A DNA stretch of 64,000 nucleotides from NCBI GenBank assembly GCA_035468985.1, contig DATISF010000028.1, positions 38,937 to 102,936 on the forward strand. The letters run 5' to 3'. The translations under genes and the position numbers were made by a program. Below are positions 1 through 64,000 of this stretch, in pieces. Source of the DNA: Thermoanaerobaculia bacterium (lineage in GTDB: Bacteria; Acidobacteriota; Thermoanaerobaculia; Gp7-AA8). The notes under the pieces were generated by a model. It worked only from the letters and a program-made list of their open reading frames with translations, was not told the DNA's origin and ran no database searches. How positions within the stretch are numbered: position 1 is the stretch's first letter; each line of letters starts with the position of its first letter.

Positions 1-403
1 ACGTCAGGTTTGCGTGGCGATTGAATTTGCGGACCGTCAGTGCGTTTTCCTTTCGCGCGATCGCGACCACGGCCAGCTCGGGCTGGAACCGCTGCCACAG
101 CTCGCGCTCCACCCGAGGCAATTCCTCGACGCAGGGCCGGCACCACGTTGCCCACACGTCCACGATCACCACTCGTCCACGAAGCACAGCGGTTCCGGTC
201 CTGTGGCCGCTCAAATCAATGGCGGTGAAGTCCGGCGCTGCCCGTCCGACGAGATCCTCATGGTGGAGGACCGCTCCCGGTGGCGGTCCACCGATCATCG
301 CCCTCCCGACCACCATCGTTCGGTGCGCGATCCAGTAGGTTCCGACCGCCGCGGCGAGGATCAGGACCAGAGAAATGACGAGAACGAGTCGGCGCGGGGG
401 CAC
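1..403 (-). CDS. Thioredoxin-like TlpA/ResA-family thiol-disulfide oxidoreductase, membrane-anchored. The 3' end runs off the window start.
   Basis: The reverse-strand translation reads VPPRRLVLVISLVLILAAAVGTYW...GRVVIVDVWATWCRPCVEELP. This gives an N-terminal signal anchor and a WCxxC thioredoxin active site. The first in-frame start is GTG at 403. Confidence 0.6.
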   Translation of the reverse strand, partial: MPPRRLVLVISLVLILAAAVGTYWIAHRTMVVGRAMIGGPPPGAVLHHEDLVGRAAPDFTAIDLSGHRTGTAVLRGRVVIVDVWATWCRPCVEELPRVERELWQRFQPELAVVAIARKENALTVRKFNRHANLT

Positions 404-533
404 GAACGCATTCTAGACCCGGGCATCCGTTGACGATGAGCAGCTTCGCTTCTCCAGTCTCGGTGCAGGAGCGATGCGCGTTGTTCGCGACCTGACAATC
501 AGGCGGAAGCGGGGCACGACGCGATTCCAGCCG

Positions 534-806
534 TCAAAGGCGCGGCGCGACAGCCGCCGCGGCCTCGGGTGAGGTCATCACCGGAATGATCTCGAAATCG
601 ACGATGTCCGACCATCGAGCGATCCACGCGTCCAGCGATGCGCGCGAGTGGCATTCCATCACCTGAAAACACCGCTTCAGATCATCGGTGACCCAGCTGG
701 AAACGTACTTGACGTCCGGCGGCGCCATCCGCCCCTTCTCCTGGAAACGCCGGTAGACCGGGACCGGATCGCCATTCTTGTAGTTCTCCACAACCATGAA
801 CAGCAT
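534..806 (-). CDS. DUF3303-family small protein
   Basis: The 90-aa ORF has the MLFMVVE...VY.RF.E.GRM.P...SWV..D...CFQVME...W...W.D.V.FEIIPV pattern typical of DUF3303. Confidence 0.5.
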   Translation of the reverse strand: MLFMVVENYKNGDPVPVYRRFQEKGRMAPPDVKYVSSWVTDDLKRCFQVMECHSRASLDAWIARWSDIVDFEIIPVMTSPEAAAAVAPRL

Positions 807-1072
807 GCGGCCAGACTACTCGAATGGATTGAGCGTCGCGCAAAGGAATGGCAAATCGTGCCCGCGCCATACGGCGCATTTGTTCGAGTGTGGCGTGTCG
901 CAAATAGACCGGCTTTCGCCCGCAACCCTTCGGGCTGGTTCCGGTTGCGGGCGATCTGCGGCGTTGCTCGTCGTCGACGATGCCACCGCATCCCCTCCTC
1001 CGCGCGCCTTGCATCTCGGCCGCAAGCGGCACCAGCGAAAGTCGGTCTCTTTGCGACAAGCCACACTAGGGA

Positions 1073-1204
1073 CCTCTGAACAAGTCGTCATCCTGAGTCG
1101 GCGAAGCGCGACGAAGGATCTCAGGATGCGAAAACGCCTGCGATTTCGAGATCCTTCGCCGTCTTCGCGGCTCAGGATGACGTGAACAACGACTTGCGCA
1201 GAGG
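1073..1204 (+). repeat. REP/MITE-like palindromic element, copy 1
   Basis: The sequence is CCTCTG..CAAGTCGTCATCCTGAGTCGGCGAAGCGCGACGAAGGATCTC, a roughly 25-bp loop, then GAGATCCTTCGCCGTCTTCGCGGCTCAGGATGACGTGAACAACGACTTGCGCAGAGG. The arms are long and imperfect. The same element recurs at least 10 times in the window. Confidence 0.85.
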
Positions 1205-1329
1205 TTCGCTAGGTCTGGTGCGCCACCTTATCCTCCGGGCACGACCCCCGGCAGCTGCACCAGCACGTCGTTCTGCGGATCGTAGTCCGATGCCGCGTGC
1301 GACGGGCATGTGGCGCATTCGCTAGGGAA

Positions 1330-1453
1330 CCTCTGCGCAAATCGTCATCCTGAGTCGGCGAAGCGCGACGAAGGATCTCAAGATCCGAAAACGCCTGCCA
1401 TTTCGAGATCCTTCGCCGTCTTCGCGGCTCAGGATGACGTGAACAACGACTTG
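1330..1453 (+). repeat. REP/MITE-like palindromic element, copy 2, with the right end slightly truncated
   Basis: It is near-identical to copy 1. A 40-bp flank, ACCAGCGAAAGTCGGTCT(C/A)TTTGCGACA, is directly repeated at 1031-1072 and 1457-1498 on either side of the pair. Confidence 0.85.
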
Positions 1454-1499
1454 TTCCCACCAGCGAAAGTCGGTCTATTTGCGACACGCCACGCTAGCG

Positions 1500-2174
1500 C
1501 TACTCTCCGAGCTTCTGCAGCAGAACTCGCAGCTGCTCGTGAAGTTCCTCGACGCGCGCTTCCAGGCGCGTGACGCGCGCTGACAATGGAGTCCCGGCTT
1601 CAGCCGGGGCCTGCGTTTCGACGACGGCCTCCTCCACCGCCCCACCCGCGGTGTGAACCCAGCGCGATTCCTTCTGTCCCGGCCTCCGCTGCAGCTCGCG
1701 GACGAGGGGCTCGCTGTGCCCAGCCATGTCGCGCAACGTGTCTTCGACTTCCGCAACGGTCTCGAACCGATGCAGCCGGTCGCTTCGCCCGCGCAGTTCA
1801 CCGGGAGTCTGCGGCCCGCGCAGAAACAGCATCGTGATGATCGCCTTTTCCGCCGGCTTGAGATGCCACACCTTGTCGAGGTTGTGGTCGAAGCGCACTG
1901 CTCGCCCGCCCATCACACGCCAGGCGAGCTTCTCGTCCTGCAGGCGATCGAGCGCGCGCTGCACATCCGCTTCAGAAAGCTCCATGACCGGTTCGCGATT
2001 CGATTTCTGATTGCAGGCCGCGACGAGCGCATTGAGCGTCAGCGGATAGTACTCGGGCGTCGAGAGCTGCTTCTCCATCAGGCTGCCGAGGATGCGGATT
2101 TCGGCAGGTTCGAGGGCGCGGGGGATGCGCGGGCGCTGCGGCGAGTCGGTGTCGAGGGTCGGGACGAAGCTCAT
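1500..2174 (-). CDS. yceH: YceH/DUF480-family protein
   Basis: The protein is 224 aa with ...LSTPEYYPLTLNALVAACNQKSNREPVM...FLRGPQTPGELRGRSDRL...LEARVEELHEQ. This is the conserved UPF0502 pattern. The start codon overlaps the upstream gene's stop (ATGA at 2171-2174). Confidence 0.7.
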   Translation of the reverse strand: MSFVPTLDTDSPQRPRIPRALEPAEIRILGSLMEKQLSTPEYYPLTLNALVAACNQKSNREPVMELSEADVQRALDRLQDEKLAWRVMGGRAVRFDHNLDKVWHLKPAEKAIITMLFLRGPQTPGELRGRSDRLHRFETVAEVEDTLRDMAGHSEPLVRELQRRPGQKESRWVHTAGGAVEEAVVETQAPAEAGTPLSARVTRLEARVEELHEQLRVLLQKLGE

Positions 2175-3430
2175 TCGGGGATTGTATCCGTGCGGTGTTC
2201 GGGGTTCGGGGTTCGGGGTTCGCTGGGCCTCTGGCCCTTCGAGCCGCGAATGACGAACACCGGCTCGCGGGCTGTCCTCGGCTGTCCGAAATAGTTGTCC
2301 ACCCTCATCGCCACGCTCCTCGCCAAGGACATGAACGTGGTCAGCTTTCCGCCGAAAACGTTGATCAGGTTGCGGGAGCGGGCCACGCGGGAGTCGCGGG
2401 ATATCGCGCTCGGGTTCGTGGCCCGGCCGACCAGCGGGCGCACGCCGGCGAACGTCGAGGCGATGCCGGCGTGCGAGATCGGCTCGCGAAAGTAGTGATT
2501 GAACCGGGCCAGCAGGTATTCGATCTCCTCATTGGACGGTTCAACGTCGTCGAGCGAATCGCGATGGACGACTTCGGTCGTCCCGACCAGCGTCGTCTCC
2601 TTCCATGGCAGGACAAAAAAGACGCGGCGATCGCTGATCGACTGGAGGAGAAATCCGACATCGCTGACGCGGCGCCTCAGGACGAGGTGGCTTCCACGGA
2701 TCAGCGACAAGACGTATCGCGCACGGATGCGGTTCTGGCGCAGGAGGTCGTTCATCCAGGGGCCGGCTGCGTTCACGACCAGGTCAAACGGCTCCTCCCC
2801 GCGAGCGGAGCGGACGACCCAGCCATCGCCGTTGCGCTGCAGCGAGTCGACACGGGTGTGCTCGAGAACCCTCGCTCCTTCCGATTCCGCGGAGGCGATC
2901 ACCGTCCGCGTGAGCGCGTAATCGTCGGCCTGCGCATCCCAGTACGAAAATCCGCCGCGCAGCCCCTCTGTGATCAGCGGACCGCGCGCGGCGATCTCGC
3001 CGGTCGAGAACGCCCGGTGCCGGTGAATGTTCTTGCGGCCTGCAAGGACGTCGTAGAGCGTCAGGCCGATGCGGATCGTGAACCGCGATCGCGGGCTGTC
3101 CTCGTAGACCGGCAGGAAGATCTCCACCGGCCGGACCAGCTCCGGCAGATGCTCCAGCAGCCAGGCGCGGTCGCGGAGAGACTCGCGTACGACGCCGAAC
3201 TGCAGATGCTCGAGGTAGCGCAGACCGCCGTGGACCATCTTCGTTGAGCGGGACGACGTCTGTGCGCCGCACTCACCCTTCTCGAAGAGCACGACGTCGT
3301 AGTCGCGGCGCGCCAGCTCCCACGCGATGCCGGCGCCATTGATCCCACCGCCCACCACGGCCACACGCTTGCGCCCTGCGGAACGTCGCGCCGCATGATT
3401 CTCGTTCGACGAAATTTTGGCAGATGCCAT
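2171..3430 (-). CDS. FAD-dependent oxidoreductase of the glycerol-3-phosphate dehydrogenase/oxidase (GlpD/GlpO-like) type
   Basis: The N-terminus has the VAVVGGGINGAGIAWELA dinucleotide fold, and a KMVHGGLRYLE motif is present. The start was trimmed to the ATG at 3430 (MASAKISS...), because the upstream part of the long ORF overlaps the divergent patatin gene. The C-terminus carries a (GGGGTTC)3 repeat. Confidence 0.65.
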   Translation of the reverse strand: MASAKISSNENHAARRSAGRKRVAVVGGGINGAGIAWELARRDYDVVLFEKGECGAQTSSRSTKMVHGGLRYLEHLQFGVVRESLRDRAWLLEHLPELVRPVEIFLPVYEDSPRSRFTIRIGLTLYDVLAGRKNIHRHRAFSTGEIAARGPLITEGLRGGFSYWDAQADDYALTRTVIASAESEGARVLEHTRVDSLQRNGDGWVVRSARGEEPFDLVVNAAGPWMNDLLRQNRIRARYVLSLIRGSHLVLRRRVSDVGFLLQSISDRRVFFVLPWKETTLVGTTEVVHRDSLDDVEPSNEEIEYLLARFNHYFREPISHAGIASTFAGVRPLVGRATNPSAISRDSRVARSRNLINVFGGKLTTFMSLARSVAMRVDNYFGQPRTAREPVFVIRGSKGQRPSEPRTPNPEHRTDTIPE

Positions 3431-3433
3431 GCA

Positions 3434-4639
3434 ATGGCTCAGTGCGTGAGCGCGCTGGAGCGCATCGTAACGGCACTGACTCCGAAGGAACAGACCGGCG
3501 ATCTGGCCGTCATGTTGACCGGGGGCGGCGCCCGAGCCGCTTATCAGGTCGGATTGCTCCTTGGCCTCGCCCGCCATTACCCGAACCTGAAATTTCAGAT
3601 CGTCACCGGCGTCTCCGCCGGCGCGATCAACGCCGCGTTTCTCGCGGCACACACGGGATCGCTCGCTCAGAAAGCGCGCGACCTGGAGCAGGTCTGGTGC
3701 GAGCTCGAATGGAGCAGCATCTGGAGCTTCGACTGGAGACGCGCGCTGCCGTTCCATTCGGCGTTCACCTCCATCTTTCCGAAACATCGATGGACGAAGC
3801 CGCAAGGCGCCGTCGACACCGCGCCGCTGGCGCGGCTGCTGTATCGCGTGATGGATGCCAGGCCCGGCCAGCCGATCCGCGGCATCGCCGAAAACCTCGA
3901 GCGCGGAGACCTGCATGCGGTCGCGGTCAATACGCTGGACTATTCGACCGGCCAGAGCGTGCGCTGGGTCCAGGGCCACCACGACGATACGTTCGAGGGC
4001 CCCAACCGGCGTTCCGTCGCCACACACCTCACGGTCGAGCACATTCTGGCCTCCTGCGCGCTGCCGTTCTTCTTTCCGGCCGTGCAGATCGGCTCGCAGT
4101 GGCACGGCGACGGAGGGATCCGTCTCGCCGCGCCGCTCTCTCCCGCCTTACATCTCGGCGCGCGCCGCGTGATCGCCATGTCCACCGGCTACCAGCGCAC
4201 GGATGCCGAAGCGTCGACACCCGTGGTTCGCGGATATCCGCCGGCAGCGCAGATTCTCGGCCAGCTGATGAACGCCATCTTTCTCGACGTCATCGACGAA
4301 GACGTCGTCCGCATGGAGCGGATGAACGACATCATCACGAAGCTCGACGCGCGCGAGCGGGACGGTCTCAAGGCCATCGATCTGCTCGTCCTACGACCTT
4401 CCGAGGATCTCGGGAAGCTGGCCACCGCGTACGAGAAATACCTCCCCCGCTACATGAAGCTATTCACCCGCGCCCTCGGCGCGAAGCAGACCGAGTCGCC
4501 CGATTTCATCTCCCTGCTGATGTTCGAGCCTCGCTACACCCGCGAGCTCATCGACATCGGCAAGGCCGACGTCGACTCCCGGATCGACGAGATCCACGGT
4601 TTCCTCGGAGATGCCGTGCCGCAAATCGCGGCTCTCTGA
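3434..4639 (+). CDS. Patatin-like phospholipase
   Basis: The protein has the GGGARAAYQVG oxyanion motif, the GVSAG (GxSxG) nucleophile motif and a DGG catalytic Asp motif. The start is taken at MAQCVSALE. Confidence 0.75.
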   Translation: MAQCVSALERIVTALTPKEQTGDLAVMLTGGGARAAYQVGLLLGLARHYPNLKFQIVTGVSAGAINAAFLAAHTGSLAQKARDLEQVWCELEWSSIWSFDWRRALPFHSAFTSIFPKHRWTKPQGAVDTAPLARLLYRVMDARPGQPIRGIAENLERGDLHAVAVNTLDYSTGQSVRWVQGHHDDTFEGPNRRSVATHLTVEHILASCALPFFFPAVQIGSQWHGDGGIRLAAPLSPALHLGARRVIAMSTGYQRTDAEASTPVVRGYPPAAQILGQLMNAIFLDVIDEDVVRMERMNDIITKLDARERDGLKAIDLLVLRPSEDLGKLATAYEKYLPRYMKLFTRALGAKQTESPDFISLLMFEPRYTRELIDIGKADVDSRIDEIHGFLGDAVPQIAAL

Positions 4640-4676
4640 CATAATCGCCGGACGAGACTTCAATCTCGGCTCTCTG

Positions 4677-5813
4677 ATGGCCGTTCTCGAGCTGGAGCTG
4701 CTTGGCGATTTCCGCATGCGCGCGGAGTCGGGCGCATTGATCAACATCTCTGCGAAAAAATCGCAGGCGATGCTGGCGTACCTCGGCGTCAAGCCTGCCC
4801 AGCTCGTCTCCCGCGACAAGATGGCCGCCCTCCTCTGGAGCAGTACCGCCACCGAACAGGCCCGGCAGAGCCTCCGTCAGACACTTTCCAGCCTGCGGAA
4901 AGAGCTCGCCCAGATCTCCAAGGACCGGAAGATCCTCGTTGAGGAAGGGGACTTCCTGTCGGTCGACCCCGATCTCGTGCAGGTCGACGTCGCCGAATTC
5001 GAAAAGGGCCTCGGATCCGGAACCGAAGAAGGCCTGGCCCGCGCGGTCTCGCTCTATCGCGGCGATTTTCTCGAGGGCTTCGAGCTCGATGAGGAGCGTT
5101 TCGACCAGTGGGTGATCGCCGAGCGCGACCGGCTGCACCGCGCCGCGCTTCGTGCCCACTCGCAACTGGTCGAGATCCAGACCCGCAACGGCGCGCGGGA
5201 CGACGCCATCGCCACCGCCCAGCAGGCGCTGCGCATCGATCCGCTGCAGGAGAGCATGCATCGCACGCTCATGAAGCTGTACATGGACAGCGGCGATCTC
5301 GTGAACGCCGTCCAGCAGTACGACATCTGCGCGCGCACGCTGAAGCGTGAGCTGCAGATCGAGCCCGATGCCGAGACGCGCAAGCTCTTTCAGCAGGTCG
5401 CGCAGCTGCGCTCGAAACGCGGTGCGGAAGGGGAACCGGCCGGCGACGAGAAGAAGCTGGTGTTGATCGTCGAGGACAACGTCCTGAACCGCGAGCTGGT
5501 CAGCGCCATCCTGACGACCGCCGGCTATCGCATCATGGTCGCGCAGGACGGGGCCGAGGCGCTGATGATGCTGGGCCGCGAGCAGATCGACCTGATGCTG
5601 CTCGACATCGATCTCCCCTACATCGACGGCCACAGCCTGCTGCGAGCCGTGCGCGAAAAAGGCATGCAGGTTCCGACGATCTTCGTTTCCGGACTTCCGG
5701 GCGAGGAGCCGGAGCTGCGTGCATTCGAAGTGGGAGCAGCGGACTTCATCCGTAAGCCGGTGAAGAACAGCGTGTTGCTCGCGCGCGTCGCCAAGGTTCT
5801 CGGCGAGCCGTAG
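4677..5813 (+). CDS. SARP/AfsR-family regulator (OmpR-type winged helix plus BTAD domain) fused to a C-terminal response-regulator receiver domain
   Basis: The N-terminus reads MAVLELELLGDFRMR...AMLAYL, which is the SARP wHTH. BTAD helices run to about residue 250. The C-terminal part has a canonical receiver: VLIVEDN, LLDIDLP, TIFVSG and a conserved K. Confidence 0.7.
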   Translation: MAVLELELLGDFRMRAESGALINISAKKSQAMLAYLGVKPAQLVSRDKMAALLWSSTATEQARQSLRQTLSSLRKELAQISKDRKILVEEGDFLSVDPDLVQVDVAEFEKGLGSGTEEGLARAVSLYRGDFLEGFELDEERFDQWVIAERDRLHRAALRAHSQLVEIQTRNGARDDAIATAQQALRIDPLQESMHRTLMKLYMDSGDLVNAVQQYDICARTLKRELQIEPDAETRKLFQQVAQLRSKRGAEGEPAGDEKKLVLIVEDNVLNRELVSAILTTAGYRIMVAQDGAEALMMLGREQIDLMLLDIDLPYIDGHSLLRAVREKGMQVPTIFVSGLPGEEPELRAFEVGAADFIRKPVKNSVLLARVAKVLGEP

Positions 5814-5909
5814 TCGTGTCGTGCCGCCGTCCCGGCGGCCTTCAGGGCCGGCCGGAGGCCGGCACCACACGAGCTTGCCTCGATCTTGCAAGAGGCCTAG
5901 CTTGCCATC

Positions 5910-6260
5910 ATGAGAGTCCTGGTCGTCGAACAGAATCCGCGCCTCGCCCTGGCCATCGATCAAGACCAGCAGCGGTTCCCGTTCACGTGCGAGCGGGCCA
6001 GCGACGGCTGGGAAGCGATCGAAAAGCTCGAGGCGGGCGACTACGACGCCATCGTGATCGATGGCGATCTCCCGCGCCGCAGCGGATTCGGCGTGCTGAC
6101 GTATCTGCGCGAGGAAGTCGGCGACGCGCTCGACCGCGTGATCGTCATGACCAGCGCGGATGAAGACACTCTGCGCGGCAGGCTGCGCGAGTCCCACCTG
6201 AAGGTCGTCAGCAAGGACAAGGCGGCCGAGGCGCTGACCGTGGTGCTGGCCTCAGAGTGA
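5910..6260 (+). CDS. Single-domain response-regulator receiver protein with an atypical acidic pocket (EQ in place of DD)
   Basis: MRVLVVEQN...AIVIDGDLPRRSGF...VIVMTSADE...K fits a CheY-like fold. The phosphoacceptor Asp is present, but the first acidic pair is replaced by E-Q. Confidence 0.6.
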   Translation: MRVLVVEQNPRLALAIDQDQQRFPFTCERASDGWEAIEKLEAGDYDAIVIDGDLPRRSGFGVLTYLREEVGDALDRVIVMTSADEDTLRGRLRESHLKVVSKDKAAEALTVVLASE

Positions 6261-7628
6261 GCGCAGGATCGCTGCCGCGCTCCGCTCCACATCCTCCTCC
6301 GTCGTGGCCCAGTTCGAGACCGAGATTCGCATCGCCGCCATCTTATGCCAGACGGTTCCCGCCAGCCAGCACGTTCCGTCCTGCTGGACGCGGGTGATGA
6401 CGTCGCGCGTGCGCTGATCGTCGTCGCCGAAGCGGACGAGCACCTGATTCAGCGTGACGTCGTTGAGAATCCTCACCCGGTCGTCCCGTTGGAGGATCTC
6501 TGCGAACTGCCGCGCGCGATCGCAGAGCCGGTCGATGAGGTCCTCGACGCCGAGCCGGCCGAGCGTGCGCAGCGCTGCGTAGACGGAAATTCCTCGAGCG
6601 CGGCGCGAGAATTCCGGCGTCCAGTCGACGCTGTCGCGCTCCCTGCCGGTGGTCTGTTCGAGGTAGGCGGCGCTCGCGGTCATCGATGCCCGATGCGCAA
6701 CAGAATCGCGAACGATCGCCACTCCGCAGTCGTACGGCACGTTCAGCCATTTGTGCGCGTCGGTGGCCCAGGAATCGGCGAGCTCGACTCCATCGATCAA
6801 CTCGCGTTTGCGGCGGCTGGCCGAGGCCCACAGGCCGAAGGCTCCGTCGATGTGGAGCCAGGCGCCGCGCTCGCGGGTCTCCGTGGCGATCTCGCGCAGC
6901 GGATCGAATGCGCCGCTGTTCACGTTGCCGGCCTGCGCACAGACGATGGTCGGGCCGGAGAGCTTGCGCAGCGCGTCGCGCAGACCGTCCGCGCGCATGC
7001 GTCCCTGCTCGTCGGTCGGGACGTGAACGGCGTGCGTTCCGAGACCGAGGTACCGCAGCGCGACAAAGATCGTGACGTGCGACTCATCGCTGACGACGAT
7101 GTTCACTTTCGGCGCGCCCTGCAGCCCATCCTCTTCCACGTTCCAGCCGGCGTTGCCCAAAACGGCGTGCCTGGCCGCGGCCAGGCAGGTGAAGTTCGAC
7201 ATCTGGCCGCCCGTGGTGTAGCCGACACTGGCCTCGCGCGGAAGACGAAACAGATCGAGGAGCCATTCCCGCGCAACATCCTCGGCCACGGCCGCGATCG
7301 GCGAGGCCGCGTAGAGGCCGGCGTTCTGATCCCACGCGGCGACCATCCACTCGGCGCCGACGGTCACCGGGAGTGACCCGCCGATGACGAATCCGAAAAA
7401 TCGCGGTGACGGAGTCGCCATCGTCCCACGCTCGGCTGCCACCGCCAGAGCATCGAGCACCGCGGTCGCATCTTCGCCGTCATCAGAGAGGGGCACGCTG
7501 AGTGAGCGATTCAGCTCCTCCAGCGTGGCGCGAGGGCCTACGGGGCGGTCGGGAACCGCGCGGAGGAAGGTACTGGCATGTTGAAAGGCACGGCGGAGGA
7601 TTGCTTCATCAAAAATCGCTAACGGCAT
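6252..7628 (-). CDS. Group II pyridoxal-phosphate-dependent amino-acid decarboxylase, resembling diaminobutyrate or tyrosine decarboxylases
   Basis: The protein is 458 aa and contains ATDAHKWLNVPYDCG, the PLP-binding Lys region. The overall pattern matches the aspartate aminotransferase-fold decarboxylases. Confidence 0.75.
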   Translation of the reverse strand: MPLAIFDEAILRRAFQHASTFLRAVPDRPVGPRATLEELNRSLSVPLSDDGEDATAVLDALAVAAERGTMATPSPRFFGFVIGGSLPVTVGAEWMVAAWDQNAGLYAASPIAAVAEDVAREWLLDLFRLPREASVGYTTGGQMSNFTCLAAARHAVLGNAGWNVEEDGLQGAPKVNIVVSDESHVTIFVALRYLGLGTHAVHVPTDEQGRMRADGLRDALRKLSGPTIVCAQAGNVNSGAFDPLREIATETRERGAWLHIDGAFGLWASASRRKRELIDGVELADSWATDAHKWLNVPYDCGVAIVRDSVAHRASMTASAAYLEQTTGRERDSVDWTPEFSRRARGISVYAALRTLGRLGVEDLIDRLCDRARQFAEILQRDDRVRILNDVTLNQVLVRFGDDDQRTRDVITRVQQDGTCWLAGTVWHKMAAMRISVSNWATTEEDVERSAAAILRSL

Positions 7629-7639
7629 GCGTCGATAAT

Positions 7640-8095
7640 ATGACGATGCAGTACGAAGTCTCGACCGACAAGTCCCAGCTTGACATCGATCTGATTCACG
7701 AATTTCTCAGCAACGATTCCTACTGGGCGAAAAACGTCCCGCGGGAGCTCGTCGAGCGCTCGATCGCCAATTCGCTCTGCTTCGGAGCCTACCAGGGGCG
7801 GCAGCAGGTCGGTTTCGCACGGGTGATCTCCGATCTCGCCGTCTTCGCTTACGTCGCAGACGTGTTCGTGATCCCGGCGCACCGCGGCCGCGGCGTGTCG
7901 AAGTTGATCATGCAGGCGATCCGCGAGCATCCCGACCTCCAGGTTCTGCGGCGATGGCATCTCCTGACCCGCGATGCCCATGATCTGTACCGCCAGTACG
8001 GCTTCCGGGACCTCGAGAATCCTGCGCGGCACATGGAAATTGCGGTGAAAGACCCGTACGGTGCGGCCGGAATGGGGAGCCGGAAAAACTGTTGA
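7640..8095 (+). CDS. GNAT-family N-acetyltransferase
   Basis: The 151-aa protein has GFARVISD...[23 protein letters not shown], the acetyl-CoA-binding motif A (R/Q-x-x-G-x-G/A). The start is the ATG at 7640, only 11 bp from the divergent decarboxylase start. Confidence 0.65.
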
Positions 8096-9255
8096 TACCA
8101 GCCGTGAAAGCCCGAACCACGCGCGAGGTGCGCATTGGAAATGTGACGGTCGGCGGATCGAATCCGATCGCCGTGCAGTCCATGGCCGCCACACGCACGC
8201 AGGACATCGCCGCGACCATCCGGCAGGTCGAGCTCCTCGAGATCGCCGGCGCCGACGTCATCCGGATCGCGGTCGACAACCCGAAGGACGTGACCGCGCT
8301 CGCCGAGATCCGCAAAGCGCGGCCGGACGCCAATCTCGTCATCGACCTGCAGGAAAACTACCGGCTCGCGGAAAAGGTCGCGCCGTACGTGCAGAAGCTC
8401 CGCTACAACCCCGGGCATCTCTACCACCTCGAGCGCGAGAAGCCGGTGCGCGAGAAAGTCCGCTACCTCGTCGATGTCGCGCGCGCCCACGGCTGCGCGA
8501 TGCGCATCGGCGTCAACGCCGGCTCGGTCGACCCTGAAAAACTCGACAAGTATCCGAAGAACGACTCCATCACGCCGATGGTCGAGTCGGCGCTCGAACA
8601 CTGCGCGATGCTCGACGACCTCGGTTTCGACCAGTACGTCGTCTCGCTCAAGGATTCCGACCCGAACAAGGTCATCGACGCGAACATCCTGTTCGCCGGG
8701 AAGCGCCCCGGCGTGCCGCTCCACCTCGGCGTCACCGAGGCGGGCATGCCGCCGGACGGCGTGATCAAGACGCGCATCGCGTTCGAACAGCTGATCACGC
8801 GCGGCATCGGTGACACGATCCGCGTCTCGCTGACGCTTCCTTTCGAGCGCAAAGGCGACGAGGTCACGGTCGGACGGCAGATCCTCGATGATATCGAGCA
8901 CGGCCGGTTCCGCTCCGTTCCGCGATTCGAGCAGAAGGGGCTGAACATCATCAGCTGCCCGTCGTGCTCGCGCGTCGAGAACGAGGCCTTCATCGATCTC
9001 GCCCACAACGTCCGAGAGATGACCGAGTACGCGAAACAGCACGACATCACGATCGCCGTGATGGGCTGCCGCGTGAACGGCCCCGGCGAGACCGACGACG
9101 CCGACCTCGGGATGTGGTGCGCGCCGAGCTTCGTGAATCTCAAGCGCGGCACCGAGACCATCGGACAGTTCACGTACGATGAGATCCTCGGACGCCTGCG
9201 CCAGGAGCTCAACCGGCTCATCGAAGAGCGGAAGCCGGCCGCGGTGACATCCTGA
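8092..9255 (+). CDS. ispG: 4-hydroxy-3-methylbut-2-en-1-yl diphosphate synthase (flavodoxin)
   Basis: The protein conserves the GcpE/IspG pattern: [23 protein letters not shown], the Fe-S cysteines in IISCPSCSR...GCRVNGPGE. Its TTG start overlaps the GNAT stop. Confidence 0.9.
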
Positions 9256-9256
9256 A

Positions 9257-9763
9257 ATGAAACGCTTCCACTACCTCTCGATCACGTTCGCGGTCATCCT
9301 GCTCGATTCCTGGACGAAGTGGCTCGTCGGTACGAGCATCGACACGCACGAGGCCATCCCGATCATCCCGAATTTCTTCCAGCTCGTGCACGTGCGTAAC
9401 ACCGGCGCGGCGTTCGGCATCGGCGCGAACGCGGAGTCGGAGATCGTTCCGCTTCTGCTCAACGGAGGAGCGATCGCCGTCTTCTTCATCGTGGTGATCT
9501 ACGCGCTTCGCTCCGCGGCCACGGATCGCGTCCTGCAGTCGGGCCTGCACCTGATCCTTGGCGGCGCGATCGGCAATCTGCTCGACCGCTTCCGCTTCAA
9601 GTACGTCGTCGATTTTCTCGACGTGTACGTGAGCTGGGGCGGCCGCGAGCACCACTGGCCGGCGTTCAACGTCGCCGACTCCGCGATCTGCATCGGGATC
9701 GGCCTCTTGTTTCTCGACATGAGGCGCAAGCCGGAAGAGAAAGCCGTCGCGGACGCCGCGTAG
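9257..9763 (+). CDS. lspA: Lipoprotein signal peptidase II
   Basis: Conserved LspA motifs are present: NTGAAFG and FNVADSAI. The protein has four predicted TM segments. It starts 1 nt after the ispG stop. Confidence 0.85.
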   Translation: MKRFHYLSITFAVILLDSWTKWLVGTSIDTHEAIPIIPNFFQLVHVRNTGAAFGIGANAESEIVPLLLNGGAIAVFFIVVIYALRSAATDRVLQSGLHLILGGAIGNLLDRFRFKYVVDFLDVYVSWGGREHHWPAFNVADSAICIGIGLLFLDMRRKPEEKAVADAA

Positions 9764-9807
9764 GGCCGGCTCTCCAGCCGGCCGGGCCGACCCGAGAGTC
9801 GGCCCTA
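9764..9807. terminator. Bidirectional terminator made of two adjacent GC-rich hairpins between convergent genes
   Basis: Hairpin 1 is GGCCGGCT-CTCC-AGCCGGCC (9765-9784). Hairpin 2 is GGGCCGAC-CCGAGA-GTCGGCCC (9785-9806). They lie between the lspA stop and the stop of the SPFH gene. Confidence 0.4.
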
Positions 9808-10719
9808 CGTCTCCTCTCCTCCGGCGAGTTTCTGCTGCCGCATGGCCGCCGCTCCGAGGAGGCCTCCCATGCCCATCGATTCGACGGCGGTACTGGGAAC
9901 GAGCATCAGCGCGCCCTTTTCTTTCAGCCCTTCGTAGAGCATGTTCATGGCCCGGAGATGCAGCGCGGTCGGATTCTCGTGATACGACACGGATGCCTCC
10001 TTGAACAGCTTGGCGATCTCGACCTCGGCCTGCCCGAGGATGACGCGGGCCTGCTTTTCGCGCGCGGCCTGCGCTTCGCGGGACATGGCGTCCTGCAGCG
10101 CATCGGGAATGACCACGTCGCGCATCTCCACGGACTGAACGCTGACGCCCCAGGGATTCGAGCGCGCGTCGATGAGCTTCTGCAGCTCTTCTTCGATCTT
10201 TTCGCGTCCGCGGAGCAGATCGGTCAAGTACGTCCGTCCGATGATGTCGCGAAGCGCGGTCTGCGAGGCCCAGCTCACCGCGTCCTGATACTGCTGCACC
10301 TCGAGCGCGGCCTTCTCGGGGTCGTAAACCAGCCAGAAGAGGACCGCATCGACGTTCACCGGAACCGTGTCCGAGGTGAGCGTCTGCTCGGCGGCAAAGC
10401 TCGTGGTGATGATGCGCTGATCGATGTACAACGACACCGTGTCGATCAGCGGCACGACCCAGAACAGTCCCGGGCCGCGCATGCCCGCGTACCTGCCGAG
10501 GCGCAGGACGATTGCCTTCTCCCACTGCTTGGCGATTCTGGGCGAGAGAGAAAGGATGAACGCGATGACCAGACCGCCGATGAACCACAGCGGATTGCGC
10601 CTGCTGATCGCGACAGTCAGGCCCGCGGCGCTCACCATGATGAACACGAGCACGGCGATGATGTTGATCCGCAGATCGACACTCTTCCCATCCTTGGCGA
10701 CAACCGGTGGTACGAACAT
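9805..10719 (-). CDS. SPFH/band-7 (stomatin/prohibitin/HflC-like) membrane protein
   Basis: The protein has an N-terminal TM segment, then the core SPFH pattern IDQRIITTSF...VPVNVDAVLFWLVYDPEKA...ALRDIIGR, then a coiled-coil tail. Confidence 0.75.
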   Translation of the reverse strand: MFVPPVVAKDGKSVDLRINIIAVLVFIMVSAAGLTVAISRRNPLWFIGGLVIAFILSLSPRIAKQWEKAIVLRLGRYAGMRGPGLFWVVPLIDTVSLYIDQRIITTSFAAEQTLTSDTVPVNVDAVLFWLVYDPEKAALEVQQYQDAVSWASQTALRDIIGRTYLTDLLRGREKIEEELQKLIDARSNPWGVSVQSVEMRDVVIPDALQDAMSREAQAAREKQARVILGQAEVEIAKLFKEASVSYHENPTALHLRAMNMLYEGLKEKGALMLVPSTAVESMGMGGLLGAAAMRQQKLAGGEET

Positions 10720-10723
10720 GGCC

Positions 10724-11101
10724 TCAGTCTCCTTCCTTCACTCGGCGCGAGAGGTAACGTGAGATTTCGCGCTGTGAAAACCCGATCGATGCGGCGTCGG
10801 CGAGCAGGCGATCGACCAGCTCGCGGAGACGCCGTTCGCGAAGAGGCTCGTGCTCGTCGGGCGGGCGCCGGTCGGAGATGAACGTTCCGACCCCGCGCTT
10901 CGTCTGGACGATGCCTTCGCGCTCCAACGCGAGGTAGACCTTCGCGACCGTGTTGGCATTGACGCGAAGGTCGACCGCGAGCTGGCGCACGGTCGGAAGC
11001 TGCTGTCCCGGCTTGAGCTTTCCGCTGGCGATCTCGACGCGGATGGCTCTCTCGAGCTGCGCGTAAATGGGCGTTGGATCTCGAGGATCGATCTGCACCA
11101 T
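10724..11101 (-). CDS. GntR-family (YtrA-like, HTH-only) transcriptional regulator
   Basis: The N-terminal wHTH reads PIYAQLERAIRVEIASGKLKPGQQLPTVRQLAVDLRVNANTVAKVYLALEREGIVQTKRGVGTFI. The size is small, about 125 aa. The start is taken at the ATG (MVQIDPR) rather than the TTG at 11122. Confidence 0.7.
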   Translation of the reverse strand: MVQIDPRDPTPIYAQLERAIRVEIASGKLKPGQQLPTVRQLAVDLRVNANTVAKVYLALEREGIVQTKRGVGTFISDRRPPDEHEPLRERRLRELVDRLLADAASIGFSQREISRYLSRRVKEGD

Positions 11102-11121
11102 TGTACTATCATAATAGTACA
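11100..11121. promoter_or_regulatory. Perfect 9-4-9 palindrome TTGTACTAT-CATA-ATAGTACAA, a candidate GntR autoregulatory operator
   Basis: This is a rare AT-rich palindrome. It sits at the 5' end of the GntR gene, in the divergent region shared with the YeaQ-like gene. It fits the GT-Nx-AC operator logic of GntR-family regulators. Confidence 0.4.
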
Positions 11122-11193
11122 AGTATCGTCACTGGTCAAGGGGCAATCGGCATCGAAATCGCAGAGCGAGCCGTCGAGGGGAGAACAACAACC

Positions 11194-11445
11194 ATGACGG
11201 TCACGGGTCTGATCTGGTTTCTACTCATCGGACTGATCGCCGGCTGGCTGGCCGGGCAGGTCATGCGCGGCGGCGGTTACGGCGTCATCGGCGACATGAT
11301 CGTCGGCGTCATCGGCGCACTCATCGGCGGCTGGCTCTTCGGCCTCCTCGGCATTTCGGCCGGAGGATTGATCGGATCGCTCATCACCGCATTCGTCGGC
11401 GCGGTCCTGCTCATTCTTCTGCTGCGGCTGATCCGGCGCGCCTGA
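11194..11445 (+). CDS. GlsB/YeaQ/YmgE-family transglycosylase-associated small membrane protein
   Basis: The 83-aa protein, MTVTGLIWFLLIGLIAGWLAG...GGYGVIGDMIVGVIGALIGGW, has two TM helices with the characteristic glycine zipper. Confidence 0.7.
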   Translation: MTVTGLIWFLLIGLIAGWLAGQVMRGGGYGVIGDMIVGVIGALIGGWLFGLLGISAGGLIGSLITAFVGAVLLILLLRLIRRA

Positions 11446-11656
11446 TCAACGACGCGCTACCGGCGTTGAAGCTCGCCCACCGCGGTCGCGGCGACGTTGA
11501 TCGCGATCGAGATGACAGCGAGGATCGGGAAGAGGGCACTCCGGCGGCCGAGGACGGCCGCCGCTCCACTCATCGGAATGGCGAGCCGAAAAAGTAGACG
11601 AACGCGATCCGCCCGCACGACCACGAACCGGCCGGCGGCGATCCGCGAATCGGACC

Positions 11657-12313
11657 TCACACCGACATCTGCGGGACCCTGCCCTCGACGATCAGCTTCG
11701 GCTCGGTCATCTGCTGGACCTGTTCCGCCGTAACGCCCGGTGCGAGCTCGACCAGCTTCAGCCCCTTCGGCGTGACGTCGAGGACGCAGGAGTCGGTGAT
11801 GATCCGGTCGACGCACTTCACGCCGGTCAGCGGCAGCGCGCACTGGTTGAGGATCTTCTTCTCCCCTTTTTTCGTGACGTGCTCCATCGTCACGATGAGC
11901 CGTTTCGCGCCGGCGACGAGATCCATCGCACCACCCATCCCCTTGACCATCGCTCCCGGCACCATCCAGTTGGCGATGTCGCCTTCGGCCGACACCTGCA
12001 TCGCGCCGAGGATCGAGAGATCGACTTTGCCGCCGCGGATCATGGCGAATGAGTCGGCGCTCGAGAAGAACGCGGCGCCCGGCAGGATGGTCACCGTCTG
12101 CTTGCCGGCGTTGATCAGATCGGCGTCGACTTCATCGTCGGTCGGGAACGGACCGAGTCCGAGAATCCCGTTTTCCGATTGCAGAACGACTTCCATTCCG
12201 GCTGGAATGCAGTTGGCGACGAGAGTGGGCATCCCGATGCCGAGGTTGACGTAGTAGCCGTCGCGCAGCTCCTGCGCGGCACGGCGGACGATCTGTTCGC
12301 GACTGAGTGGCAT
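11657..12313 (-). CDS. scoB: 3-oxoacid CoA-transferase subunit B
   Basis: Conserved CoA-transferase family I beta-subunit motifs are present: ...GMPTLV...ENG..G.GP..., and [13 protein letters not shown]. Confidence 0.85.
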
Positions 12314-12316
12314 CGC

Positions 12317-13012
12317 TTACCCCTTCCTCACCGTTCGCTGCTCGATGCGCTTTTCCCGTTTCGCCACGATCACCCGGTGCACGAAGATACCGGGGGTGTG
12401 GACGTGATCGGGCTCGATCTGGCCCGGCTCGACGAGCTCCTCCACCTCGGCGATGCAGACCTTGCCGGCAGTCGCCGCCATCGGATTGAAGTTGCGCGCG
12501 GTCTTCCGGTACACGAGATTGCCGAAGCGATCGGCTTTCTGTGCGGCGACGAGAGAGAAGTCGCCGACGATGCCGCGCTCCATCACGTACATCCGCCCGT
12601 CGAACTCACGCGTTTCTTTCCCCTTGGCCACGATCGTTCCGAAGCCGGCGGGAGTGAAGAATGCCGGGATGCCCGCGCCGCCCGTGCGCATGCGTTCGGC
12701 GAGCGTTCCCTGCGGGACGAACTCCACCTCCAGCTCGCCGGCCAGATATTGCCGTTCGAATTCGGCGTTCTCGCCGACGTACGACGACACCATCTTGCGC
12801 ACCTGTTTCGTCTGCAGCAGCAGGCCAAGGCCCCAGTTGTCGACACCGGCGTTGTTGGACACGCAGGTGAGGTTCTTCACCTTCTTCTTCACGAGAGCGT
12901 TGATCAGATTCTCGGGAATCCCACAGAGACCGAATCCGCCGACAACGAGCGTGGCGCCGTCGAAGACGTCTTTCACCGCTTCGTCGGCCGAGGCGACGAC
13001 TTTGTTGATCAT
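12317..13012 (-). CDS. scoA: 3-oxoacid CoA-transferase subunit A
   Basis: The N-terminus matches the alpha-subunit pattern [32 protein letters not shown]. The gene lies directly upstream of scoB on the same strand. Confidence 0.85.
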
Positions 13013-13025
13013 GCGCGGGAAGATA

Positions 13026-13667
13026 TCAAATCGGCCGCCGTTGCAGATGTGCGTCGAATCGGATCGGCACGGGCCGAATCTGGATCCTGCTGCTGTACGC
13101 GATGTACAACGGATGTTCCACCCGGATCGTGTCAGACGTTTGAGGGTCGGAATTCGGCGGACAGCCCAGCTCGAAGAGAAAAAAACCGTCGCTCGAGCTC
13201 GCCTTCGTCATTCCAAAGAAGGAGATCTGCGCACCCGGGATCGGCACGTCCGTCCACTCCTCGGTGACATATCCGCTGACGTACCCGCATCCAGGCGTCG
13301 GCAACGTCCCCTTCGGAAGAACGATCGTACGCACGTTGTCGCCGCGTTTCAGATCCACGATGGTGGTCGCGAACGGTTTCGGATCGATCGCCACGTAGAC
13401 GTCGACCGCGTACAGGCCATGCCCCATGTCGCCGATCCTGAAACTGCCATTCGCATCCGTGGAAGCCTCATATCGGATGTTGTCGCGGTGAACGACGAGA
13501 TGGGCGTTCTCGACTGGAGGTCCTTCCGCGGACAGCACGCGACCGCTGAACGTCGAATCGCCGAGGGCGCCCATGGGGTTCGGAAGGGTCGGCTCCGTCG
13601 GCGACTCATGGCGGCGGCAGGCCCCGATGAGGAGCACGACCCCAATCAGGCAGCGCGCCGTTCTCAT
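13026..13667 (-). CDS. Secreted or lipoprotein hypothetical with a carboxypeptidase-regulatory-like (transthyretin-fold) domain
   Basis: A signal peptide with a lipobox (LLIGAC) is followed by [18 protein letters not shown]...[21 protein letters not shown]. This is the CarbopepD_reg-like beta-sandwich pattern. Confidence 0.5.
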
Positions 13668-14071
13668 CGTGGTTGCAGCTGGATGTCAAGCTCGGTCGAG
13701 TACGTCGGCACGTACATCGGCGTCTGGAACGTCGGGTATGCCGGGTGCTCGACCGTGAGTTGGTCTCTTGTGTTCGCCGGAGGCAGGCATCCGAGAGAAA
13801 TCGAATACGCGCCGTCATCGGCGGCGGTGAGGGTCTGGTGGAAGAAGCTGACCGTGGCTCCGGCGATGCCGCGACGGGTGTTCGCGTCGAGAATCACGCC
13901 GCCGACCACCTCGCAACGATTGGCGGAGATCGTGGAGTCGAGAACGTCGCTCGGAATGGGACCGAGGTCGATGCTCGTCGCGGCCGCGAGCTCGTTCGAA
14001 TCGGGCGGGAACACCTCGACGAAGTCATGGCCGCCCGGCAGATCGAGCATCACCGTAGTTGCCGCGGGCAT
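13664..14071 (-). CDS. Hypothetical protein with a second carboxypeptidase-regulatory-like domain, paralogous to the neighbouring gene
   Basis: VVGGVILDANTRRGIAGATVSFFHQTLTAADDGAYSIS resembles the same fold. It overlaps the downstream paralog by 4 nt (ATGA). Confidence 0.4.
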   Translation of the reverse strand: MPAATTVMLDLPGGHDFVEVFPPDSNELAAATSIDLGPIPSDVLDSTISANRCEVVGGVILDANTRRGIAGATVSFFHQTLTAADDGAYSISLGCLPPANTRDQLTVEHPAYPTFQTPMYVPTYSTELDIQLQPR

Positions 14072-14198
14072 CGGTTCGGACCTCTGTGCGCCCGGACTTC
14101 AGGCTCGGCGGGAAGCTCGTGGCGGCAGGATAACAGGAGAAAGGAGATGCGACCAGGGATGACCGGGACATTCATCCGTGGATACGGTCCTGAAGAGG

Positions 14199-15002
14199 TC
14201 AGCGTTGGGCGGGCGCGGCGCAGTGCACGGCGTCCATGAGCCGCGTCGCGCCCGGACAGTAGTGCTGCGCATACCCGCCGAGAGCGATCGAGAGGGCGAG
14301 GATCGCCACAAACGGGAGGAACGTTCGCCGGACGATGCTCCCGACCCAGCTTCCTCGGCTCGCGTTGCGCGCATGCTTGGTGAGAGTTCCGGCCAGGATG
14401 GCGTTGAAGGCGGTCTCGCCCAGGATCGTCGGCGCCGCCCAGATCACCCACACGAACGCGGCAACCACGGCCAGCACGACGACGATCACGAGCACGACGA
14501 GGAACAGCTCGCCGAGATCGCTGTCCCCCCCTCCGCTACTGCTGCCACCACCGCCGGATCCTTTCGAGGAGAAGACCGCGCTTCCCCAGCTTCCGGTCGC
14601 GCCTCCGCCGCCGAAACGCCCGCCCCCCGTGTCGAACGACGAGCTGCCGCCCGACGAGCTCGACGACGATCCGCCGCTGCTGAAATCGAAACCGTCGAGC
14701 CAGTTGCCGCCGCTCTTCGACGCTCTCCGTTGCGCGGCCGCGGCAAACAAGCCGATGTACCAGAGCCACAGCTTCACGCTGGTGACGAAGACCGCGTACG
14801 CGACGGTGACCGCGAGTGCGTAGCGAAACCAGAGAACGCCCAGCCCTGCCGATGCCAGAAACCGGGTGGTGACGATCCCCGCCAGCAGCGTGGCGGCGAG
14901 CATCGCCGTCATGTGCAGGCGGAGGAAAAAGCGGTGCTGCAAAGCCGCGGCGAAGCGCTTTTCAGACGCCGGTTCCGCGGCAGCGACTGCAACTTCCGTC
15001 AA
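14199..15002 (-). CDS. Polytopic membrane protein with a central Gly/Ser-rich low-complexity loop
   Basis: It has at least four hydrophobic helices. The loop at residues 100-165 is almost entirely G, S, F and D: SGGSSSSSSGGSSSFDTGGGRFGGGGATGSWG. I could not assign a family. Confidence 0.45.
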   Translation of the reverse strand: MTEVAVAAAEPASEKRFAAALQHRFFLRLHMTAMLAATLLAGIVTTRFLASAGLGVLWFRYALAVTVAYAVFVTSVKLWLWYIGLFAAAAQRRASKSGGNWLDGFDFSSGGSSSSSSGGSSSFDTGGGRFGGGGATGSWGSAVFSSKGSGGGGSSSGGGDSDLGELFLVVLVIVVVLAVVAAFVWVIWAAPTILGETAFNAILAGTLTKHARNASRGSWVGSIVRRTFLPFVAILALSIALGGYAQHYCPGATRLMDAVHCAAPAQR

Positions 15003-15008
15003 GAGACC

Positions 15009-16118
15009 TCAGTGCGTATGAGCGTGGTCATGATCGTGATGATGATGCTCGCCCGAGCCGCGCGTCTGGCCCTCCGTCCCGCTCTCGACCTGCTCCACGA
15101 TCTGCCGGGCGCATTCGGTGAAGGCGATCGCGGCCGGCGACGTCGGGTCCATCACCACGATCGGCTCGCCGGAGTCGCCGCCGACGACGACCTTCGGATC
15201 GATCGGCACCTCGCCGAGGAACGGAACGCCGAGCATCTCGGCGGTCTTGTGTCCACCGCCGTGCCCGAAGATCTCTTCGCGCTCGCCGCAGTGACGGCAG
15301 ATGAAGTAGCTCATGTTCTCGACGATGCCGAGGACCGGAACGTTCACTTTGCGGAACATGGCCAGGCCTTTGCGCGCATCGATGAGCGCCACGTCCTGCG
15401 GCGTCGTCACAATCACCGCGCCGGTCAGCGGCACCTTCTGCGTGAGCGTCAGCTGCGCGTCGCCGGTCCCGGGAGGGAGATCGATGATCATGAAATCGAG
15501 CGTGCCCCACTTCACGTCGGTGAGGAACTGGTCGAGCGCCTTCATGACCATCGGGCCGCGCCAGATCACCGGCGTGTCGACGTCGGTGATGAGGCCGAGC
15601 GACATCGTCTTCACGCCGTGGTTCTCCATCGGCATGATCTTCTCGTCGTGTTCGTCGATCTGAGGACGTCCGGTGATGCCGAGCATCATCTGCTGCGAGG
15701 GACCATAAATATCGGCATCGAGAAGTCCGACCGTGTAGCCGAGGCGGCGGAGGGCGAGCGAAAGGTTCGTGGAGACCGTCGACTTGCCGACGCCGCCTTT
15801 TCCCGAAGCGACCGCGATCTTGTACTTCACGCCCGGGAGGATCTCGGCGCCCATGATCGGCGCGGCGGTCTGGCGCGAGCCGATGTCGAGACTAGCCATC
15901 ACCTGCGTCACACCGGGAAGCGCGCGAACCGCCGCTTCGGCGTCGCGGACGATCTGATGACCGACGTTCGGGTTCTCGGTCTGGAACTTGATCGTGAACG
16001 TCACGATCCCTTCCTTCACTTTGACGTCGTGCACGAATCCGAACGAGACGATGTCCCGCGACAGACCCGGGAACTTCACCTTCTTCAGCGCGTCGAGAAC
16101 CTGCTCCTGAGTCGGCAT
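15009..16118 (-). CDS. apbC: Mrp/ApbC/NBP35-family Fe-S cluster carrier ATPase
   Basis: The N-terminus is an MIP18-like domain. The Walker A is KIAVASGKGGVGKST, and a CxxC site is present at ICRHCGE. A His-rich tail is typical. The start is trimmed to MPTQEQV, which overlaps the upstream stop by 1 nt. Confidence 0.85.
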   Translation of the reverse strand: MPTQEQVLDALKKVKFPGLSRDIVSFGFVHDVKVKEGIVTFTIKFQTENPNVGHQIVRDAEAAVRALPGVTQVMASLDIGSRQTAAPIMGAEILPGVKYKIAVASGKGGVGKSTVSTNLSLALRRLGYTVGLLDADIYGPSQQMMLGITGRPQIDEHDEKIMPMENHGVKTMSLGLITDVDTPVIWRGPMVMKALDQFLTDVKWGTLDFMIIDLPPGTGDAQLTLTQKVPLTGAVIVTTPQDVALIDARKGLAMFRKVNVPVLGIVENMSYFICRHCGEREEIFGHGGGHKTAEMLGVPFLGEVPIDPKVVVGGDSGEPIVVMDPTSPAAIAFTECARQIVEQVESGTEGQTRGSGEHHHHDHDHAHTH

Positions 16119-16858
16119 CACTTTTCCCCTTTGAATCGTTCGTACGACGCGCGGATGATGGGAACCGCCTCCTCCGCCGAGGAGACGACCTTCACCACGT
16201 CGAGATCGGGCGGACTGACCAGACCCCGCTCGACCATGGTTCCGCGGATCCAGTCGATCAAACCGTTCCACATTGTACCGACCAGAATCAGGGGATGCTC
16301 CTTCATGTGCTTCACCTGAAGGAGCTGCCAGACCATGAACATTTCCAACGCCGTCCCGATGCCGCCGGGGAACACGATGAATGCCGACGACAGCCGCACG
16401 AAATGATGAAGGCGCGAGAAAAACGTGCGGTGCCGGAAGACCTTGTCGACGAACGGATTGGACTGCTCTTCGCTCGGAAGATGGATGGCCAGGCCGAAGG
16501 AGCGCGCATGGCTCTCGATCTGTCCCTCGATCGCGCCCGAGTTCGCCGCCTCCATCAGACCGGGACCGCCGCCGGTGACGATGTCGATGCCCATGTGGGC
16601 CAGCTCGTAGCTGAGCTTCTTCACATCGTCATAGATCGGGTCGCCACGCCGGATCCGCGAGCTGCCGAAGATCGAGACGCGGTAGTGCTCCACGCGCTCC
16701 GGCTGGATCTGGTCGATATCGTTGATGGTTTCCCAGAGCTGGTAGATGGCTTTATCGAGGATGTACGTGGGATCGGGCGAGTTCCGCTTCTTCGCCGTAG
16801 TCTGCGCCTGCCGCAGCTCCTCCAACTCCGGTGTGGTGGTTTTTCGCGAATTGGGCAT
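16118..16858 (-). CDS. LOG-family cytokinin riboside 5'-monophosphate phosphoribohydrolase (TIGR00730-like)
   Basis: The LOG motifs VSIFGSSR...DIVTGGGPGLMEAANSGA...GGIGTALE are present. Confidence 0.8.
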   Translation of the reverse strand: MPNSRKTTTPELEELRQAQTTAKKRNSPDPTYILDKAIYQLWETINDIDQIQPERVEHYRVSIFGSSRIRRGDPIYDDVKKLSYELAHMGIDIVTGGGPGLMEAANSGAIEGQIESHARSFGLAIHLPSEEQSNPFVDKVFRHRTFFSRLHHFVRLSSAFIVFPGGIGTALEMFMVWQLLQVKHMKEHPLILVGTMWNGLIDWIRGTMVERGLVSPPDLDVVKVVSSAEEAVPIIRASYERFKGEK

Positions 16859-16861
16859 GAT

Positions 16862-16898
16862 GTCGGCCCGCTGAGAGGCGGGCCGGACATGATACCAG
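16862..16898 (-). promoter_or_regulatory. GC hairpin immediately 5' of the LOG start codon that could sequester the RBS
   Basis: On the mRNA strand the sequence is GTCCGGCCCGC-CTCTCA-GCGGGCCGAC, ending about 4 nt before the AUG. Confidence 0.25.
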
Positions 16899-16903
16899 TG
16901 CCC

Positions 16904-16978
16904 GTCATCCTGAGCGGAGCGAACGACCTCAGGTTACGCGTCAGGAGATCCTTCGCCGTCTTCGCGGCTCAGGATGAC
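16904..16978. repeat. Short variant of the REP-like palindromic element
   Basis: The sequence is GTCATCCTGAGCGGAGCGAACGACCTCAGG...GAGATCCTTCGCCGTCTTCGCGGCTCAGGATGAC. Confidence 0.7.
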
Positions 16979-16988
16979 CTCTCCGACG

Positions 16989-17582
16989 TCACTTCGTGAT
17001 CCAGACGTCCTTCGAGAACGTCTTCAATTTCGCCTCGGCCGCCTTCGCCTCCTCCTCGGAGAGGAACTTCACGCGGACGCGGAAAATCGTCCCCTTCTCG
17101 GTCGTCGGACCGCGCTCGACGTAGGCCGACGTGAAGCCGCCGTCGATCAGCTTCGCTGCAAGGGCCTCGGCAGTCTTCTGATCCGAAGTCGAGAGGAGCT
17201 GCGCGAAGTGAGGAACGGGAGCAATGGATGGAGCGCCTGCCTTCGCCGGCTCGGTCTTCGCTTTTGGCGGCGCGACACCGGCTGGAGCCGGTGCTCCATT
17301 CGCCTCTTCCGTGATTTTCGCCGGCTCGACCTGCTTGAAGTCGTCGTCGCGCACCGGAACCTCGCGCGTCACCGCCTTCCGCGGAACCACGCTCGCCTCG
17401 GTCACCACCGGCTCCTTGCGAGACGCGAATCGGTCGTCGCCCTGTCCGCGGCCGATCAGAAGGCCGAACGCAAACGACGCCGCGAGCGAGAGCAGCAGCA
17501 GAACGAAGGCGAGAAACGCCTGTCCGGCGGTGAGAGACACTTCGTAATGGGATTGATCGTCGGCGAGAGTTTCTTCAGACAT
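16989..17582 (-). CDS. SPOR-domain protein that is membrane-anchored and peptidoglycan-binding
   Basis: An N-terminal TM segment is followed by a Pro/Ala-rich linker. The C-terminus, FTSAYVE...IFRVRVKFLSEEEAKAAEAKLK, fits the SPOR fold. Confidence 0.6.
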   Translation of the reverse strand: MSEETLADDQSHYEVSLTAGQAFLAFVLLLLSLAASFAFGLLIGRGQGDDRFASRKEPVVTEASVVPRKAVTREVPVRDDDFKQVEPAKITEEANGAPAPAGVAPPKAKTEPAKAGAPSIAPVPHFAQLLSTSDQKTAEALAAKLIDGGFTSAYVERGPTTEKGTIFRVRVKFLSEEEAKAAEAKLKTFSKDVWITK

Positions 17583-17602
17583 GTCACGCCCTCCCGTTCA
17601 CT

Positions 17603-18277
17603 TCACTTCTCTGCCTGAGGCTGCGGTGGCGCAGCAGCGTTCCAGTTTGTGTGATAGACCACGCTGTTGTCAAAGTAAATGGCCGAGGCGCCGCCGTCGG
17701 CCTTGGGATAGATCCAGACCGAGTAGACCCGGCTGTTCTGGACGACCTGCTTGATCCAGTCCTCGCGCGGCAGCCCCACGAGCTTCCTGACGTCGGCCTC
17801 GCTCATGCCCGTCTTGACCGCGGCAAAGGAATTCATCGACACGAAACGCCGCTGCTCCGCCGCCGCGATCCGCTGCGGCGCGTCGCGATTCGACGGGTCG
17901 ATCTGCATCGCCTCGCGATACGCCTGGATGGCCTTGTCGTACCGGGAGAGGACGGTCATGTACTCGTCACCAACGACGATCTTCTCGTTCGCGAGAACGG
18001 TTGCCGCGCGCGGATCGCCGGTGCGGTCGTGATATTCGCGAAGCTTGTCGATGAACGCGATGTACGTCGGCTCCATCTTCCGATGGTTCTCGAGCGCCAG
18101 TTCGATCACCTGCTTGCGCGTCGCGTTGGCCGGAGGAACCTGCTGCGCCGCGCGGAGGTTGCGAATCCACTGGTAATCGGCCATCAGAAGATTCCATTCG
18201 CGATCGTTCGGACGCGTCGGAGGGCCGGGGGTCGCGCAGGCAGCAGCAAACAGGAGAAGGACGACGAGCTTCCGCAT
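17603..18277 (-). CDS. Hypothetical lipoprotein
   Basis: The start is taken at MRKLVVLLLFAAAC, a signal peptide plus lipobox. No family was recognised. Confidence 0.45.
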   Translation of the reverse strand: MRKLVVLLLFAAACATPGPPTRPNDREWNLLMADYQWIRNLRAAQQVPPANATRKQVIELALENHRKMEPTYIAFIDKLREYHDRTGDPRAATVLANEKIVVGDEYMTVLSRYDKAIQAYREAMQIDPSNRDAPQRIAAAEQRRFVSMNSFAAVKTGMSEADVRKLVGLPREDWIKQVVQNSRVYSVWIYPKADGGASAIYFDNSVVYHTNWNAAAPPQPQAEK

Positions 18278-18349
18278 CACTGCGGTTATTTTAACCGCAT
18301 GAGCTCGACGCGCTGAACTCACGAGGTCCGCAGGCTTATCGGACGATCG

Positions 18350-18860
18350 ATGACCAGGAACGGACGAAGCGCGCCGGCATGACGGCTGGGGAATCCTTGC
18401 GCAGGTCGTTGCTCACGTCATCCTGAGCCGCGAAGACGGCGAAGGATCTCGAAATGGTACGCGTTTTCGCATTCTGAGATCCTTCGTCGCGCTTCGCCGA
18501 CTCAGGATGACGTGAACATCCAGGGGCGGATGGCCACGGCAACGAGGGCGGCCACGACGATCGCCGACGATCGCCGCGCTCGCGGCCGGTGCAATCATTG
18601 CCCTGCTGACCAGGAACGGACGACGCGCGCCGGCATGACGGCTGGGGAATCCTTGAGCAAGTCGTTGTTCACGTCATCCTGAGCCGCGAAGACGGCGAAG
18701 GATCTCGAAATGGCACGCGTTTTCCCATCCTGAGATCCTTCGTCGCGCTTCGCCGACTCAGGATGACGTGAACATGGCCACGGCAACGAGGGCGGCCACG
18801 ACGATCGCCAACGATCGCCGCGCTCGCGGCCGGTGCAATCATTGCCCTGCTGACATGGTC
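18350..18860. repeat. Two tandem copies of a roughly 260-bp composite unit, each containing a reverse-oriented REP-like element (18396-18516 and 18651-18773) plus about 120 bp of spacer
   Basis: The segments starting with GACCAGGAACGGACGA at 18350 and 18609 are near-identical. The REP arms are GTCATCCTGAGCCGCGAAGACGGCGAAGGATCTC and GAGATCCTTCGTCGCGCTTCGCCGACTCAGGATGAC. Confidence 0.8.
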
Positions 18861-18874
18861 GCTGCGCTGCTTCC

Positions 18875-19984
18875 TCACTTCCGAATCGCTTCAGCGATGC
18901 GGACGACCTCCGACTCCATCTCCACGCCGAACTCGCTCCGAATCTCGTAGATCCAGCCGTAGAGGAGCTCGTTGAGGATGTTGTGCACGACCGCGCCACG
19001 GTCGGCCGAGCCGGACGCGATGAGATTGTTCAGCAGCTGATCGAAATCGATGCGGCCCTCATTGACGAAATTCATCCCGCTCAGGTAGGGCAGCGTCTCC
19101 GGCGAGAGCTGCAGGACCACACGGTCCATGAAGTCGTAGACGTGGTCACCGACCTTCTGAAGAACGAGGGCGAAGATCTGCTGGAACGCGGTGTTGTAGC
19201 GCTCGACGATCCCTTCGAGCTCGTACTCGGTCGCCTCGGCCTCACGCTTCTCGACGAGGTCCGCGCCGGCCGCGTCCTGCACGAGGTTGATCACCAGGAG
19301 TCCCCACAGCGTGCGGCAGGTCGAAAAGTTCGTCAGGTAGCTTCGCTTGCAGACACTTTCGACGGTTTGGGCGCTCTCGCCGAACAGCGAGAGAACGTGC
19401 CCTTCCTCGTCGTTGAGCTCCAGCTGGTAGGCGCGCGTATCGGCGCCGGGCACCTGTTCGAGAAGGCGGTCCAGTCTTCCGATGCCGCGCATGATCAGCG
19501 ACCAGAAGTCGATCGACTCCACTCCGTCCAGAACGAGACGCTCGGTCGAAAGCGGAAGGGTGATGATCTCGTCGGGAAAGTTCGACGTGAACTCGATCGT
19601 GTAACTGCCGGTCCGGTACCGCATGGCGTTGACCACGATCGCGCTCGACTGCCTCTCCACCGCGCGGCTCAGCTCCTCCGGCTTGAGGTAGCCGAGCTCG
19701 ACGAGCAGTGCGCCGATCCGCCGCGAGACGACCAGCCGGTCCATCACGTTGTTGTATTGCTGCAGATTCAGCTCGCCCGTGCGAAGCAGCGTTTCGGCGA
19801 GTCCGACGTCCTGATCGGTGGATGACGCGAAGATGATCCGCCCTTCGTTGAAGTAGATCGTGTCGTTGCGGCCGATGGCGTCGAGCGAAAGGATCGCCGT
19901 CTCGCCGGAACGGAGGATGGAACGGAAAAGGTCGGGGACAGTCGTCTCCGCCAGCGTGCCTTGAATCGAGAGTTCTTCGGACAT
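18875..19984 (-). CDS. DUF4388-domain protein
   Basis: The N-terminus, LAETTVPDLFRSILRSGETAILSLDAIGRNDTIYFNEGRIIFASS...GLAETLLRTGELNLQQ, matches the DUF4388 pattern. The start is taken at MSEELSIQ, directly downstream of the heptamer array. Confidence 0.6.
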   Translation of the reverse strand: MSEELSIQGTLAETTVPDLFRSILRSGETAILSLDAIGRNDTIYFNEGRIIFASSTDQDVGLAETLLRTGELNLQQYNNVMDRLVVSRRIGALLVELGYLKPEELSRAVERQSSAIVVNAMRYRTGSYTIEFTSNFPDEIITLPLSTERLVLDGVESIDFWSLIMRGIGRLDRLLEQVPGADTRAYQLELNDEEGHVLSLFGESAQTVESVCKRSYLTNFSTCRTLWGLLVINLVQDAAGADLVEKREAEATEYELEGIVERYNTAFQQIFALVLQKVGDHVYDFMDRVVLQLSPETLPYLSGMNFVNEGRIDFDQLLNNLIASGSADRGAVVHNILNELLYGWIYEIRSEFGVEMESEVVRIAEAIRK

Positions 19985-19986
19985 TT

Positions 19987-20045
19987 GGGATTCGGGATTC
20001 GGGATTCGGGGTTCGGGATTCGGGATTCGGGATTCGAGATTCGAG
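19987..20045. repeat. Tandem heptanucleotide array (GGGATTC) of about 8 units, with one GGGGTTC and one GAGATTC variant, filling the whole GGDEF-DUF4388 intergenic space
   Basis: The direct read is gggattc gggattc gggattc ggggttc gggattc gggattc gggattc gagattc. Confidence 0.85.
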
Positions 20046-21356
20046 CTACGTGGTGGCCGGCTTCGTCGCGTCTTCCACCGTGGCAACGCCCACCGAGTTC
20101 TTCGTCGTCGACTTCACCTTGTACATCGCGGTGTCGGCCTGGCGGATCAGGCCTTCCTTGGTGATGGCATGGGTCGGATACGTGGCGATGCCGAAGCTGG
20201 CGGTGATGGAGATCTCGACATTCGCGTCGACATTGAAGACCGTCGCCGTCATCGCCTTGCGCACGCGGTTGGCCACGGCCATGGCCTGATCGGAATCGGT
20301 CTGCGGCAGGATGATGCAGAACTCGTCGCCGCCGAACCGCACGACCTTGTCGATGGCGCGCACGGCGCCGAGGATCCGTTTGGCCACTTCCTGAAGCGTG
20401 CGCGATCCGGTGAGATGGCCGTAAAAGTTGTTGACCATCTTCAGGTCGTCGAGGTCGAGGAAGATGATGCTGAAGAGCGTCCCGTACCTGCGGGACCGCT
20501 CGATCTCCTCGTCGAGGTAGGACTCGAAGAAGCGACGGTTGAACGCTTTGGTCAGGTCGTCGCGCATGGCCAGGTCGCGGCTGCGCGTCAACTGGTAGAT
20601 GTTGCTCAACACCTGGCCGACCGCGGCCAGATACCGGCTCACGTTGAATGCGCCTTCGTCGGTGAACGCGTCCTTCGCCTGGAGCGGCACCTTGATGACG
20701 CCGATCAGGTCCTCGTTGACCTGCAGCGGCATGACGATCATGCCGGTCCCGTTTTTCTCCCGTTCTGAGGCGAGGAGATTTCCCGACGACAGAGCGCGCT
20801 GCAACAGTCCCGGCGGAACGCCGGGAAGAAACTCGCTGGTCTCGTGATAGCTCGAGTCGTTGCTGAAACTGACGACGTAGCGCTCCAGCCGGGGGTCGTG
20901 AAGGAAGAGCGTACCCGTCTCGAGTCCGAGGAGGTCGAGGACCGTGTGCGTGATCTTCTCCGACACTTCGTCGGCTTCGACCATCGACATCATTTCGTGG
21001 ATCTGCCCGAGGTAGGTGACTTCCTGCTCCAGTTGAGAGGCGTGAGCGGCGGTCTCGGCCAGGTCATCCGCGAAGTCGAGGTACTCACCAGGGTTGTTCA
21101 GAAAGGCATCGCGATTCACGCGGATCTCGCCGCGACGCCGTTGCGGCGGCACGTCGTTTTCGCAGAGGACGATCCGCACGAGACTCTTGCGCGGCGGGGA
21201 GTCGAGAACCTTGTGCGAGTCGGCGTCGATGACGACGATCCGCGACGGGTCGTCCCCTTCGCCTGCCGCGACGAAGTTGGATGACCGGCACGCCTCGCGA
21301 AGGCGTCGGACGAGGTCGCCCCGACCCGAATAGACACCGACAGATTGCTGGTTCAT
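20046..21356 (-). CDS. GAF-domain diguanylate cyclase (GGDEF)
   Basis: The central part has a GAF-like fold. The C-terminal GGDEF domain carries the RFGGDEF A-site, and an I-site-like RxxD lies upstream. Confidence 0.8.
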   Translation of the reverse strand: MNQQSVGVYSGRGDLVRRLREACRSSNFVAAGEGDDPSRIVVIDADSHKVLDSPPRKSLVRIVLCENDVPPQRRRGEIRVNRDAFLNNPGEYLDFADDLAETAAHASQLEQEVTYLGQIHEMMSMVEADEVSEKITHTVLDLLGLETGTLFLHDPRLERYVVSFSNDSSYHETSEFLPGVPPGLLQRALSSGNLLASEREKNGTGMIVMPLQVNEDLIGVIKVPLQAKDAFTDEGAFNVSRYLAAVGQVLSNIYQLTRSRDLAMRDDLTKAFNRRFFESYLDEEIERSRRYGTLFSIIFLDLDDLKMVNNFYGHLTGSRTLQEVAKRILGAVRAIDKVVRFGGDEFCIILPQTDSDQAMAVANRVRKAMTATVFNVDANVEISITASFGIATYPTHAITKEGLIRQADTAMYKVKSTTKNSVGVATVEDATKPATT

Positions 21357-21397
21357 TCGCGCGAAACGCTTAATTCTACAATGGGTTCGGCCGACAG

Positions 21398-22195
21398 ATG
21401 CGCATCGTCCAGATCGTTCTTCCCGCCGTCACCGCGTTCGAGGAGAAGTGCCGCCGCGTCGATCACTCGACTCTCTCCACGAGACACGAAGTCCTCGTCG
21501 CCGGACCGAAGGAACCTCTGCCCGCCGCGGATGTCGCCCACGTGTACGGCCCCGGCGAACTTCCGGCTGCTGCCTTCATCGGGTTTCGACTCCCTTATGT
21601 CGCATCCTCTGAGCCAGTTGGGCGGGCCTGGGTTCGAAAGCCGGCGCGGCCTGCCTACGTGCTGTCGCCGTTGGAGAGTCCGGAGCCGGTGGAGGAGGTC
21701 TTCTTCCAACTCGAGTCCCGAATCCCGAGCCCCGAGTCCCACGTGCTCGGATCGTTTGCGAGGTCGTCGATCGCCAACCTCATCGAGCAGACGCTGGGCC
21801 GCATTCGCCGTTTCCGCGACGATGTCGAGTGGCGGCTTTTCGAGCGCGCGCCGACGCCCGAGGATCTAGCCGGCGTAGACGCGTGGGTCGATCCTGCCAC
21901 CGCCGAGGATGATCTCGACGGCTTCGTCGCCGAGGCGCTCGTGTCGGGCAAACCCGTTGTGGCATCGAGAATTACGATCAATTTGCAGCGCCTCGAAAAA
22001 GGGCGCACCGGCTTCCTCGTTCCGCCGGGAGATCCCAACGAGCTCACTCATGCGATACTAACTGCCCTATTCAAGCCAGAGGTGGCGCGAACGAAAATTG
22101 AGGCAGCACGACAGACCGCCGGCAAGTTCCGGCCCAGGCAACGCCTTCGTCTGCTCGAGCGTATCTACGAGACCGTGATGAAGCCGTCATCCTGA
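21398..22195 (+). CDS. Truncated or degenerate family-1 (GT4-like) glycosyltransferase with an internal heptamer repeat
   Basis: The C-terminal half, FVAEALVSGKPVVASRI...GRTGFLVPPGDPNELTHAIL, is a GT4 C-terminal domain. The protein has only 265 aa against about 370 expected. A (GAGTCCC/GAATCCC) repeat lies at 21706-21733 in the middle. The 3' end runs into a REP-like hairpin. Confidence 0.4.
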   Translation: MRIVQIVLPAVTAFEEKCRRVDHSTLSTRHEVLVAGPKEPLPAADVAHVYGPGELPAAAFIGFRLPYVASSEPVGRAWVRKPARPAYVLSPLESPEPVEEVFFQLESRIPSPESHVLGSFARSSIANLIEQTLGRIRRFRDDVEWRLFERAPTPEDLAGVDAWVDPATAEDDLDGFVAEALVSGKPVVASRITINLQRLEKGRTGFLVPPGDPNELTHAILTALFKPEVARTKIEAARQTAGKFRPRQRLRLLERIYETVMKPSS

Positions 22196-22246
22196 GCGAA
22201 GCGAAGGATTCTCGTCCCCGAGACTCTTCGCTTCGCCCAGAGTGAC
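22186..22246. repeat. Short REP-like hairpin variant
   Basis: The sequence is GTCATCCTGAGCGAAGCGAAG-gattctcgtccccgagact-CTTCGCTTCGCCCAGAGTGAC. It overlaps the stop of the GT-like ORF. Confidence 0.6.
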
Positions 22247-22252
22247 GTCCAG

Positions 22253-23491
22253 ATGACCCGAATCCTCGAAATCCCGAATCCACAACGGCGAGCCATCGAT
22301 CTTGTGAAAGAGGTGGCGGCGGAGAAGGAATGCCGTCCATTCCTCGTCGGCGGTCCGGTGCGCGACCTGCTCCTCGGCCGCCCCGTCTCGGACGTCGATC
22401 TGACGCTCGAGGAGGGCAGCTCGGTCCTGGCCCGGGCGCTGGCCAAGAGAATCGAAGGCCGCGTCCGCTCTTACCCCCAGTTCCTGACGTACAAGGTCAG
22501 CGCCGACGGCTTTCCCGAGATCGACATCGCCACGGCCCGCAAGGAGAAGTACCGGGCACCCGGGGCGCTCCCGACCGTATCGGAAGGGAAACTCAAGGAC
22601 GACCTGCTGCGGCGCGATTTCGCGATCAACGCCATGGCCATGGATCTCCTCGACGGGACGATCCACGACCCGGCCGGCGGTCAGCATGACCTCTCCACGA
22701 GGGTCGTCCGCGTTCTTCACGACAACAGCTTCATCGACGACCCCACCCGCATCTTCCGCGCGATTCGCCTCGCCAAGCGTCTCGGATTCTCGATCGAGCA
22801 TCACACGGCGGAGTGGATGAAGCGCGCCATCGCCGGCGGCGCACTCTCGGCGGTCTCGCGCGAACGCTTGTGGCGCGAGCTGTTCCTGGCGATGGACGAG
22901 CGTGAGGCGCCGAAGATCCTCGTGGCGCTCCACAAGGCGCACGCGCTCGTTCCGATCTTCGGACTGGAATTGCGCGCCGGGAATCCTGATCCGTTCGAGA
23001 AAATCCGGCGCCAGGTCGAGGCGCAGCCGAACCTCGATCGCTACGTCCTCTACACGGGCATGCTGCTGCGCGGCACGGATGCGACGGCGGCGAACCTCGA
23101 AGGCTCGGGCTTCTCGCAGAAGCGCGCGCGGGCCGTGCTGCAGATCGCGCGCGACCTGTCGCGGTTCAAGAAAGCCCTCAACGGAGCGGCCTCCGACCGC
23201 CAGCGATTCCGGCTGTTCAAGACGATGTCTCCCGAACTGCTGATGCTCCTCGTGGCCGACCGCCCCGAGGAACGCACGAATGTGTCGCGATTCCAGGAGT
23301 TCCAGAAGTTCAAGCTGCCACTCCGCGGCGACGATCTCGAGGTGCCGGTCGGGCCGCATATCGCCCGGGCGCTCGAACGGACCCGCGAGGCGGTCTTCAG
23401 CGGGGAGATCCCGCCGGATCAGGCGCGTTCTTTTGCCCGCGGCCTGGCCATCAAGTATCTTAGTCGGGAGCAACCGGCCGATCCGAAATGA
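22253..23491 (+). CDS. cca: CCA-adding enzyme / tRNA nucleotidyltransferase
   Basis: The polymerase-beta head motif is FLVGGPVRDLLLG...DVDL. An RRDFAINAMA motif is present and the C-terminal helical tRNA-binding part is long. The first codons sit in a GAATCCC-type heptamer stretch. Confidence 0.75.
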   Translation: MTRILEIPNPQRRAIDLVKEVAAEKECRPFLVGGPVRDLLLGRPVSDVDLTLEEGSSVLARALAKRIEGRVRSYPQFLTYKVSADGFPEIDIATARKEKYRAPGALPTVSEGKLKDDLLRRDFAINAMAMDLLDGTIHDPAGGQHDLSTRVVRVLHDNSFIDDPTRIFRAIRLAKRLGFSIEHHTAEWMKRAIAGGALSAVSRERLWRELFLAMDEREAPKILVALHKAHALVPIFGLELRAGNPDPFEKIRRQVEAQPNLDRYVLYTGMLLRGTDATAANLEGSGFSQKRARAVLQIARDLSRFKKALNGAASDRQRFRLFKTMSPELLMLLVADRPEERTNVSRFQEFQKFKLPLRGDDLEVPVGPHIARALERTREAVFSGEIPPDQARSFARGLAIKYLSREQPADPK

Positions 23492-24294
23492 AGGTCTTGG
23501 TGAGATGTGCGGCGCTGATGATGGTGTTGGCGCCCCTCCCCGCTCTCGCGCAGACACCCCCTCCCGATCCCCCGCCGACGCACGACATCACGAAAGTCGA
23601 CCCCGCACCCCTGGGCGGCGCGATTGCCGTGCCGCTCCCTGAGGATCAGCTGCGCCAGATGCGGAAGTACGGGCTGGACGAGCTCGCGGGCAGCCGTCAG
23701 GCCATCGGATCGCAGCTCATCGACGGCCACCTTCCGCGGCCGCTCCTCGATTACTACGTGCACAGCGGCAACATCGATCAACGATTGTCGATCTTCGAGC
23801 GCGGTCTGGTGGTCATCCGGATGACGGGCGCAGGCGGCATCATTCAGAAGCGCGTGATCATTCCGGACGGCGCAGTCAGGAAATACCTCGAATCCGCGGC
23901 GCCGGAGAAGATCGAGCAGATCCGAACCACCGAGTTGCGCGATCCGACGCAGAACCGCATCGCATTCCTGCGCGTGTACCGCGACGGCGCGACGTTCGTC
24001 GAACGCGTATTCGATCCCTCCCTCGCGCCGCCGAAGATCCTGCACGACGCGGTGCTCCCCATCGAGGACCTTCTCCGCGCGATCTCCGAGGACCGCGAGG
24101 TGACGAGCACGCTGGCGGGCTACGAACCGCATGTCGGCGACGAGCTGGTCGGCGACGACCGCAAGACCTGGCGCGTGGAGCGGATCATCTCCAGCAGCGG
24201 CATCGTCGAGCTGCACTGCACGTCGCAGCCGATGGTCATGTACGTCGCGAAGAAGGATCTGTACAACTACTTCGTCGGGCGTCCCAGTCAATGA
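23488..24294 (+). CDS. Secreted hypothetical protein
   Basis: There is a signal peptide, MKVLVRCAALMMVLAPLPALAQ. No recognisable domain was found. The ORF is tightly packed between cca and rsmD. Confidence 0.45.
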   Translation: MKVLVRCAALMMVLAPLPALAQTPPPDPPPTHDITKVDPAPLGGAIAVPLPEDQLRQMRKYGLDELAGSRQAIGSQLIDGHLPRPLLDYYVHSGNIDQRLSIFERGLVVIRMTGAGGIIQKRVIIPDGAVRKYLESAAPEKIEQIRTTELRDPTQNRIAFLRVYRDGATFVERVFDPSLAPPKILHDAVLPIEDLLRAISEDREVTSTLAGYEPHVGDELVGDDRKTWRVERIISSSGIVELHCTSQPMVMYVAKKDLYNYFVGRPSQ

Positions 24295-24298
24295 GGTG

Positions 24299-24880
24299 AT
24301 GTCGTCCCTCCGAATCACGGCCGGAACCCTTCGCGGCCGCCGCATCCCTGTTCCGCGCGGCGACGTCCGACCGACATCCGAACGCGCTCGTCAGGCGTAC
24401 TTCAACATCGTCGGCGACCGGATCGCCGGCGCGAGCTTTCTCGATCTTTTCGCCGGCAGCGGCATCTTCTCGTTCGAAGCGGTGTCGCGCGGTGCGGCAT
24501 CATCGACGGCCATCGATCGCGACACGGCCGGAATTGCGAAGCAGGCCGAAGACCTCGGCGTAACCAACATCCAAACGATTGCCGGTGATGCTCTGAGCGC
24601 GCTGAAACGCCTGCCCGCCGAACGGTTCGATCTCGTCTACGCCGATCCGCCGTACGACTATGACCGCTACGGCGATCTGCTCGAAGCGATCGAAAAAATC
24701 CATCTCGCCGATGAGGCGATCGTGGCGGTGGAACACAGACGCCGCACAGATCTGTTCAACCGAGGACCGAGGAGCGGGGACCGAGGACTGAAATCTCTGC
24801 GCCGCGCCGAATACGGCGAGGTGTGGATCACGTTCTTTCAGGCTGAGACTGCCACAGGAATTGCAATGGAAAACGAATGA
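24299..24880 (+). CDS. rsmD: 16S rRNA (guanine966-N2)-methyltransferase
   Basis: RsmD motifs are present: FLDLFAGSG (SAM-binding) and VYADPPY (catalytic). The start is the ATG at 24299 just after the upstream stop. Confidence 0.8.
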   Translation: MSSLRITAGTLRGRRIPVPRGDVRPTSERARQAYFNIVGDRIAGASFLDLFAGSGIFSFEAVSRGAASSTAIDRDTAGIAKQAEDLGVTNIQTIAGDALSALKRLPAERFDLVYADPPYDYDRYGDLLEAIEKIHLADEAIVAVEHRRRTDLFNRGPRSGDRGLKSLRRAEYGEVWITFFQAETATGIAMENE

Positions 24881-25851
24881 GGACTATGGAACTCACACTA
24901 GACGAACAGGGCGCCCACACACTTTTCGGCAATCACGATGAAAACCTCCGCATGCTCGAGGAAGCCTTCGATGTGAAGATCTCTTCGCGCGGCAACGAGA
25001 TCTTCGTCAAGGGCCCCGCCGAGAACGTCGCTCCGGTCGAGAAGCTCCTCGCGCAGATGCAGGAGCTCATCGGCCAGGGCTATCCGGTCAGGAAATCGGA
25101 CGTGCTGACCGGCGCGCGCGTCCTGCGCGACAAGCCGGATGTGAACCTGGTCGACTTCTTCACCGACGATGCCGTCGGCCAGTCGGTGCGCCGCGTCGTC
25201 ACACCCCGCAACTTCGCACAGAAGCTCTATCTGCAGTCGATCCAGGAGTACGACATCACGTTCGGCATCGGTCCGGCCGGCACTGGGAAGACGTTTCTCG
25301 CCGTCGCCGCCGCCGCCGCATGGCTGAACGAGAAACAGATCAAGCGCATCATCCTCTGCCGCCCCGCCGTCGAAGCCGGCGAGCGCCTCGGCTTTCTTCC
25401 GGGTGACATCGCCGAAAAGGTCAACCCCTACCTGCGGCCGCTCTACGACTCGCTGTACGACATCGTCGGATTCGAGAAAGTCGAGAAACTGATGGAGCGC
25501 AGCATCATCGAGATCGCGCCGCTCGCCTTCATGCGCGGCCGCACGCTCAATGACGCGTTCATCATCCTCGACGAAGCGCAGAACACCACTCCCGAGCAGA
25601 TGAAAATGTTCCTCACGCGCCTCGGCTTCGGTTCGAAAGCCGTGGTCACCGGCGATGTCACACAGGTCGATTTGCCGGAGGGAAAAAAGTCGGGACTGCG
25701 CGCGGCGCGGAAGATCCTCGAGAACGTCGAGGGCATCAAGTTCTTCGATTTCACCGACAAGGATGTCGTCCGCCATCCGCTCGTCTCGAAGATCGTGGGC
25801 GCCTACGACCGCGCCGACCGCGAAGCGCAGCCCGCGAAATCGTCGTCATGA
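24877..25851 (+). CDS. phoH: PhoH-family ATPase
   Basis: The Walker A is GPAGTGKT. The motifs ILDEAQN and the C-terminal PhoH pattern are conserved. It lies upstream of ybeY, as in many bacteria. Confidence 0.85.
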
Positions 25852-26282
25852 ACATCGAGGTCACCGGCCATGCCGTTCCGCGGCTGACCCGGCGCGAGAT
25901 CGCTGCGTTCGTGAGAAGAGTGCTCCTGAAACTCGATGTCGACGAAGAAATCACGGACGTGTCCATCGCATTCGTCGACGACCCGTCGATGAAGAGCCTC
26001 AACCGGAAATTCCGGCACAAGAACCGGACCACCGACGTGCTCACCTTCCCTGCCGATGAGACCTACGGCGATCCGCACCGCAAGGGCAAACCACTCGGCG
26101 ACATCGTCGTTTCCGTCGATCAGGCCAGGCGCCAGGCCGCCGAAGAGCGCCATTCCATCGCAACGGAGGTCCGCTATCTGCTCGTGCACGGCGTCCTTCA
26201 CGCACTCGGCTATGACCACGAGAACGACAACGGAGAGATGAACGAGCTGGAGCTTGATGTGCGGGAGGCCGTGGGCCTCTAA
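25848..26282 (+). CDS. ybeY: Endoribonuclease YbeY (rRNA maturation factor)
   Basis: The zinc-binding motif HGVLHALGYDHE is present. The size is typical at 144 aa. Confidence 0.85.
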   Translation: MNIEVTGHAVPRLTRREIAAFVRRVLLKLDVDEEITDVSIAFVDDPSMKSLNRKFRHKNRTTDVLTFPADETYGDPHRKGKPLGDIVVSVDQARRQAAEERHSIATEVRYLLVHGVLHALGYDHENDNGEMNELELDVREAVGL

Positions 26283-26287
26283 GGGAA

Positions 26288-26942
26288 CCTCCGCGCAAGT
26301 CGTCATCCTGAGTCGGCGAAGCGCGACGAAGGATCTCAGGATTCGAAAACACGTGCCATTTCGAGATCCTTCGCCGTCTTCGCGGCTCAGGATGACGTGA
26401 ACGACGACTTGCGCAGAGGTCCACAAGTACTGCTGTGGCACGGTAAGTACTGCTGTGGCCGCGGCGCAGCACATCGATCTTCTCTCGCATATGACGGTGT
26501 CGCACTTCGCATCGCTGTTCAGGGATGTCCCCTAGGGAAGCTCTGCACAAGTCGTTGATCACGTCATCCCGAGTCGGCGAAGCGCGACGAAGGATCTCCG
26601 GATGCGATAACGCCTGCCATTTCGAGATCCTTCGCCGTCTTCGCGGCTCAGGATGACGTGAACGACGACTTGCGCAGAGGTCCACAAGTACTGCTGTGGC
26701 CACGGCAAGTACTGCTGTGGCCGCGGCGCAGCGCATCGATCTTCCCTCGCATATGACGGCGCTGCACTTCGCATCGCTGTTCAGGGATGTCCCCTAGGGA
26801 AGCTCTGCACACGTCGTTGATCACGTCATCCTGAGTCGGCGAAGCGCGACGAAGGATCTCCGAATGCGACAACGCCTGCCATTTCGAGATCCTTCGCCGT
26901 CTTCGCGGCTCAGGATGACGTGAACAACGACTTGCGCAGAGG
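26288..26942. repeat. Tandem array of three REP-like elements (26288-26419, 26539-26680, 26802-26942) separated by two near-identical roughly 115-bp spacers
   Basis: The period is about 250-260 bp. The spacers contain the internal direct repeat AAGTACTGCTGTGGC twice. Confidence 0.85.
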
Positions 26943-26946
26943 TCGA

Positions 26947-28092
26947 CTAGAACTCGATGATGCCGTCCTTCCAGAGCTTGTAGAAGATCATCAGCGCATC
27001 GGCCTCTCGGATCGGGCTGATCTTGATCAGCGATCCAATGTCCCACGTTCCGTTGATGCGCGAGAGGATGAAGCCCTCGTTCGGAGTGAAGTTCATGGTC
27101 GTGATCTCTTCGAGCGACTTCGTGACGCGGGGGACTTCGTTGTCGTGAATCCCCTGATTCCGCAGTTCGGCCATGATGACCGCCTCGGCGCCCTTGACCG
27201 CGCTGCGGACTTTCGGGTGATTGGAGTCGAGATTCTGCGCCGCCTTCAGCAGCCGCTGGGTCTTGTCGAAGTCCTTGGCGCGTAGTGCGGTCTGGGCGGC
27301 GCTGAGGAGCGAGTTGATCTCGTCGGACTCGTTGAAGCCCGCTTCCACCGCCGGGAACGGCTCCGGCTCGGCAGGCGCCCCGCCCGCCACCGCCGCTTCC
27401 AGCAGCTGAATGAACCCGGCCCGCACGAGCGGGCGCAACGTCGAACAGACGATGAATGACGACGAACGGCTTTCCAGCACGATCTCGGCGATGGTCCGCT
27501 TGCCGTCGATCGAGTCGATCACCTGTGTCTGTGCCTCGCCGAATTCTTCATCGACCTCGATCGGCTTCTGCACCACCGGCACGACCGCGTCGTTCGGAAT
27601 CACCTCGCGGATCCGCGGCCATTCGTCCGATCGCCGCGTCCCCTCCATGATGATCCCGGTGACGTCGATGCGCAGCGGCACCATTTCCATCTGTGGCAAC
27701 TCGTCGTCGAGGAATTGGAAAGTCCCCTCTTTCCACAGGAAGACGTCGAAGATCTCCTCCTCCGCCTTGAGGCGCATGAGCCGCGTCAGGTCCTTCTCGG
27801 TGATGAGGCCAATGATGACCAGAATCTTGCCGAGAAGGATGCTCGACTGCTGCTGGACCTCCATCGCCTTGCGCAGCTCTTCCTCGTTCAGATAGCCGTG
27901 GCTCATCAGGAACTGGCCGAGGTATTCGCGGGGATCGTTGGATGCGGAGGAGATGACGCGGCCGGACTCGAAGAAGATCTTCTTTTCGACGTCCTTGCTG
28001 GTGACGACGAGAGTGCCGGTCTTCTGCGCCAGGCTCAACCACTGAAGCAGGTCGCCCGGCAGCATCGACTTCAGGTTACCGCTGACTCCCAT
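26947..28092 (-). CDS. DUF4388-domain protein, second paralog
   Basis: The N-terminus, LPGDLLQWLSLAQKTGTLVVTSKDVEKKIFFESGRVISSASND...LGQFLMSHGYLNEEEL, matches the DUF4388 pattern. Confidence 0.6.
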   Translation of the reverse strand: MGVSGNLKSMLPGDLLQWLSLAQKTGTLVVTSKDVEKKIFFESGRVISSASNDPREYLGQFLMSHGYLNEEELRKAMEVQQQSSILLGKILVIIGLITEKDLTRLMRLKAEEEIFDVFLWKEGTFQFLDDELPQMEMVPLRIDVTGIIMEGTRRSDEWPRIREVIPNDAVVPVVQKPIEVDEEFGEAQTQVIDSIDGKRTIAEIVLESRSSSFIVCSTLRPLVRAGFIQLLEAAVAGGAPAEPEPFPAVEAGFNESDEINSLLSAAQTALRAKDFDKTQRLLKAAQNLDSNHPKVRSAVKGAEAVIMAELRNQGIHDNEVPRVTKSLEEITTMNFTPNEGFILSRINGTWDIGSLIKISPIREADALMIFYKLWKDGIIEF

Positions 28093-28150
28093 CTCGTAAA
28101 GGGTTGTGAATTATAACGTTTGGACGTTTACTAGCGGGCCTGGGTCCCGG

Positions 28151-28219
28151 CTCCTCGGTTCTCGGTCGAGAATTGGTTCGGGGGAAACCGAGGACCGAGG
28201 ACGGGAGGACCGAGGACCG
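28151..28219. repeat. Inverted repeat built from CGAGGAC-type heptamers in the divergent DUF4388/mcm promoter region
   Basis: The left arm is CTCCTCGGTTCTCGGTCG. The right arm is CGAGGACCGAGGACGGGAGGACCGAGGACCG. Confidence 0.5.
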
Positions 28220-28223
28220 CTGC

Positions 28224-29825
28224 ATGTCAGACACGAAAGAAAAATCGCCAAGGACCACCACCAGCGGCATCGAGCTCCCCGTCTATTTCGACGAGATCGC
28301 GCTCCATGAGCGCGGCTTCGATCCGCAGGCCGATCTCGGCGTCCCCGGCTCATTTCCGTACACCCGCGGTCCGCAGGCATCGATGTACCGGGGCAAGTTG
28401 TGGACCATGCGGCAATACGCCGGATTTTCCACGGCCGCCGAGTCCAACCAGCGCTATCGCTACCTGCTCGAGCGCGGGACGACCGGACTCTCGGTGGCGT
28501 TCGATCTGCCGACGCAGATCGGGATGGACTCCGACGATGTGCGCGCGCGCGGCGAAGTCGGCAAGGTCGGCGTGGCCATCGATTCGATCGACGACATGGA
28601 GGCGCTGCTCGACGAGATCCCACTCGACCGCGTGTCGATCTCGATGACCATCAACGCGCCGGCGTCGATCCTGCTGTCGCTGCTGCTCGTGGTCGCGGAA
28701 CGGCGCGGGATCGCCTGGTCGAAACTCAACGGCACGATTCAGAACGACATCCTGAAGGAGTACGCCGCGCGCGGGACGTACATCTTCCCACCCGCTCCGT
28801 CGATGCGCATCGTGACCGACATCTTCGAGTTCTGCGCGAAGGACGTGCCGCGCTGGAACACGATCTCCGTGTCGGGCTATCACATCCGCGAGGCCGGATC
28901 GACGGCGGTGCAGGAAGTGGCGTTCACCCTGGCCAACGGGCTCGAGTATGTTCGCGCCGCCGTCGCGCGTGGGCTCGACGTCGACTCGTTCGCGCCGCGC
29001 ATCTCGTTCTTCTTCAACGCCCACAACGATTTTCTCGAAGAGGTGGCGAAGTTCCGCGCCGCGCGAAAGCTGTGGGCGAAACTGATGCGCGAGCGGTACA
29101 ACCCGAAAGACCCGCGCTCTCTGGCCCTGAGATTTCATGCGCAGACCGCCGGCTCCACGCTCACCGCACAGCAGCCGGAGAACAACGTCGTCCGCGTCGC
29201 CTACCAGGCCATGGCCGCCGTCCTCGGCGGCTGCCAGTCGCTGCACACGAACAGCCGCGACGAGGCGCTGGCGCTTCCGACGGAGGAATCGGTGAACATC
29301 GCGCTGCGGACGCAGCAGGTGCTGGCGTACGAGACCGGCGTGGCGGCGACCGCGGATCCGCTGGCCGGCTCCTACGCCGTCGAGTCGCTGACGCTCGACA
29401 TCGAGCGCGGTGCGGCGGAGCTGATCGAGCGCATCGACAAGCTCGGCGGCGCGATTCACGCGATCGAGAGCGGCTTCGTGCAGAACGAGATCGGCGAGTC
29501 GGCGTACCGGGCGCAGCGGGCCATCGAGGAGAAGCAGGCCATCGTCGTCGGCGTGAACGAGTTCACCGAAGACGGACAGAGCACGCTGCCGATCATGGTC
29601 ATCGACGAGAGCGTCGAGCGCGACCAGGTCGCGCGACTGCAGGCGTTCCGTTCAAAACGCTCGCGCGACTGGAAAGGCGCCCTGGAAAAACTCGACGCCG
29701 CGGCACGATCGAAAGAGAACCTCATGCCGCGTATCGTCGACGCCGTCCGCAACGAATGCAGCGTCGGCGAGATCGTGTCGACGCTGAAGAAGACGTTCGG
29801 CGAGCATCGGGAACAAAGCTTCTGA
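28224..29825 (+). CDS. Methylmalonyl-CoA mutase-family large (catalytic) subunit without a fused B12-binding domain
   Basis: The conserved MCM TIM-barrel motifs are present: FPYTRG...[15 protein letters not shown], the [14 protein letters not shown] stretch, and [13 protein letters not shown]. The protein is 533 aa and stops before the usual C-terminal cobalamin-binding Rossmann domain. Confidence 0.85.
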
Positions 29826-30575
29826 TCACGCTCCGCCGCGCGCGAGATACCCTCCGTCGATCGGATAGTACGCACCGGTGATGAAGCTGGCGCTGTCGCT
29901 GCAGAGCCAGCGCACGAGCTCGGCCACCTCTTCCGGACGCCCGAGGCGGCCGATGGGATGAAGCGCGCCGAGGGCTTTTCGCCTCTCATCCGGTAAACGG
30001 CTCAGCATCGGCGTGTCGATGTAGCCCGGTCCGACAGCATTGATGCGAATTCCGCGCGCCGCGTATTCGAGCGCCGCACTCTTCGTGAGACCGATGACGC
30101 CGTGCTTCGCCGCCACGTATCCCGCCGATCCCTCGTGCGCGGCCTGGCCGAAAATCGAGGCCATGTTGACGATCGCGCCGCCGCCCGCTTCGAGCATGCG
30201 CGGAATCTGCGCGCGCATCGCGTAAAACACGCCGGACAAATTGATCTCGATGACCCTTCGCCAGCCATTGATGCTCGTGTTGGCGACCTCGCTGACCTCA
30301 CCCCCGATCCCGGCGTTGTTGCAGGCGATGTGAAGCGCGCCGAACTGGCCGGCCGCGGCCTTCACCAGCGCTTCGTGATCTTCAGGCTTCGACGTGTCGG
30401 CGCGAACGAAGATCGCCTTTGCGTCGCCAATGAGACGGATGGTCTCCTGGCCGCCCTTCTCATCGATATCGGACACGATGACATTCGCGCCGGCTCTCGC
30501 GTATGCGAGTGCGACGGCCCGCCCGATCCCTGACGCCGCGCCGGTCACGATGGCGGTTCGATTTTGAAGATGCAT
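29826..30575 (-). CDS. SDR-family short-chain dehydrogenase/reductase
   Basis: The Rossmann motif is TAIVTGAASGIGRA. NNAG and YxxxK (YVAAKHG) catalytic motifs are present. The stop abuts the mcm stop at a TGATCA junction. Confidence 0.8.
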   Translation of the reverse strand: MHLQNRTAIVTGAASGIGRAVALAYARAGANVIVSDIDEKGGQETIRLIGDAKAIFVRADTSKPEDHEALVKAAAGQFGALHIACNNAGIGGEVSEVANTSINGWRRVIEINLSGVFYAMRAQIPRMLEAGGGAIVNMASIFGQAAHEGSAGYVAAKHGVIGLTKSAALEYAARGIRINAVGPGYIDTPMLSRLPDERRKALGALHPIGRLGRPEEVAELVRWLCSDSASFITGAYYPIDGGYLARGGA

Positions 30576-31037
30576 GAGCGATATCCTCCCGGAATCTTGA
30601 CCGATCCATTCCTTGACGCCGCAATCGAGGAAGCCGGGCGCGGCATTCGCGAGGGCGGGATCCCCATCGGCTCGGTGATCGTACATCGCGGGAAAATCAT
30701 CGGCCGTGGCCACAACCGGCGCGTGCAACGCGGCAGCGCCGTCCTTCACGGTGAGATGGACGCGCTCGAAAACGCCGGCCGCCATCCCGCGAGCGTCTAT
30801 CGCGAAGCGGTCCTCTACACGACGCTCTCGCCCTGCGCGATGTGCAGCGGCGCGATCCTCCTCTACGGAATCCCGCGCGTCGTGATCGGCGAGAACCAGA
30901 CGTTCATGGGCGAGGAAGAGCTGCTGCGCTCGCGAGGCGTGTCACTCGAGGTCGTGAACGATCAGAGGTGCGTGCAGATGATGAAGGAGTTCATCGCCGT
31001 GCACCCACACCTCTGGAGCGAGGACATCGGCGTGTGA
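30564..31037 (+). CDS. Cytidine/deoxycytidylate-deaminase-fold nucleoside or nucleobase deaminase (TadA/guanine-deaminase-like)
   Basis: The zinc motifs HGEMDALE (HxE) and PCAMCSGAI (PCxxC) are present. The 5' end overlaps the divergent SDR start. Confidence 0.7.
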   Translation: MKMHERYPPGILTDPFLDAAIEEAGRGIREGGIPIGSVIVHRGKIIGRGHNRRVQRGSAVLHGEMDALENAGRHPASVYREAVLYTTLSPCAMCSGAILLYGIPRVVIGENQTFMGEEELLRSRGVSLEVVNDQRCVQMMKEFIAVHPHLWSEDIGV

Positions 31038-31039
31038 AC

Positions 31040-34000
31040 TCACTCGGTGCGGATGATCGAGTCTCCCGTACCGTTGTCGACCGACGAGATGAACGTCAAC
31101 ACGCCGCCCGTGGCGCCGATCACTTCGACATCGACGCGAACGTTGCGCAGCGTTCCGAGCTCATCGCGCCCGGCGCCCAGGATGCTCGAGGTCAGCGGAA
31201 CGAGCAGCATCTGACCGGGAGCAAGCGAGAACTCCTTCTGGGCGGTGAGATTGGCCGTGACTTTCGTCCCTCGCCCGTCGAGGTACGACAACGTCAACCG
31301 GATTTGCGCCGGCTCGCCGAGAACTTCGACGACCCCGATGTTGTTGCGGTAAGTCGCCGGCCGCTGGGCCACGACATCGGAGCTGGTGTCATCCGTGATT
31401 CCGGCAAAGCGCTGCATCTGCCCCGGCCGCAGCGCACGTGAGACGGCAATGGTACCGACTGCGCTGCCGAACGTCGCCGCGGTCGACAGCACCAGGTTGT
31501 ACGTACGGCTCGTCACGATCAGGCTGCCGTTCGAAGGACTCACCATGATCCACCCGATCGTTCCAGGGGCGTTGAACGTGCCCGTGGCGATATCGTCGAG
31601 GAGTCTCGTCTGCCGGGGCTGGAGGGTGACGCTGCGCTCGATGGTGCCGCCGCCGTTGATGTGGTAGGTCAGCACGACGTCGTTCCGCCCGCACCGCCTC
31701 AGCGTCTGCGGAGGGCACTCGGCATTGGTGCTGGTCATCGCCACGTCGGTGCGGAAATTCGTCCCCCCTGCCCCGGCGGCGCCGCCGGCGATCGGGATGA
31801 CCACGGACTCGAACGGGTCATATCCGTACTGGCGCGTCCAATCCACGACCGACCAGTTGTCTCCGCTCGACGCGTCCACCGGAGTGGCGAAAGCATGGAA
31901 TCGCATCGTGGCGCTGTTCCCAGTCAATCGCGCCGCGACGCCGCCGGACGGAACGATGTCGTTGATCTGACGCGTCTCGTAGGCGCCGAGGTTCTCCTGC
32001 CGTGAGAAAACGACCGCGCCGTCCCCGTTCAGAATGTCGATCGTCGCGGCTCCCGCGGACCCCGCCGTCTCCTGAATGAAAAGGTTCGTGTAACTCGAAG
32101 AGTCCTTCCTCAAACCGGTCAACCAGACGGTCCCATCGAATCCCGCGGCGCGATCCGACCGGAATGCCGGAATCGAGGTCCCATACGTTCCGGCCGGATT
32201 GCTCACGTTCAGGACATTCGCGGCGATGCCAAGTTGGTCCCACTGACTCGTTCGCACCTGCAACACGCCCACCTGTCCCTCGCCGCGAAAGACGTTCTTC
32301 ACCACGTTTCCAACAAATACCGACTGCGCGACCGGCATCGAGCTGACTGCCGCAAGGAGCGGAGAGGAGGAACCTCCGATGGCGCTGTAGTACAGCTTCA
32401 GATCATCGATGGGCTTGATCCCGCTTGCATTGAGCAGGGAGAGATCGGACAGGAACAGTCCGACGCGGCCTTGAACGTTTCCTACGCCCGGCAGAAAGTA
32501 CGCAACCTGCCCTGGCGGCAACGGTGGAAACGCTGATTCACTCGGATCCACGGCCGTCGTCAAACTGATCGAGATCGTCGCGGACGTCGATCCCCCGGCG
32601 GCGGCCTTCTTGCCGAAGAGCCGGAATACGGACACCAGCGACAACGTGCCGCTCACCGTTCCGGTCAGAAGTGATGGGTCAGGGCGCTTCTTCGGATCGA
32701 CCGTGAACGTCACGATCTCGGTCTGCCCGGGCGCGACGCGCAGCAGCGCGGCCGGCGCGGAGATCCACTCCACATCAGCGCTCAGAATTCCGACGAACGA
32801 GTCGGTACCCGTATTCGTCACGGTGAAACTGCCGCTGGCTGGATCCGTCTGTGTGGTCACGAGATCAATCCGGCGGGTGGACAAGCTCAATCGCGCTCCG
32901 ACGGAGGACGATGACGCGGAAAGAAGCCGGACCGCGACCGACACCTTTCCCGCCGCTCCGGCATCAGCAATCGACTGCCCGGCGTAGGCATCCTGCGGTC
33001 TGGCCAGGCCGGCGAGCGTCACGATCTGCGACGCACCGGGGGCAAGAGTGAAGGACAAGGGTGACTGAACGAAGAAGTCTCCGACCTGACTCAATGTGAC
33101 GTTCGCCGGGGCGCCACCGATGTTCGCGATCCGATACGACGATGTGCCGCCGGCGGCGTCCGGCTCCTGAGTCAGGGTCTCGGGCAGAACGATCGCCGCG
33201 ATCTCCGCCGGACTGGCCTCCGCTGTGCTCGTCGAGAACGTCACCTCGGCCGACGGGTCGCTGAAGAGCGTGTTCGCCTGCAGGCTGTTTGCGAACGTCA
33301 CCGCTTTCGCCACCGTGAAGTATTGCGTCGCCGGACGCAGGCCCGACACCAGAACGCTCGTCGGGTCTTTCGATGGCGTCATGGCCAGCGGCACATAGGG
33401 CCCGCCACGAGAAGTGCTGACGCTGACCTGCACGCCGCCGGGACCGGCCGTATTCACCAGCCGATCCCACGTGACAGACGCGGCGAAGGCAGACGATCCC
33501 GTAACGGCCAACCCCGTCGGCGGCAGAGTCTGACTTTCCAACCCACCGGGATTGAGCGCCTTCACAAGACTCGCAACCGCGGGATCGCTGGCCCGAAGCA
33601 TGTTGTTGTCGACCCGCAGGAAACTCAGGAACGGCGCGTCCGCAAGCTCGCCGGGGATCTCACCGGTGAGCGCATTGCTCGATACGTCCAGCAGAATCAT
33701 GAAGGGAGGGCGACTGAGCTGCGGCGGAATCGATCCCGTCAGCCGATTGCTGTCGAGGAACAGCGAGAACAGATTCGGCAAATCGCCCAGCGCGGGCGGA
33801 ATCTGTCCGGTGAAGTCGTTCCCGGAAGCGGAGAATCCCCCGAGATTCGGAAAACGGGTCAGATCCGGCAGCGGTCCGGACAGACGGTTCCAGTCGCAGA
33901 AAATCAGCGACAACGTCTTCGACAAATTCGCGGGAAACTGACCGCTGAACTGATTGCCCGTAATGGAGAGCGTCTCGAGCTTCGTGAGCCGCTCGAGCGC

Positions 34001-34912
34001 CGGAAGGGGACCCGAGAATCGGTTGAATGCGATCCAGAGCTGGTGCAAGGACGTCATTCCCAGGATCTCATCCGGAATCGTGTCGTACTCATTGCCGGTC
34101 AGATCGAGCTCCTGCAGCGTGGGGATCTGTGCGAACTCCCGGGGAATCGTTCCCGCGAAATGATTGAAGTCGAATCCGATGTGTTTCAGCGGCAGCCGAG
34201 CCAGCTGATCGAACGGGATCGGTCCACTCAGATTGCAGCTGCCAAGGTTGAGGTACGTGAGGTTCGAGAGCGCGCCGATGTTCGCCAGGACATGCCTTCC
34301 CTCGAATCGACCGCTGCCACCAATGCCGAGCCATTGCAGATCTCGCAAGACCGTGAAATCGGGCAGCCTCCCCTCGAAGTGGTTGAACCTGATGTCAAGG
34401 AGCTGCAGGTTCGTCATGCCCAGCAGCGATTCGGGCAGAGAACCGCCCATGTCATTGAAGGAGAGGTCGACGTACCAGAGCGACTTGAGATTGCCGAGCT
34501 CCGCGGGCAGCGGACCGGTCAGCGCGTTGGACGTTGCATCGAGGATGGCCAGTTGAGTCAGACGGCCGATCTCCACCGGTATGTCGCCGTCGAGATCGTT
34601 GTACCGGACGGTGATCTCCGTCAGGCTGGTCAGGTTTCCGATCTGCGGAGGAAGCGAGCCGCGCAAACGATTGCTCTGAAGCCGGAGCGCAACGACGTTT
34701 GTTCGTGCGCTGTCGCAAACAACGCCTCTCCATGTGCACTCGGTTCCGGGATCGCCGAGCCAGCCGGTGTGATTACTCCAGGATGCCCCGTTGGTGCTGT
34801 TGTAAAGCGCGATCAGTGCGTCGCGCTGTACTGGCGGAACCTGCGCACAGAGAACGACGGGGCCAAGTAGCAACGCCACAGCGACACCCGAAACCAGGCG
34901 ACTGCTGCGCAT
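31040..34912 (-). CDS. Large secreted protein (1290 aa) with N-terminal plant-type leucine-rich repeats, followed by beta-rich (Ig/fibronectin-like) repeats
   Basis: A signal peptide is followed by an LRRNT-like cap (W..V.C) and at least 14 LxxLxxLxLxxNxL(T/S)GxIP repeats. The remaining roughly 800 aa are a low-complexity beta-rich region. Confidence 0.7.
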   Translation of the reverse strand: MRSSRLVSGVAVALLLGPVVLCAQVPPVQRDALIALYNSTNGASWSNHTGWLGDPGTECTWRGVVCDSARTNVVALRLQSNRLRGSLPPQIGNLTSLTEITVRYNDLDGDIPVEIGRLTQLAILDATSNALTGPLPAELGNLKSLWYVDLSFNDMGGSLPESLLGMTNLQLLDIRFNHFEGRLPDFTVLRDLQWLGIGGSGRFEGRHVLANIGALSNLTYLNLGSCNLSGPIPFDQLARLPLKHIGFDFNHFAGTIPREFAQIPTLQELDLTGNEYDTIPDEILGMTSLHQLWIAFNRFSGPLPALERLTKLETLSITGNQFSGQFPANLSKTLSLIFCDWNRLSGPLPDLTRFPNLGGFSASGNDFTGQIPPALGDLPNLFSLFLDSNRLTGSIPPQLSRPPFMILLDVSSNALTGEIPGELADAPFLSFLRVDNNMLRASDPAVASLVKALNPGGLESQTLPPTGLAVTGSSAFAASVTWDRLVNTAGPGGVQVSVSTSRGGPYVPLAMTPSKDPTSVLVSGLRPATQYFTVAKAVTFANSLQANTLFSDPSAEVTFSTSTAEASPAEIAAIVLPETLTQEPDAAGGTSSYRIANIGGAPANVTLSQVGDFFVQSPLSFTLAPGASQIVTLAGLARPQDAYAGQSIADAGAAGKVSVAVRLLSASSSSVGARLSLSTRRIDLVTTQTDPASGSFTVTNTGTDSFVGILSADVEWISAPAALLRVAPGQTEIVTFTVDPKKRPDPSLLTGTVSGTLSLVSVFRLFGKKAAAGGSTSATISISLTTAVDPSESAFPPLPPGQVAYFLPGVGNVQGRVGLFLSDLSLLNASGIKPIDDLKLYYSAIGGSSSPLLAAVSSMPVAQSVFVGNVVKNVFRGEGQVGVLQVRTSQWDQLGIAANVLNVSNPAGTYGTSIPAFRSDRAAGFDGTVWLTGLRKDSSSYTNLFIQETAGSAGAATIDILNGDGAVVFSRQENLGAYETRQINDIVPSGGVAARLTGNSATMRFHAFATPVDASSGDNWSVVDWTRQYGYDPFESVVIPIAGGAAGAGGTNFRTDVAMTSTNAECPPQTLRRCGRNDVVLTYHINGGGTIERSVTLQPRQTRLLDDIATGTFNAPGTIGWIMVSPSNGSLIVTSRTYNLVLSTAATFGSAVGTIAVSRALRPGQMQRFAGITDDTSSDVVAQRPATYRNNIGVVEVLGEPAQIRLTLSYLDGRGTKVTANLTAQKEFSLAPGQMLLVPLTSSILGAGRDELGTLRNVRVDVEVIGATGGVLTFISSVDNGTGDSIIRTE

Positions 34913-34961
34913 GCGGACCTCCGCTTTGGTGCGCTCACGCTATCGCCGCCGGGGAGGTGAG

Positions 34962-36095
34962 TCAATGCTTCTTCCACTCGTCCATCATGGCGACGAAATC
35001 AGGGAATAGATAGAACGAGTCGTGCGGTCCCGGCGCCGCCTCGGGGTGGTACTGCACGGCGAAGAGCGGCTCGCTGCGATGGCGGAAGCCCTCCAGCGTC
35101 TGGTCGTTCAGGTTGATGTGCGTGAACTCGACGTCCCGCTCCCGCAGCGAATCGGGATCGACCGAGAATCCGTGATTCTGTGCGGTGATCTCCACACGTC
35201 CGCTGCGCAGATCCTTCACCGGATGATTGCCGCCCCGGTGCCCGAATTTCAACTTGTACGTCTTCCCTCCAAGGGCCAGGCCGAGGAGTTGATGGCCGAG
35301 GCAGATGCCGAAGATGGGAACTTTGCCGATGAGCTGGCGGATGTTCTCCTGCGCGTACGTCACGGGCTCGGGATCGCCGGGGCCGTTCGAGAGGAGAACC
35401 CCGTCGAACTTCTGCGCGAGGATCTCGCTGGCCGGAGTCTTCGCCGGAAACACCGTCACGTCGCAGCGGTGGCCGGTGAGCTGGCGGAGGATGTCGCGCT
35501 TCACGCCGTAGTCATAGACCGCGACACGGTGTGGAGCGGCGGTCCCGGCCGCCGAAGGGCGGGCGGGAAGGCCTGCCGCTCCGCCTTCGTCGAAGGTGTA
35601 GGCTTCATTTGTCGTCACGCGATGGACGAGGTCGAGGCCGCTCATCGACGGCGCGCGACGCACTTCCGCGAGGAGATCGTCGACGGCGCGCGGCTCCGTC
35701 GTGATCATCCCGCGCATCGCCCCCTCATTCCGGATCTTGCGCGTGAGCGCACGCGTGTCGATCCCGGCGATCGCCGAGATGCGGTGATGCGTGAAGTAAT
35801 CGCCGAGCGACATCTCCGCATGCGCGCTCGACGGCTCGGCGACGGCATCGCGCACGACGAACCCGGCCACCTGCGGCGCGGCGCTCTGCGCCACGGCACG
35901 CTCCACACCGTAGTTGCCGATATGGGGGTACGTCATCGTCACGATCTGGAATCGGTACGACGGGTCGGTCGAGATCTCCTGGTATCCGGTCAGCGAGGTG
36001 TTGAAGACGACTTCGCCGATCGACGTCTCGGTCGATCCGAACGATTCGCCTTCGTAGACGGTTCCGTCCTCGAGGATGAGGCGTGCGGCGGGCAT
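34962..36095 (-). CDS. carA: Carbamoyl-phosphate synthase small (glutaminase) subunit
   Basis: The N-terminus, LEDGTVYEGESFG, is conserved. The class-I GATase triad includes PIFGICLGHQLL and HPE. The start is trimmed to MPAARLIL at 36095. Confidence 0.9.
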   Translation of the reverse strand: MPAARLILEDGTVYEGESFGSTETSIGEVVFNTSLTGYQEISTDPSYRFQIVTMTYPHIGNYGVERAVAQSAAPQVAGFVVRDAVAEPSSAHAEMSLGDYFTHHRISAIAGIDTRALTRKIRNEGAMRGMITTEPRAVDDLLAEVRRAPSMSGLDLVHRVTTNEAYTFDEGGAAGLPARPSAAGTAAPHRVAVYDYGVKRDILRQLTGHRCDVTVFPAKTPASEILAQKFDGVLLSNGPGDPEPVTYAQENIRQLIGKVPIFGICLGHQLLGLALGGKTYKLKFGHRGGNHPVKDLRSGRVEITAQNHGFSVDPDSLRERDVEFTHINLNDQTLEGFRHRSEPLFAVQYHPEAAPGPHDSFYLFPDFVAMMDEWKKH

Positions 36096-36224
36096 CGACG
36101 CATTATGCACACGTACCCCTCGCCCCGCACAGCGCGGAGAGGGTGGCGCGGAGCGCCGGGTGAGGGGCGCCCCCCCCTCATCCGGCCTTCGGCGCATCGG
36201 GGCGCAATCGAGAACGGTGCGAGA

Positions 36225-36405
36225 GCGTCGTCGTTGACGGACGACAGGACGGACGTGTCGCCGGCAATCCTTGCCGCCTGGTTGAAGGCGTTGATCGACT
36301 CCGGCTCGACGAAGATCTCGGCCTGCCCGAGCTTCACGCGGTAGTTCAGCGACAGATCGAGCGCGTTCTGGTTGTCCCAGCGACAGGTCCAGGTGAACTT
36401 CATCA
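36225..36405 (-). pseudogene. Remnant of the C-terminal about 60 residues of a TonB-dependent receptor paralog
   Basis: The translation WDNQNALDLSLNYRVKLGQAEIFVEPESINAFNQAARIAGDTSVLSSVNDDALAPF aligns to the C-terminus of the intact receptor at 37076-37400 (WDTVNALDLSINYKLRVGRAELYLEPELINAFNQAAKIAGSTTVFSAVNDSHLEPF). Identity is about 65%. The fragment has no upstream receptor body. Confidence 0.55.
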
Positions 36406-36647
36406 AGTGGCTCCTTTCGTAATCGATTGAAGGGAAGCAATCACTCGACCACTCGAACGCGCCAGTTGAATCACTGGCGAAATTCAATCGAGCCGAATGC
36501 GCACCTTGCTCGATTCAACCGTTTGCGGATGCGCGCAGCGGTTTTTGAATCGAAAAAAACGGTCGTTCACCACGCTGGCATAAACGTTTTGAGGAACGCG
36601 CGTGCCTGTGACAAAAACGCAATGGGAGCCGAAGGCAAAATCGCCCC

Positions 36648-36860
36648 ATGCGCAACGAAGCCCTCGATACTCTCGGCGTGTGTGAGTGGTGCGAACGGAA
36701 CGCGGTCGTCGTTCACCTGAGCTTCGCGATGTGCGGCGTGTGCTTCGCCGATGCGAGCCTCGTGGCCCGCGAGCAGGTTGGTTTCGACGATTGGATCGGC
36801 GGTCTGCCGAAAGAGGTCGCGGAACGGATCCTCCGCGCAATGCTCACGCGGGGCCGCTGA
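36648..36860 (+). CDS. Small hypothetical protein with two CxxC pairs (zinc-ribbon-like)
   Basis: The 70-aa ORF has CEWC...CGVC. It lies after an AT-rich pocket, and its stop abuts a REP-like element. The RBS is weak. Confidence 0.3.
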   Translation: MRNEALDTLGVCEWCERNAVVVHLSFAMCGVCFADASLVAREQVGFDDWIGGLPKEVAERILRAMLTRGR

Positions 36861-36868
36861 CTAAGGAA

Positions 36869-37010
36869 CCTCCGCGCAAGTCGTCGTTCACGTCATCCTG
36901 AACCGCGAAGACGGCGAAGGATCTCGAAATCGCGGCGTCTTGCGCATCCTGAGATCCTTCGTCGCGGTTCGCCGACTCAGGATGACGACTTGTGCAGAGG
37001 TTCTGTCTCA
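36869..37010 (-). repeat. REP/MITE-like palindromic element in reverse orientation
   Basis: The sequence is CCTCCGCGCAAGTCGTCGTTCACGTCATCCTGAACCGCGAAGACGGCGAAGGATCTC...GAGATCCTTCGTCGCGGTTCGCCGACTCAGGATGACGACTTGTGCAGAGG. Confidence 0.85.
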
Positions 37011-37075
37011 GGAACCTCATCACTCCCGGCGAGGATGCTCCGGCCGGATCCACCGGCCGGAGCGTGACGAGGGAG

Positions 37076-40003
37076 TTAGAACCTCGCTCCGAAGGACACG
37101 CGATACGTGCGCATCAGCGCGTAGTCGGAAGCGTTACGGGCCTGGCCGAATGTCGAACTGAACCGATAGTTCTTTCCAAGGACCGGCTTCTCCGTAAAGG
37201 GATTGAAGGGCTCGAGATGGCTGTCGTTGACCGCCGAGAAGACTGTCGTGCTGCCGGCGATCTTCGCAGCCTGGTTGAATGCGTTGATCAGCTCGGGCTC
37301 CAGGTACAGCTCCGCGCGGCCGACTCTCAGCTTGTAGTTGATCGAGAGGTCGAGCGCGTTGACCGTGTCCCAGCGGTGATTGCCGCGCTGGCCGTCCAGG
37401 TAATAGTTCACCGACGACGGGGCACCGGCGTAGTAGCTGGTCACGCTCTCAGGGAGGTACTGGCTGGGATCGATCTGCAGAAGAGCCGAGTACGGCGTAC
37501 CCGTGTCGATGCGCTCCAGGGCGCTGAACACGAAGTTGCCGACGTGGGTGGGCACGGCCCACGTCGCCCATGCGCGGACCTTGTTCGTCTCATCCGACGG
37601 CAGGAAGCCGACCGGGTTGTTCTCCGCGAAGGCCTTGTACTCCGGATACTGGAAGATGGTCTCGGGGACCGGGCCGACGCCGGGCGTCTCCGCCGTGACG
37701 TTGCCGCGGGTCTTGGCGTAGGTGTAGTTGGCGCCGAACTGCACGTGCTGAGTGAACGGATAGGCGGCCTGGATGCTCGCCGCACGGTAGGTGCGCTCGA
37801 GGTTCTGGTCGCTGGTGAAAATCTGCTGGATGTCGTTCGGATTGCCGAACTGGTCCACGACCTGGCCCGTGGACTGGTCGACGCGGTTCGCGTAGAAATT
37901 GCCCCAGTTGCGGTTGATCAGGTCGAGGCGGACGAAGCCCTTTCCGATCTGCGAGCCGGCGCCCAACGTGACCTCGTTGACGTCCGGTGATTTCAACGAT
38001 CCGAGGATCTTGGTGTTGAGGCCCGGGATGACGCCGAAGAACGGCTGCACGCCGTTCACGCCACCCTGAGACTGGAACCAGTTGTACATGGTCTGGAACG
38101 CCGTCACCGTGTCGACGCCGCAGTTCGCGGTGCCCGGCGTGCAGCCCGGCGCGTTGATGGCCGGTCCGCGATACCGATAGAAGATGTAGGCCGGGTTGCC
38201 GGCGCCGGTCGCGCCGTTGCCGACCGTCTCGGCGATCTTCGCCGCATACTTGCTGTAGCTGGCGTTGAAACGCAGGCGGCCGTTGCCAAGCACGTCATAC
38301 GTGGCGCCGAGCCGCGGCTCGAACGTGGAGTCGTTCGCGCGCGTGAAGCCCGACGCGTCCTTGCCGTTGTTCTTGTCGTAGCGGAGTCCGAGCGTGAAGC
38401 CCCAGTGCGTGTTCAGGTCCCACTTGTCGTTCACGTAAAGCGAACGGGTGACGAAGTTCGAGCCTTTGGTCAGCTCGAAGATCGGGAACCACACGATGAT
38501 GTCGCGGTTCGGACTGATGACCGGGTGGAACGTGTCATTCGGACCGGAAACCGGCGTCTGCTCGCCGAACGTGTACACGCCGAAGTTGGAGCCCGACTGA
38601 TAGTTGTTCGAAATGTGCTGCTCGGCCCAATCCTGGTAGCCGGCGCTGACGCTGTGTGTGCCGAGGCTCTTGGACGCGAGGTAGTAGGACAGCTTCAGGT
38701 CCCAGGTCTTGTTGTTGCGCTGTTCCGATCCGCAGTCGGAGCAGAACACCGGCGCGCCGAAGAACTGACCTTCGTTGAGGTCGAGACCCCAGCTGCCGTG
38801 CGCGAAGTCGGCGGTCGGGCCGCCGCCGTCGACGAACGCGAAGAACTTCTTCGACCAGTTCGCCTCGACGAGAACGCTGTCGGTGAGGATGCCGCTGTAG
38901 TGCGCGGTCTTGAAGCTGTTCGGGGTCTCGCGCGACGGATCGATGCTGGAGAACTCGTAGCAGCCGAACAAGCAGACCCCCGTCTGCGGGTTCTTGATGT
39001 CGAGGTACGACACGACCACGCTGTGCTTCGGCGTGATCTGGCCGGTCAGCTTGCCTTCATAGCGCGTGTTCTTCGAAACGGCCTGGAACTTGACGTTCGA
39101 GTTCGTCAGGAAGTTGTCGGTGCCGATCTTTGCCGAACGGGCCGCGCCGAAGAACCACAGGCGGTCGCGCACGATGCGTCCGCCGAGGGTTGCTTCATAC
39201 ACGCTGTCGATGTGATCGGTCGGGTCGGGCTGATGCGGATCGGGAGTCTTGGTCGTCCAGTTGTTATTGGTCAGGGAGTCGCGGATCGAGCCGCTGAACT
39301 CGTTGCCGCCCGACTTCGTGATCGCGTTGACCACGCCGCCGGTGAAGCGGCCGTACTCGGCCGAGATCGCGCCGGTGAGCACCGTCTGCTCCTGGATCGC
39401 GTCCTCGATGAACAGATTGTGGATCTGGCTCCGGAGGTTTTCGTTGATGACCGCGCCGTTGACCATGTACAGATTCTCGTGAGCCGGTGCGCCGGAGATC
39501 ACCAGCTGCCCGGGTGTGGGCGTGTTGGTGTTCACGTTCGGCGCGATCGACGCCTGCGCCTGGAACGTGCGTCCCACCGGAAGGTCCTCGACGAGCTCCT
39601 GCTTCACGTTCGTCTGGATCTCCTGCGTTTCCAGCACGGCCGGAGCGCTGGCGGTGACGGTGATCGCCTCGGCCACCGCCGAGAGCTTCAACTCCGCGTC
39701 CGCGCGCCCGGTCTGGCCGAGGCCGACCACCGCGTGGCGCGTCACGGGTTGCATGCTCTCCATTTCGAATTTGACCGTGAAGTCGCCCGGCGGAACCGCG
39801 CCGAAAATGAAATTGCCGTTCACGTCGGTGTAGGCCGTACGCGTCCCCTGCATCGCCGGCGAGGAGATGGTGACGGTGACACCGGGGAGAGCGCTCCCCT
39901 CCGTGACGACGTGGCCGGTGAGACTCGACGTGGTCTGTGCCCACGCCGCTGTGCTGCATAAGAGCAGCAGGACTGCTAAACAGGTTCGACTGAACTTCAT
40001 CAA
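37076..40003 (-). CDS. TonB-dependent outer-membrane receptor with an N-terminal carboxypeptidase-regulatory-like domain
   Basis: A signal peptide is followed by a CarbopepD_reg pattern (GHVVTEGSALPGVTVTIS...TDVNGNFIFGAVPPGDF). A plug region follows, then the long beta-barrel. The C-terminus ends in an aromatic residue (...VSFGARF). Confidence 0.8.
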   Translation of the reverse strand: MMKFSRTCLAVLLLLCSTAAWAQTTSSLTGHVVTEGSALPGVTVTISSPAMQGTRTAYTDVNGNFIFGAVPPGDFTVKFEMESMQPVTRHAVVGLGQTGRADAELKLSAVAEAITVTASAPAVLETQEIQTNVKQELVEDLPVGRTFQAQASIAPNVNTNTPTPGQLVISGAPAHENLYMVNGAVINENLRSQIHNLFIEDAIQEQTVLTGAISAEYGRFTGGVVNAITKSGGNEFSGSIRDSLTNNNWTTKTPDPHQPDPTDHIDSVYEATLGGRIVRDRLWFFGAARSAKIGTDNFLTNSNVKFQAVSKNTRYEGKLTGQITPKHSVVVSYLDIKNPQTGVCLFGCYEFSSIDPSRETPNSFKTAHYSGILTDSVLVEANWSKKFFAFVDGGGPTADFAHGSWGLDLNEGQFFGAPVFCSDCGSEQRNNKTWDLKLSYYLASKSLGTHSVSAGYQDWAEQHISNNYQSGSNFGVYTFGEQTPVSGPNDTFHPVISPNRDIIVWFPIFELTKGSNFVTRSLYVNDKWDLNTHWGFTLGLRYDKNNGKDASGFTRANDSTFEPRLGATYDVLGNGRLRFNASYSKYAAKIAETVGNGATGAGNPAYIFYRYRGPAINAPGCTPGTANCGVDTVTAFQTMYNWFQSQGGVNGVQPFFGVIPGLNTKILGSLKSPDVNEVTLGAGSQIGKGFVRLDLINRNWGNFYANRVDQSTGQVVDQFGNPNDIQQIFTSDQNLERTYRAASIQAAYPFTQHVQFGANYTYAKTRGNVTAETPGVGPVPETIFQYPEYKAFAENNPVGFLPSDETNKVRAWATWAVPTHVGNFVFSALERIDTGTPYSALLQIDPSQYLPESVTSYYAGAPSSVNYYLDGQRGNHRWDTVNALDLSINYKLRVGRAELYLEPELINAFNQAAKIAGSTTVFSAVNDSHLEPFNPFTEKPVLGKNYRFSSTFGQARNASDYALMRTYRVSFGARF

Positions 40004-40233
40004 TGTGCTTCCTTTCGTTATCGATCTGTGAACACAACTGCCGTTGGGCCGCTCTGCAGCCCGAGCAATGGCCCGACCAAGTCGGCACGTCGCTAAGTCA
40101 TTGATGGATCTAGATCGCGCAGAAGCAGCGTGTTACGCGATTCAAGCGCGGGGAGGCGCTTTGGGCGGATTTCCGAATCGCGTCATGACCGTTCACAGTT
40201 TCGACAAGACCGTTTGCCGGAAGCGCGGAGCTT

Positions 40234-41454
40234 TCACTCGTGGCGCAGCGCCTCGATCGGATCGAGACGCGCAGCGCGTGACGCGGGAATGATCGTCGCC
40301 AGGAACGAGACCATCACCGAGAACGCGGCGATGACCGTCAGGTCCGCCGCCCGGGTCACGAACGGAATCGACGACACGAAATACACCTCGGCGATCTCCG
40401 GCGGGAAGGAGACGATGTGGAAACGCGTGATGATCCAGCAGACCACGACCCCGAGAAACAGCCCCGCGCCCGTCCCCGCGAAGCCCACCATCGTCCCGTA
40501 CCAGAGAAAGATGGTGCGCACCATCCTCCGCTCCGCTCCCATCGACGTCAGGATGCCGATCTCCTTCCGCTTCTCGTGAACGGTCATGATCAGTGTGGAG
40601 ACGATGTTGAACGTCGATACGAAGACGATCAGGCCGATGACGATGAAGAGAACGAGCTGCTGAATGCGGAGCATCGAGAACAGCTGGCGGTTCATCTCCC
40701 GCCAGTCGCTCACCGCGAAGCGCTGATCGGTGCGTCGGCCGATCTCGCGCACCACTCGGGAAAGAGATGCGTCATCGCGGAGCTTCACCTCCACGAGGTT
40801 CGCCGCGCTCGTCACGCCGATCAAATCCTGCGCCTCGCCAAGATCGAGAAACAGCCAGCGTGCGTCGTATTCGTAGAAACCGGTATCGAAGACGTTCGTC
40901 ACGACAAACGATGCCGTGCGCGGCAGGAATGTGCCGGAACGCTCGGTCGGAACCGTCACGCTGATCGAGACACCCGGGCTGATGCCGAGCTTCGCCGCGA
41001 GATACTTGCCGACCGCGACGCCGCGCTCCCCTTCCGGAGTCACGAATCCGCTCTTGCCGATGACCTTCGCCAGCATCGGAGACGTACGCGCGCGCGACGG
41101 CTCGATGCCTTTGAGCATCACTTCGGATCCCGTCGTATTCCGTTCCGTCGTCACCACAGCCTGCTGGAACACGACCGGTGACGCTTCCGCGACTCCCGGC
41201 GTACCGCGAATCACCGCGAGCAGCGGCGCCGGATTCGTGATCGGACCGGCCACGGAATAGACGAACACCTCCGCGTTGCCGCCGAGGAGCTTGCGCTGGA
41301 GGTCGCGGCGATAGCCGGTCATGAGGGCCATCGAGATCACCAGGGCCATCACGCCGATGATCAAGCCGAACACCGACACCGCCCCGACCGCCGACACCAG
41401 CGCGTCCGTGGGACGGCGGAGGTAGCGCCAGGCGATTCGCTGTGCTAACGACAC
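40234..41454 (-). CDS. LolC/LolE-type (FtsX-family, MacB-like) ABC transporter permease
   Basis: The N-terminus, AQRIAWRYLRRP, is followed by TM1, a large periplasmic domain and a C-terminal FtsX 3-TM bundle. The start is taken at the GTG at 41454. No ATPase gene is adjacent. Confidence 0.7.
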   Translation of the reverse strand: MSLAQRIAWRYLRRPTDALVSAVGAVSVFGLIIGVMALVISMALMTGYRRDLQRKLLGGNAEVFVYSVAGPITNPAPLLAVIRGTPGVAEASPVVFQQAVVTTERNTTGSEVMLKGIEPSRARTSPMLAKVIGKSGFVTPEGERGVAVGKYLAAKLGISPGVSISVTVPTERSGTFLPRTASFVVTNVFDTGFYEYDARWLFLDLGEAQDLIGVTSAANLVEVKLRDDASLSRVVREIGRRTDQRFAVSDWREMNRQLFSMLRIQQLVLFIVIGLIVFVSTFNIVSTLIMTVHEKRKEIGILTSMGAERRMVRTIFLWYGTMVGFAGTGAGLFLGVVVCWIITRFHIVSFPPEIAEVYFVSSIPFVTRAADLTVIAAFSVMVSFLATIIPASRAARLDPIEALRHE

Positions 41455-41546
41455 CGGTCCTCGCTCCTCGCTCCTCGGTCCTCGGTTGGTTCCGAGGAGC
41501 ACTCCCAGACCCACACGGCCGGTCGGCTCTCCTGAACTCTCTCCGC

Positions 41547-41790
41547 ATGAACCAAATGAGCTCCGACCGCAATTTGCAGGTTTGGCAGTTGAGTGGCGTC
41601 CTTACAAAGGATGGTTACGCATTGACGGATGCATTTCCAGGGTCCGAAGTCTTCGGCCTCAGCGTGCAGATGCGTCGGGCCGCCGCATCAATCATGTGCA
41701 ACATAGCAGAAGGACAGGGACGATGGTCTGCGCGCGATCAGTGCCACTTCTGCTCGATCGCTCCTAGCACGCGGAGCCGAAATCCCGTGG
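41547..41790 (+). pseudogene. Truncated four-helix-bundle protein of the '23S rRNA intervening-sequence protein' / DGR Avd-like family
   Basis: NLQVWQL...FPGSEVFGLSVQMRRAAASIMCNIAEGQGRWSARDQCHFCSIAPSTRS matches the family core (KVWQ...FGLTSQxRRAAVSIPSNIAEG...F..IA.GS). The last helix is missing. The reading frame then runs out of frame into the next gene. Both sides are flanked by CGAGGAC-type repeats. Confidence 0.45.
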
Positions 41791-41832
41791 ACCGAGGACC
41801 CAGGGCCGAGGACTGGATACAATCCCTCCCGC

Positions 41833-44148
41833 ATGAAACGCCTCACGCTCGTCATCCTCCTTGCCGCCGCCACCGCCGCCACCCTCACCGCCCAGCCCAC
41901 CCCCTCCGAGTTCCTCAAGATGAACGTCGGGGCGGACCGCGTGCTGGCGGACTACCGGCAGATCGTCTCCTACCTGCGCGCGCTCGATGCCGCATCGCCG
42001 CGACTGCAGGTCGAGACGCTCGGCAAGACGACGCTCGGCGAAGAGATGGTCATGGCCGTGATCTCGTCCGAAGCGAATATGCGCAATCTGCCGCGGCTGC
42101 GGGAGATCGCGGCGCGGCTCGCCGATCCGCGCGGCCTGTCCGATGACGAGGCGAACCGGCTGATCGGCGAGGGGAAAGCGATCGTGCTGGTGACGTGCAA
42201 CATCCACTCGACGGAGATCGCCTCGAGCCAGATGGCGATGGAGTGGGCGCACGATCTCGTGACGGCGAATGATCCCGAAACGCGCCGGCGCCTCGACAAC
42301 GTCGTCCTGCTGCTCGTCCCGTCACTGAATCCCGACGGCCAGATCATGGTCACCGACTGGTACCGCAAATACCTCGGCACGAAGTACGAGGGCGGCGACA
42401 TGCCGTGGCTGTATCACCACTATGTCGGTCACGACGATAATCGTGACTGGTTTATGTTGACGCAAATCGAAACGAAAAATATGTCGCATGCGGTGTACCA
42501 CGAGTGGTTCCCTCAGGTTTTCGTGGACGAGCACCAGATGGGCTCGAACGGGCCGCGCATGTTCATCCCCCCGTTTGCCGATCCCGTCGATCCGGACGTC
42601 AACCCGCTCATCTGGCGCGAGGTCAACATCATCGGCTCGAACATGGCCTTCCGCCTCGAACAGAACCACAAGAGCGGTTTGATCTACGGCTTTTCGTTCG
42701 ATGCCTACTGGCTCGGCGGAACGCGCAACACGGGATGGTGGAAGAACATCACCGGCCTGCTGCTCGAAACTGCGTCGGCGCGCATCGCCACGCCGGTCTC
42801 CATCGAGCCGACCGAGCTCCGCGGCGGAAGCAAGGGACTCGTCGAGTACAAGCCGACGATCAACTTCCCCAACCCGTGGAAGGGCGGGTGGTGGCGGATG
42901 CGTGACATCATGGATTACGAGCGCATCGCATCCGACGCGCTTCTCGAAACCGCTGCCGACCGCCGGAGCGATCTGCTGCGCGACGTGCTCACCCGCGCAC
43001 GCGAGGCAATCGCGTCCGCCACCCCGCGCGAGGCGTACCGCATTCCGAAGCAACAGCACGACTGGCCGACCGCACAGCAGATGACCGCGATCCTCCTCGA
43101 GCACGGCGTCGAGATCCGCCAGTCGCCGAACGGTGACTACTGGATCCCGATGGCGCAGCCGTACGCAAAATTCATCACGGAGATGATGGAGCCGCAGCGC
43201 TATCCGGAGATCCGCCTGCAGCCGGGGAAGGACATCCTCCGTCCGTACGACATCGCCACCTGGACCCTGCCGCTGCAGATGGGAGTGACGGTCGAGCACA
43301 CGACGATGCCGGAAGGGCCCACGCTGCAACGCGTCAAGGACATCAAGCCGGAGACGAAGGAGGTCATCCTCCGCGGTGCGAAGTACAAGAAGCCGCGCGT
43401 GGCCGTCTACAAGCCGTGGGGCGCGTTCAACGATGAGGGATGGACGCGCTGGCTGCTCGACACCTACGGCTTTGCCCCGAAGTCGCTCTCCCCACAAGAG
43501 GTGAAAGGCGCACTGCCGTTCGACGCCATCATCCTCGCCGACATCAACAAGGACGCGCTCGCGACCGGAAAGCGCCGCGGCGGCGAAGAGGGTGGCGCCA
43601 CAATGACCTACGAGCCCGAGATGCCGCCCGAATACCGCGGAGGCCTCGGCCCCGAGGGGTTGAGCGCGCTGAAAGGCTTCGTCGAGAACGGCGGGACGCT
43701 CATCGCGTTCGCTTCCTCCTGCGACTACGTCATTGACAACTTCAACGTTCCCGTCCGCAATGTTTTGCGCGGCGTCCGACCAGACGAGTTTTCGGTTCCA
43801 GGCTCCCTCGTGCGGCTCAACGTGCGCACGGACCATCCCGTGACGACCGGCATCCCGTCGCAAGTCGCAGCGTTCATCGACAAGGGCATCGCGTTCGATA
43901 CGACCGCGCCCGCCGCGGACATGCAGCGCTGGGTTCTGGCCACGTATCCGCAAGACCCGCGCGACATTCTCCTCTCCGGCTGGATCAGCGGACAGGAGAA
44001 GCTGGCCGGCAAAGCGGCCGCGGTGGCGATGACCTACGGCAAGGGAAAAATCGTTCTCCTCGGATTCCGCGCGCAAAACCGCGGGCAGACGCACGCGACG
44101 TTCCCGTTCGTGTTCAACTCGCTCTACTGGTCGGTGCAACAGCAGTAG
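41833..44148 (+). CDS. Secreted M14-family zinc carboxypeptidase with a large C-terminal extension
   Basis: A signal peptide is followed by zinc-ligand context NIHSTEIASSQ (HxxE) and HHYVGHDDNRDWF. Confidence 0.7.
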   Translation: MKRLTLVILLAAATAATLTAQPTPSEFLKMNVGADRVLADYRQIVSYLRALDAASPRLQVETLGKTTLGEEMVMAVISSEANMRNLPRLREIAARLADPRGLSDDEANRLIGEGKAIVLVTCNIHSTEIASSQMAMEWAHDLVTANDPETRRRLDNVVLLLVPSLNPDGQIMVTDWYRKYLGTKYEGGDMPWLYHHYVGHDDNRDWFMLTQIETKNMSHAVYHEWFPQVFVDEHQMGSNGPRMFIPPFADPVDPDVNPLIWREVNIIGSNMAFRLEQNHKSGLIYGFSFDAYWLGGTRNTGWWKNITGLLLETASARIATPVSIEPTELRGGSKGLVEYKPTINFPNPWKGGWWRMRDIMDYERIASDALLETAADRRSDLLRDVLTRAREAIASATPREAYRIPKQQHDWPTAQQMTAILLEHGVEIRQSPNGDYWIPMAQPYAKFITEMMEPQRYPEIRLQPGKDILRPYDIATWTLPLQMGVTVEHTTMPEGPTLQRVKDIKPETKEVILRGAKYKKPRVAVYKPWGAFNDEGWTRWLLDTYGFAPKSLSPQEVKGALPFDAIILADINKDALATGKRRGGEEGGATMTYEPEMPPEYRGGLGPEGLSALKGFVENGGTLIAFASSCDYVIDNFNVPVRNVLRGVRPDEFSVPGSLVRLNVRTDHPVTTGIPSQVAAFIDKGIAFDTTAPAADMQRWVLATYPQDPRDILLSGWISGQEKLAGKAAAVAMTYGKGKIVLLGFRAQNRGQTHATFPFVFNSLYWSVQQQ

Positions 44149-44150
44149 TC

Positions 44151-44963
44151 GTGCGGTTTCGTGTCGTACCTCTGCTTCTGCTCGTCGTGCTGCTCGGGTG
44201 CGACAACCGGAAGCGCTGGACGAACCCAATCCTAGACGTCAACTGCGGAAAGCTGAAGCTTCACTTCGAGGAGCGCGTAGAGCACATCGGCTTCCCGGCC
44301 GGGGTGACGTCCTTCACACCGGCCCTGCTCATGGACGACGGATCGGGCTGGAGAGCCGTCAATGCAAGAGGCGAACACTCATCGCCATCGGGTTACACCT
44401 CACTCCTGGCGGCCACCGCGCGTTTCCATCGATTTCCATCGCGGCCCGATGAAGATGCCTATCACCACTCGACGTGGGTCCTCTATGTCGATCCTGCGGT
44501 CATCAGCGAGGCGGAGTACGACGCAGTATGCGCATGCGTCGACGCGAACATCTCCGCGATCGACGCCGCCTGGGACAAGCCTCGCAATCCGACGGAGAAT
44601 TTCGGCCTATCGACGGAGCGCCGGTTTCGCATGCACGCGGCCCTTCGCATCAAGTACGACCCGCGCTTTTCCTACGCCGATCGAACGACGCTCGGCGTTC
44701 TGTGGGACTGCCCTTCCCATGCCGCCATCAAGACAGGCGTGCCCGACGAACTGGTGTTCTTCTCGACGAAAGACACCTTCGTCGGCGTGATCGGACGCAT
44801 CTCGCGGGATGAGAAACACGCGGAGCTGTACAGCTTCCGGCAACTGATCCCCGCGGTTCAGCGGATCGTCGGACAGAACTACAAGGAGTTCTACGGGCAG
44901 TGCCGCAACGCGCGCGGGAAGACGTTGTACGAGACGCTGGCGCCGGTCGACTGGAAACCGTAA
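44151..44963 (+). CDS. Hypothetical lipoprotein
   Basis: The N-terminus, MRFRVVPLLLLVVLLGCDN, is a signal peptide with a lipobox. No family was recognised. Confidence 0.45.
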   Translation: MRFRVVPLLLLVVLLGCDNRKRWTNPILDVNCGKLKLHFEERVEHIGFPAGVTSFTPALLMDDGSGWRAVNARGEHSSPSGYTSLLAATARFHRFPSRPDEDAYHHSTWVLYVDPAVISEAEYDAVCACVDANISAIDAAWDKPRNPTENFGLSTERRFRMHAALRIKYDPRFSYADRTTLGVLWDCPSHAAIKTGVPDELVFFSTKDTFVGVIGRISRDEKHAELYSFRQLIPAVQRIVGQNYKEFYGQCRNARGKTLYETLAPVDWKP

Positions 44964-45782
44964 TCAGAGCGTCACCAGCTCCAGGTTCTCGATCTCGTGC
45001 TCGAGGAACTCTCCGGCAATGCGGCGGAAACGCTCCTCGGCATCGGTGACCAGAAACGTGTGGAGCGAGGGGCGTCCTCGCGCGCCGGCGGCCGATGACG
45101 GCCGCCGCTGCACGGCTTTCTTCACCCACTTCGCCGTGGTCTCCGCGCTGTCGACGATCTGGACCTTGTCGCCGACCACGCTCTCGATCGTGGCGCGCAG
45201 GATCGGATAGTGCGTGCATCCCAGGACGAGCGTGTCGATCCCGGCGTCGACGAGCGGCTCGAGGTAGATCTCCGCGACCTCGCGCGCGACGTGCGTGTTC
45301 GCCCACCCTTCTTCGGCAAGCGCCACGAACAACGGCGCGGCCGACTCGATGACCTCGATTTGCGCGTCGAGCGCATGAATCGCCTTCGTGTACGCCTTCG
45401 ACTTCACCGTGCCTTCCGTGGCGATCACCCCGATCTTTCCGGACGTGCACTCGATCGCCGCTCTGGCACCCGGTTCGACGACGCCGATCACGGGAATGGG
45501 AAGTTCCGCGGTGAGCGTCGGCAGCGCCGCCGCCGTTGCCGTGTTGCAGGCGATCACGAGCAGCTTGATGCCGCGATCGAGAAGATGCCTGGCGGCCTGA
45601 CGCGAGTAGCGGATCACGATCTCCGGCGACTTCGTCCCGTACGGCACGCGCGCCGAGTCGCCGAGGTACACGAGCGCTTCGCCGGGAAGAGCGCGCGCGA
45701 TTTCGCGAAACACCGTGAGCCCGCCCACACCGGAATCGAAGATGCCGATGGGACGGGATCCGTTACTGCGCTTCGCTCCCAT
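44964..45782 (-). CDS. murI: Glutamate racemase
   Basis: The N-terminus reads IGIFDSGVGGLTV, and the two catalytic Cys contexts are ACNTA and GCTHYP. Confidence 0.85.
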   Translation of the reverse strand: MGAKRSNGSRPIGIFDSGVGGLTVFREIARALPGEALVYLGDSARVPYGTKSPEIVIRYSRQAARHLLDRGIKLLVIACNTATAAALPTLTAELPIPVIGVVEPGARAAIECTSGKIGVIATEGTVKSKAYTKAIHALDAQIEVIESAAPLFVALAEEGWANTHVAREVAEIYLEPLVDAGIDTLVLGCTHYPILRATIESVVGDKVQIVDSAETTAKWVKKAVQRRPSSAAGARGRPSLHTFLVTDAEERFRRIAGEFLEHEIENLELVTL

Positions 45783-47157
45783 CCGGCACCACCCCCGCAC
45801 CTGTTTCGCGTTTGATGTTGTACTGCTCGATCTTCTTGTAGAGATTCGATCGCGGCGTGTCGATCGCTTCGGCGGTGCGGGAGACGTTCCAGCCGTACTC
45901 GCGCAGTTTGGCGAGGATGAAGGCCTTCTCCGCCTCGTCCTTGAAATCCTGCAGCGTCGACATCTTCATGGCGCTGGAAATGATGTCGCTCGGGGCGCGG
46001 AAGAACTCAGCGGGCAGATCGCCGATGTCGATCGCGTCGCCCGGCACCATGATCACCAGCCGCTCGATCATGTTCCGCACCTCGCGGACGTTGCCGCGCC
46101 ACGCCGCGTCCTGCAGCGCCTTGAGCGCCGCGGGCGCGAACGTTTTCGGGTGGTAGTTGTGCTCCTCGGAAAAAAGGCGCGCGAAGTGCTGCGCCAGAAC
46201 CGGGATGTCGTCGCGCCGTTCGCGGAGCGGCGGCGTGCGGATCGGAATCACGTTGAGACGATAGTAGAGATCCTCGCGGAAGCGCCCTGTCTTGATCTCC
46301 TCGGTCAGGTCCTTGTTCGTCGCCGCGATCACGCGCACGTCGACTTTGATGACGCTGGCCGCGCCGACCGGCTCGACTTCACCCTCCTGCAGAACGCGGA
46401 GAACTTTCGCCTGCGTGCGCAGCGACATGTCGCCGACTTCGTCGAGAAAAATCGTCCCGCCGTCGGCGGCGACGAATTTCCCGGTCTGTTTTCGGACCGC
46501 GCCGGTGAATGAGCCCTTTTCGTGCCCGAAGAGCTCCGACTCGATCAGCTCCTCCGGAATTGCCGCGCAGTTGACCTGGATGAACGGCGCGGACGCTCGT
46601 GAGGAGCGGCGATGGATCTCGCGTGCGACGAGCTCCTTGCCGGTCCCCGATTCGCCGGTGATCAGGACCGTGGCTTTCGTGGGAGCGGCGCGATCGACCA
46701 GAGACTTGAGCTCGCGCATCGACGCCGAGTCGCCGACGAGCTGATACTCCTTCTCCGCTTTCGAGCGCAGCTCGGTGTTCTCTTCCTCCACCTGGCGCAG
46801 GCGCACCGCGTTGCGCACGGTCAGCAGAAGCTTGTCGCGGTTCAGCGGCTTCTCGAGAAAATCGAACGCGCCGCGTTTCGTGCACTCGACCGCCGTGTGC
46901 ACGTCGCCATGTCCCGAAACCATCACCACGGGCGACGACACCCGCTGCTGCTTGAGATTCTCGAGGACTTCGATGCCGTCGAGGACCGGCATCTTGATGT
47001 CGAGCAGGATCACGTCGTAATCGGTGCGGGTCGCTTTGTCGATGGCCTCCTGTCCCGAGCGCGCCTCGTCGATCCGGTAACCCTCGTATTCGAGCGTCAT
47101 CCGGATCGCCTCGCGGATCCCGGTCTCGTCGTCGACGACTAAAACGCGATAAGCCAT
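45763..47157 (-). CDS. Sigma-54-dependent two-component response regulator (NtrC family)
   Basis: It has a receiver (VLVVDDE...LLDIKMP), an AAA+ sigma-54 activator domain with GESGTGKE and GAFTGA, and a C-terminal Fis-type HTH. Confidence 0.85.
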   Translation of the reverse strand: MAYRVLVVDDETGIREAIRMTLEYEGYRIDEARSGQEAIDKATRTDYDVILLDIKMPVLDGIEVLENLKQQRVSSPVVMVSGHGDVHTAVECTKRGAFDFLEKPLNRDKLLLTVRNAVRLRQVEEENTELRSKAEKEYQLVGDSASMRELKSLVDRAAPTKATVLITGESGTGKELVAREIHRRSSRASAPFIQVNCAAIPEELIESELFGHEKGSFTGAVRKQTGKFVAADGGTIFLDEVGDMSLRTQAKVLRVLQEGEVEPVGAASVIKVDVRVIAATNKDLTEEIKTGRFREDLYYRLNVIPIRTPPLRERRDDIPVLAQHFARLFSEEHNYHPKTFAPAALKALQDAAWRGNVREVRNMIERLVIMVPGDAIDIGDLPAEFFRAPSDIISSAMKMSTLQDFKDEAEKAFILAKLREYGWNVSRTAEAIDTPRSNLYKKIEQYNIKRETGAGVVPDGSEAQ

Positions 47158-47217
47158 GCCGTACTGCCGTGCATGTTATAGGCCTTACGCCCCGCCCCTG
47201 TACAATCCCCCGCCGCC

Positions 47218-48654
47218 ATGAAAGTTGAAATTGCCAGCGAACCACGATTCCGCAAGCTCGACCACTTCTTCGTTCTCGCCGCCCAGAACGCCGATCTGGA
47301 CGGGATCGCCGCCGATGTGGCCGCGCGAGGGCGATTCGAAGGGCGCAAGGACGAGACGATCACCAGTCTGGAGGATGAGCCGCGCAAGGTCACCCTCGTC
47401 GGACTCGGCAAACGCGATGATCTTTCGATTCGCGGACTGACCAAGGCGCTGGGCACGGTGGCGAAGATCGCGCAGAAGCAGCGCGACCGGCGCATCGCCG
47501 TCGAGGTCGTGCCCTCGCTCCCGGGCATCGGGCCGGTCGCGGCCACGCGGGTCACCGCCACCCTCCTCGCGCAGGCCGACTACAAATACGACCAGTACCT
47601 CACGCAGAACAAAGACGAGAAGACTCTTCCCATCGAGGCCATGCTCGTCGCGCCGGAGTCGCTGGACCGCAAACAGCTCCGCGAGATCGAGGCGGAAGCG
47701 AACGCCATCAGCACAGGCATCCGCACGGTCCGCGACCTCGGAAATGCGCCATCGAATGTCATCACGCCGTCGCGCCTCGCCGAGCGCGCTCTCGAAGTGG
47801 CGAAGAAAGCCGGCGTGAAATGCACGATCTACGGCCGCCGCGAGATCGAGAAGATGAAGATGGGCGGCCTCATCGCCGTGAACCGCGGCTCCACTGAAGA
47901 GCCGCGCTTCGTGGTTCTCGAGTACAAGCCGCGCGGCGCGAAAAAGCATGTCGCGCTCGTGGGCAAGGGCATCACGTTCGACTCCGGCGGCATCTCCATC
48001 AAGCCGGCGGAGAAGATGGAGGAAATGAAGTTCGACATGTGCGGCGCCGCCGCCGTGATCGGCACGATCGAGGCCGCGGCCAAGCTCGAGCTTCCCGTCC
48101 GCATCACCGGCTGCATCCCATCGACCGACAATCTCCCCAGCGGCAGCGCTTACAAGCCCGGCGAGATCATCACCATGATGAACGGCAAGACCGTGGAGAT
48201 CGTGAACACCGACGCCGAGGGGCGGATGATTCTCGGCGACGCCCTGCATTACGCGTCGGAGCTCAAGCCTGATCACCTGATCGATTACGCCACGCTCACC
48301 GGCGCCGTCGTCGTGGCCCTGGCCGGCGAAGCGGCCGGCCTTTTCTCCAATGATGATGAGCTGGCTCGGAAGTTGATTGAGTCGGGAGAGCGCGTCGGTG
48401 AGCGCCTGTGGCGGATGCCTGTCTGGGACGACTACAAGGAACTGATCCGCAGCGAATGGGCGGATATGAAAAACTCCGGCGGACGCTGGGGTGGCGCAAT
48501 CACCGCCGCCGTATTCTTGAAGGAGTTCGTCGATTGTCCTTCCTGGGCTCATCTCGACATCGCCGGCACGGCCTACTCGGATCACGATCCGAAGGGAGCG
48601 ACGGGTGCGGGCGTGCGCGTGACGGTCGAGTTTCTCGAATCGCTGTCGCGCTGA
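47218..48654 (+). CDS. pepA: Leucyl aminopeptidase (M17)
   Basis: The M17 signature NTDAEGRMILGDAL is present. Confidence 0.85.
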   Translation: MKVEIASEPRFRKLDHFFVLAAQNADLDGIAADVAARGRFEGRKDETITSLEDEPRKVTLVGLGKRDDLSIRGLTKALGTVAKIAQKQRDRRIAVEVVPSLPGIGPVAATRVTATLLAQADYKYDQYLTQNKDEKTLPIEAMLVAPESLDRKQLREIEAEANAISTGIRTVRDLGNAPSNVITPSRLAERALEVAKKAGVKCTIYGRREIEKMKMGGLIAVNRGSTEEPRFVVLEYKPRGAKKHVALVGKGITFDSGGISIKPAEKMEEMKFDMCGAAAVIGTIEAAAKLELPVRITGCIPSTDNLPSGSAYKPGEIITMMNGKTVEIVNTDAEGRMILGDALHYASELKPDHLIDYATLTGAVVVALAGEAAGLFSNDDELARKLIESGERVGERLWRMPVWDDYKELIRSEWADMKNSGGRWGGAITAAVFLKEFVDCPSWAHLDIAGTAYSDHDPKGATGAGVRVTVEFLESLSR

Positions 48655-49625
48655 TCGCGGCGTCGATCTCGATTGCCGGATGCAAGGGCGGCGACGCCCA
48701 GCGCACCGTCGTCGGGCCTCCTCCACCGCATCCCGAGGAGAGCTTTACGGCCATCGAGTCGCCCAGCCTGCAGTTCCTCCCCCGCCGCGACGAAGCGACA
48801 GGCTGGAACCTCGAGCAGGATCCGATCGTTATCCCCGCCAACCGCCTCGACACGTATCTCGATCAGGATGCCGGGCATTTCGCTCACTACGAAGTGATCG
48901 ACGGAACGATCGGCAATTACCTGACGACGGCCGGCAACGGGTTCGCCACGGTCGAGATCTACCGCTTCCCCGATTTCGTGAAGGCGTTCGGCGCGTACTC
49001 GACGCGCAAGAACGCCAGCGTGCAGTTCGTCGACATCGCGAACGAAGCGTTCATGACGAAGCACTCGATCCACCTCTGGCGCGGACCGTTCTACGTGCGC
49101 GTCATCGGCAACGCTTCCACGCCGGGGGCGCTGCGGCGGCTCGTCGGATTCGTCGCCGAGCGAATGCCGGCCGCTCCCGCCAAGCCCGCGGTGTTCAATT
49201 TCTTCCCGGCCGACACGCGCATCGCAAACAGCGAGCGCTTCTCGGCCGAATCGGGATTCGGCGAGGAAATCCTCGCGAACTCGTTCCAGGCGTCGTTCAA
49301 CGTCGGCGGCGACAAGATGGACGGACTGATCATCCCCGCCGCGAACAAAGACGCTGCCGCGCGGATCCTCGCCGCGTATCGCACTCTGTACGTCCGCAAC
49401 GGCAAGCTCCTCGATCCCATCCCGAATCTCGGCGAAGACAACTTCACGGCCGAGGACAAGTATCTCGGCCGGGCGGTCGCGTTCCGCATCGACCGTTTTC
49501 TGATCGCGTTCAACGGCTACACGGACCGCCAGAAACTCGTCGATCTCGCCGCGGCGACAGACTCCAGAATTCTGGGATCGATTCGCAAGCAGCTGGTGAC
49601 GGCGGACAGGGGAAGCGATCGCTGA
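48639..49625 (+). CDS. Hypothetical lipoprotein whose start codon is unresolved
   Basis: The frame carries a lipoprotein signal, IAVALIAASISIAGCKGG, that begins inside the last codons of pepA. There is no ATG, GTG or TTG in the right place. Candidates are ATC at 48639 or CTG at 48651. Confidence 0.4.
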   Translation: MAVALIAASISIAGCKGGDAQRTVVGPPPPHPEESFTAIESPSLQFLPRRDEATGWNLEQDPIVIPANRLDTYLDQDAGHFAHYEVIDGTIGNYLTTAGNGFATVEIYRFPDFVKAFGAYSTRKNASVQFVDIANEAFMTKHSIHLWRGPFYVRVIGNASTPGALRRLVGFVAERMPAAPAKPAVFNFFPADTRIANSERFSAESGFGEEILANSFQASFNVGGDKMDGLIIPAANKDAAARILAAYRTLYVRNGKLLDPIPNLGEDNFTAEDKYLGRAVAFRIDRFLIAFNGYTDRQKLVDLAAATDSRILGSIRKQLVTADRGSDR

Positions 49626-50105
49626 TCACCTTTCCCACGTCCCGCTCTTGCCGCCGGTCTTGCGCATCAGTTGGATCGACTCGATGACGATCCCCTTCTC
49701 CGCGCTCTTGCACATGTCGTAGATCGTCAGCGCCGTGATCGCGCATGCGGTCATCGCTTCGATCTCCACGCCCGTCTTTCCTTCGCAGCGGACGATGGAG
49801 TGAATCTCGATCGTGCCCGCCTTCGGATCGAGATCGAACGTCACGTCGATCGAGCTGATGGCGATGGGATGCGTGAGCGGGATGAGCGACGGTGTCTGTT
49901 TGGCGCCGAGAACTCCGGCGACTTTCGCGGTCGTCAGGACGTCGCCCTTCGGGAGCGCCCGGTCGACCAGCTTCTGCAGCGTTTCCGGCGACATGCGCAC
50001 GATCGCGGTCGCCACGGCTTCACGGCGCGTCGGTTGTTTCGAATCGACATCGACCATCGAGATGCCACCGGTCTCATCGAGATGTGAAAACGTTCGGGTG
50101 CTCAT
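49626..50105 (-). CDS. moaC: Cyclic pyranopterin monophosphate synthase accessory protein
   Basis: The N-terminus, THLDETGGISMVDVDSK, matches MoaC, and the GKTGVEIEAMTA family pattern is present. Confidence 0.85.
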   Translation of the reverse strand: MSTRTFSHLDETGGISMVDVDSKQPTRREAVATAIVRMSPETLQKLVDRALPKGDVLTTAKVAGVLGAKQTPSLIPLTHPIAISSIDVTFDLDPKAGTIEIHSIVRCEGKTGVEIEAMTACAITALTIYDMCKSAEKGIVIESIQLMRKTGGKSGTWER

Positions 50106-50635
50106 CGCAGTCTCTCCGCTTCTTCCAGCTCCGCGGGCGTGTTCACGTTCACCAGCGCGTGGCCTTCCACGTCCACGAGCACGGTCGGGACCTCGGACGC
50201 CAGACCGCGCAGATCGAGTCTATTCTCCGCGATCCGGCGCTGCAGCGTGTCGAGAATCCCGGAGGAGTAGCCGGCGCATAAAGGTTGCGGCACTCCCTGC
50301 CACACCGGCATCAGCACCGGTGCCTCGGAAGCCTCGAAACGGCTGCGCAAATCGCGGAGGAAGTCCGTCGTGATCAAGGGGTAGTCCGTGGCGAGGACGA
50401 AGCAGCGGCCGCCGCAATCCTGCAGAGCACGAACGACTCCGAACACCGGCGCCTCGTGTTCGTGAGACTCCTCGAAAATCGTCTCGATCGAGAGCGTCTC
50501 CGTCCCGTGACGCTGCACGGCGATGATCCGCTCGAACGCCGGCGCCGCCGCCGCGGAGATCGTGCCCAGGAACAGCGCGGCCTTCGATCGCCCCATGCGC
50601 GCCGAGCGCCCGCCCGTCAGGATGTAGCAGTTCAC
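50102..50635 (-). CDS. mobA: Molybdenum cofactor guanylyltransferase-like protein
   Basis: The N-terminus, ILTGGRSARMGRSKA, and the LATDYP-like motif match MobA. It overlaps moaC by 4 nt. Confidence 0.7.
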   Translation of the reverse strand: MNCYILTGGRSARMGRSKAALFLGTISAAAAPAFERIIAVQRHGTETLSIETIFEESHEHEAPVFGVVRALQDCGGRCFVLATDYPLITTDFLRDLRSRFEASEAPVLMPVWQGVPQPLCAGYSSGILDTLQRRIAENRLDLRGLASEVPTVLVDVEGHALVNVNTPAELEEAERLR

Positions 50636-50661
50636 GATGAACCGTAGGGTAGCATCCGCCC

Positions 50662-51357
50662 GTGTCTTTGCCCGTCACGGTGATCATCGCCGCGCGGAAC
50701 GAGGAGGAGGCCGTGACGGCGGCCGTGCGCTCGGCATTCGAGTCCGGCGCCGCGGAGGTCATCGTCGCCGATGGTGGAAGCACTGATCGCACGCGCCAGG
50801 CTGCCGCATCCGCGGGCGCACGCGTGATCGAATGCCAGCCGATGCGCGCCCGCCAATACAACCGGGCCGCGGAGACGGCAGCGAACGAGGCCCTGGTCTT
50901 TCTCCACGCCGACACATTGCTGCCAGCCGGCGCAGGGGCGGCGGTGCTCGACGCGCTGCAACGCGCGCCGTTCGGAGGTTTTCGCCTCCGCTTCGCCGAA
51001 CAGGCGTGGAAACTACGGCTCGCGGCATTCCTCATCAATCTCCGCACACGTCTCACGCTCTCTCCGTGGGGCGATCAAGCGCAGTTCATCCGCCGCGCGA
51101 CATTCCTTCGCGACGGCGGCTTCCGGGAGATTCCGCTGATGGATGACTACGAGCTCGCCGTGCGCATGCGGCGCCGCGGCCGGCCGATCGTCCTCCCGCT
51201 CACCGTGATCACCTCCGGCCGTCGCTTTCTGCGCCTCGGCCTGCTGCGCACCACCGCGATGAACTGGACGATCGTGATCGCGTGGCGGTTGGGGGTTTCG
51301 GAGGAGAGGCTGGCTGGCTGGTATCGGGAACGGGAGAACGGGAATGGTGAATGTTGA
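50662..51357 (+). CDS. Family-2 glycosyltransferase (TIGR04283-like)
   Basis: The N-terminus, VIIAARNEEEAV, the LHAD motif and overall GT-A features match a family-2 enzyme. Confidence 0.65.
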   Translation: MSLPVTVIIAARNEEEAVTAAVRSAFESGAAEVIVADGGSTDRTRQAAASAGARVIECQPMRARQYNRAAETAANEALVFLHADTLLPAGAGAAVLDALQRAPFGGFRLRFAEQAWKLRLAAFLINLRTRLTLSPWGDQAQFIRRATFLRDGGFREIPLMDDYELAVRMRRRGRPIVLPLTVITSGRRFLRLGLLRTTAMNWTIVIAWRLGVSEERLAGWYRERENGNGEC

Positions 51358-51375
51358 ATGCGATCAATTCACCAT

Positions 51376-51411
51376 TTCGCATTCGACATTCGACATTCCA
51401 CATTCCCGTCT
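51376..51411. repeat. Tandem heptamer array of CATTCGA, ACATTCG and ACATTCC units (GAATGTC/GAATGTG on the other strand)
   Basis: The read is cattcgacattcgacattccacattccc, directly downstream of the TPR and GT2 gene ends. Confidence 0.6.
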
Positions 51412-51412
51412 T

Positions 51413-51907
51413 CTACTTTTTCCGCCGCCCCTCGCCCGAAGCGTTGTTCTTCGCGGCGTGGCGCGCCTGGCCGAGCGTCACATTCACCGGGTTGGCGCGG
51501 TCGAGGAACGGGACCGCCGGTCTGGCGCGGATCCCGAGCTCCTTACGCATTTCGAGCAGCTCGTCGTGTTCCGGCGCGACTTTCAGGCCCGAGTCGGCAA
51601 CCTCCACGGCTTTCTTCCGGTCCCCACGCGCCAGGTAGATGCGGGCAAGGTTCACGTAGTGATCGCCGTTGTAGAACTCCAGATCGAGTGCGCGTTTGCA
51701 GAGATCGATGCCTTCCTTGTACTTCTTCTGCACGAGGGCGAGGCACAGTCCGAAGTACGACAGCCCGACGGCGTCTTTCCCGGTCTTCACCGGAGCAGCG
51801 CCGTCGGTTCCGTAGATTTCCAGGAAACGCGTCAGGGCCTGCAGGTAATCGTGCTGCTGGGTCAGTTCGATTGCTACGTCAATCTGTCGGGTTGGTTTTG
51901 CCATCAA
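51413..51907 (-). CDS. TPR-repeat protein
   Basis: Three to four TPR-like helix pairs are present: LALVQKKYKEGIDLCKRALDL..., and YVNLARIYLARGDRKKAVEVADSGLKV. Confidence 0.6.
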   Translation of the reverse strand: MMAKPTRQIDVAIELTQQHDYLQALTRFLEIYGTDGAAPVKTGKDAVGLSYFGLCLALVQKKYKEGIDLCKRALDLEFYNGDHYVNLARIYLARGDRKKAVEVADSGLKVAPEHDELLEMRKELGIRARPAVPFLDRANPVNVTLGQARHAAKNNASGEGRRKK

Positions 51908-52617
51908 ATCAGTTCTCGTGAGCGGAGGCGGTAAACGAAGTGCTCGATGCGCTGCCGCTCCTGGGGATTGAGATTCACGAACCGCAGTCCGTACTTGGCC
52001 ATCGTACCGGAGAACTCCGCGCGCAGGATCTCGGCGTCGATTTTCATCGGCTCCGGGTCGCCCGGCAGATAGAAATGGAGACAGACGTTCTCTTCTCCGG
52101 GAAGAACACGATCGACTTCAATCAACATGCCGTTCGCGGAGATGTTCATGCTCCGTGCAAGGACGAAACGGCCGTTCTTCTCGAGGGAGACCTCGATCTT
52201 GGTGATCGTTCTCAGCTGCCGTCGGACGGGAATCGACGTCAGCCGTTCGACTTTCTCGTCGAGATCGCGCCGCTGCAGCGGACGGTAGATGACATCGTTG
52301 CAGCCGGCAGAGATGCAGAGATCGCGGTGTTCCTGCGCGTCGCGATCGCAGACCAGGAGAAGTGAGATCGCCTTGGTGTTGTCATCGCCGCGGATCTCGC
52401 GGCAGAACTCCGGTGCGGTCATGTCGAACAGATCGAAGGCCAGGATGATCAGGTTCGGAGTCTCTTCCTTCGCCTTCTCCAGCGCCTCGGAGCCGGCCAG
52501 GGCGGTGCTGATGGCCACGCCACGCCGGCGGAGAATCGTTTCCTGAAAGGCGAGCGATCCGCGCGACTGGTCGACGAGCAGAATGCGGCCGAGCTGCGCC
52601 TTGGCCTTGGTCGTCAC
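51904..52617 (-). CDS. Response-regulator receiver fused to a PilZ domain
   Basis: The receiver is ILLVD...LIILAFDL. The C-terminal part has the PilZ motifs RRQLR and DLSANG-like NISANG. Confidence 0.6.
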   Translation of the reverse strand: MTTKAKAQLGRILLVDQSRGSLAFQETILRRRGVAISTALAGSEALEKAKEETPNLIILAFDLFDMTAPEFCREIRGDDNTKAISLLLVCDRDAQEHRDLCISAGCNDVIYRPLQRRDLDEKVERLTSIPVRRQLRTITKIEVSLEKNGRFVLARSMNISANGMLIEVDRVLPGEENVCLHFYLPGDPEPMKIDAEILRAEFSGTMAKYGLRFVNLNPQERQRIEHFVYRLRSRELI

Positions 52618-53744
52618 GCCGCCGAAATCTCCCGCAGTTTTGTCACGATGCGTTTGAGATCATCGACGAGCATCGAGATGTGCTCGGCCGTATTCGATTT
52701 GCCCAACCCGATTCTCACCGACCCCATGGCCATGGCCTCGCTTACGCCGATCGCCAGCAGCACGCGCGATGGGGTGCGCTCCCCCGAGCTGCAAGCCGAA
52801 CCGGAAGACAACGAGAAGCGCCGCATCGCCATGAGCACCGAGTCGCTCTCGACCCGGTCGAAGCTGACGTTCAGGTTGCCCGGCAATCTTAACGCTCGTG
52901 GTCCGTTCACGGAAACGCCGTCCATCTCGCGGGCCAGACGATCCCACAGCTCGTTCCGCAATTCTGTGAGCCTCGTCGCCTCCTTGTGCATCTCCTCGCC
53001 GCGAATCTGCAGTGCGACCGACAGGCCGATCGCCCCAGGCACGTTCACCGTACCTGAGCGCAGACCTCTCTCCTGCCCTCCGCCGAGCATGACCGGCCGT
53101 GCGCGTACGCCGCGGCGGACGCAGAGGCCGCCGATCCCCTTCGGCCCATAAAATTTGTGCGCAGAGAGGGAAGCCATGTCGATGGCGGTCAGATCGACCG
53201 CGATCTTCCCAACTGCCTGGGTCATGTCGGTATGAAAGAGGATCTCCCGTTCCCGGCAGAGCGCACCGATCTCGCCGATGGGCTGAATCGTTCCGATCTC
53301 CGCGTTCGCCGCCTCGATCGACACGAGACGCGTGTTTGGCCGGATGGCATCGCCAACCGCATCGGGGGCGATGAACCCTTCCCGGTCCGGACTGAGGATC
53401 GTCACGTCGATGCCGCTTTTCTGGAGCCGCTCGGCGGGACCAAGAATCGACTTGTGCTCGATCGCGCTGGTGATGAAGTGCTGTCCCGGCTCGAGGATGT
53501 TGAGGGCAATGTTGTTCGACTCCGTCGCCCCGGCAGTGAAGTAAATCTCGTTCGGCTGCACCTTGAAGAAGCGCGCGACGCTGATGCGCGCATCTTCGAG
53601 CGCATTCGCGGCGCGACGGCCCTGATGGTGCGTCAGCGAGGCGGGATTGCCGAACAGGTCGCTGAAAAACGGCAGCATCGCTTCGACCACACGCGGATCG
53701 CAGGGCGTGGTGGCGTGGTGATCGACATAAATCGGTTCGCTCAA
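52614..53744 (-). CDS. Cysteine desulfurase (NifS/IscS family)
   Basis: PLP-Lys context SAHKFYGPKGIGGL and the active-site loop SSGSACSS are present. The N-terminus SEPIYVDHHATTP is typical. It starts at TTG 53744, overlapping the pcnB stop by 4 nt (TTGA). Confidence 0.8.
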   Translation of the reverse strand: MSEPIYVDHHATTPCDPRVVEAMLPFFSDLFGNPASLTHHQGRRAANALEDARISVARFFKVQPNEIYFTAGATESNNIALNILEPGQHFITSAIEHKSILGPAERLQKSGIDVTILSPDREGFIAPDAVGDAIRPNTRLVSIEAANAEIGTIQPIGEIGALCREREILFHTDMTQAVGKIAVDLTAIDMASLSAHKFYGPKGIGGLCVRRGVRARPVMLGGGQERGLRSGTVNVPGAIGLSVALQIRGEEMHKEATRLTELRNELWDRLAREMDGVSVNGPRALRLPGNLNVSFDRVESDSVLMAMRRFSLSSGSACSSGERTPSRVLLAIGVSEAMAMGSVRIGLGKSNTAEHISMLVDDLKRIVTKLREISAA

Positions 53745-55102
53745 TGCCTTCTCCGGCGGCGCTTCCTGACGGGAGGGCCGCTTTCCTCCTGTGCCTTCCG
53801 CACGCGCTGCGCGAAGGAGTTCCACTGGCGGAATTGCTCGACATACTTGCCGGACGAGAGCGCGTACAGCTCGAGCAGCGCCAGCGCGTCATGGAACGGC
53901 TCGCGATAGATGAAGCGAAACAAAGCGCGGCGATCGGAGGGCGGCTCGAGCAGGCGCCAGAACGTCTCCAGGGCCTGTTCGATCTGATGGCGCGCGCCGG
54001 CCGGCAGCGCCATGCGCGCGCACACCGGCTGCACGAGATCGCGGATGAACAGCAGGACCTCGCCGATGCGCATTCGGCCCTGTCGGCGCTGCTCTTCCCG
54101 TTCGAGCTCTTCGACGATCCACGGCAGTAGCAGAACCGACAGCAGCACCGGATCGGAGACCTTGCGTCCCGATTGCACGGTGCGGTCGAGCACCTCGAGC
54201 ATTTTCCAGAAGTACGGCGTGCGCTCACCCTCGATCGCGCGATAGACCTCGGGCAGAAGAGGCTCGAGCAGGCGCGTCTCCACGAGCAGCCGTAATGCGC
54301 CGCGCGACCATCCCCGGCGCAGCAACTCCAGAATCTCTTCGGAAACGCGAGGAGGAGAAGCCTTCAGGATGTCCGCGCGGTGGCGGAGGATACCCTCGTA
54401 CGTCGCGGGCTCGATCGCGAATCGCAGCCGCGAGGCGAATTCGATTGCCCGCATCATCCGCACCGGATCTTCGCGGAAGCGAACGTCGGGATCGCCGATC
54501 ACGCGAACCAGACCCTCGTGGATGTCCTCGAGACCGCCCACGTAGTCGAGCACGGAGAAATCGGCGATGTTGTAGAAGAGGCCGTTCATCGTGAAGTCGC
54601 GTCGACGAGCGTCCTGCAGCGGCGTGCCGAACGTGTTGTCGTCGGTGACGAGGATGTCGTCCGTGTCCTCAGCGCTGCCGCGCTCCGGCTCGCGCCGGAA
54701 CGTCGCCACCTCGACGATCATGTCCTGAAAGATCACGTGCACGAGGCGAAAGCGCCGGCCGATGATCCGGCTGTTGCGGAACAGACGGCGGATCTCGGCA
54801 GGATGCGCATCCGTGGCGATGTCGAAATCCTTCGGCGTCCTCGCCATCAGCAGATCGCGCACGCTTCCGCCGCACAGGTAGGCTCGATATCCGCTGCGGT
54901 GCAGGCGGTAGAGGACCTTCAGAACGTTTTCAGGGATCTGCCGGCGCGAGATCGGGTGATCGCTCCGGTCGACGACGACCGCGTCTTCCTCGGGCCTCGG
55001 GCTTCGGGCCTCGGGCCTCGGTTCGCCTTCGTCGGATTCGTCGTGGACGGCTCCGAGGCCCGAGGCCTGAGGCCCGAGGCCTGCTTTTTCACTCGGACTC
55101 AT
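53741..55102 (-). CDS. pcnB: Poly(A) polymerase I
   Basis: RRQIPENVLKVLYRLHRSGYRAYLCGGSVRDLL...PKDFDIAT...IGRRFRLVHVIF...EVATFR matches the PcnB pattern. The first about 30 codons contain a long inverted heptamer repeat. Confidence 0.75.
   Translation of the reverse strand: MSPSEKAGLGPQASGLGAVHDESDEGEPRPEARSPRPEEDAVVVDRSDHPISRRQIPENVLKVLYRLHRSGYRAYLCGGSVRDLLMARTPKDFDIATDAHPAEIRRLFRNSRIIGRRFRLVHVIFQDMIVEVATFRREPERGSAEDTDDILVTDDNTFGTPLQDARRRDFTMNGLFYNIADFSVLDYVGGLEDIHEGLVRVIGDPDVRFREDPVRMMRAIEFASRLRFAIEPATYEGILRHRADILKASPPRVSEEILELLRRGWSRGALRLLVETRLLEPLLPEVYRAIEGERTPYFWKMLEVLDRTVQSGRKVSDPVLLSVLLLPWIVEELEREEQRRQGRMRIGEVLLFIRDLVQPVCARMALPAGARHQIEQALETFWRLLEPPSDRRALFRFIYREPFHDALALLELYALSSGKYVEQFRQWNSFAQRVRKAQEESGPPVRKRRRRRH
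54987..55082. repeat. Long inverted repeat of heptamers, (CCTCGGG)4-5 ... (CCCGAGG)4, inside the 5' coding region of pcnB
   Basis: The left arm is CCTCGGGCCTCGGGCTTCGGGCCTCGGGCCTCGG, and the right arm is CCGAGGCCCGAGGCCTGAGGCCCGAGGCCTG, its near-exact reverse complement. The predicted stem is about 30 bp with a roughly 30-nt loop. Confidence 0.7.
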
Positions 55103-55853
55103 AAGGGCTACCACTGTCCTGAATCTCAGGGGTGAAGTGGTACTTGCTGTCGACGATGAAGAACGTCCGCTGCCAGCGGGTGCGATCGAAGAAGTGGATG
55201 ACCACATTGAGCAGCTCGCGCGCGCGATCGGCAGGCGGACTGCCAGGGGGAGGCGGCTCGCCGCGGAACGACCAGTACACCATGAACGCGCGGCCTTTGA
55301 TCATCGATCGCGGCACCGTGCCCCAGTAGCGCGAGTCGCTGGAGCGATCGCGGTTGTCTCCCATCGCAAAGTACGAATGCGGTGCGACCGTGTAGGGCCC
55401 GAACTGATCGCGCGATCGGTACGGCTCCGGGAGGGCGGGTTGCCGCGGGTACATCGTCGGGTCGACGTGAATCGTGTATGGCTCGTTGAGCTTGTTGCCG
55501 TTGACGAACACGTTCTTGTCCCGGACCTCAACGACGTCGCCCGGCATGCCGATGACACGCTTCACGAAGTCGGTGTCGGGCTGAAGCGGATAGCGAAACA
55601 CGATGATGTCGCCGCGTCGTACGTCGCGGATCGGGAACAGTCCCGACAAAGGGCCGAGGCCGTTCGGGCCGTAGATGAACTTGTTGACGATGATGTGGTC
55701 GCCGACCTTGAGGTTGTCTTCCATCGATCCCGTCGGGATCTTGAACGCCTGGAAAACGAAGATGCGGGCGAAGTTGACGAAGATGACCGCGATCAGCAGG
55801 GCTTCGTAGTACTCGCGGGTCGTTGACTTCTTTACGGTCTCATCTGTGGCCAC
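55089..55853 (-). CDS. lepB: Signal peptidase I
   Basis: An N-terminal TM segment is present. Box motifs are GSMEDNL, KRVIGMPGD and GDNRDRSSDSRYWG. Confidence 0.85.
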   Translation of the reverse strand: MATDETVKKSTTREYYEALLIAVIFVNFARIFVFQAFKIPTGSMEDNLKVGDHIIVNKFIYGPNGLGPLSGLFPIRDVRRGDIIVFRYPLQPDTDFVKRVIGMPGDVVEVRDKNVFVNGNKLNEPYTIHVDPTMYPRQPALPEPYRSRDQFGPYTVAPHSYFAMGDNRDRSSDSRYWGTVPRSMIKGRAFMVYWSFRGEPPPPGSPPADRARELLNVVIHFFDRTRWQRTFFIVDSKYHFTPEIQDSGSPYESE

Positions 55854-55906
55854 GTCAGGTATCCATAACTATCACGTAACTTATTGAAATACAAGAGCAA
55901 AACTGC

Positions 55907-55921
55907 TGGCAGCCTCTTTGC
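55907..55921 (+). promoter_or_regulatory. Candidate sigma-54 (-24/-12) promoter for tonB
   Basis: cTGGCAGcctctTTGCg has GG and GC separated by 10 nt (consensus TGGCAC-N5-TTGCW). An AT-rich tract lies upstream at 55865-55905 and a GGAGGAG RBS downstream. Confidence 0.35.
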
Positions 55922-55959
55922 GAATAACTATCCTCGACGCAGGAAACGGAGGAGAAGTG

Positions 55960-56850
55960 ATGGATCTCCAAAGCAACCTCATCGAGTCGAAAAGACGTCG
56001 CGAGACGGGCGGTTGGCAGGCGTCTCTGACATCGTTGATTTTGCACGGACTGTTCGTCGGATCAATCATTTTTCTCGGTGCCACCGCGTCTCACCGGGTG
56101 GATGCGGAAGCCAAGCCGATCCGGGCCTTCGTGACGCAGGGATCTGCCCCTCCCCCTCCGCCACCCCCACCCCCCGCGCCGGCAGCAAGCTCGAGCGCGC
56201 CGAAGGCCAATCCGCGCATCGAACCGGTGCAGCCCAAGCCGGTTCCTCACGATGCATTCATACCGCCTCGTGAGATCCCGCAGGAAGTCCCGAAAATCGA
56301 GATTCCTTCAACCACCGGGGCGGACGACATCAAGCCGTCGGAGGATCCTCCTTCCTCCGCTCCGACGCAGGCGGTGGAAGGCGGCGTCGCGAATGGCGTG
56401 CCCGGTGGAGTCGCGGGCGGCGTTCCAGGCGGAGTGGTGGGCGGTGAGGTGGGCGGAGTAGCGGGCGGCCAGATCGGAGGCAAGCTCGGTGGTGCCCCGG
56501 CAGGCAGCGAAGGTGACGGCACCAGCGGCAAGGAAGCGTCCGTCGAAGTTCCTTCCCGACCTCTGCGCGTCGGCGGCGACGTGAAAGCGCCGGTCATCGT
56601 CACGCGCATCGAGCCGAAGTACACGGAAACCGCGAGGGCTTCCCGCGTGTCCGGCGTCGTGATCGTCGAAGCGATCATCGACAGGAACGGCCACGTCGAC
56701 CAGGTCAAGGTCGTCAAGGGATTGCCGATGGGGCTGTCGGAGGAAGCGGAGCGCGCCGTCCGTCAGTGGCGGTTCAAGCCGGGAACGATGAATGGACAAC
56801 CCCTGGATGTCATTTTCAATCTGACGGTGAACTTCAAACTCGGATCGTAA
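55960..56850 (+). CDS. tonB: Energy transducer TonB
   Basis: An N-terminal TM anchor and a poly-Pro spacer (PPPPPPPPPAPA) are followed by the C-terminal TonB fold, VSGVVIVEAIIDRNGHV..VKV. Confidence 0.7.
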   Translation: MDLQSNLIESKRRRETGGWQASLTSLILHGLFVGSIIFLGATASHRVDAEAKPIRAFVTQGSAPPPPPPPPPAPAASSSAPKANPRIEPVQPKPVPHDAFIPPREIPQEVPKIEIPSTTGADDIKPSEDPPSSAPTQAVEGGVANGVPGGVAGGVPGGVVGGEVGGVAGGQIGGKLGGAPAGSEGDGTSGKEASVEVPSRPLRVGGDVKAPVIVTRIEPKYTETARASRVSGVVIVEAIIDRNGHVDQVKVVKGLPMGLSEEAERAVRQWRFKPGTMNGQPLDVIFNLTVNFKLGS

Positions 56851-56866
56851 TGAAGCCGGTGCTCCA

Positions 56867-58453
56867 TCACACCTTCCTCGAGATCGCCTTGGCCTGCAGA
56901 AACAGCCCAAGGTAATCGCGACCGCCGGCCTTCGAATCCGTGCCGGACATGTTGAATCCGCCGAACGGATGCACGCCGACGAGCGCGCCGGTGCACTTGC
57001 GATTGAAGTAGAGGTTGCCGACGAAAAACTCATCAGAGGCCCGGCGAATCTTCTCCTCGTTGTCCGTGAAGACCGCGCCCGTCAGGCCGTACTGGCTGTC
57101 ATTCGCGATCCGCAGCGCGTCGTCGAAGTCTCTGGCCTTGATGACCGCGAGCACCGGCCCAAAGATTTCTTCCTGCGCGATCGTCGAATCCGGCGACACG
57201 GGGCCGATCACCGTGGGCTCCACGAAGAAGCCTTCCTTCGCATCGACATTTCCGCCCGCCAGGATCTGGCCTTCGCGGCTCCCTTTCTCGATGTACTCCT
57301 TGATCTTCTTCATCGCCGACTCGTTCACGACCGGACCGACGTTGGAGTCGGCCGATTCCGGCGCGCCGAGCTTCAGCTTCTTCGTCTTCTCGACGACCAG
57401 CGGCATGAAGCGGCCGTAGATGGCCTCGTCGACGATCAGCCGCGAGCACGCGGAGCACTTCTGTCCCTGGAACCCGAATGCGGAGGCCACGACCGCGCTC
57501 GCCGCGTCGTCGAGGTTCTTCGTCTCACGGTCGACGATGATCGCGTCTTTACCGCCCATCTCCGCGATCACGCGCTTGATCCAGACCTGCCCCGTCGGCG
57601 TCTTCGCCGCTTCCGCGTTGATGTGCAGCCCCACTTCCTTCGAGCCGGTGAACGAGATGAAGCGGATGCGAGGATGCTGAATGAGCGGATCGCCGACTTC
57701 CCCACCCGAGCCGCTCAGAAAATTGGCGACCCCCGCCGGCATGCCGGCCTCCTCGAGCAGCGCGAGGAAGCGATAGGCGATCCACGGCGAGTCGGACGAC
57801 GGCTTCAGGATGACGCAATTGCCGGTCACGATCGCGGCCGTGGTCATGCCGGCCATGATGGCCAGCGGGAAGTTCCACGGCGGAATGACGGCGCCCACTC
57901 CGAGCGGGATGTAGACCAGCTCATTCTTCTCCGAATCGATCCTCGTGATCGGCTGCTCGCCGCCGTAGCGGTATGCCTCGCGCGCGTAGAACTCCAGAAA
58001 ATCGATGGCCTCGGCCGTATCGGCATCCGCTTCGGGCCATGTCTTGCCGACTTCGTAGACCATGGTGGCGGAGAATTCGTGTTTCCGCTGGCGCAGCAAC
58101 GCGGCCGCTTTCAGCAGCAGCCCGGCGCGGACCCCGACCGGCTGGCGCTTCCAGCTCTCGAACGCCTTCCACGCCGCGTCGATCGCTTTCTCGACATGAG
58201 CCTTCGTTCCCTTCTGAAACCTCCCGAGGAGCTCGGTTTTGTGCGAGGGGTTGATCGAGTCGAACGTCTTGAGGCCGGTGATGCGCTCACCGCCGATGAT
58301 CAGCGGGTATTCACGGCCGAGCTCGTTTTTTACTTTCGCCAAAGCCGCTTCCATCGCAGACTTGTTCTGGGGATTCTTGAAATCGGTCAGCGGCTCGTTC
58401 CGGAACGGAGCGAGAGTCTGCGGTTTGGTCTCGGGTTCAGTCACAGTCGTCAT
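56867..58453 (-). CDS. pruA: L-glutamate gamma-semialdehyde (1-pyrroline-5-carboxylate) dehydrogenase
   Basis: The aldehyde dehydrogenase fold has the catalytic Cys in FGFQGQKCSACSR and Glu in EMGGKD. The N-terminus FRNEPLTDF is typical of RocA/PruA. Confidence 0.8.
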   Translation of the reverse strand: MTTVTEPETKPQTLAPFRNEPLTDFKNPQNKSAMEAALAKVKNELGREYPLIIGGERITGLKTFDSINPSHKTELLGRFQKGTKAHVEKAIDAAWKAFESWKRQPVGVRAGLLLKAAALLRQRKHEFSATMVYEVGKTWPEADADTAEAIDFLEFYAREAYRYGGEQPITRIDSEKNELVYIPLGVGAVIPPWNFPLAIMAGMTTAAIVTGNCVILKPSSDSPWIAYRFLALLEEAGMPAGVANFLSGSGGEVGDPLIQHPRIRFISFTGSKEVGLHINAEAAKTPTGQVWIKRVIAEMGGKDAIIVDRETKNLDDAASAVVASAFGFQGQKCSACSRLIVDEAIYGRFMPLVVEKTKKLKLGAPESADSNVGPVVNESAMKKIKEYIEKGSREGQILAGGNVDAKEGFFVEPTVIGPVSPDSTIAQEEIFGPVLAVIKARDFDDALRIANDSQYGLTGAVFTDNEEKIRRASDEFFVGNLYFNRKCTGALVGVHPFGGFNMSGTDSKAGGRDYLGLFLQAKAISRKV

Positions 58454-58515
58454 GGGTGATCCTTTCTCGGAGAGCCCGGCGCCCAAGTTGCAGTGGCCGG
58501 GAAAAAGAAGTCGGA

Positions 58516-59241
58516 ATGTTATCGAAATCGCTTCCGCTAGCAATAACAGCGCTCGTTGCCGGTCTGTTCACGTCGTGCTCAGTTCTGCCGTGGCAGGGAC
58601 AAGCTCCCGCGAATGAGGTCAACCTGGGCTTCACCCTGGAGAACAATCTGATCTTCCTGACTACCGCGGAGATCAACAATCATGGCGGCCGCATATTCTT
58701 CGGCTCCGCGCATTCACGCACGATCGTCGATCCGGCCTTCGTGGAACGGGCCGGCGGCGGGCGGTATGTGCTGCAGCTGAATCACCGCCAGTCGATTCCC
58801 TTCGATCCCGTGGTCATGAGTCTCGGGGGCGTTGGAGATGCGCTCGTCGGCGCGGACGTCTGGGACGCGAAGGCTGTCACCATCGATTACCGGACGGGGC
58901 TTCTCACGTGGCAGAAGGACGGGATCTATCCCGACTACATGACGCTGTTCCAGTTCGAAGCCGAGCCGAAAGTGATCGCCGAGGTCGACGGGCGTGCGAC
59001 GCCGGTCGTCGTCGACACAGCTCTTCCGGACACGCTCGTTCTGCCGCGCGGCTCGCACGCCGCCGGGCGCCGCAGCGCGCGGGTGACGATCGCCGGAACC
59101 GACTTCGGGAGTGTCGATGTCGCTCTCGGCGACGTCTCGCGGGCACGCATCGGAAACCGTTTGCTTTCGAAGTTCCTCGTGTCGGTCGATTACGGGCGCC
59201 GGCAGGTCGGGCTCTGGCGCGATCCACGGATTCCGATGTGA
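58516..59241 (+). CDS. Hypothetical secreted or lipoprotein, possibly a degenerate retropepsin-like fold
   Basis: The N-terminus is a signal with a lipobox (LFTSCS). VVVDTALPDT weakly resembles the DTG of clan-AA proteases. This is a low-confidence call. Confidence 0.35.
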   Translation: MLSKSLPLAITALVAGLFTSCSVLPWQGQAPANEVNLGFTLENNLIFLTTAEINNHGGRIFFGSAHSRTIVDPAFVERAGGGRYVLQLNHRQSIPFDPVVMSLGGVGDALVGADVWDAKAVTIDYRTGLLTWQKDGIYPDYMTLFQFEAEPKVIAEVDGRATPVVVDTALPDTLVLPRGSHAAGRRSARVTIAGTDFGSVDVALGDVSRARIGNRLLSKFLVSVDYGRRQVGLWRDPRIPM

Positions 59242-59280
59242 CCGGATAGAATCGGACAGGCAGTCAAATCGAGGAGGATT

Positions 59281-60522
59281 TTGATGCGGCGGTCCGCTCC
59301 CCTGATTTTCGGTCTCTCGTTGCTCGCGCAAGTCGCCACGGCTCAGGTCACGGTGCAACACGGCGATACGTTGTCGGGCTTGATCAACAACCTGTACGGC
59401 GGCAACGGCATCCAGCTGAAAGACACCGGCCATCAGGCCCACTTCGGCCAGACCGGAGACCTGCAGGCATTCACCTCGACGCTGCAGCATGTTTTGCAGT
59501 CGCATTCGCTTTTCCCGATTCCGTCGGCCGTCGGCCTCGTCTCCTACCGCTTCAACGAACAGACCGGGACGTACGACCGCGTGCAGGGATCGCTCGGACC
59601 GCTGCTCGCCGATCGCGGCGCCACCACGGGAAAAGGGACGTTCACGATCTCCGGAACCTACAGCTTCTCGGATTTCGATCGGGTCAACGGAAGGGACTCG
59701 ATCGACCTCGTCCTCCGACACTGTCTCGAGCCCGAGTGCATTCTCGGAGGCAACCCCGCGGCGCCTTACCTGACCGACACCATTCACGTAAACGTGAAGT
59801 TCCGTCTGAAGAGCCAGGCTCTGACGCTTTCGACCGTTTATGGGGTCTCCAACAACGTCGATGTCGGTCTGGTCGTGCCCTACATTCGCAATGATCTGCA
59901 GGTGTCTTCGAACGCCATCATTGTGCAAGGGCCGAACTCGATCTGCTGCGCGCATCTATTCGATCCGTCGATCGAAACACCCGGCCAGTACGGCACGGGA
60001 ACGGCGATCGGCATCGGCGACATCGTGGCGCGAGGAAAAGTCCGCATCCTGCCGAAGATGGCGAACCTCGATTCCGCAATTCTGGCGGACGTCACGCTTC
60101 CGACCGGCGACAAAGAAAACTTCCTTGGCTCCGGCGAGCTGCGCGCGAAGCTGACCTACGTCGGCTCCGTGAAGATTCGCAAGCTGATTCCCCACGTGAA
60201 CGTCGGATACGAAGCGAACTTCAAGGAGTCGAAGCTGAGCACCATCGACTACAGGGTCGGCTCCGAGTACGTCCTCCGCGACAGCGTCACCCTCAGCGGC
60301 GAGCTCCTCGGAATCGCACGTCCGAGCTCAGGCGGACTGTTCCAGAGCTCCGTTCTCGTCGGCCGGCCGCTGGTGGCACGGTCGGAGATCGACGGCGCAA
60401 TCGGCGGCAAGTGGCAACTCTCGAAGAACCGCGCGTTCCTCTTCGATTTCATCGTTCCGCTCAACGACACCGGAATCCGCGCCAGCTCGGTGGTGACGGT
60501 GGGAATCCAGGGAACGATGTAG
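59281..60522 (+). CDS. Outer-membrane beta-barrel protein (MetA-pathway / phenol-degradation-like transporter family)
   Basis: A signal peptide is followed by alternating amphipathic beta-strands. The C-terminus ends in VTVGIQGTM, a near-aromatic terminus. Confidence 0.45.
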   Translation: MMRRSAPLIFGLSLLAQVATAQVTVQHGDTLSGLINNLYGGNGIQLKDTGHQAHFGQTGDLQAFTSTLQHVLQSHSLFPIPSAVGLVSYRFNEQTGTYDRVQGSLGPLLADRGATTGKGTFTISGTYSFSDFDRVNGRDSIDLVLRHCLEPECILGGNPAAPYLTDTIHVNVKFRLKSQALTLSTVYGVSNNVDVGLVVPYIRNDLQVSSNAIIVQGPNSICCAHLFDPSIETPGQYGTGTAIGIGDIVARGKVRILPKMANLDSAILADVTLPTGDKENFLGSGELRAKLTYVGSVKIRKLIPHVNVGYEANFKESKLSTIDYRVGSEYVLRDSVTLSGELLGIARPSSGGLFQSSVLVGRPLVARSEIDGAIGGKWQLSKNRAFLFDFIVPLNDTGIRASSVVTVGIQGTM

Positions 60523-62550
60523 TCAGGCCGCCGTCCGGGAGAACCGAACGATCTTCCAGCCGTCCGGCGTGCGCTTCAGCTCGTAGACGAGGTTCTGCAC
60601 GCCGGGCGGTGTCCCGCTTTCGGCGAACGTATCGGTGCGCCGGACCGCGACCGTGGCGTCGCCCTCGTCGGTGAACTGAATGCTCTTCACGACGATGTCG
60701 ACGCGCGTCGATGGCGAGTTGCGGATCGCGCTCGCGAGCTGGTCGGTGAAATTCATCGCGCGCTGCCGGAAGAACCCGACGTTCTTGTCCTGATACGCCA
60801 TGGCGATTTCGCGCATGAACGTGTGGATCTCGCGTTCGAGATCGGCGCGAGATGGCTTCGGCGGCGGAGCCGGAGCGGTCGTGACGGTGGCCGGCTGAAC
60901 CGGGGCCGGCGATGGCGTGACAACGGTCGTCTGCGTCAACACGGCGACGGGAGGCGGCGCCTCGGTCTCGGTGTGCGCGATGACCGGCCCCTTCGGCGGC
61001 CTGATGGGCTTTCCAGGCGACGCGGCCGCGGTCGTGGTCGCCACCGCTGGAACGCCATTGGAAGAAAGAAGATCCCGGAGCGTCTGACTCGCCTGCGACG
61101 CCAGCGCCGCGCCGCCGGCGTAATCCTTGTCTGCGATTCTCGCGCGCGCGTTCTCCAGTTGCCGGTTTGCGTCGTCGTAACGCACGCGCTCATCGGGCGT
61201 CAGATGCCGCTGAGCGACAAGACCGGCCAGCGTCGTCGCTGTGGCCAGCTGCACGTCTGATTCACGCGATGCGGCGTCGTTCTGCGCGGAAGCGGTGACC
61301 GTGGTGACCGTCGTCGCAGGCAGCGTGGCCTTCGCCGGGCGCGGTTGCTGCTGGGCCGGCTGACGGTTTCGCGCGACGAGAAAGGCCACTCCGGCAATCA
61401 CGACCAGAGCCACCGCGGCGATCGCTGCGAACGGCGCTCGCTTGGTGCGCACCGGTTCCTCCGGGACGATGACGGTCTGTTCCGCCCGCTGCACCTCGGG
61501 CCGCGCCCTGGTCTTGGCCAGCGTCGGATCCGCCGGCGGTCTTACCACTTCCGTGGCGCCGGCTTCGCCGCTCTCGCTGGCAAGCCTCAAGGTCGGCGAT
61601 TCCTCCATCGCACCCGATGGCATGCTCCGTCCCGACGAGTACGGATTGAGCGATGCGGGAAGGTCTCCCTCCATCCAATTGAATGGCTCGGACTGCGGCT
61701 CGGCCGCCATATACGCAAGGCACGACTCCGACCGCGCGAACGTCTCAATGTCGGCCACGAAGTCCGCGGCGCTCGTGTATCGGTCGGCCGGATCGCGCGC
61801 AAGCGCCTTCATGATCACGTCATCGAGCTCCGCCGGATATCCGGTCAGCGTCGACACGAGCGGCGGCATCGGACCGCCGAGAATCTTGCTGATGATTTCG
61901 GGCGTGGTGTCGCCGGGAAAGGCGCGGCGATAGGTCAGGAACTCGTATGCCACGGCGCCGAGGGCGAAGATGTCGTCCTGCGGGCCGGTGTCGCCGCTGA
62001 ATCGCTCCGGCGACATGTACGCGATCGTTCCGCTGAGATATCCGGTCTTGGTCAGACGGGTGTTGTCGAATCGCGCCAGACCGAAATCGAGGATCTTCGG
62101 CACGCCGCGCGAAGTCACACACACGTTCGACGGCTTCATGTCGCGATGGACGACGCCCGACTCGTGAGCGTACGCCAGACCGCGGCCGATCTGCAGCACG
62201 ATCGGCAGGCGGGCCGAAAGCGGAATCGTCACCTTGGCATTGATGACGCGCGAGAGATTGATCCCCTCCACGCACTCCATGACGATGTAGGAGAGCGACT
62301 CCTCTTCGCCGAAGTCGTAGATGGTGACGATGTTCGGGTGGTGAAGCTTGCCGGCGGACCGCGCTTCCATCCGGAGCCGGCCGACCTGATCGTCTTCGGC
62401 ATCGCTGTCGATCCGGATCGTCTTGACGGCCACGATGCGGTCGATGAACGGATCGCGGGCCTTGTAGACGACACCCATCCCGCCGCGCCCGATGACGCCG
62501 AGAACCTCGTATTTCCCGATCTTTGTCGGGACAGCTGACGCGGTCTCCAC
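60523..62550 (-). CDS. Ser/Thr protein kinase with one TM segment and a C-terminal NTF2/SnoaL-like extracytoplasmic domain
   Basis: Kinase motifs GRGGMGVVYKA, VAVK, HRDMKPSNV, DFG and SPE are present. A TM helix lies near residue 360. The last about 120 aa fit an NTF2-like fold. Confidence 0.8.
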   Translation of the reverse strand: METASAVPTKIGKYEVLGVIGRGGMGVVYKARDPFIDRIVAVKTIRIDSDAEDDQVGRLRMEARSAGKLHHPNIVTIYDFGEEESLSYIVMECVEGINLSRVINAKVTIPLSARLPIVLQIGRGLAYAHESGVVHRDMKPSNVCVTSRGVPKILDFGLARFDNTRLTKTGYLSGTIAYMSPERFSGDTGPQDDIFALGAVAYEFLTYRRAFPGDTTPEIISKILGGPMPPLVSTLTGYPAELDDVIMKALARDPADRYTSAADFVADIETFARSESCLAYMAAEPQSEPFNWMEGDLPASLNPYSSGRSMPSGAMEESPTLRLASESGEAGATEVVRPPADPTLAKTRARPEVQRAEQTVIVPEEPVRTKRAPFAAIAAVALVVIAGVAFLVARNRQPAQQQPRPAKATLPATTVTTVTASAQNDAASRESDVQLATATTLAGLVAQRHLTPDERVRYDDANRQLENARARIADKDYAGGAALASQASQTLRDLLSSNGVPAVATTTAAASPGKPIRPPKGPVIAHTETEAPPPVAVLTQTTVVTPSPAPVQPATVTTAPAPPPKPSRADLEREIHTFMREIAMAYQDKNVGFFRQRAMNFTDQLASAIRNSPSTRVDIVVKSIQFTDEGDATVAVRRTDTFAESGTPPGVQNLVYELKRTPDGWKIVRFSRTAA

Positions 62551-62593
62551 GATGCACTCATTCTAGCGCCCGATGCAGTGATAAAAGGAGCGA

Positions 62594-63832
62594 GTGAGGT
62601 CGCGCGCGGCCGTCTTTTTCGCCGTTTTGTTCATGATTCCGGCCGCTGAAGCGGAGACGTTCGATCTCCGGGGCTTCGTGACGGGCCGCGGCATGTACGT
62701 GACCGGCCAGCCGTCGTGGATGCAGGGCGGTTTCGGCCGGTTTGATGCCGGCGGCGAGGGAGTGAATCGAGGGCGAGGTGCTGCCGTCGCCGACGTGCAG
62801 CTCGGCTTCGACTGGCAGCCGGTCAAGCACGTCCTGGTGCACGCGCATGGAGACGCTCGTGCCGAGCCGTCTGAGAATCGCGGCCGCCGCGCCGGCCTCG
62901 TCAGCGCGTATGTGGAAGGAGATTGGGAGCGCGGCCGTAACGAGCTCCTCGTCCGGGCTGGACAATTCTTCCCCGGCACGTCGCGCGAAAACGTGGCGGA
63001 GCTCTGGTCTTCGCCTTACACCCTCACCGGCTCGACGCTGAACAGTTGGGTCGCCGAGGAAGTGCGGCCGATCGGCGTCAATGCGGAATGGAGAGTGCTG
63101 ACGTCCACCGCGCTCATCACAACGTCCGCAACCGCATTCCGTGGGAACGACTCGATGGGCGGATTGCTCGCCTGGCGCGGATGGACTGCCGGCAACCGGC
63201 TCACCGTTTTCAAGGAAGTTCTGCCGCTGCCGCCGCTGCGATCGCTGAATCAGGTGTTCATCCATCAGCGGCGCGACGGAACGAAACCGTTCGGGACGGA
63301 TCTCGACGGGCGCACCGGCTACGCCGCGCGCATCCGCTACGCCATTCCAGAGCGCGCGAGCATCCAGTTCACGCGCATCGACAACGAGGGCGATCGCCGT
63401 TTGCACCGCGGCGAATACGCCTGGAGAACGCCCTTCAACATCCTCGGCGCCGACGCTCACTTCGGTGATGCCACACTGGCCAGCGAGTGGATGTCCGGAA
63501 AATCAGGAATGGGTGATCCACGCGCGAACTCCATCGACATCGACTTCTACTCAGCCTACCTCCTCGGTTCCTACAAAAGCGGCCGCAACCGGCTCTCGGC
63601 GAGGTACGAGATCTTCGCGACGCATGACCGCCATCCGGTTGCCGGCGATCGTTACGACGAGCACGGCCGCGGATGGACGTTCGCCTGGCTGCTCGACGTA
63701 ACCAGCCACGTGCGCGGCGGAATCGAATTCACGCAGATTGCGGGAACTCATCAAGAGGCGGGTGACTCGGGATTCAGTCCGGTGATCGACGGGCGCAGCG
63801 TCATGCTCGAGATGCGCTACAGCATCCGCTAG
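62594..63832 (+). CDS. Outer-membrane protein (porin-like, uncharacterised family)
   Basis: A signal peptide is followed by beta-strand periodicity. The C-terminus is ...EMRYSIR. Confidence 0.45.
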   Translation: MRSRAAVFFAVLFMIPAAEAETFDLRGFVTGRGMYVTGQPSWMQGGFGRFDAGGEGVNRGRGAAVADVQLGFDWQPVKHVLVHAHGDARAEPSENRGRRAGLVSAYVEGDWERGRNELLVRAGQFFPGTSRENVAELWSSPYTLTGSTLNSWVAEEVRPIGVNAEWRVLTSTALITTSATAFRGNDSMGGLLAWRGWTAGNRLTVFKEVLPLPPLRSLNQVFIHQRRDGTKPFGTDLDGRTGYAARIRYAIPERASIQFTRIDNEGDRRLHRGEYAWRTPFNILGADAHFGDATLASEWMSGKSGMGDPRANSIDIDFYSAYLLGSYKSGRNRLSARYEIFATHDRHPVAGDRYDEHGRGWTFAWLLDVTSHVRGGIEFTQIAGTHQEAGDSGFSPVIDGRSVMLEMRYSIR

Positions 63833-64000
63833 GACCTCTGCGCAAGTCGTCATCCTGAGTCGGCGAAGCGCGACGAAGGATCTCAGGATGCGAAAACGCG
63901 GCGATTTCGAGATCCTTCGCCGTCTTCGCAGATTGCGGGAACTCATCAGGAGGCGGGTGACTCGGGATTCAGTCCGGTGATCGACGGGCGCAGCGTCATG
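63739..64000. repeat. Direct duplication of about 190 bp (3' end of the OMP gene plus the truncated REP). The second copy starts at 63929 and runs off the window.
   Basis: The segments 63739-63810 and 63929-64000 are identical except for 1 mismatch. The junction is at the microhomology CGCAG. Confidence 0.75.
63833..63928 (+). repeat. Truncated REP-like element (left arm and loop only)
   Basis: The sequence is CCTCTGCGCAAGTCGTCATCCTGAGTCGGCGAAGCGCGACGAAGGATCTC...GAGATCCTTCGCCGTCTTCGC. It is then interrupted. Confidence 0.8.

Follow-up and report, generated by a model that had tools for sequence, protein, structure and literature searches.

Introduction

Heptameric simple sequence repeats (SSRs) are over-represented in bacteria (PMC4692102), an excess that has been known for years without an established function or mechanism of origin. 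The systems most similar to the element described here are those of Xanthomonas, in which each genome carries 70-75 convergent inverted pairs of GGGAATC arrays (Rehm et al. 2015, PMC4692102), including a pair between lepA and lepB with 4+4 units that begins 2 nt past the lepA stop codon (PMC4692102), and those of Nostoc, in which the heptameric inverted pairs have the unit GGGGA(C/T)T (Rehm et al. 2015, PMC4692102). The position and type (single or paired) of these arrays are kept between species, and their length and sequence vary (PMC4692102). Direct repeats of TAACTGA have been described in Beggiatoaceae, Cyanobacteria, and Bacteroidetes (MacGregor 2015, PMC4679880); for these arrays a role at the post-transcriptional level has been put forward (PMC4679880). 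In the literature that we searched, no account of heptamer repeats in Acidobacteria or Thermoanaerobaculia was found.

Heptanucleotide repeats of cyanobacteria, the STRR sequences, were reportedly described by Mazel et al. in 1990 (cited in PMC4692102). Hairpin-forming repeats of the REP/BIME type, which are extragenic and tied to RAYT transposases, have been linked to the protection of upstream mRNA and to differential operon expression, as in malE-malF. The pcnB gene of E. coli, which encodes poly(A) polymerase I (PAP I), is held at low expression by a non-canonical AUU start codon, and 3' ends finishing in a stem-loop are preferred substrates for adenylation by PAP I.

The pcnB hairpin analysed here lies in a 64-kb stretch of DNA, the whole of which is referred to as the window. 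Like the pairs of Xanthomonas and Nostoc, it consists of tandem 7-nt units in about four copies, arranged as convergent arrays at a gene border, and the 713 kb made up of the window and related loci likewise show an excess of period 7 over other periods. Unlike them, it occurs in the class Thermoanaerobaculia of the Acidobacteriota, where many different units are found rather than one dominant G-rich unit; its own unit, GGCCTCG, is a poor former of G-quadruplexes compared with GGGNATC units, and the hairpin is coding and translated rather than intergenic, though it begins 7 nt past the upstream stop codon. Inverted heptamer pairs as such are already known from Xanthomonas; what sets the present case apart is a translated copy, the occurrence in Thermoanaerobaculia, and the clustering at both borders of pcnB, a single-gene pattern not described for Xanthomonas or Nostoc.

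With the STRR and TAACTGA repeats, the arrays of this lineage share a dispersed distribution, mostly at gene borders and often a few nucleotides from a start codon, and a (CGAATCC)x8.7 array of the window that ends at an ATG fits that layout. Those repeats, however, are mostly direct, mostly intergenic arrays of one unit, whereas the pcnB element is an inverted pair that forms a long hairpin. Like REP/BIME elements, the hairpin-forming repeats of this lineage are dispersed and collect just past stop codons and between cistrons, but each REP sequence is one imperfect palindrome that follows a family consensus, whereas the pcnB element is made of tandem heptamers whose unit and loop are not common to other copies, the units varying by site and by genome. 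The pcnB gene of E. coli is of the same family and has the same presumed need for a scarce poly(A) polymerase, but in place of AUU the pcnB of the window uses an ATG, and its start overlaps the upstream gene. The E. coli gene showed no unusual 5' structure (z = -1.3) and no annotated repeat or REP beside it.

The lepB-pcnB junction

The hairpin is located where two minus-strand genes meet, and the features of this junction are as follows.

55089..55853, minus strand: lepB (signal peptidase I), the upstream cistron; Peptidase_S26 176 bits, TIGR02227 165 bits.
53741..55102, minus strand: pcnB (poly(A) polymerase I family), 453 aa; TIGR01942 334 bits, with PolyA_pol and PolyA_pol_RNAbd domains.
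55053..55081, minus strand: 5' arm of the hairpin in the mRNA, (GGCCTCG)x4, nt +22 to +50, encoding GLGPQASGLG; identified by inverted-repeat search, TRF, and folding.
55022..55052, minus strand: loop of the hairpin, 31 nt, encoding AVHDESDEGE.
54988..55021, minus strand: 3' arm of the hairpin in the mRNA, (CGAGGCC)x4 plus one extra unit, encoding PRPEARSPRPEE; identified by inverted-repeat search and TRF.

The assignment of PcnB is based on profiles, with a TIGR01942 score of 334 bits against a cutoff of 305.65 and with both PF01743 and PF12627 present, and A-adding and CCA-adding enzymes are indistinguishable by sequence here. The NCBI annotation contains a protein identical to the PcnB of the window over its 453 aa, and gene callers placed the pcnB start identically in 10 related contigs. 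The lepB stop codon TGA occupies 55091-55089 on the minus strand and the pcnB ATG occupies 55102-55100, 14 nt upstream of the last base of that stop, which agrees with the 14-nt overlap given in a first-pass annotation of this DNA. Since the pcnB start precedes the lepB stop by 14 nt, the hairpin falls inside pcnB, in codons 8-37. Frame 0 was free of stops in 27 of 27 orthologous hairpins, and the other frames nearly always contained them, evidence that the hairpin is translated. A pcnB start farther downstream, which would have left the hairpin in a 5' UTR or intergenic region, was ruled out: in the window, as in most orthologs, the stretch from the hairpin to codon +36 of the conserved core holds no in-frame ATG, GTG, or TTG.

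Anatomy and folding of the hairpin

The first-pass annotation had proposed a perfect stem-loop of roughly 30 bp early in pcnB, with arms made of CCTCGGG- and CCCGAGG-type repeats in the N-terminal region and with a very stable fold starting about 20 nt past the AUG. The inverted-repeat search revealed a real but only near-perfect stem of 29 bp, in which 27 positions are paired (93% complementary), closed by a loop of 31 nt. The stem spans nt +22 to +110 of pcnB, with arms of 29 nt each at 55081-55053 and 55021-54993, the latter being the pairing portion of the 3' arm; the 5' arm begins 7 nt past the lepB stop, and the hairpin begins just beyond the footprint of an initiating ribosome. The two mismatches are C.A and A.C in the mRNA and correspond to G.U pairs on the antisense strand. 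The repeated nature of the arms was confirmed by TRF, which detected tandem arrays of period 7 (CCTCGGG x4.9 at 54988-55021 and CCGAGGC x4.1 at 55053-55081, with 90-92% matches), and the predicted stability was likewise upheld, with an RNA fold of 54988-55084 (minus strand) at -71.4 kcal/mol compared to -42.3 +/- 3.8 for shuffled sequences (z = -7.7, 0 of 200 as good) and a DNA fold of the same segment at -41.6 kcal/mol (z = -7.4).

An unrelated palindromic repeat family excepted, this is the top short-range inverted repeat in the 64-kb window. The sequence of its loop occurs a single time within the window, and a mobile element with a conserved core was rejected since the loop has no second copy there. 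Searches of the window against Rfam gave no match at the gathering score, and at E <= 1 the locus itself gave just sub-threshold matches to generic hairpins (miRNA models). Past the stem the sense strand reads CGAGGAAGACGCGGUCGUC, and a rho-independent terminator on this strand was rejected because a U-run is absent.

Heptamer arrays in the window and lineage

Besides the pcnB hairpin, at least eight further period-7 arrays were detected in the window by TRF. Across the 713 kb of the window and related loci there were 52 arrays of period 7 versus at most 6 for each of the other periods between 4 and 12, and outside the 5' end of pcnB 76 arrays were counted, many of them inverted pairs. The unit CCTCGGN occurs at five sites in the window, with 16 hits versus 1.3 expected. 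The principal arrays are listed below.

28152..28219, plus strand: CCTCGGT/ACCGAGG hairpin, same family as the pcnB arms; -56 kcal/mol for 28130-28235.
41455..41486, plus strand: CCTCGGT-type array, same family as the pcnB arms; inverted partner at 41785-41811.
41785..41811, minus strand: inverted partner of the array at 41455-41486.
24759..24788, plus strand: single (ACCGAGG)x4.3 array, same family as the pcnB arms, upstream of a phoH-like gene.
19983..20043, minus strand: related (CGAATCC)x8.7 array, without an inverted partner.
51338..51409, no strand assigned: heptamer-array hairpin, (GAATGNN)3 with (NNCATTC)4, between convergent genes; -41.8 kcal/mol.
2193..2222, minus strand: related (CGAACCC)x4.3 array, in the last codons of an FAD oxidoreductase gene.

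The hairpin at 28152..28219 stops 5 nt short of the ATG of a methylmalonyl-CoA mutase gene, and the arrays at 41455-41486 and 41785-41811 flank a divergent intergenic region beside an FtsX/MacB permease gene. The (CGAATCC)x8.7 array constitutes the entire spacer from the stop of a GGDEF gene to the ATG of a DUF4388 gene, while the array at 2193..2222 directly precedes an ATGA overlap with a DUF480 gene. No functional theme was apparent among the genes adjoining the other arrays of the window, which comprise DUF480, FAD oxidoreductase, DUF4388, GGDEF, glycosyltransferase, PhoH, methylmalonyl-CoA mutase, FtsX, GT2, and TPR genes. According to our best explanation, which taken as a whole we consider probable, the pcnB hairpin consists of two heptanucleotide microsatellite arrays in inverted orientation and belongs to a genome-wide period-7 class of this Thermoanaerobaculia (Acidobacteriota) lineage; it is translated in frame, as an insert of low complexity that the variable N-terminal linker of PcnB can do without.

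Recurrence at the borders of pcnB

Relatives obtained by a metagenome scan were 71-82% identical among the matches listed, and the closest relatives were added individually. Among the matches listed, the lepB-pcnB site carried a hairpin in ~29% of dereplicated orthologous loci. The hairpin-bearing orthologs fall in two clades, with four heptamer units (GGCCTCG, GTCCTCG, GGGGAGT, and GGGRGTC), the G-tract-rich units GGGGAGT and GGGRGTC being confined to the second clade, and in both clades the stems start 5-12 nt past the lepB stop. Two modes are seen in the distance from the lepB stop to the conserved core: it is 41-100 nt in loci without arrays and 118-188 nt in those with inverted arrays, and the latter have roughly twice the folding energy per nucleotide of the former. 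The inserted peptides differ by unit type (VLGPRSSVLG/EDRGPRTED, NGEWGVGSGEW/PTPHSPLPTP, and NRGSGVGGRESE/SPTPDTRPPTPE), and many orthologs have no insert at all in the N-terminal linker of PcnB. Among close relatives the hairpin has been lost repeatedly, with its arms decayed or deleted.

Just past the pcnB stop, an array hairpin was found in ~35% of loci among the matches listed. The stems on this side start 0-10 nt past the stop and are built from at least 14 different units. The pcnB of the window has no 3' hairpin of its own, and in many orthologs neither side of the gene carries one. Elsewhere within 4 kb of pcnB there were ~0.03 arrays per kb, and other junctions within this distance carried arrays in ~3%, giving an enrichment of roughly tenfold at the pcnB borders as sampled against about 8 neighbouring junctions, all in pcnB-centred loci. 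A purely passive element does not account for an enrichment of this size at both borders.

Evolution of the arms and loop

When the arms were compared across orthologs, 89% of cells were paired and six pairs showed double changes, with 17 double-change cells versus 6.8 +/- 1.7 in shuffles (0 of 500). The double changes include G-C to U-A at four heptad-periodic positions; four of the six pairs fall at the same position of the repeat unit and are therefore not independent events. No strand asymmetry was evident, with the sense strand more stable in just 12 of 28 loci and with 57 G.U pairs on the sense versus 66 on the antisense strand, that is, without a sense-strand excess.

A-type and B-type hairpins were twice found as sisters at 100% bootstrap in the tree. 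For the genome pair L104 and L105, the pcnB core was 99.6% identical versus 72.7% for the hairpin, and all eight units had changed in compensating fashion; inversion of the loop between these two genomes was looked for by eye, and reverse-complement similarity was not seen. Among orthologs the loop is hypervariable in sequence (26 of 31 sites variable), and in seven of eight A-type genomes its length is 31 nt. Within the A-type group, arm length is constant and copy number is nearly constant within type. Third codon positions in seven A-type genomes varied at 5 of 18 sites in the arms versus 70 of 95 in the pcnB core (Fisher p = 3e-4), a test weakened by the choice of genomes for a common unit and by the repeat units being non-independent sites. 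The low third-position variation of the arms and the fixed loop length could point to selection on structure beyond DNA-level maintenance. Purifying selection on the arms was nevertheless downgraded, because sister genomes carry opposite unit types (73% hairpin versus 99.6% core identity) and because the test is biased by the choice of genomes with a common unit. The two arms change together, turnover of the loop and of the unit type far outpaces that of the flanking genes, and the evolution of the hairpin looks DNA-driven.

Proposed mechanism and alternative explanations

Quasipalindrome correction by template switching and slipped-strand mispairing are known mutational mechanisms of bacteria. 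In the explanation that we favour, and hold to be probable, the complementarity of the arms would be kept mainly by DNA-level processes of this type, the candidates being slippage within arrays, template switching from arm to arm, and conversion from other copies of that unit, and selection would remove solely those versions of the hairpin that are out of frame or contain stops. Template switching and slippage would explain complementary arms without strand-specific selection as well as the uniform units within an array; a flip of all eight units from GGCCTCG to GTCCTCG with frame and length kept is not obviously explained by them. In the lepB-pcnB mRNA, the stem of -71 kcal/mol would present an intercistronic barrier, as a ribosome that ends translation at the lepB UGA could leave it closed, while every ribosome that makes PcnB has to melt what is predicted to be a GC-rich helix of ~70 kcal/mol. 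The near-perfect 29-bp duplex is also a plausible candidate substrate for RNase III, and so long a duplex may be open to cleavage by this enzyme or may block 3' exonucleases. Judged from position and folding energy alone, such a barrier is likely to lower PcnB relative to LepB, and each transcript would on balance yield less of the former than of the latter. The lowered PcnB may be a tolerated or mildly favoured by-product, because poly(A) polymerase could be an enzyme that the cell wants at a low level. It is plausible, though unproven, that the hairpin helps to tune the expression of pcnB.

The first-pass annotation had gone further in treating the hairpin as a dedicated regulator of pcnB, selected on the mRNA to throttle PcnB or to serve as a pcnB-specific site of RNase entry or protection. 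This view draws on the extremely stable stem from +22, its presence in two clades with compensatory changes, the arms that vary less than synonymous sites within the A-type group, the enrichment of arrays at the lepB-pcnB junction, and the precedent of E. coli PAP I, which is kept low by its AUU start. We consider it unlikely, since the hairpin proved to be one of a genome-wide set of heptamer arrays with identical architecture beside functionally unrelated genes, and a like hairpin occurs equally often just past the pcnB stop. The sense RNA, moreover, folds no better than the antisense and has no G.U excess, the region is a hypervariable island within near-identical genes rather than a conserved element, and no Rfam family matches it. 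The orthologs give a divided answer to the expectation of a structure conserved with covarying codons, in that compensatory changes accompany the hairpin where it is present (~29% of loci) but ~70% of orthologs, that is, most of them and not all, lack it, with repeated loss through decayed or deleted arms in the closest relatives. Such losses, together with the fast, strand-symmetric evolution, the genome-wide extent of the class, and the wholly different peptides encoded by the different unit types, would suit purely neutral or selfish DNA, a palindromic microsatellite that persists as the linker tolerates insertions and that has no expression effect visible to selection. That reading also seems unlikely to us, because tolerance alone leaves the ~29% and ~35% at the pcnB borders versus ~3% elsewhere unexplained and because a helix of -71 kcal/mol in codons 8-37 would hardly be invisible to ribosomes.

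The same enrichment might instead mean that the hairpins insulate pcnB or provide autoregulation, with stem-loops setting processed ends that are tagged for decay by poly(A) polymerase, resulting in negative feedback or in uncoupling from the operon neighbours. Arrays and other hairpin-forming repeats (heptamer, octamer, and REP-like) do concentrate exactly at both pcnB borders, and PAP I prefers to adenylate 3' ends finishing in stem-loops, but the sample of neighbouring junctions was limited to about 8, all in pcnB-centred loci, both borders lack a hairpin in many orthologs, and the pcnB of the window has none at its 3' end, so that we find this idea very doubtful. A broader proposal, that fast-evolving repeat hairpins were specifically recruited to both pcnB borders in Thermoanaerobaculia, where they would insulate the cistron, allow PcnB to control itself by tailing hairpin-ended products, and be renewed by a concerted, frame-keeping DNA mechanism that rewrites both arms, is in our estimation quite doubtful. 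On the plus strand, the stem has 31 uninterrupted pairs, including two G.U pairs, with a fold of -84.3 kcal/mol followed by UGCUUUUUCAC, and a pattern scan flags part of it as an intrinsic terminator that could halt antisense transcription through pcnB; the T-run, however, corresponds to the Glu-Lys codons GAAAAAG and is not preserved in orthologs (for example GAGAAAGCA, GAGAACTCA, and GACAAATCG), and no plus-strand gene or promoter-like site lies upstream, which makes this highly improbable. A tandem unit whose length is not a multiple of three, placed in the 5' coding region, is the classic arrangement of a phase-variable contingency locus, in which slippage of the 7-nt unit would frameshift pcnB on and off, but 27 of 27 hairpin alleles from independent assemblies are in frame, and the arrays are short (4 units) with copy number nearly constant within type, so that a switch of this kind is extremely unlikely. 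Finally, the segment is translated and its peptide is conserved within the A-type group, as would be expected if the repeat peptides (GLGPQASGLG ... PRPEARSPRPEE) functioned at the protein level; this is scarcely credible given that other unit types encode unrelated peptides at that place, that many orthologs have no insert, and that base-pairing is the sole feature common to all unit types.

Implications

The lepB-pcnB junction is an unusually clean natural experiment, with more than 80 related genomes that have no hairpin, a decayed hairpin, or one of four different units, and with preservation of the reading frame as a built-in filter on the hairpin versions that survive. One near-identical pair of genomes differs essentially in the hairpin alone. 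It is now testable whether such hairpins set expression ratios within an operon, here for an enzyme needing scarcity, by what route the two arms of a repeat palindrome come to be rewritten together, and why both borders of one gene attract arrays. For those who annotate genomes, the locus indicates that low-complexity N-terminal extensions (such as GLGPQASGLG...PRPEARSPRP) can be translated nucleic-acid palindromes, not protein features.

A translated hairpin at the lepB-pcnB junction

The genes for signal peptidase I (lepB) and the poly(A) polymerase I family protein (pcnB) overlap in the window, the lepB stop codon ending 14 nt past the pcnB ATG, as the first-pass annotation had read it.

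Genes at the junction
55853..55089, minus strand: lepB (signal peptidase I)
55102..53741, minus strand: pcnB (PcnB-family nucleotidyltransferase)

Gene callers placed the pcnB start identically on 10 related contigs, and an identical 453-aa PcnB (P0001) is annotated by NCBI in a Thermoanaerobaculia metagenome-assembled genome. In the pcnB mRNA the 5' arm, (GGCCUCG)4, spans nt +22 to +50 and the 3' arm, (CGAGGCC)4, nt +82 to +110 with one extra unit beyond, and the arms pair around a 31-nt loop. As RNA the 97-nt element folded at -71.4 kcal/mol, with z = -7.7 relative to dinucleotide shuffles; for DNA the value was -41.6 kcal/mol. The reported stem-loop is real and, as claimed, forms a stable hairpin about 20 nt past the AUG; described as perfect, it proved nearly so, with 2 mismatches in 29 positions.

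Judged from the reading frames, the hairpin is translated in frame as part of pcnB. The pcnB frame was free of stops in all 27 orthologous hairpins, with stops nearly always present in the other two frames, and orthologs share an MSPNEK-like N-terminal peptide whether or not they carry the insert. The window pcnB offers no in-frame ATG, GTG or TTG from the hairpin up to codon +36 of the core (the conserved region downstream of the hairpin), and a later start would remove the conserved segment ISRRxIPENVLKVLYRLHRSGYRAYLCGG.

A class of period-7 arrays

The hairpin is one of a class of period-7 arrays, with at least eight further members in the window (G+C 63.6%).

Further period-7 arrays in the window
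28152-28219: inverted pair, 3' end 5 nt before a mutase ATG
51338-51409: inverted pair between convergent genes
41455-41486 with 41785-41811: inverted pair, either side of a divergent spacer
19983-20043, minus strand: single (CGAATCC)x8.7, the entire 60-nt spacer from a GGDEF-gene stop to a DUF4388-gene ATG
2193-2222: single array
21712-21740: single (CGAGTCC)x4.1, seemingly inside a glycosyltransferase ORF or at its start
24759-24788: single array

The genes beside these arrays showed no functional relation to one another. Across 713 kb (the window and 96 related loci) there were 52 strong period-7 arrays, the other periods between 4 and 12 giving at most 6 each, and the unit CCTCGGN occurred at 5 window sites (16 hits, 1.3 expected). 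At 19983-20043 no Shine-Dalgarno sequence was visible, and the array is predicted to be almost unstructured (-2.9 kcal/mol). Downstream of the array at 21712-21740, the glycosyltransferase Pfam match does not start until model position 59, so this gene may be split or carry a translated array.

A second palindromic family, unrelated to the heptamers, has the motif CGTCATCCTGAG...CTCAGGATGACG with an inner GAAGGATCTC/GAGATCCTTC stem, and a similar element lies in the post-pcnB spacer of one relative, L099.

Second palindromic family in the window
26301-26944: 262-bp unit, 2.5 tandem copies, 95% matches
1366-1418, 18395-18533, 18666-18774, 22185-22247, 36866-37003: dispersed copies

The pcnB hairpin belongs to a kind of repeat that is already known but poorly understood. 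Heptameric repeats are over-represented in bacteria. In Xanthomonas, GGGAATC arrays number about 185, with 70-75 convergent inverted pairs among them, and the type of these pairs is kept between species (PMC4692102). One inverted GGGAATC pair of 4+4 units, in Xanthomonas campestris (XCC1270-XCC1271; Rehm et al. 2015, supplementary file 2, repeats 63 and 64; PMC4692102), sits in the gap from lepA to lepB, 2 nt past the stop of lepA and 17 nt short of lepB; it is a case from a distant phylum that shares architecture and an adjoining gene family with our hairpin. In Beggiatoaceae, cyanobacteria and Bacteroidetes, TAACTGA arrays have been described just 5' of start codons (PMC4679880); the layout of the 19983-20043 array resembles those of Beggiatoaceae. 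While the architecture is common to the published arrays, the pcnB hairpin stands apart in phylum, in the variety of its units, in its translation and in its concentration at the borders of one gene. Tested as a REP element the hairpin did not qualify, nor did it as a curated RNA family, with no Rfam family matching it, or as a phase-variable locus, with 27 of 27 alleles in frame. Unlike the window gene, E. coli pcnB lacks both a structure of this kind (z = -1.3) and an adjoining repeat.

Distribution among relatives

Ortholog DNA came from 16 genome loci, at least 80 metagenome loci and 10 individually fetched loci (L001-L106). PcnB homologs with 75-91% identity were abundant, and their N-termini either lacked an insert or carried peptides that are three-frame read-outs of heptamer arrays. 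Among the loci listed, the distance from lepB stop to core was bimodal, at 41-100 nt without arrays and 118-188 nt with inverted arrays; per nucleotide, the folding energy of the latter was roughly double.

Hairpin types by heptamer unit
A: GGCCTCG, window clade
B: GTCCTCG, window clade
C: GGGGAGT, a second clade
D: GGGRGTC, a second clade

The two hairpin-bearing clades, which both have stems starting 5-12 nt past the lepB stop, are separated by many clades without a hairpin; several members of the window clade have one-armed, shortened or deleted versions. Hairpin-free orthologs (L019, L065, L066, L070, L075, L081) often carry a short single-arm (CAGCGAG)x3-4 in the N-terminal linker, encoding SEQRAASGE-like peptides.

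Maintenance of arm complementarity

Covariation in the arms could be taken as the mark of a conserved RNA structure. Pairing held for 89% of cells across types A and B, both-sided changes occurred at 6 pairs (including G-C to U-A at 4 positions that are the same repeat-unit site), and double-change cells numbered 17 against 6.8 +/- 1.7 in shuffles. Among 7 A-type genomes, third positions varied at 5/18 sites in the arms versus 70/95 in the pcnB core (p = 3e-4), with 26/31 loop sites variable. The compensating changes in relatives are present, but they are not a conserved-RNA signature, given the strand symmetry, the A/B sister genomes and the divergence of the L104 and L105 hairpins. The sense fold was the better one at just 12 of the 28 loci, and the two strands were equally rich in G.U pairs (57 sense, 66 antisense). 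The pcnB tree joined L104 (A) with L105 (B) and L098 (A) with L099 (B), each at 100% bootstrap; since sister genomes carry opposite types, A and B are not separate lineages. L104 and L105 were 99.6% identical in the pcnB core (1150 nt) and 96% in lepB, versus 72.7% in the hairpin, where all 8 units had flipped in compensating fashion with frame and pairing kept and the loop had been rewritten with 3-nt indels. Given such opposite types in sister genomes, the apparent third-position deficit of the A-type arms is best read as reflecting unit states that are discrete, and as an artefact, too, of picking genomes in one shared state. We infer that complementarity is kept up at the DNA level, for which slippage, arm-to-arm template switching or conversion from same-unit arrays are candidate mechanisms, and selection may purge only out-of-frame or stop-containing versions.

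The borders of pcnB

With loci aligned on the conserved core and only junctions near pcnB surveyed, heptamer arrays lay within 250 nt before the core in 29% of the 87 dereplicated loci listed and within 500 nt past the pcnB stop in about 35% of those listed, versus 12 arrays in 430 kb for the remaining bins within 4 kb combined (loci listed). This enrichment, in a sample limited to junctions near pcnB, is the sole result that a passive-element model leaves unexplained. The 3' hairpins start 0-10 nt past the pcnB stop, sometimes taking in the stop codon, and are built from no fewer than 14 different units. They occupy the spacer that separates pcnB from the next ATG, that of a class-V aminotransferase gene (cysteine desulfurase-like, Pfam Aminotran_5).

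Arrays downstream of pcnB
L003 7246-7309, L005 6386-6540, L021 3998-4082, L034 5345-5445, L036 1601-1685, L037 5398-5495, L056 2940-3021, L069 5323-5416, also L101 and L103: near-perfect heptamer hairpins
L001 ~7368-7435, L104 ~1972-2045, L105 ~2646-2730: inverted octamer arrays

These near-perfect hairpins stop a few to about 45 nt short of the next ATG, each with a different unit, several of which contain the stop codon (TGAGTCC, TGAGGAC, TGAAAAT). In the window clade some repeat (heptamer or octamer arrays or an unrelated palindromic repeat) was present in the post-pcnB spacer at 9 of 14 loci; that of the window itself had none. In some genomes 8-nt units replace the 7-nt units (GGGACGCT/AGCGACCC, GTCGCCGG/CGGCGACC). 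L100 has a single (TCAGTTC)x11 at 2208-2290, directly after the pcnB stop; it lacks an inverted partner and is predicted to have little structure. L021 carries two copies of one (AGCTCTT)/(AAGAGCT) hairpin downstream of pcnB, at 3998-4082 and 4604-4681, about 600 nt apart, suggesting duplication or mobility of a whole hairpin.

Possible effects on expression

The stem starts 7 nt past the lepB UGA. On finishing lepB, a ribosome would meet the stem base and need not melt the stem, and one started at the pcnB AUG would have to unwind the entire helix within the first 37 codons; the simplest expectation for a shared transcript would be PcnB output below that of LepB. The 29-bp near-perfect duplex would also be long enough for RNase III and could block 3' exonucleases. 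A sense-strand intrinsic terminator was ruled out, there being no U-run after the stem. Read antisense (54988-55095, plus strand), the element forms 31 uninterrupted pairs, 2 of them G.U (-84.3 kcal/mol), followed by UGCUUUUUCAC, an arrangement that resembles a terminator; the T-run was not conserved in orthologs.

The observation behind the first-pass annotation is confirmed and its interpretation partly supported: throttling of pcnB may hold as the effect of a general intercistronic barrier, but not of a pcnB-specific device, the type being found elsewhere in the genome. Since many relatives lack the hairpin, it is dispensable. Two points are worth following up, the clustering at pcnB and the way both arms are rewritten in concert.
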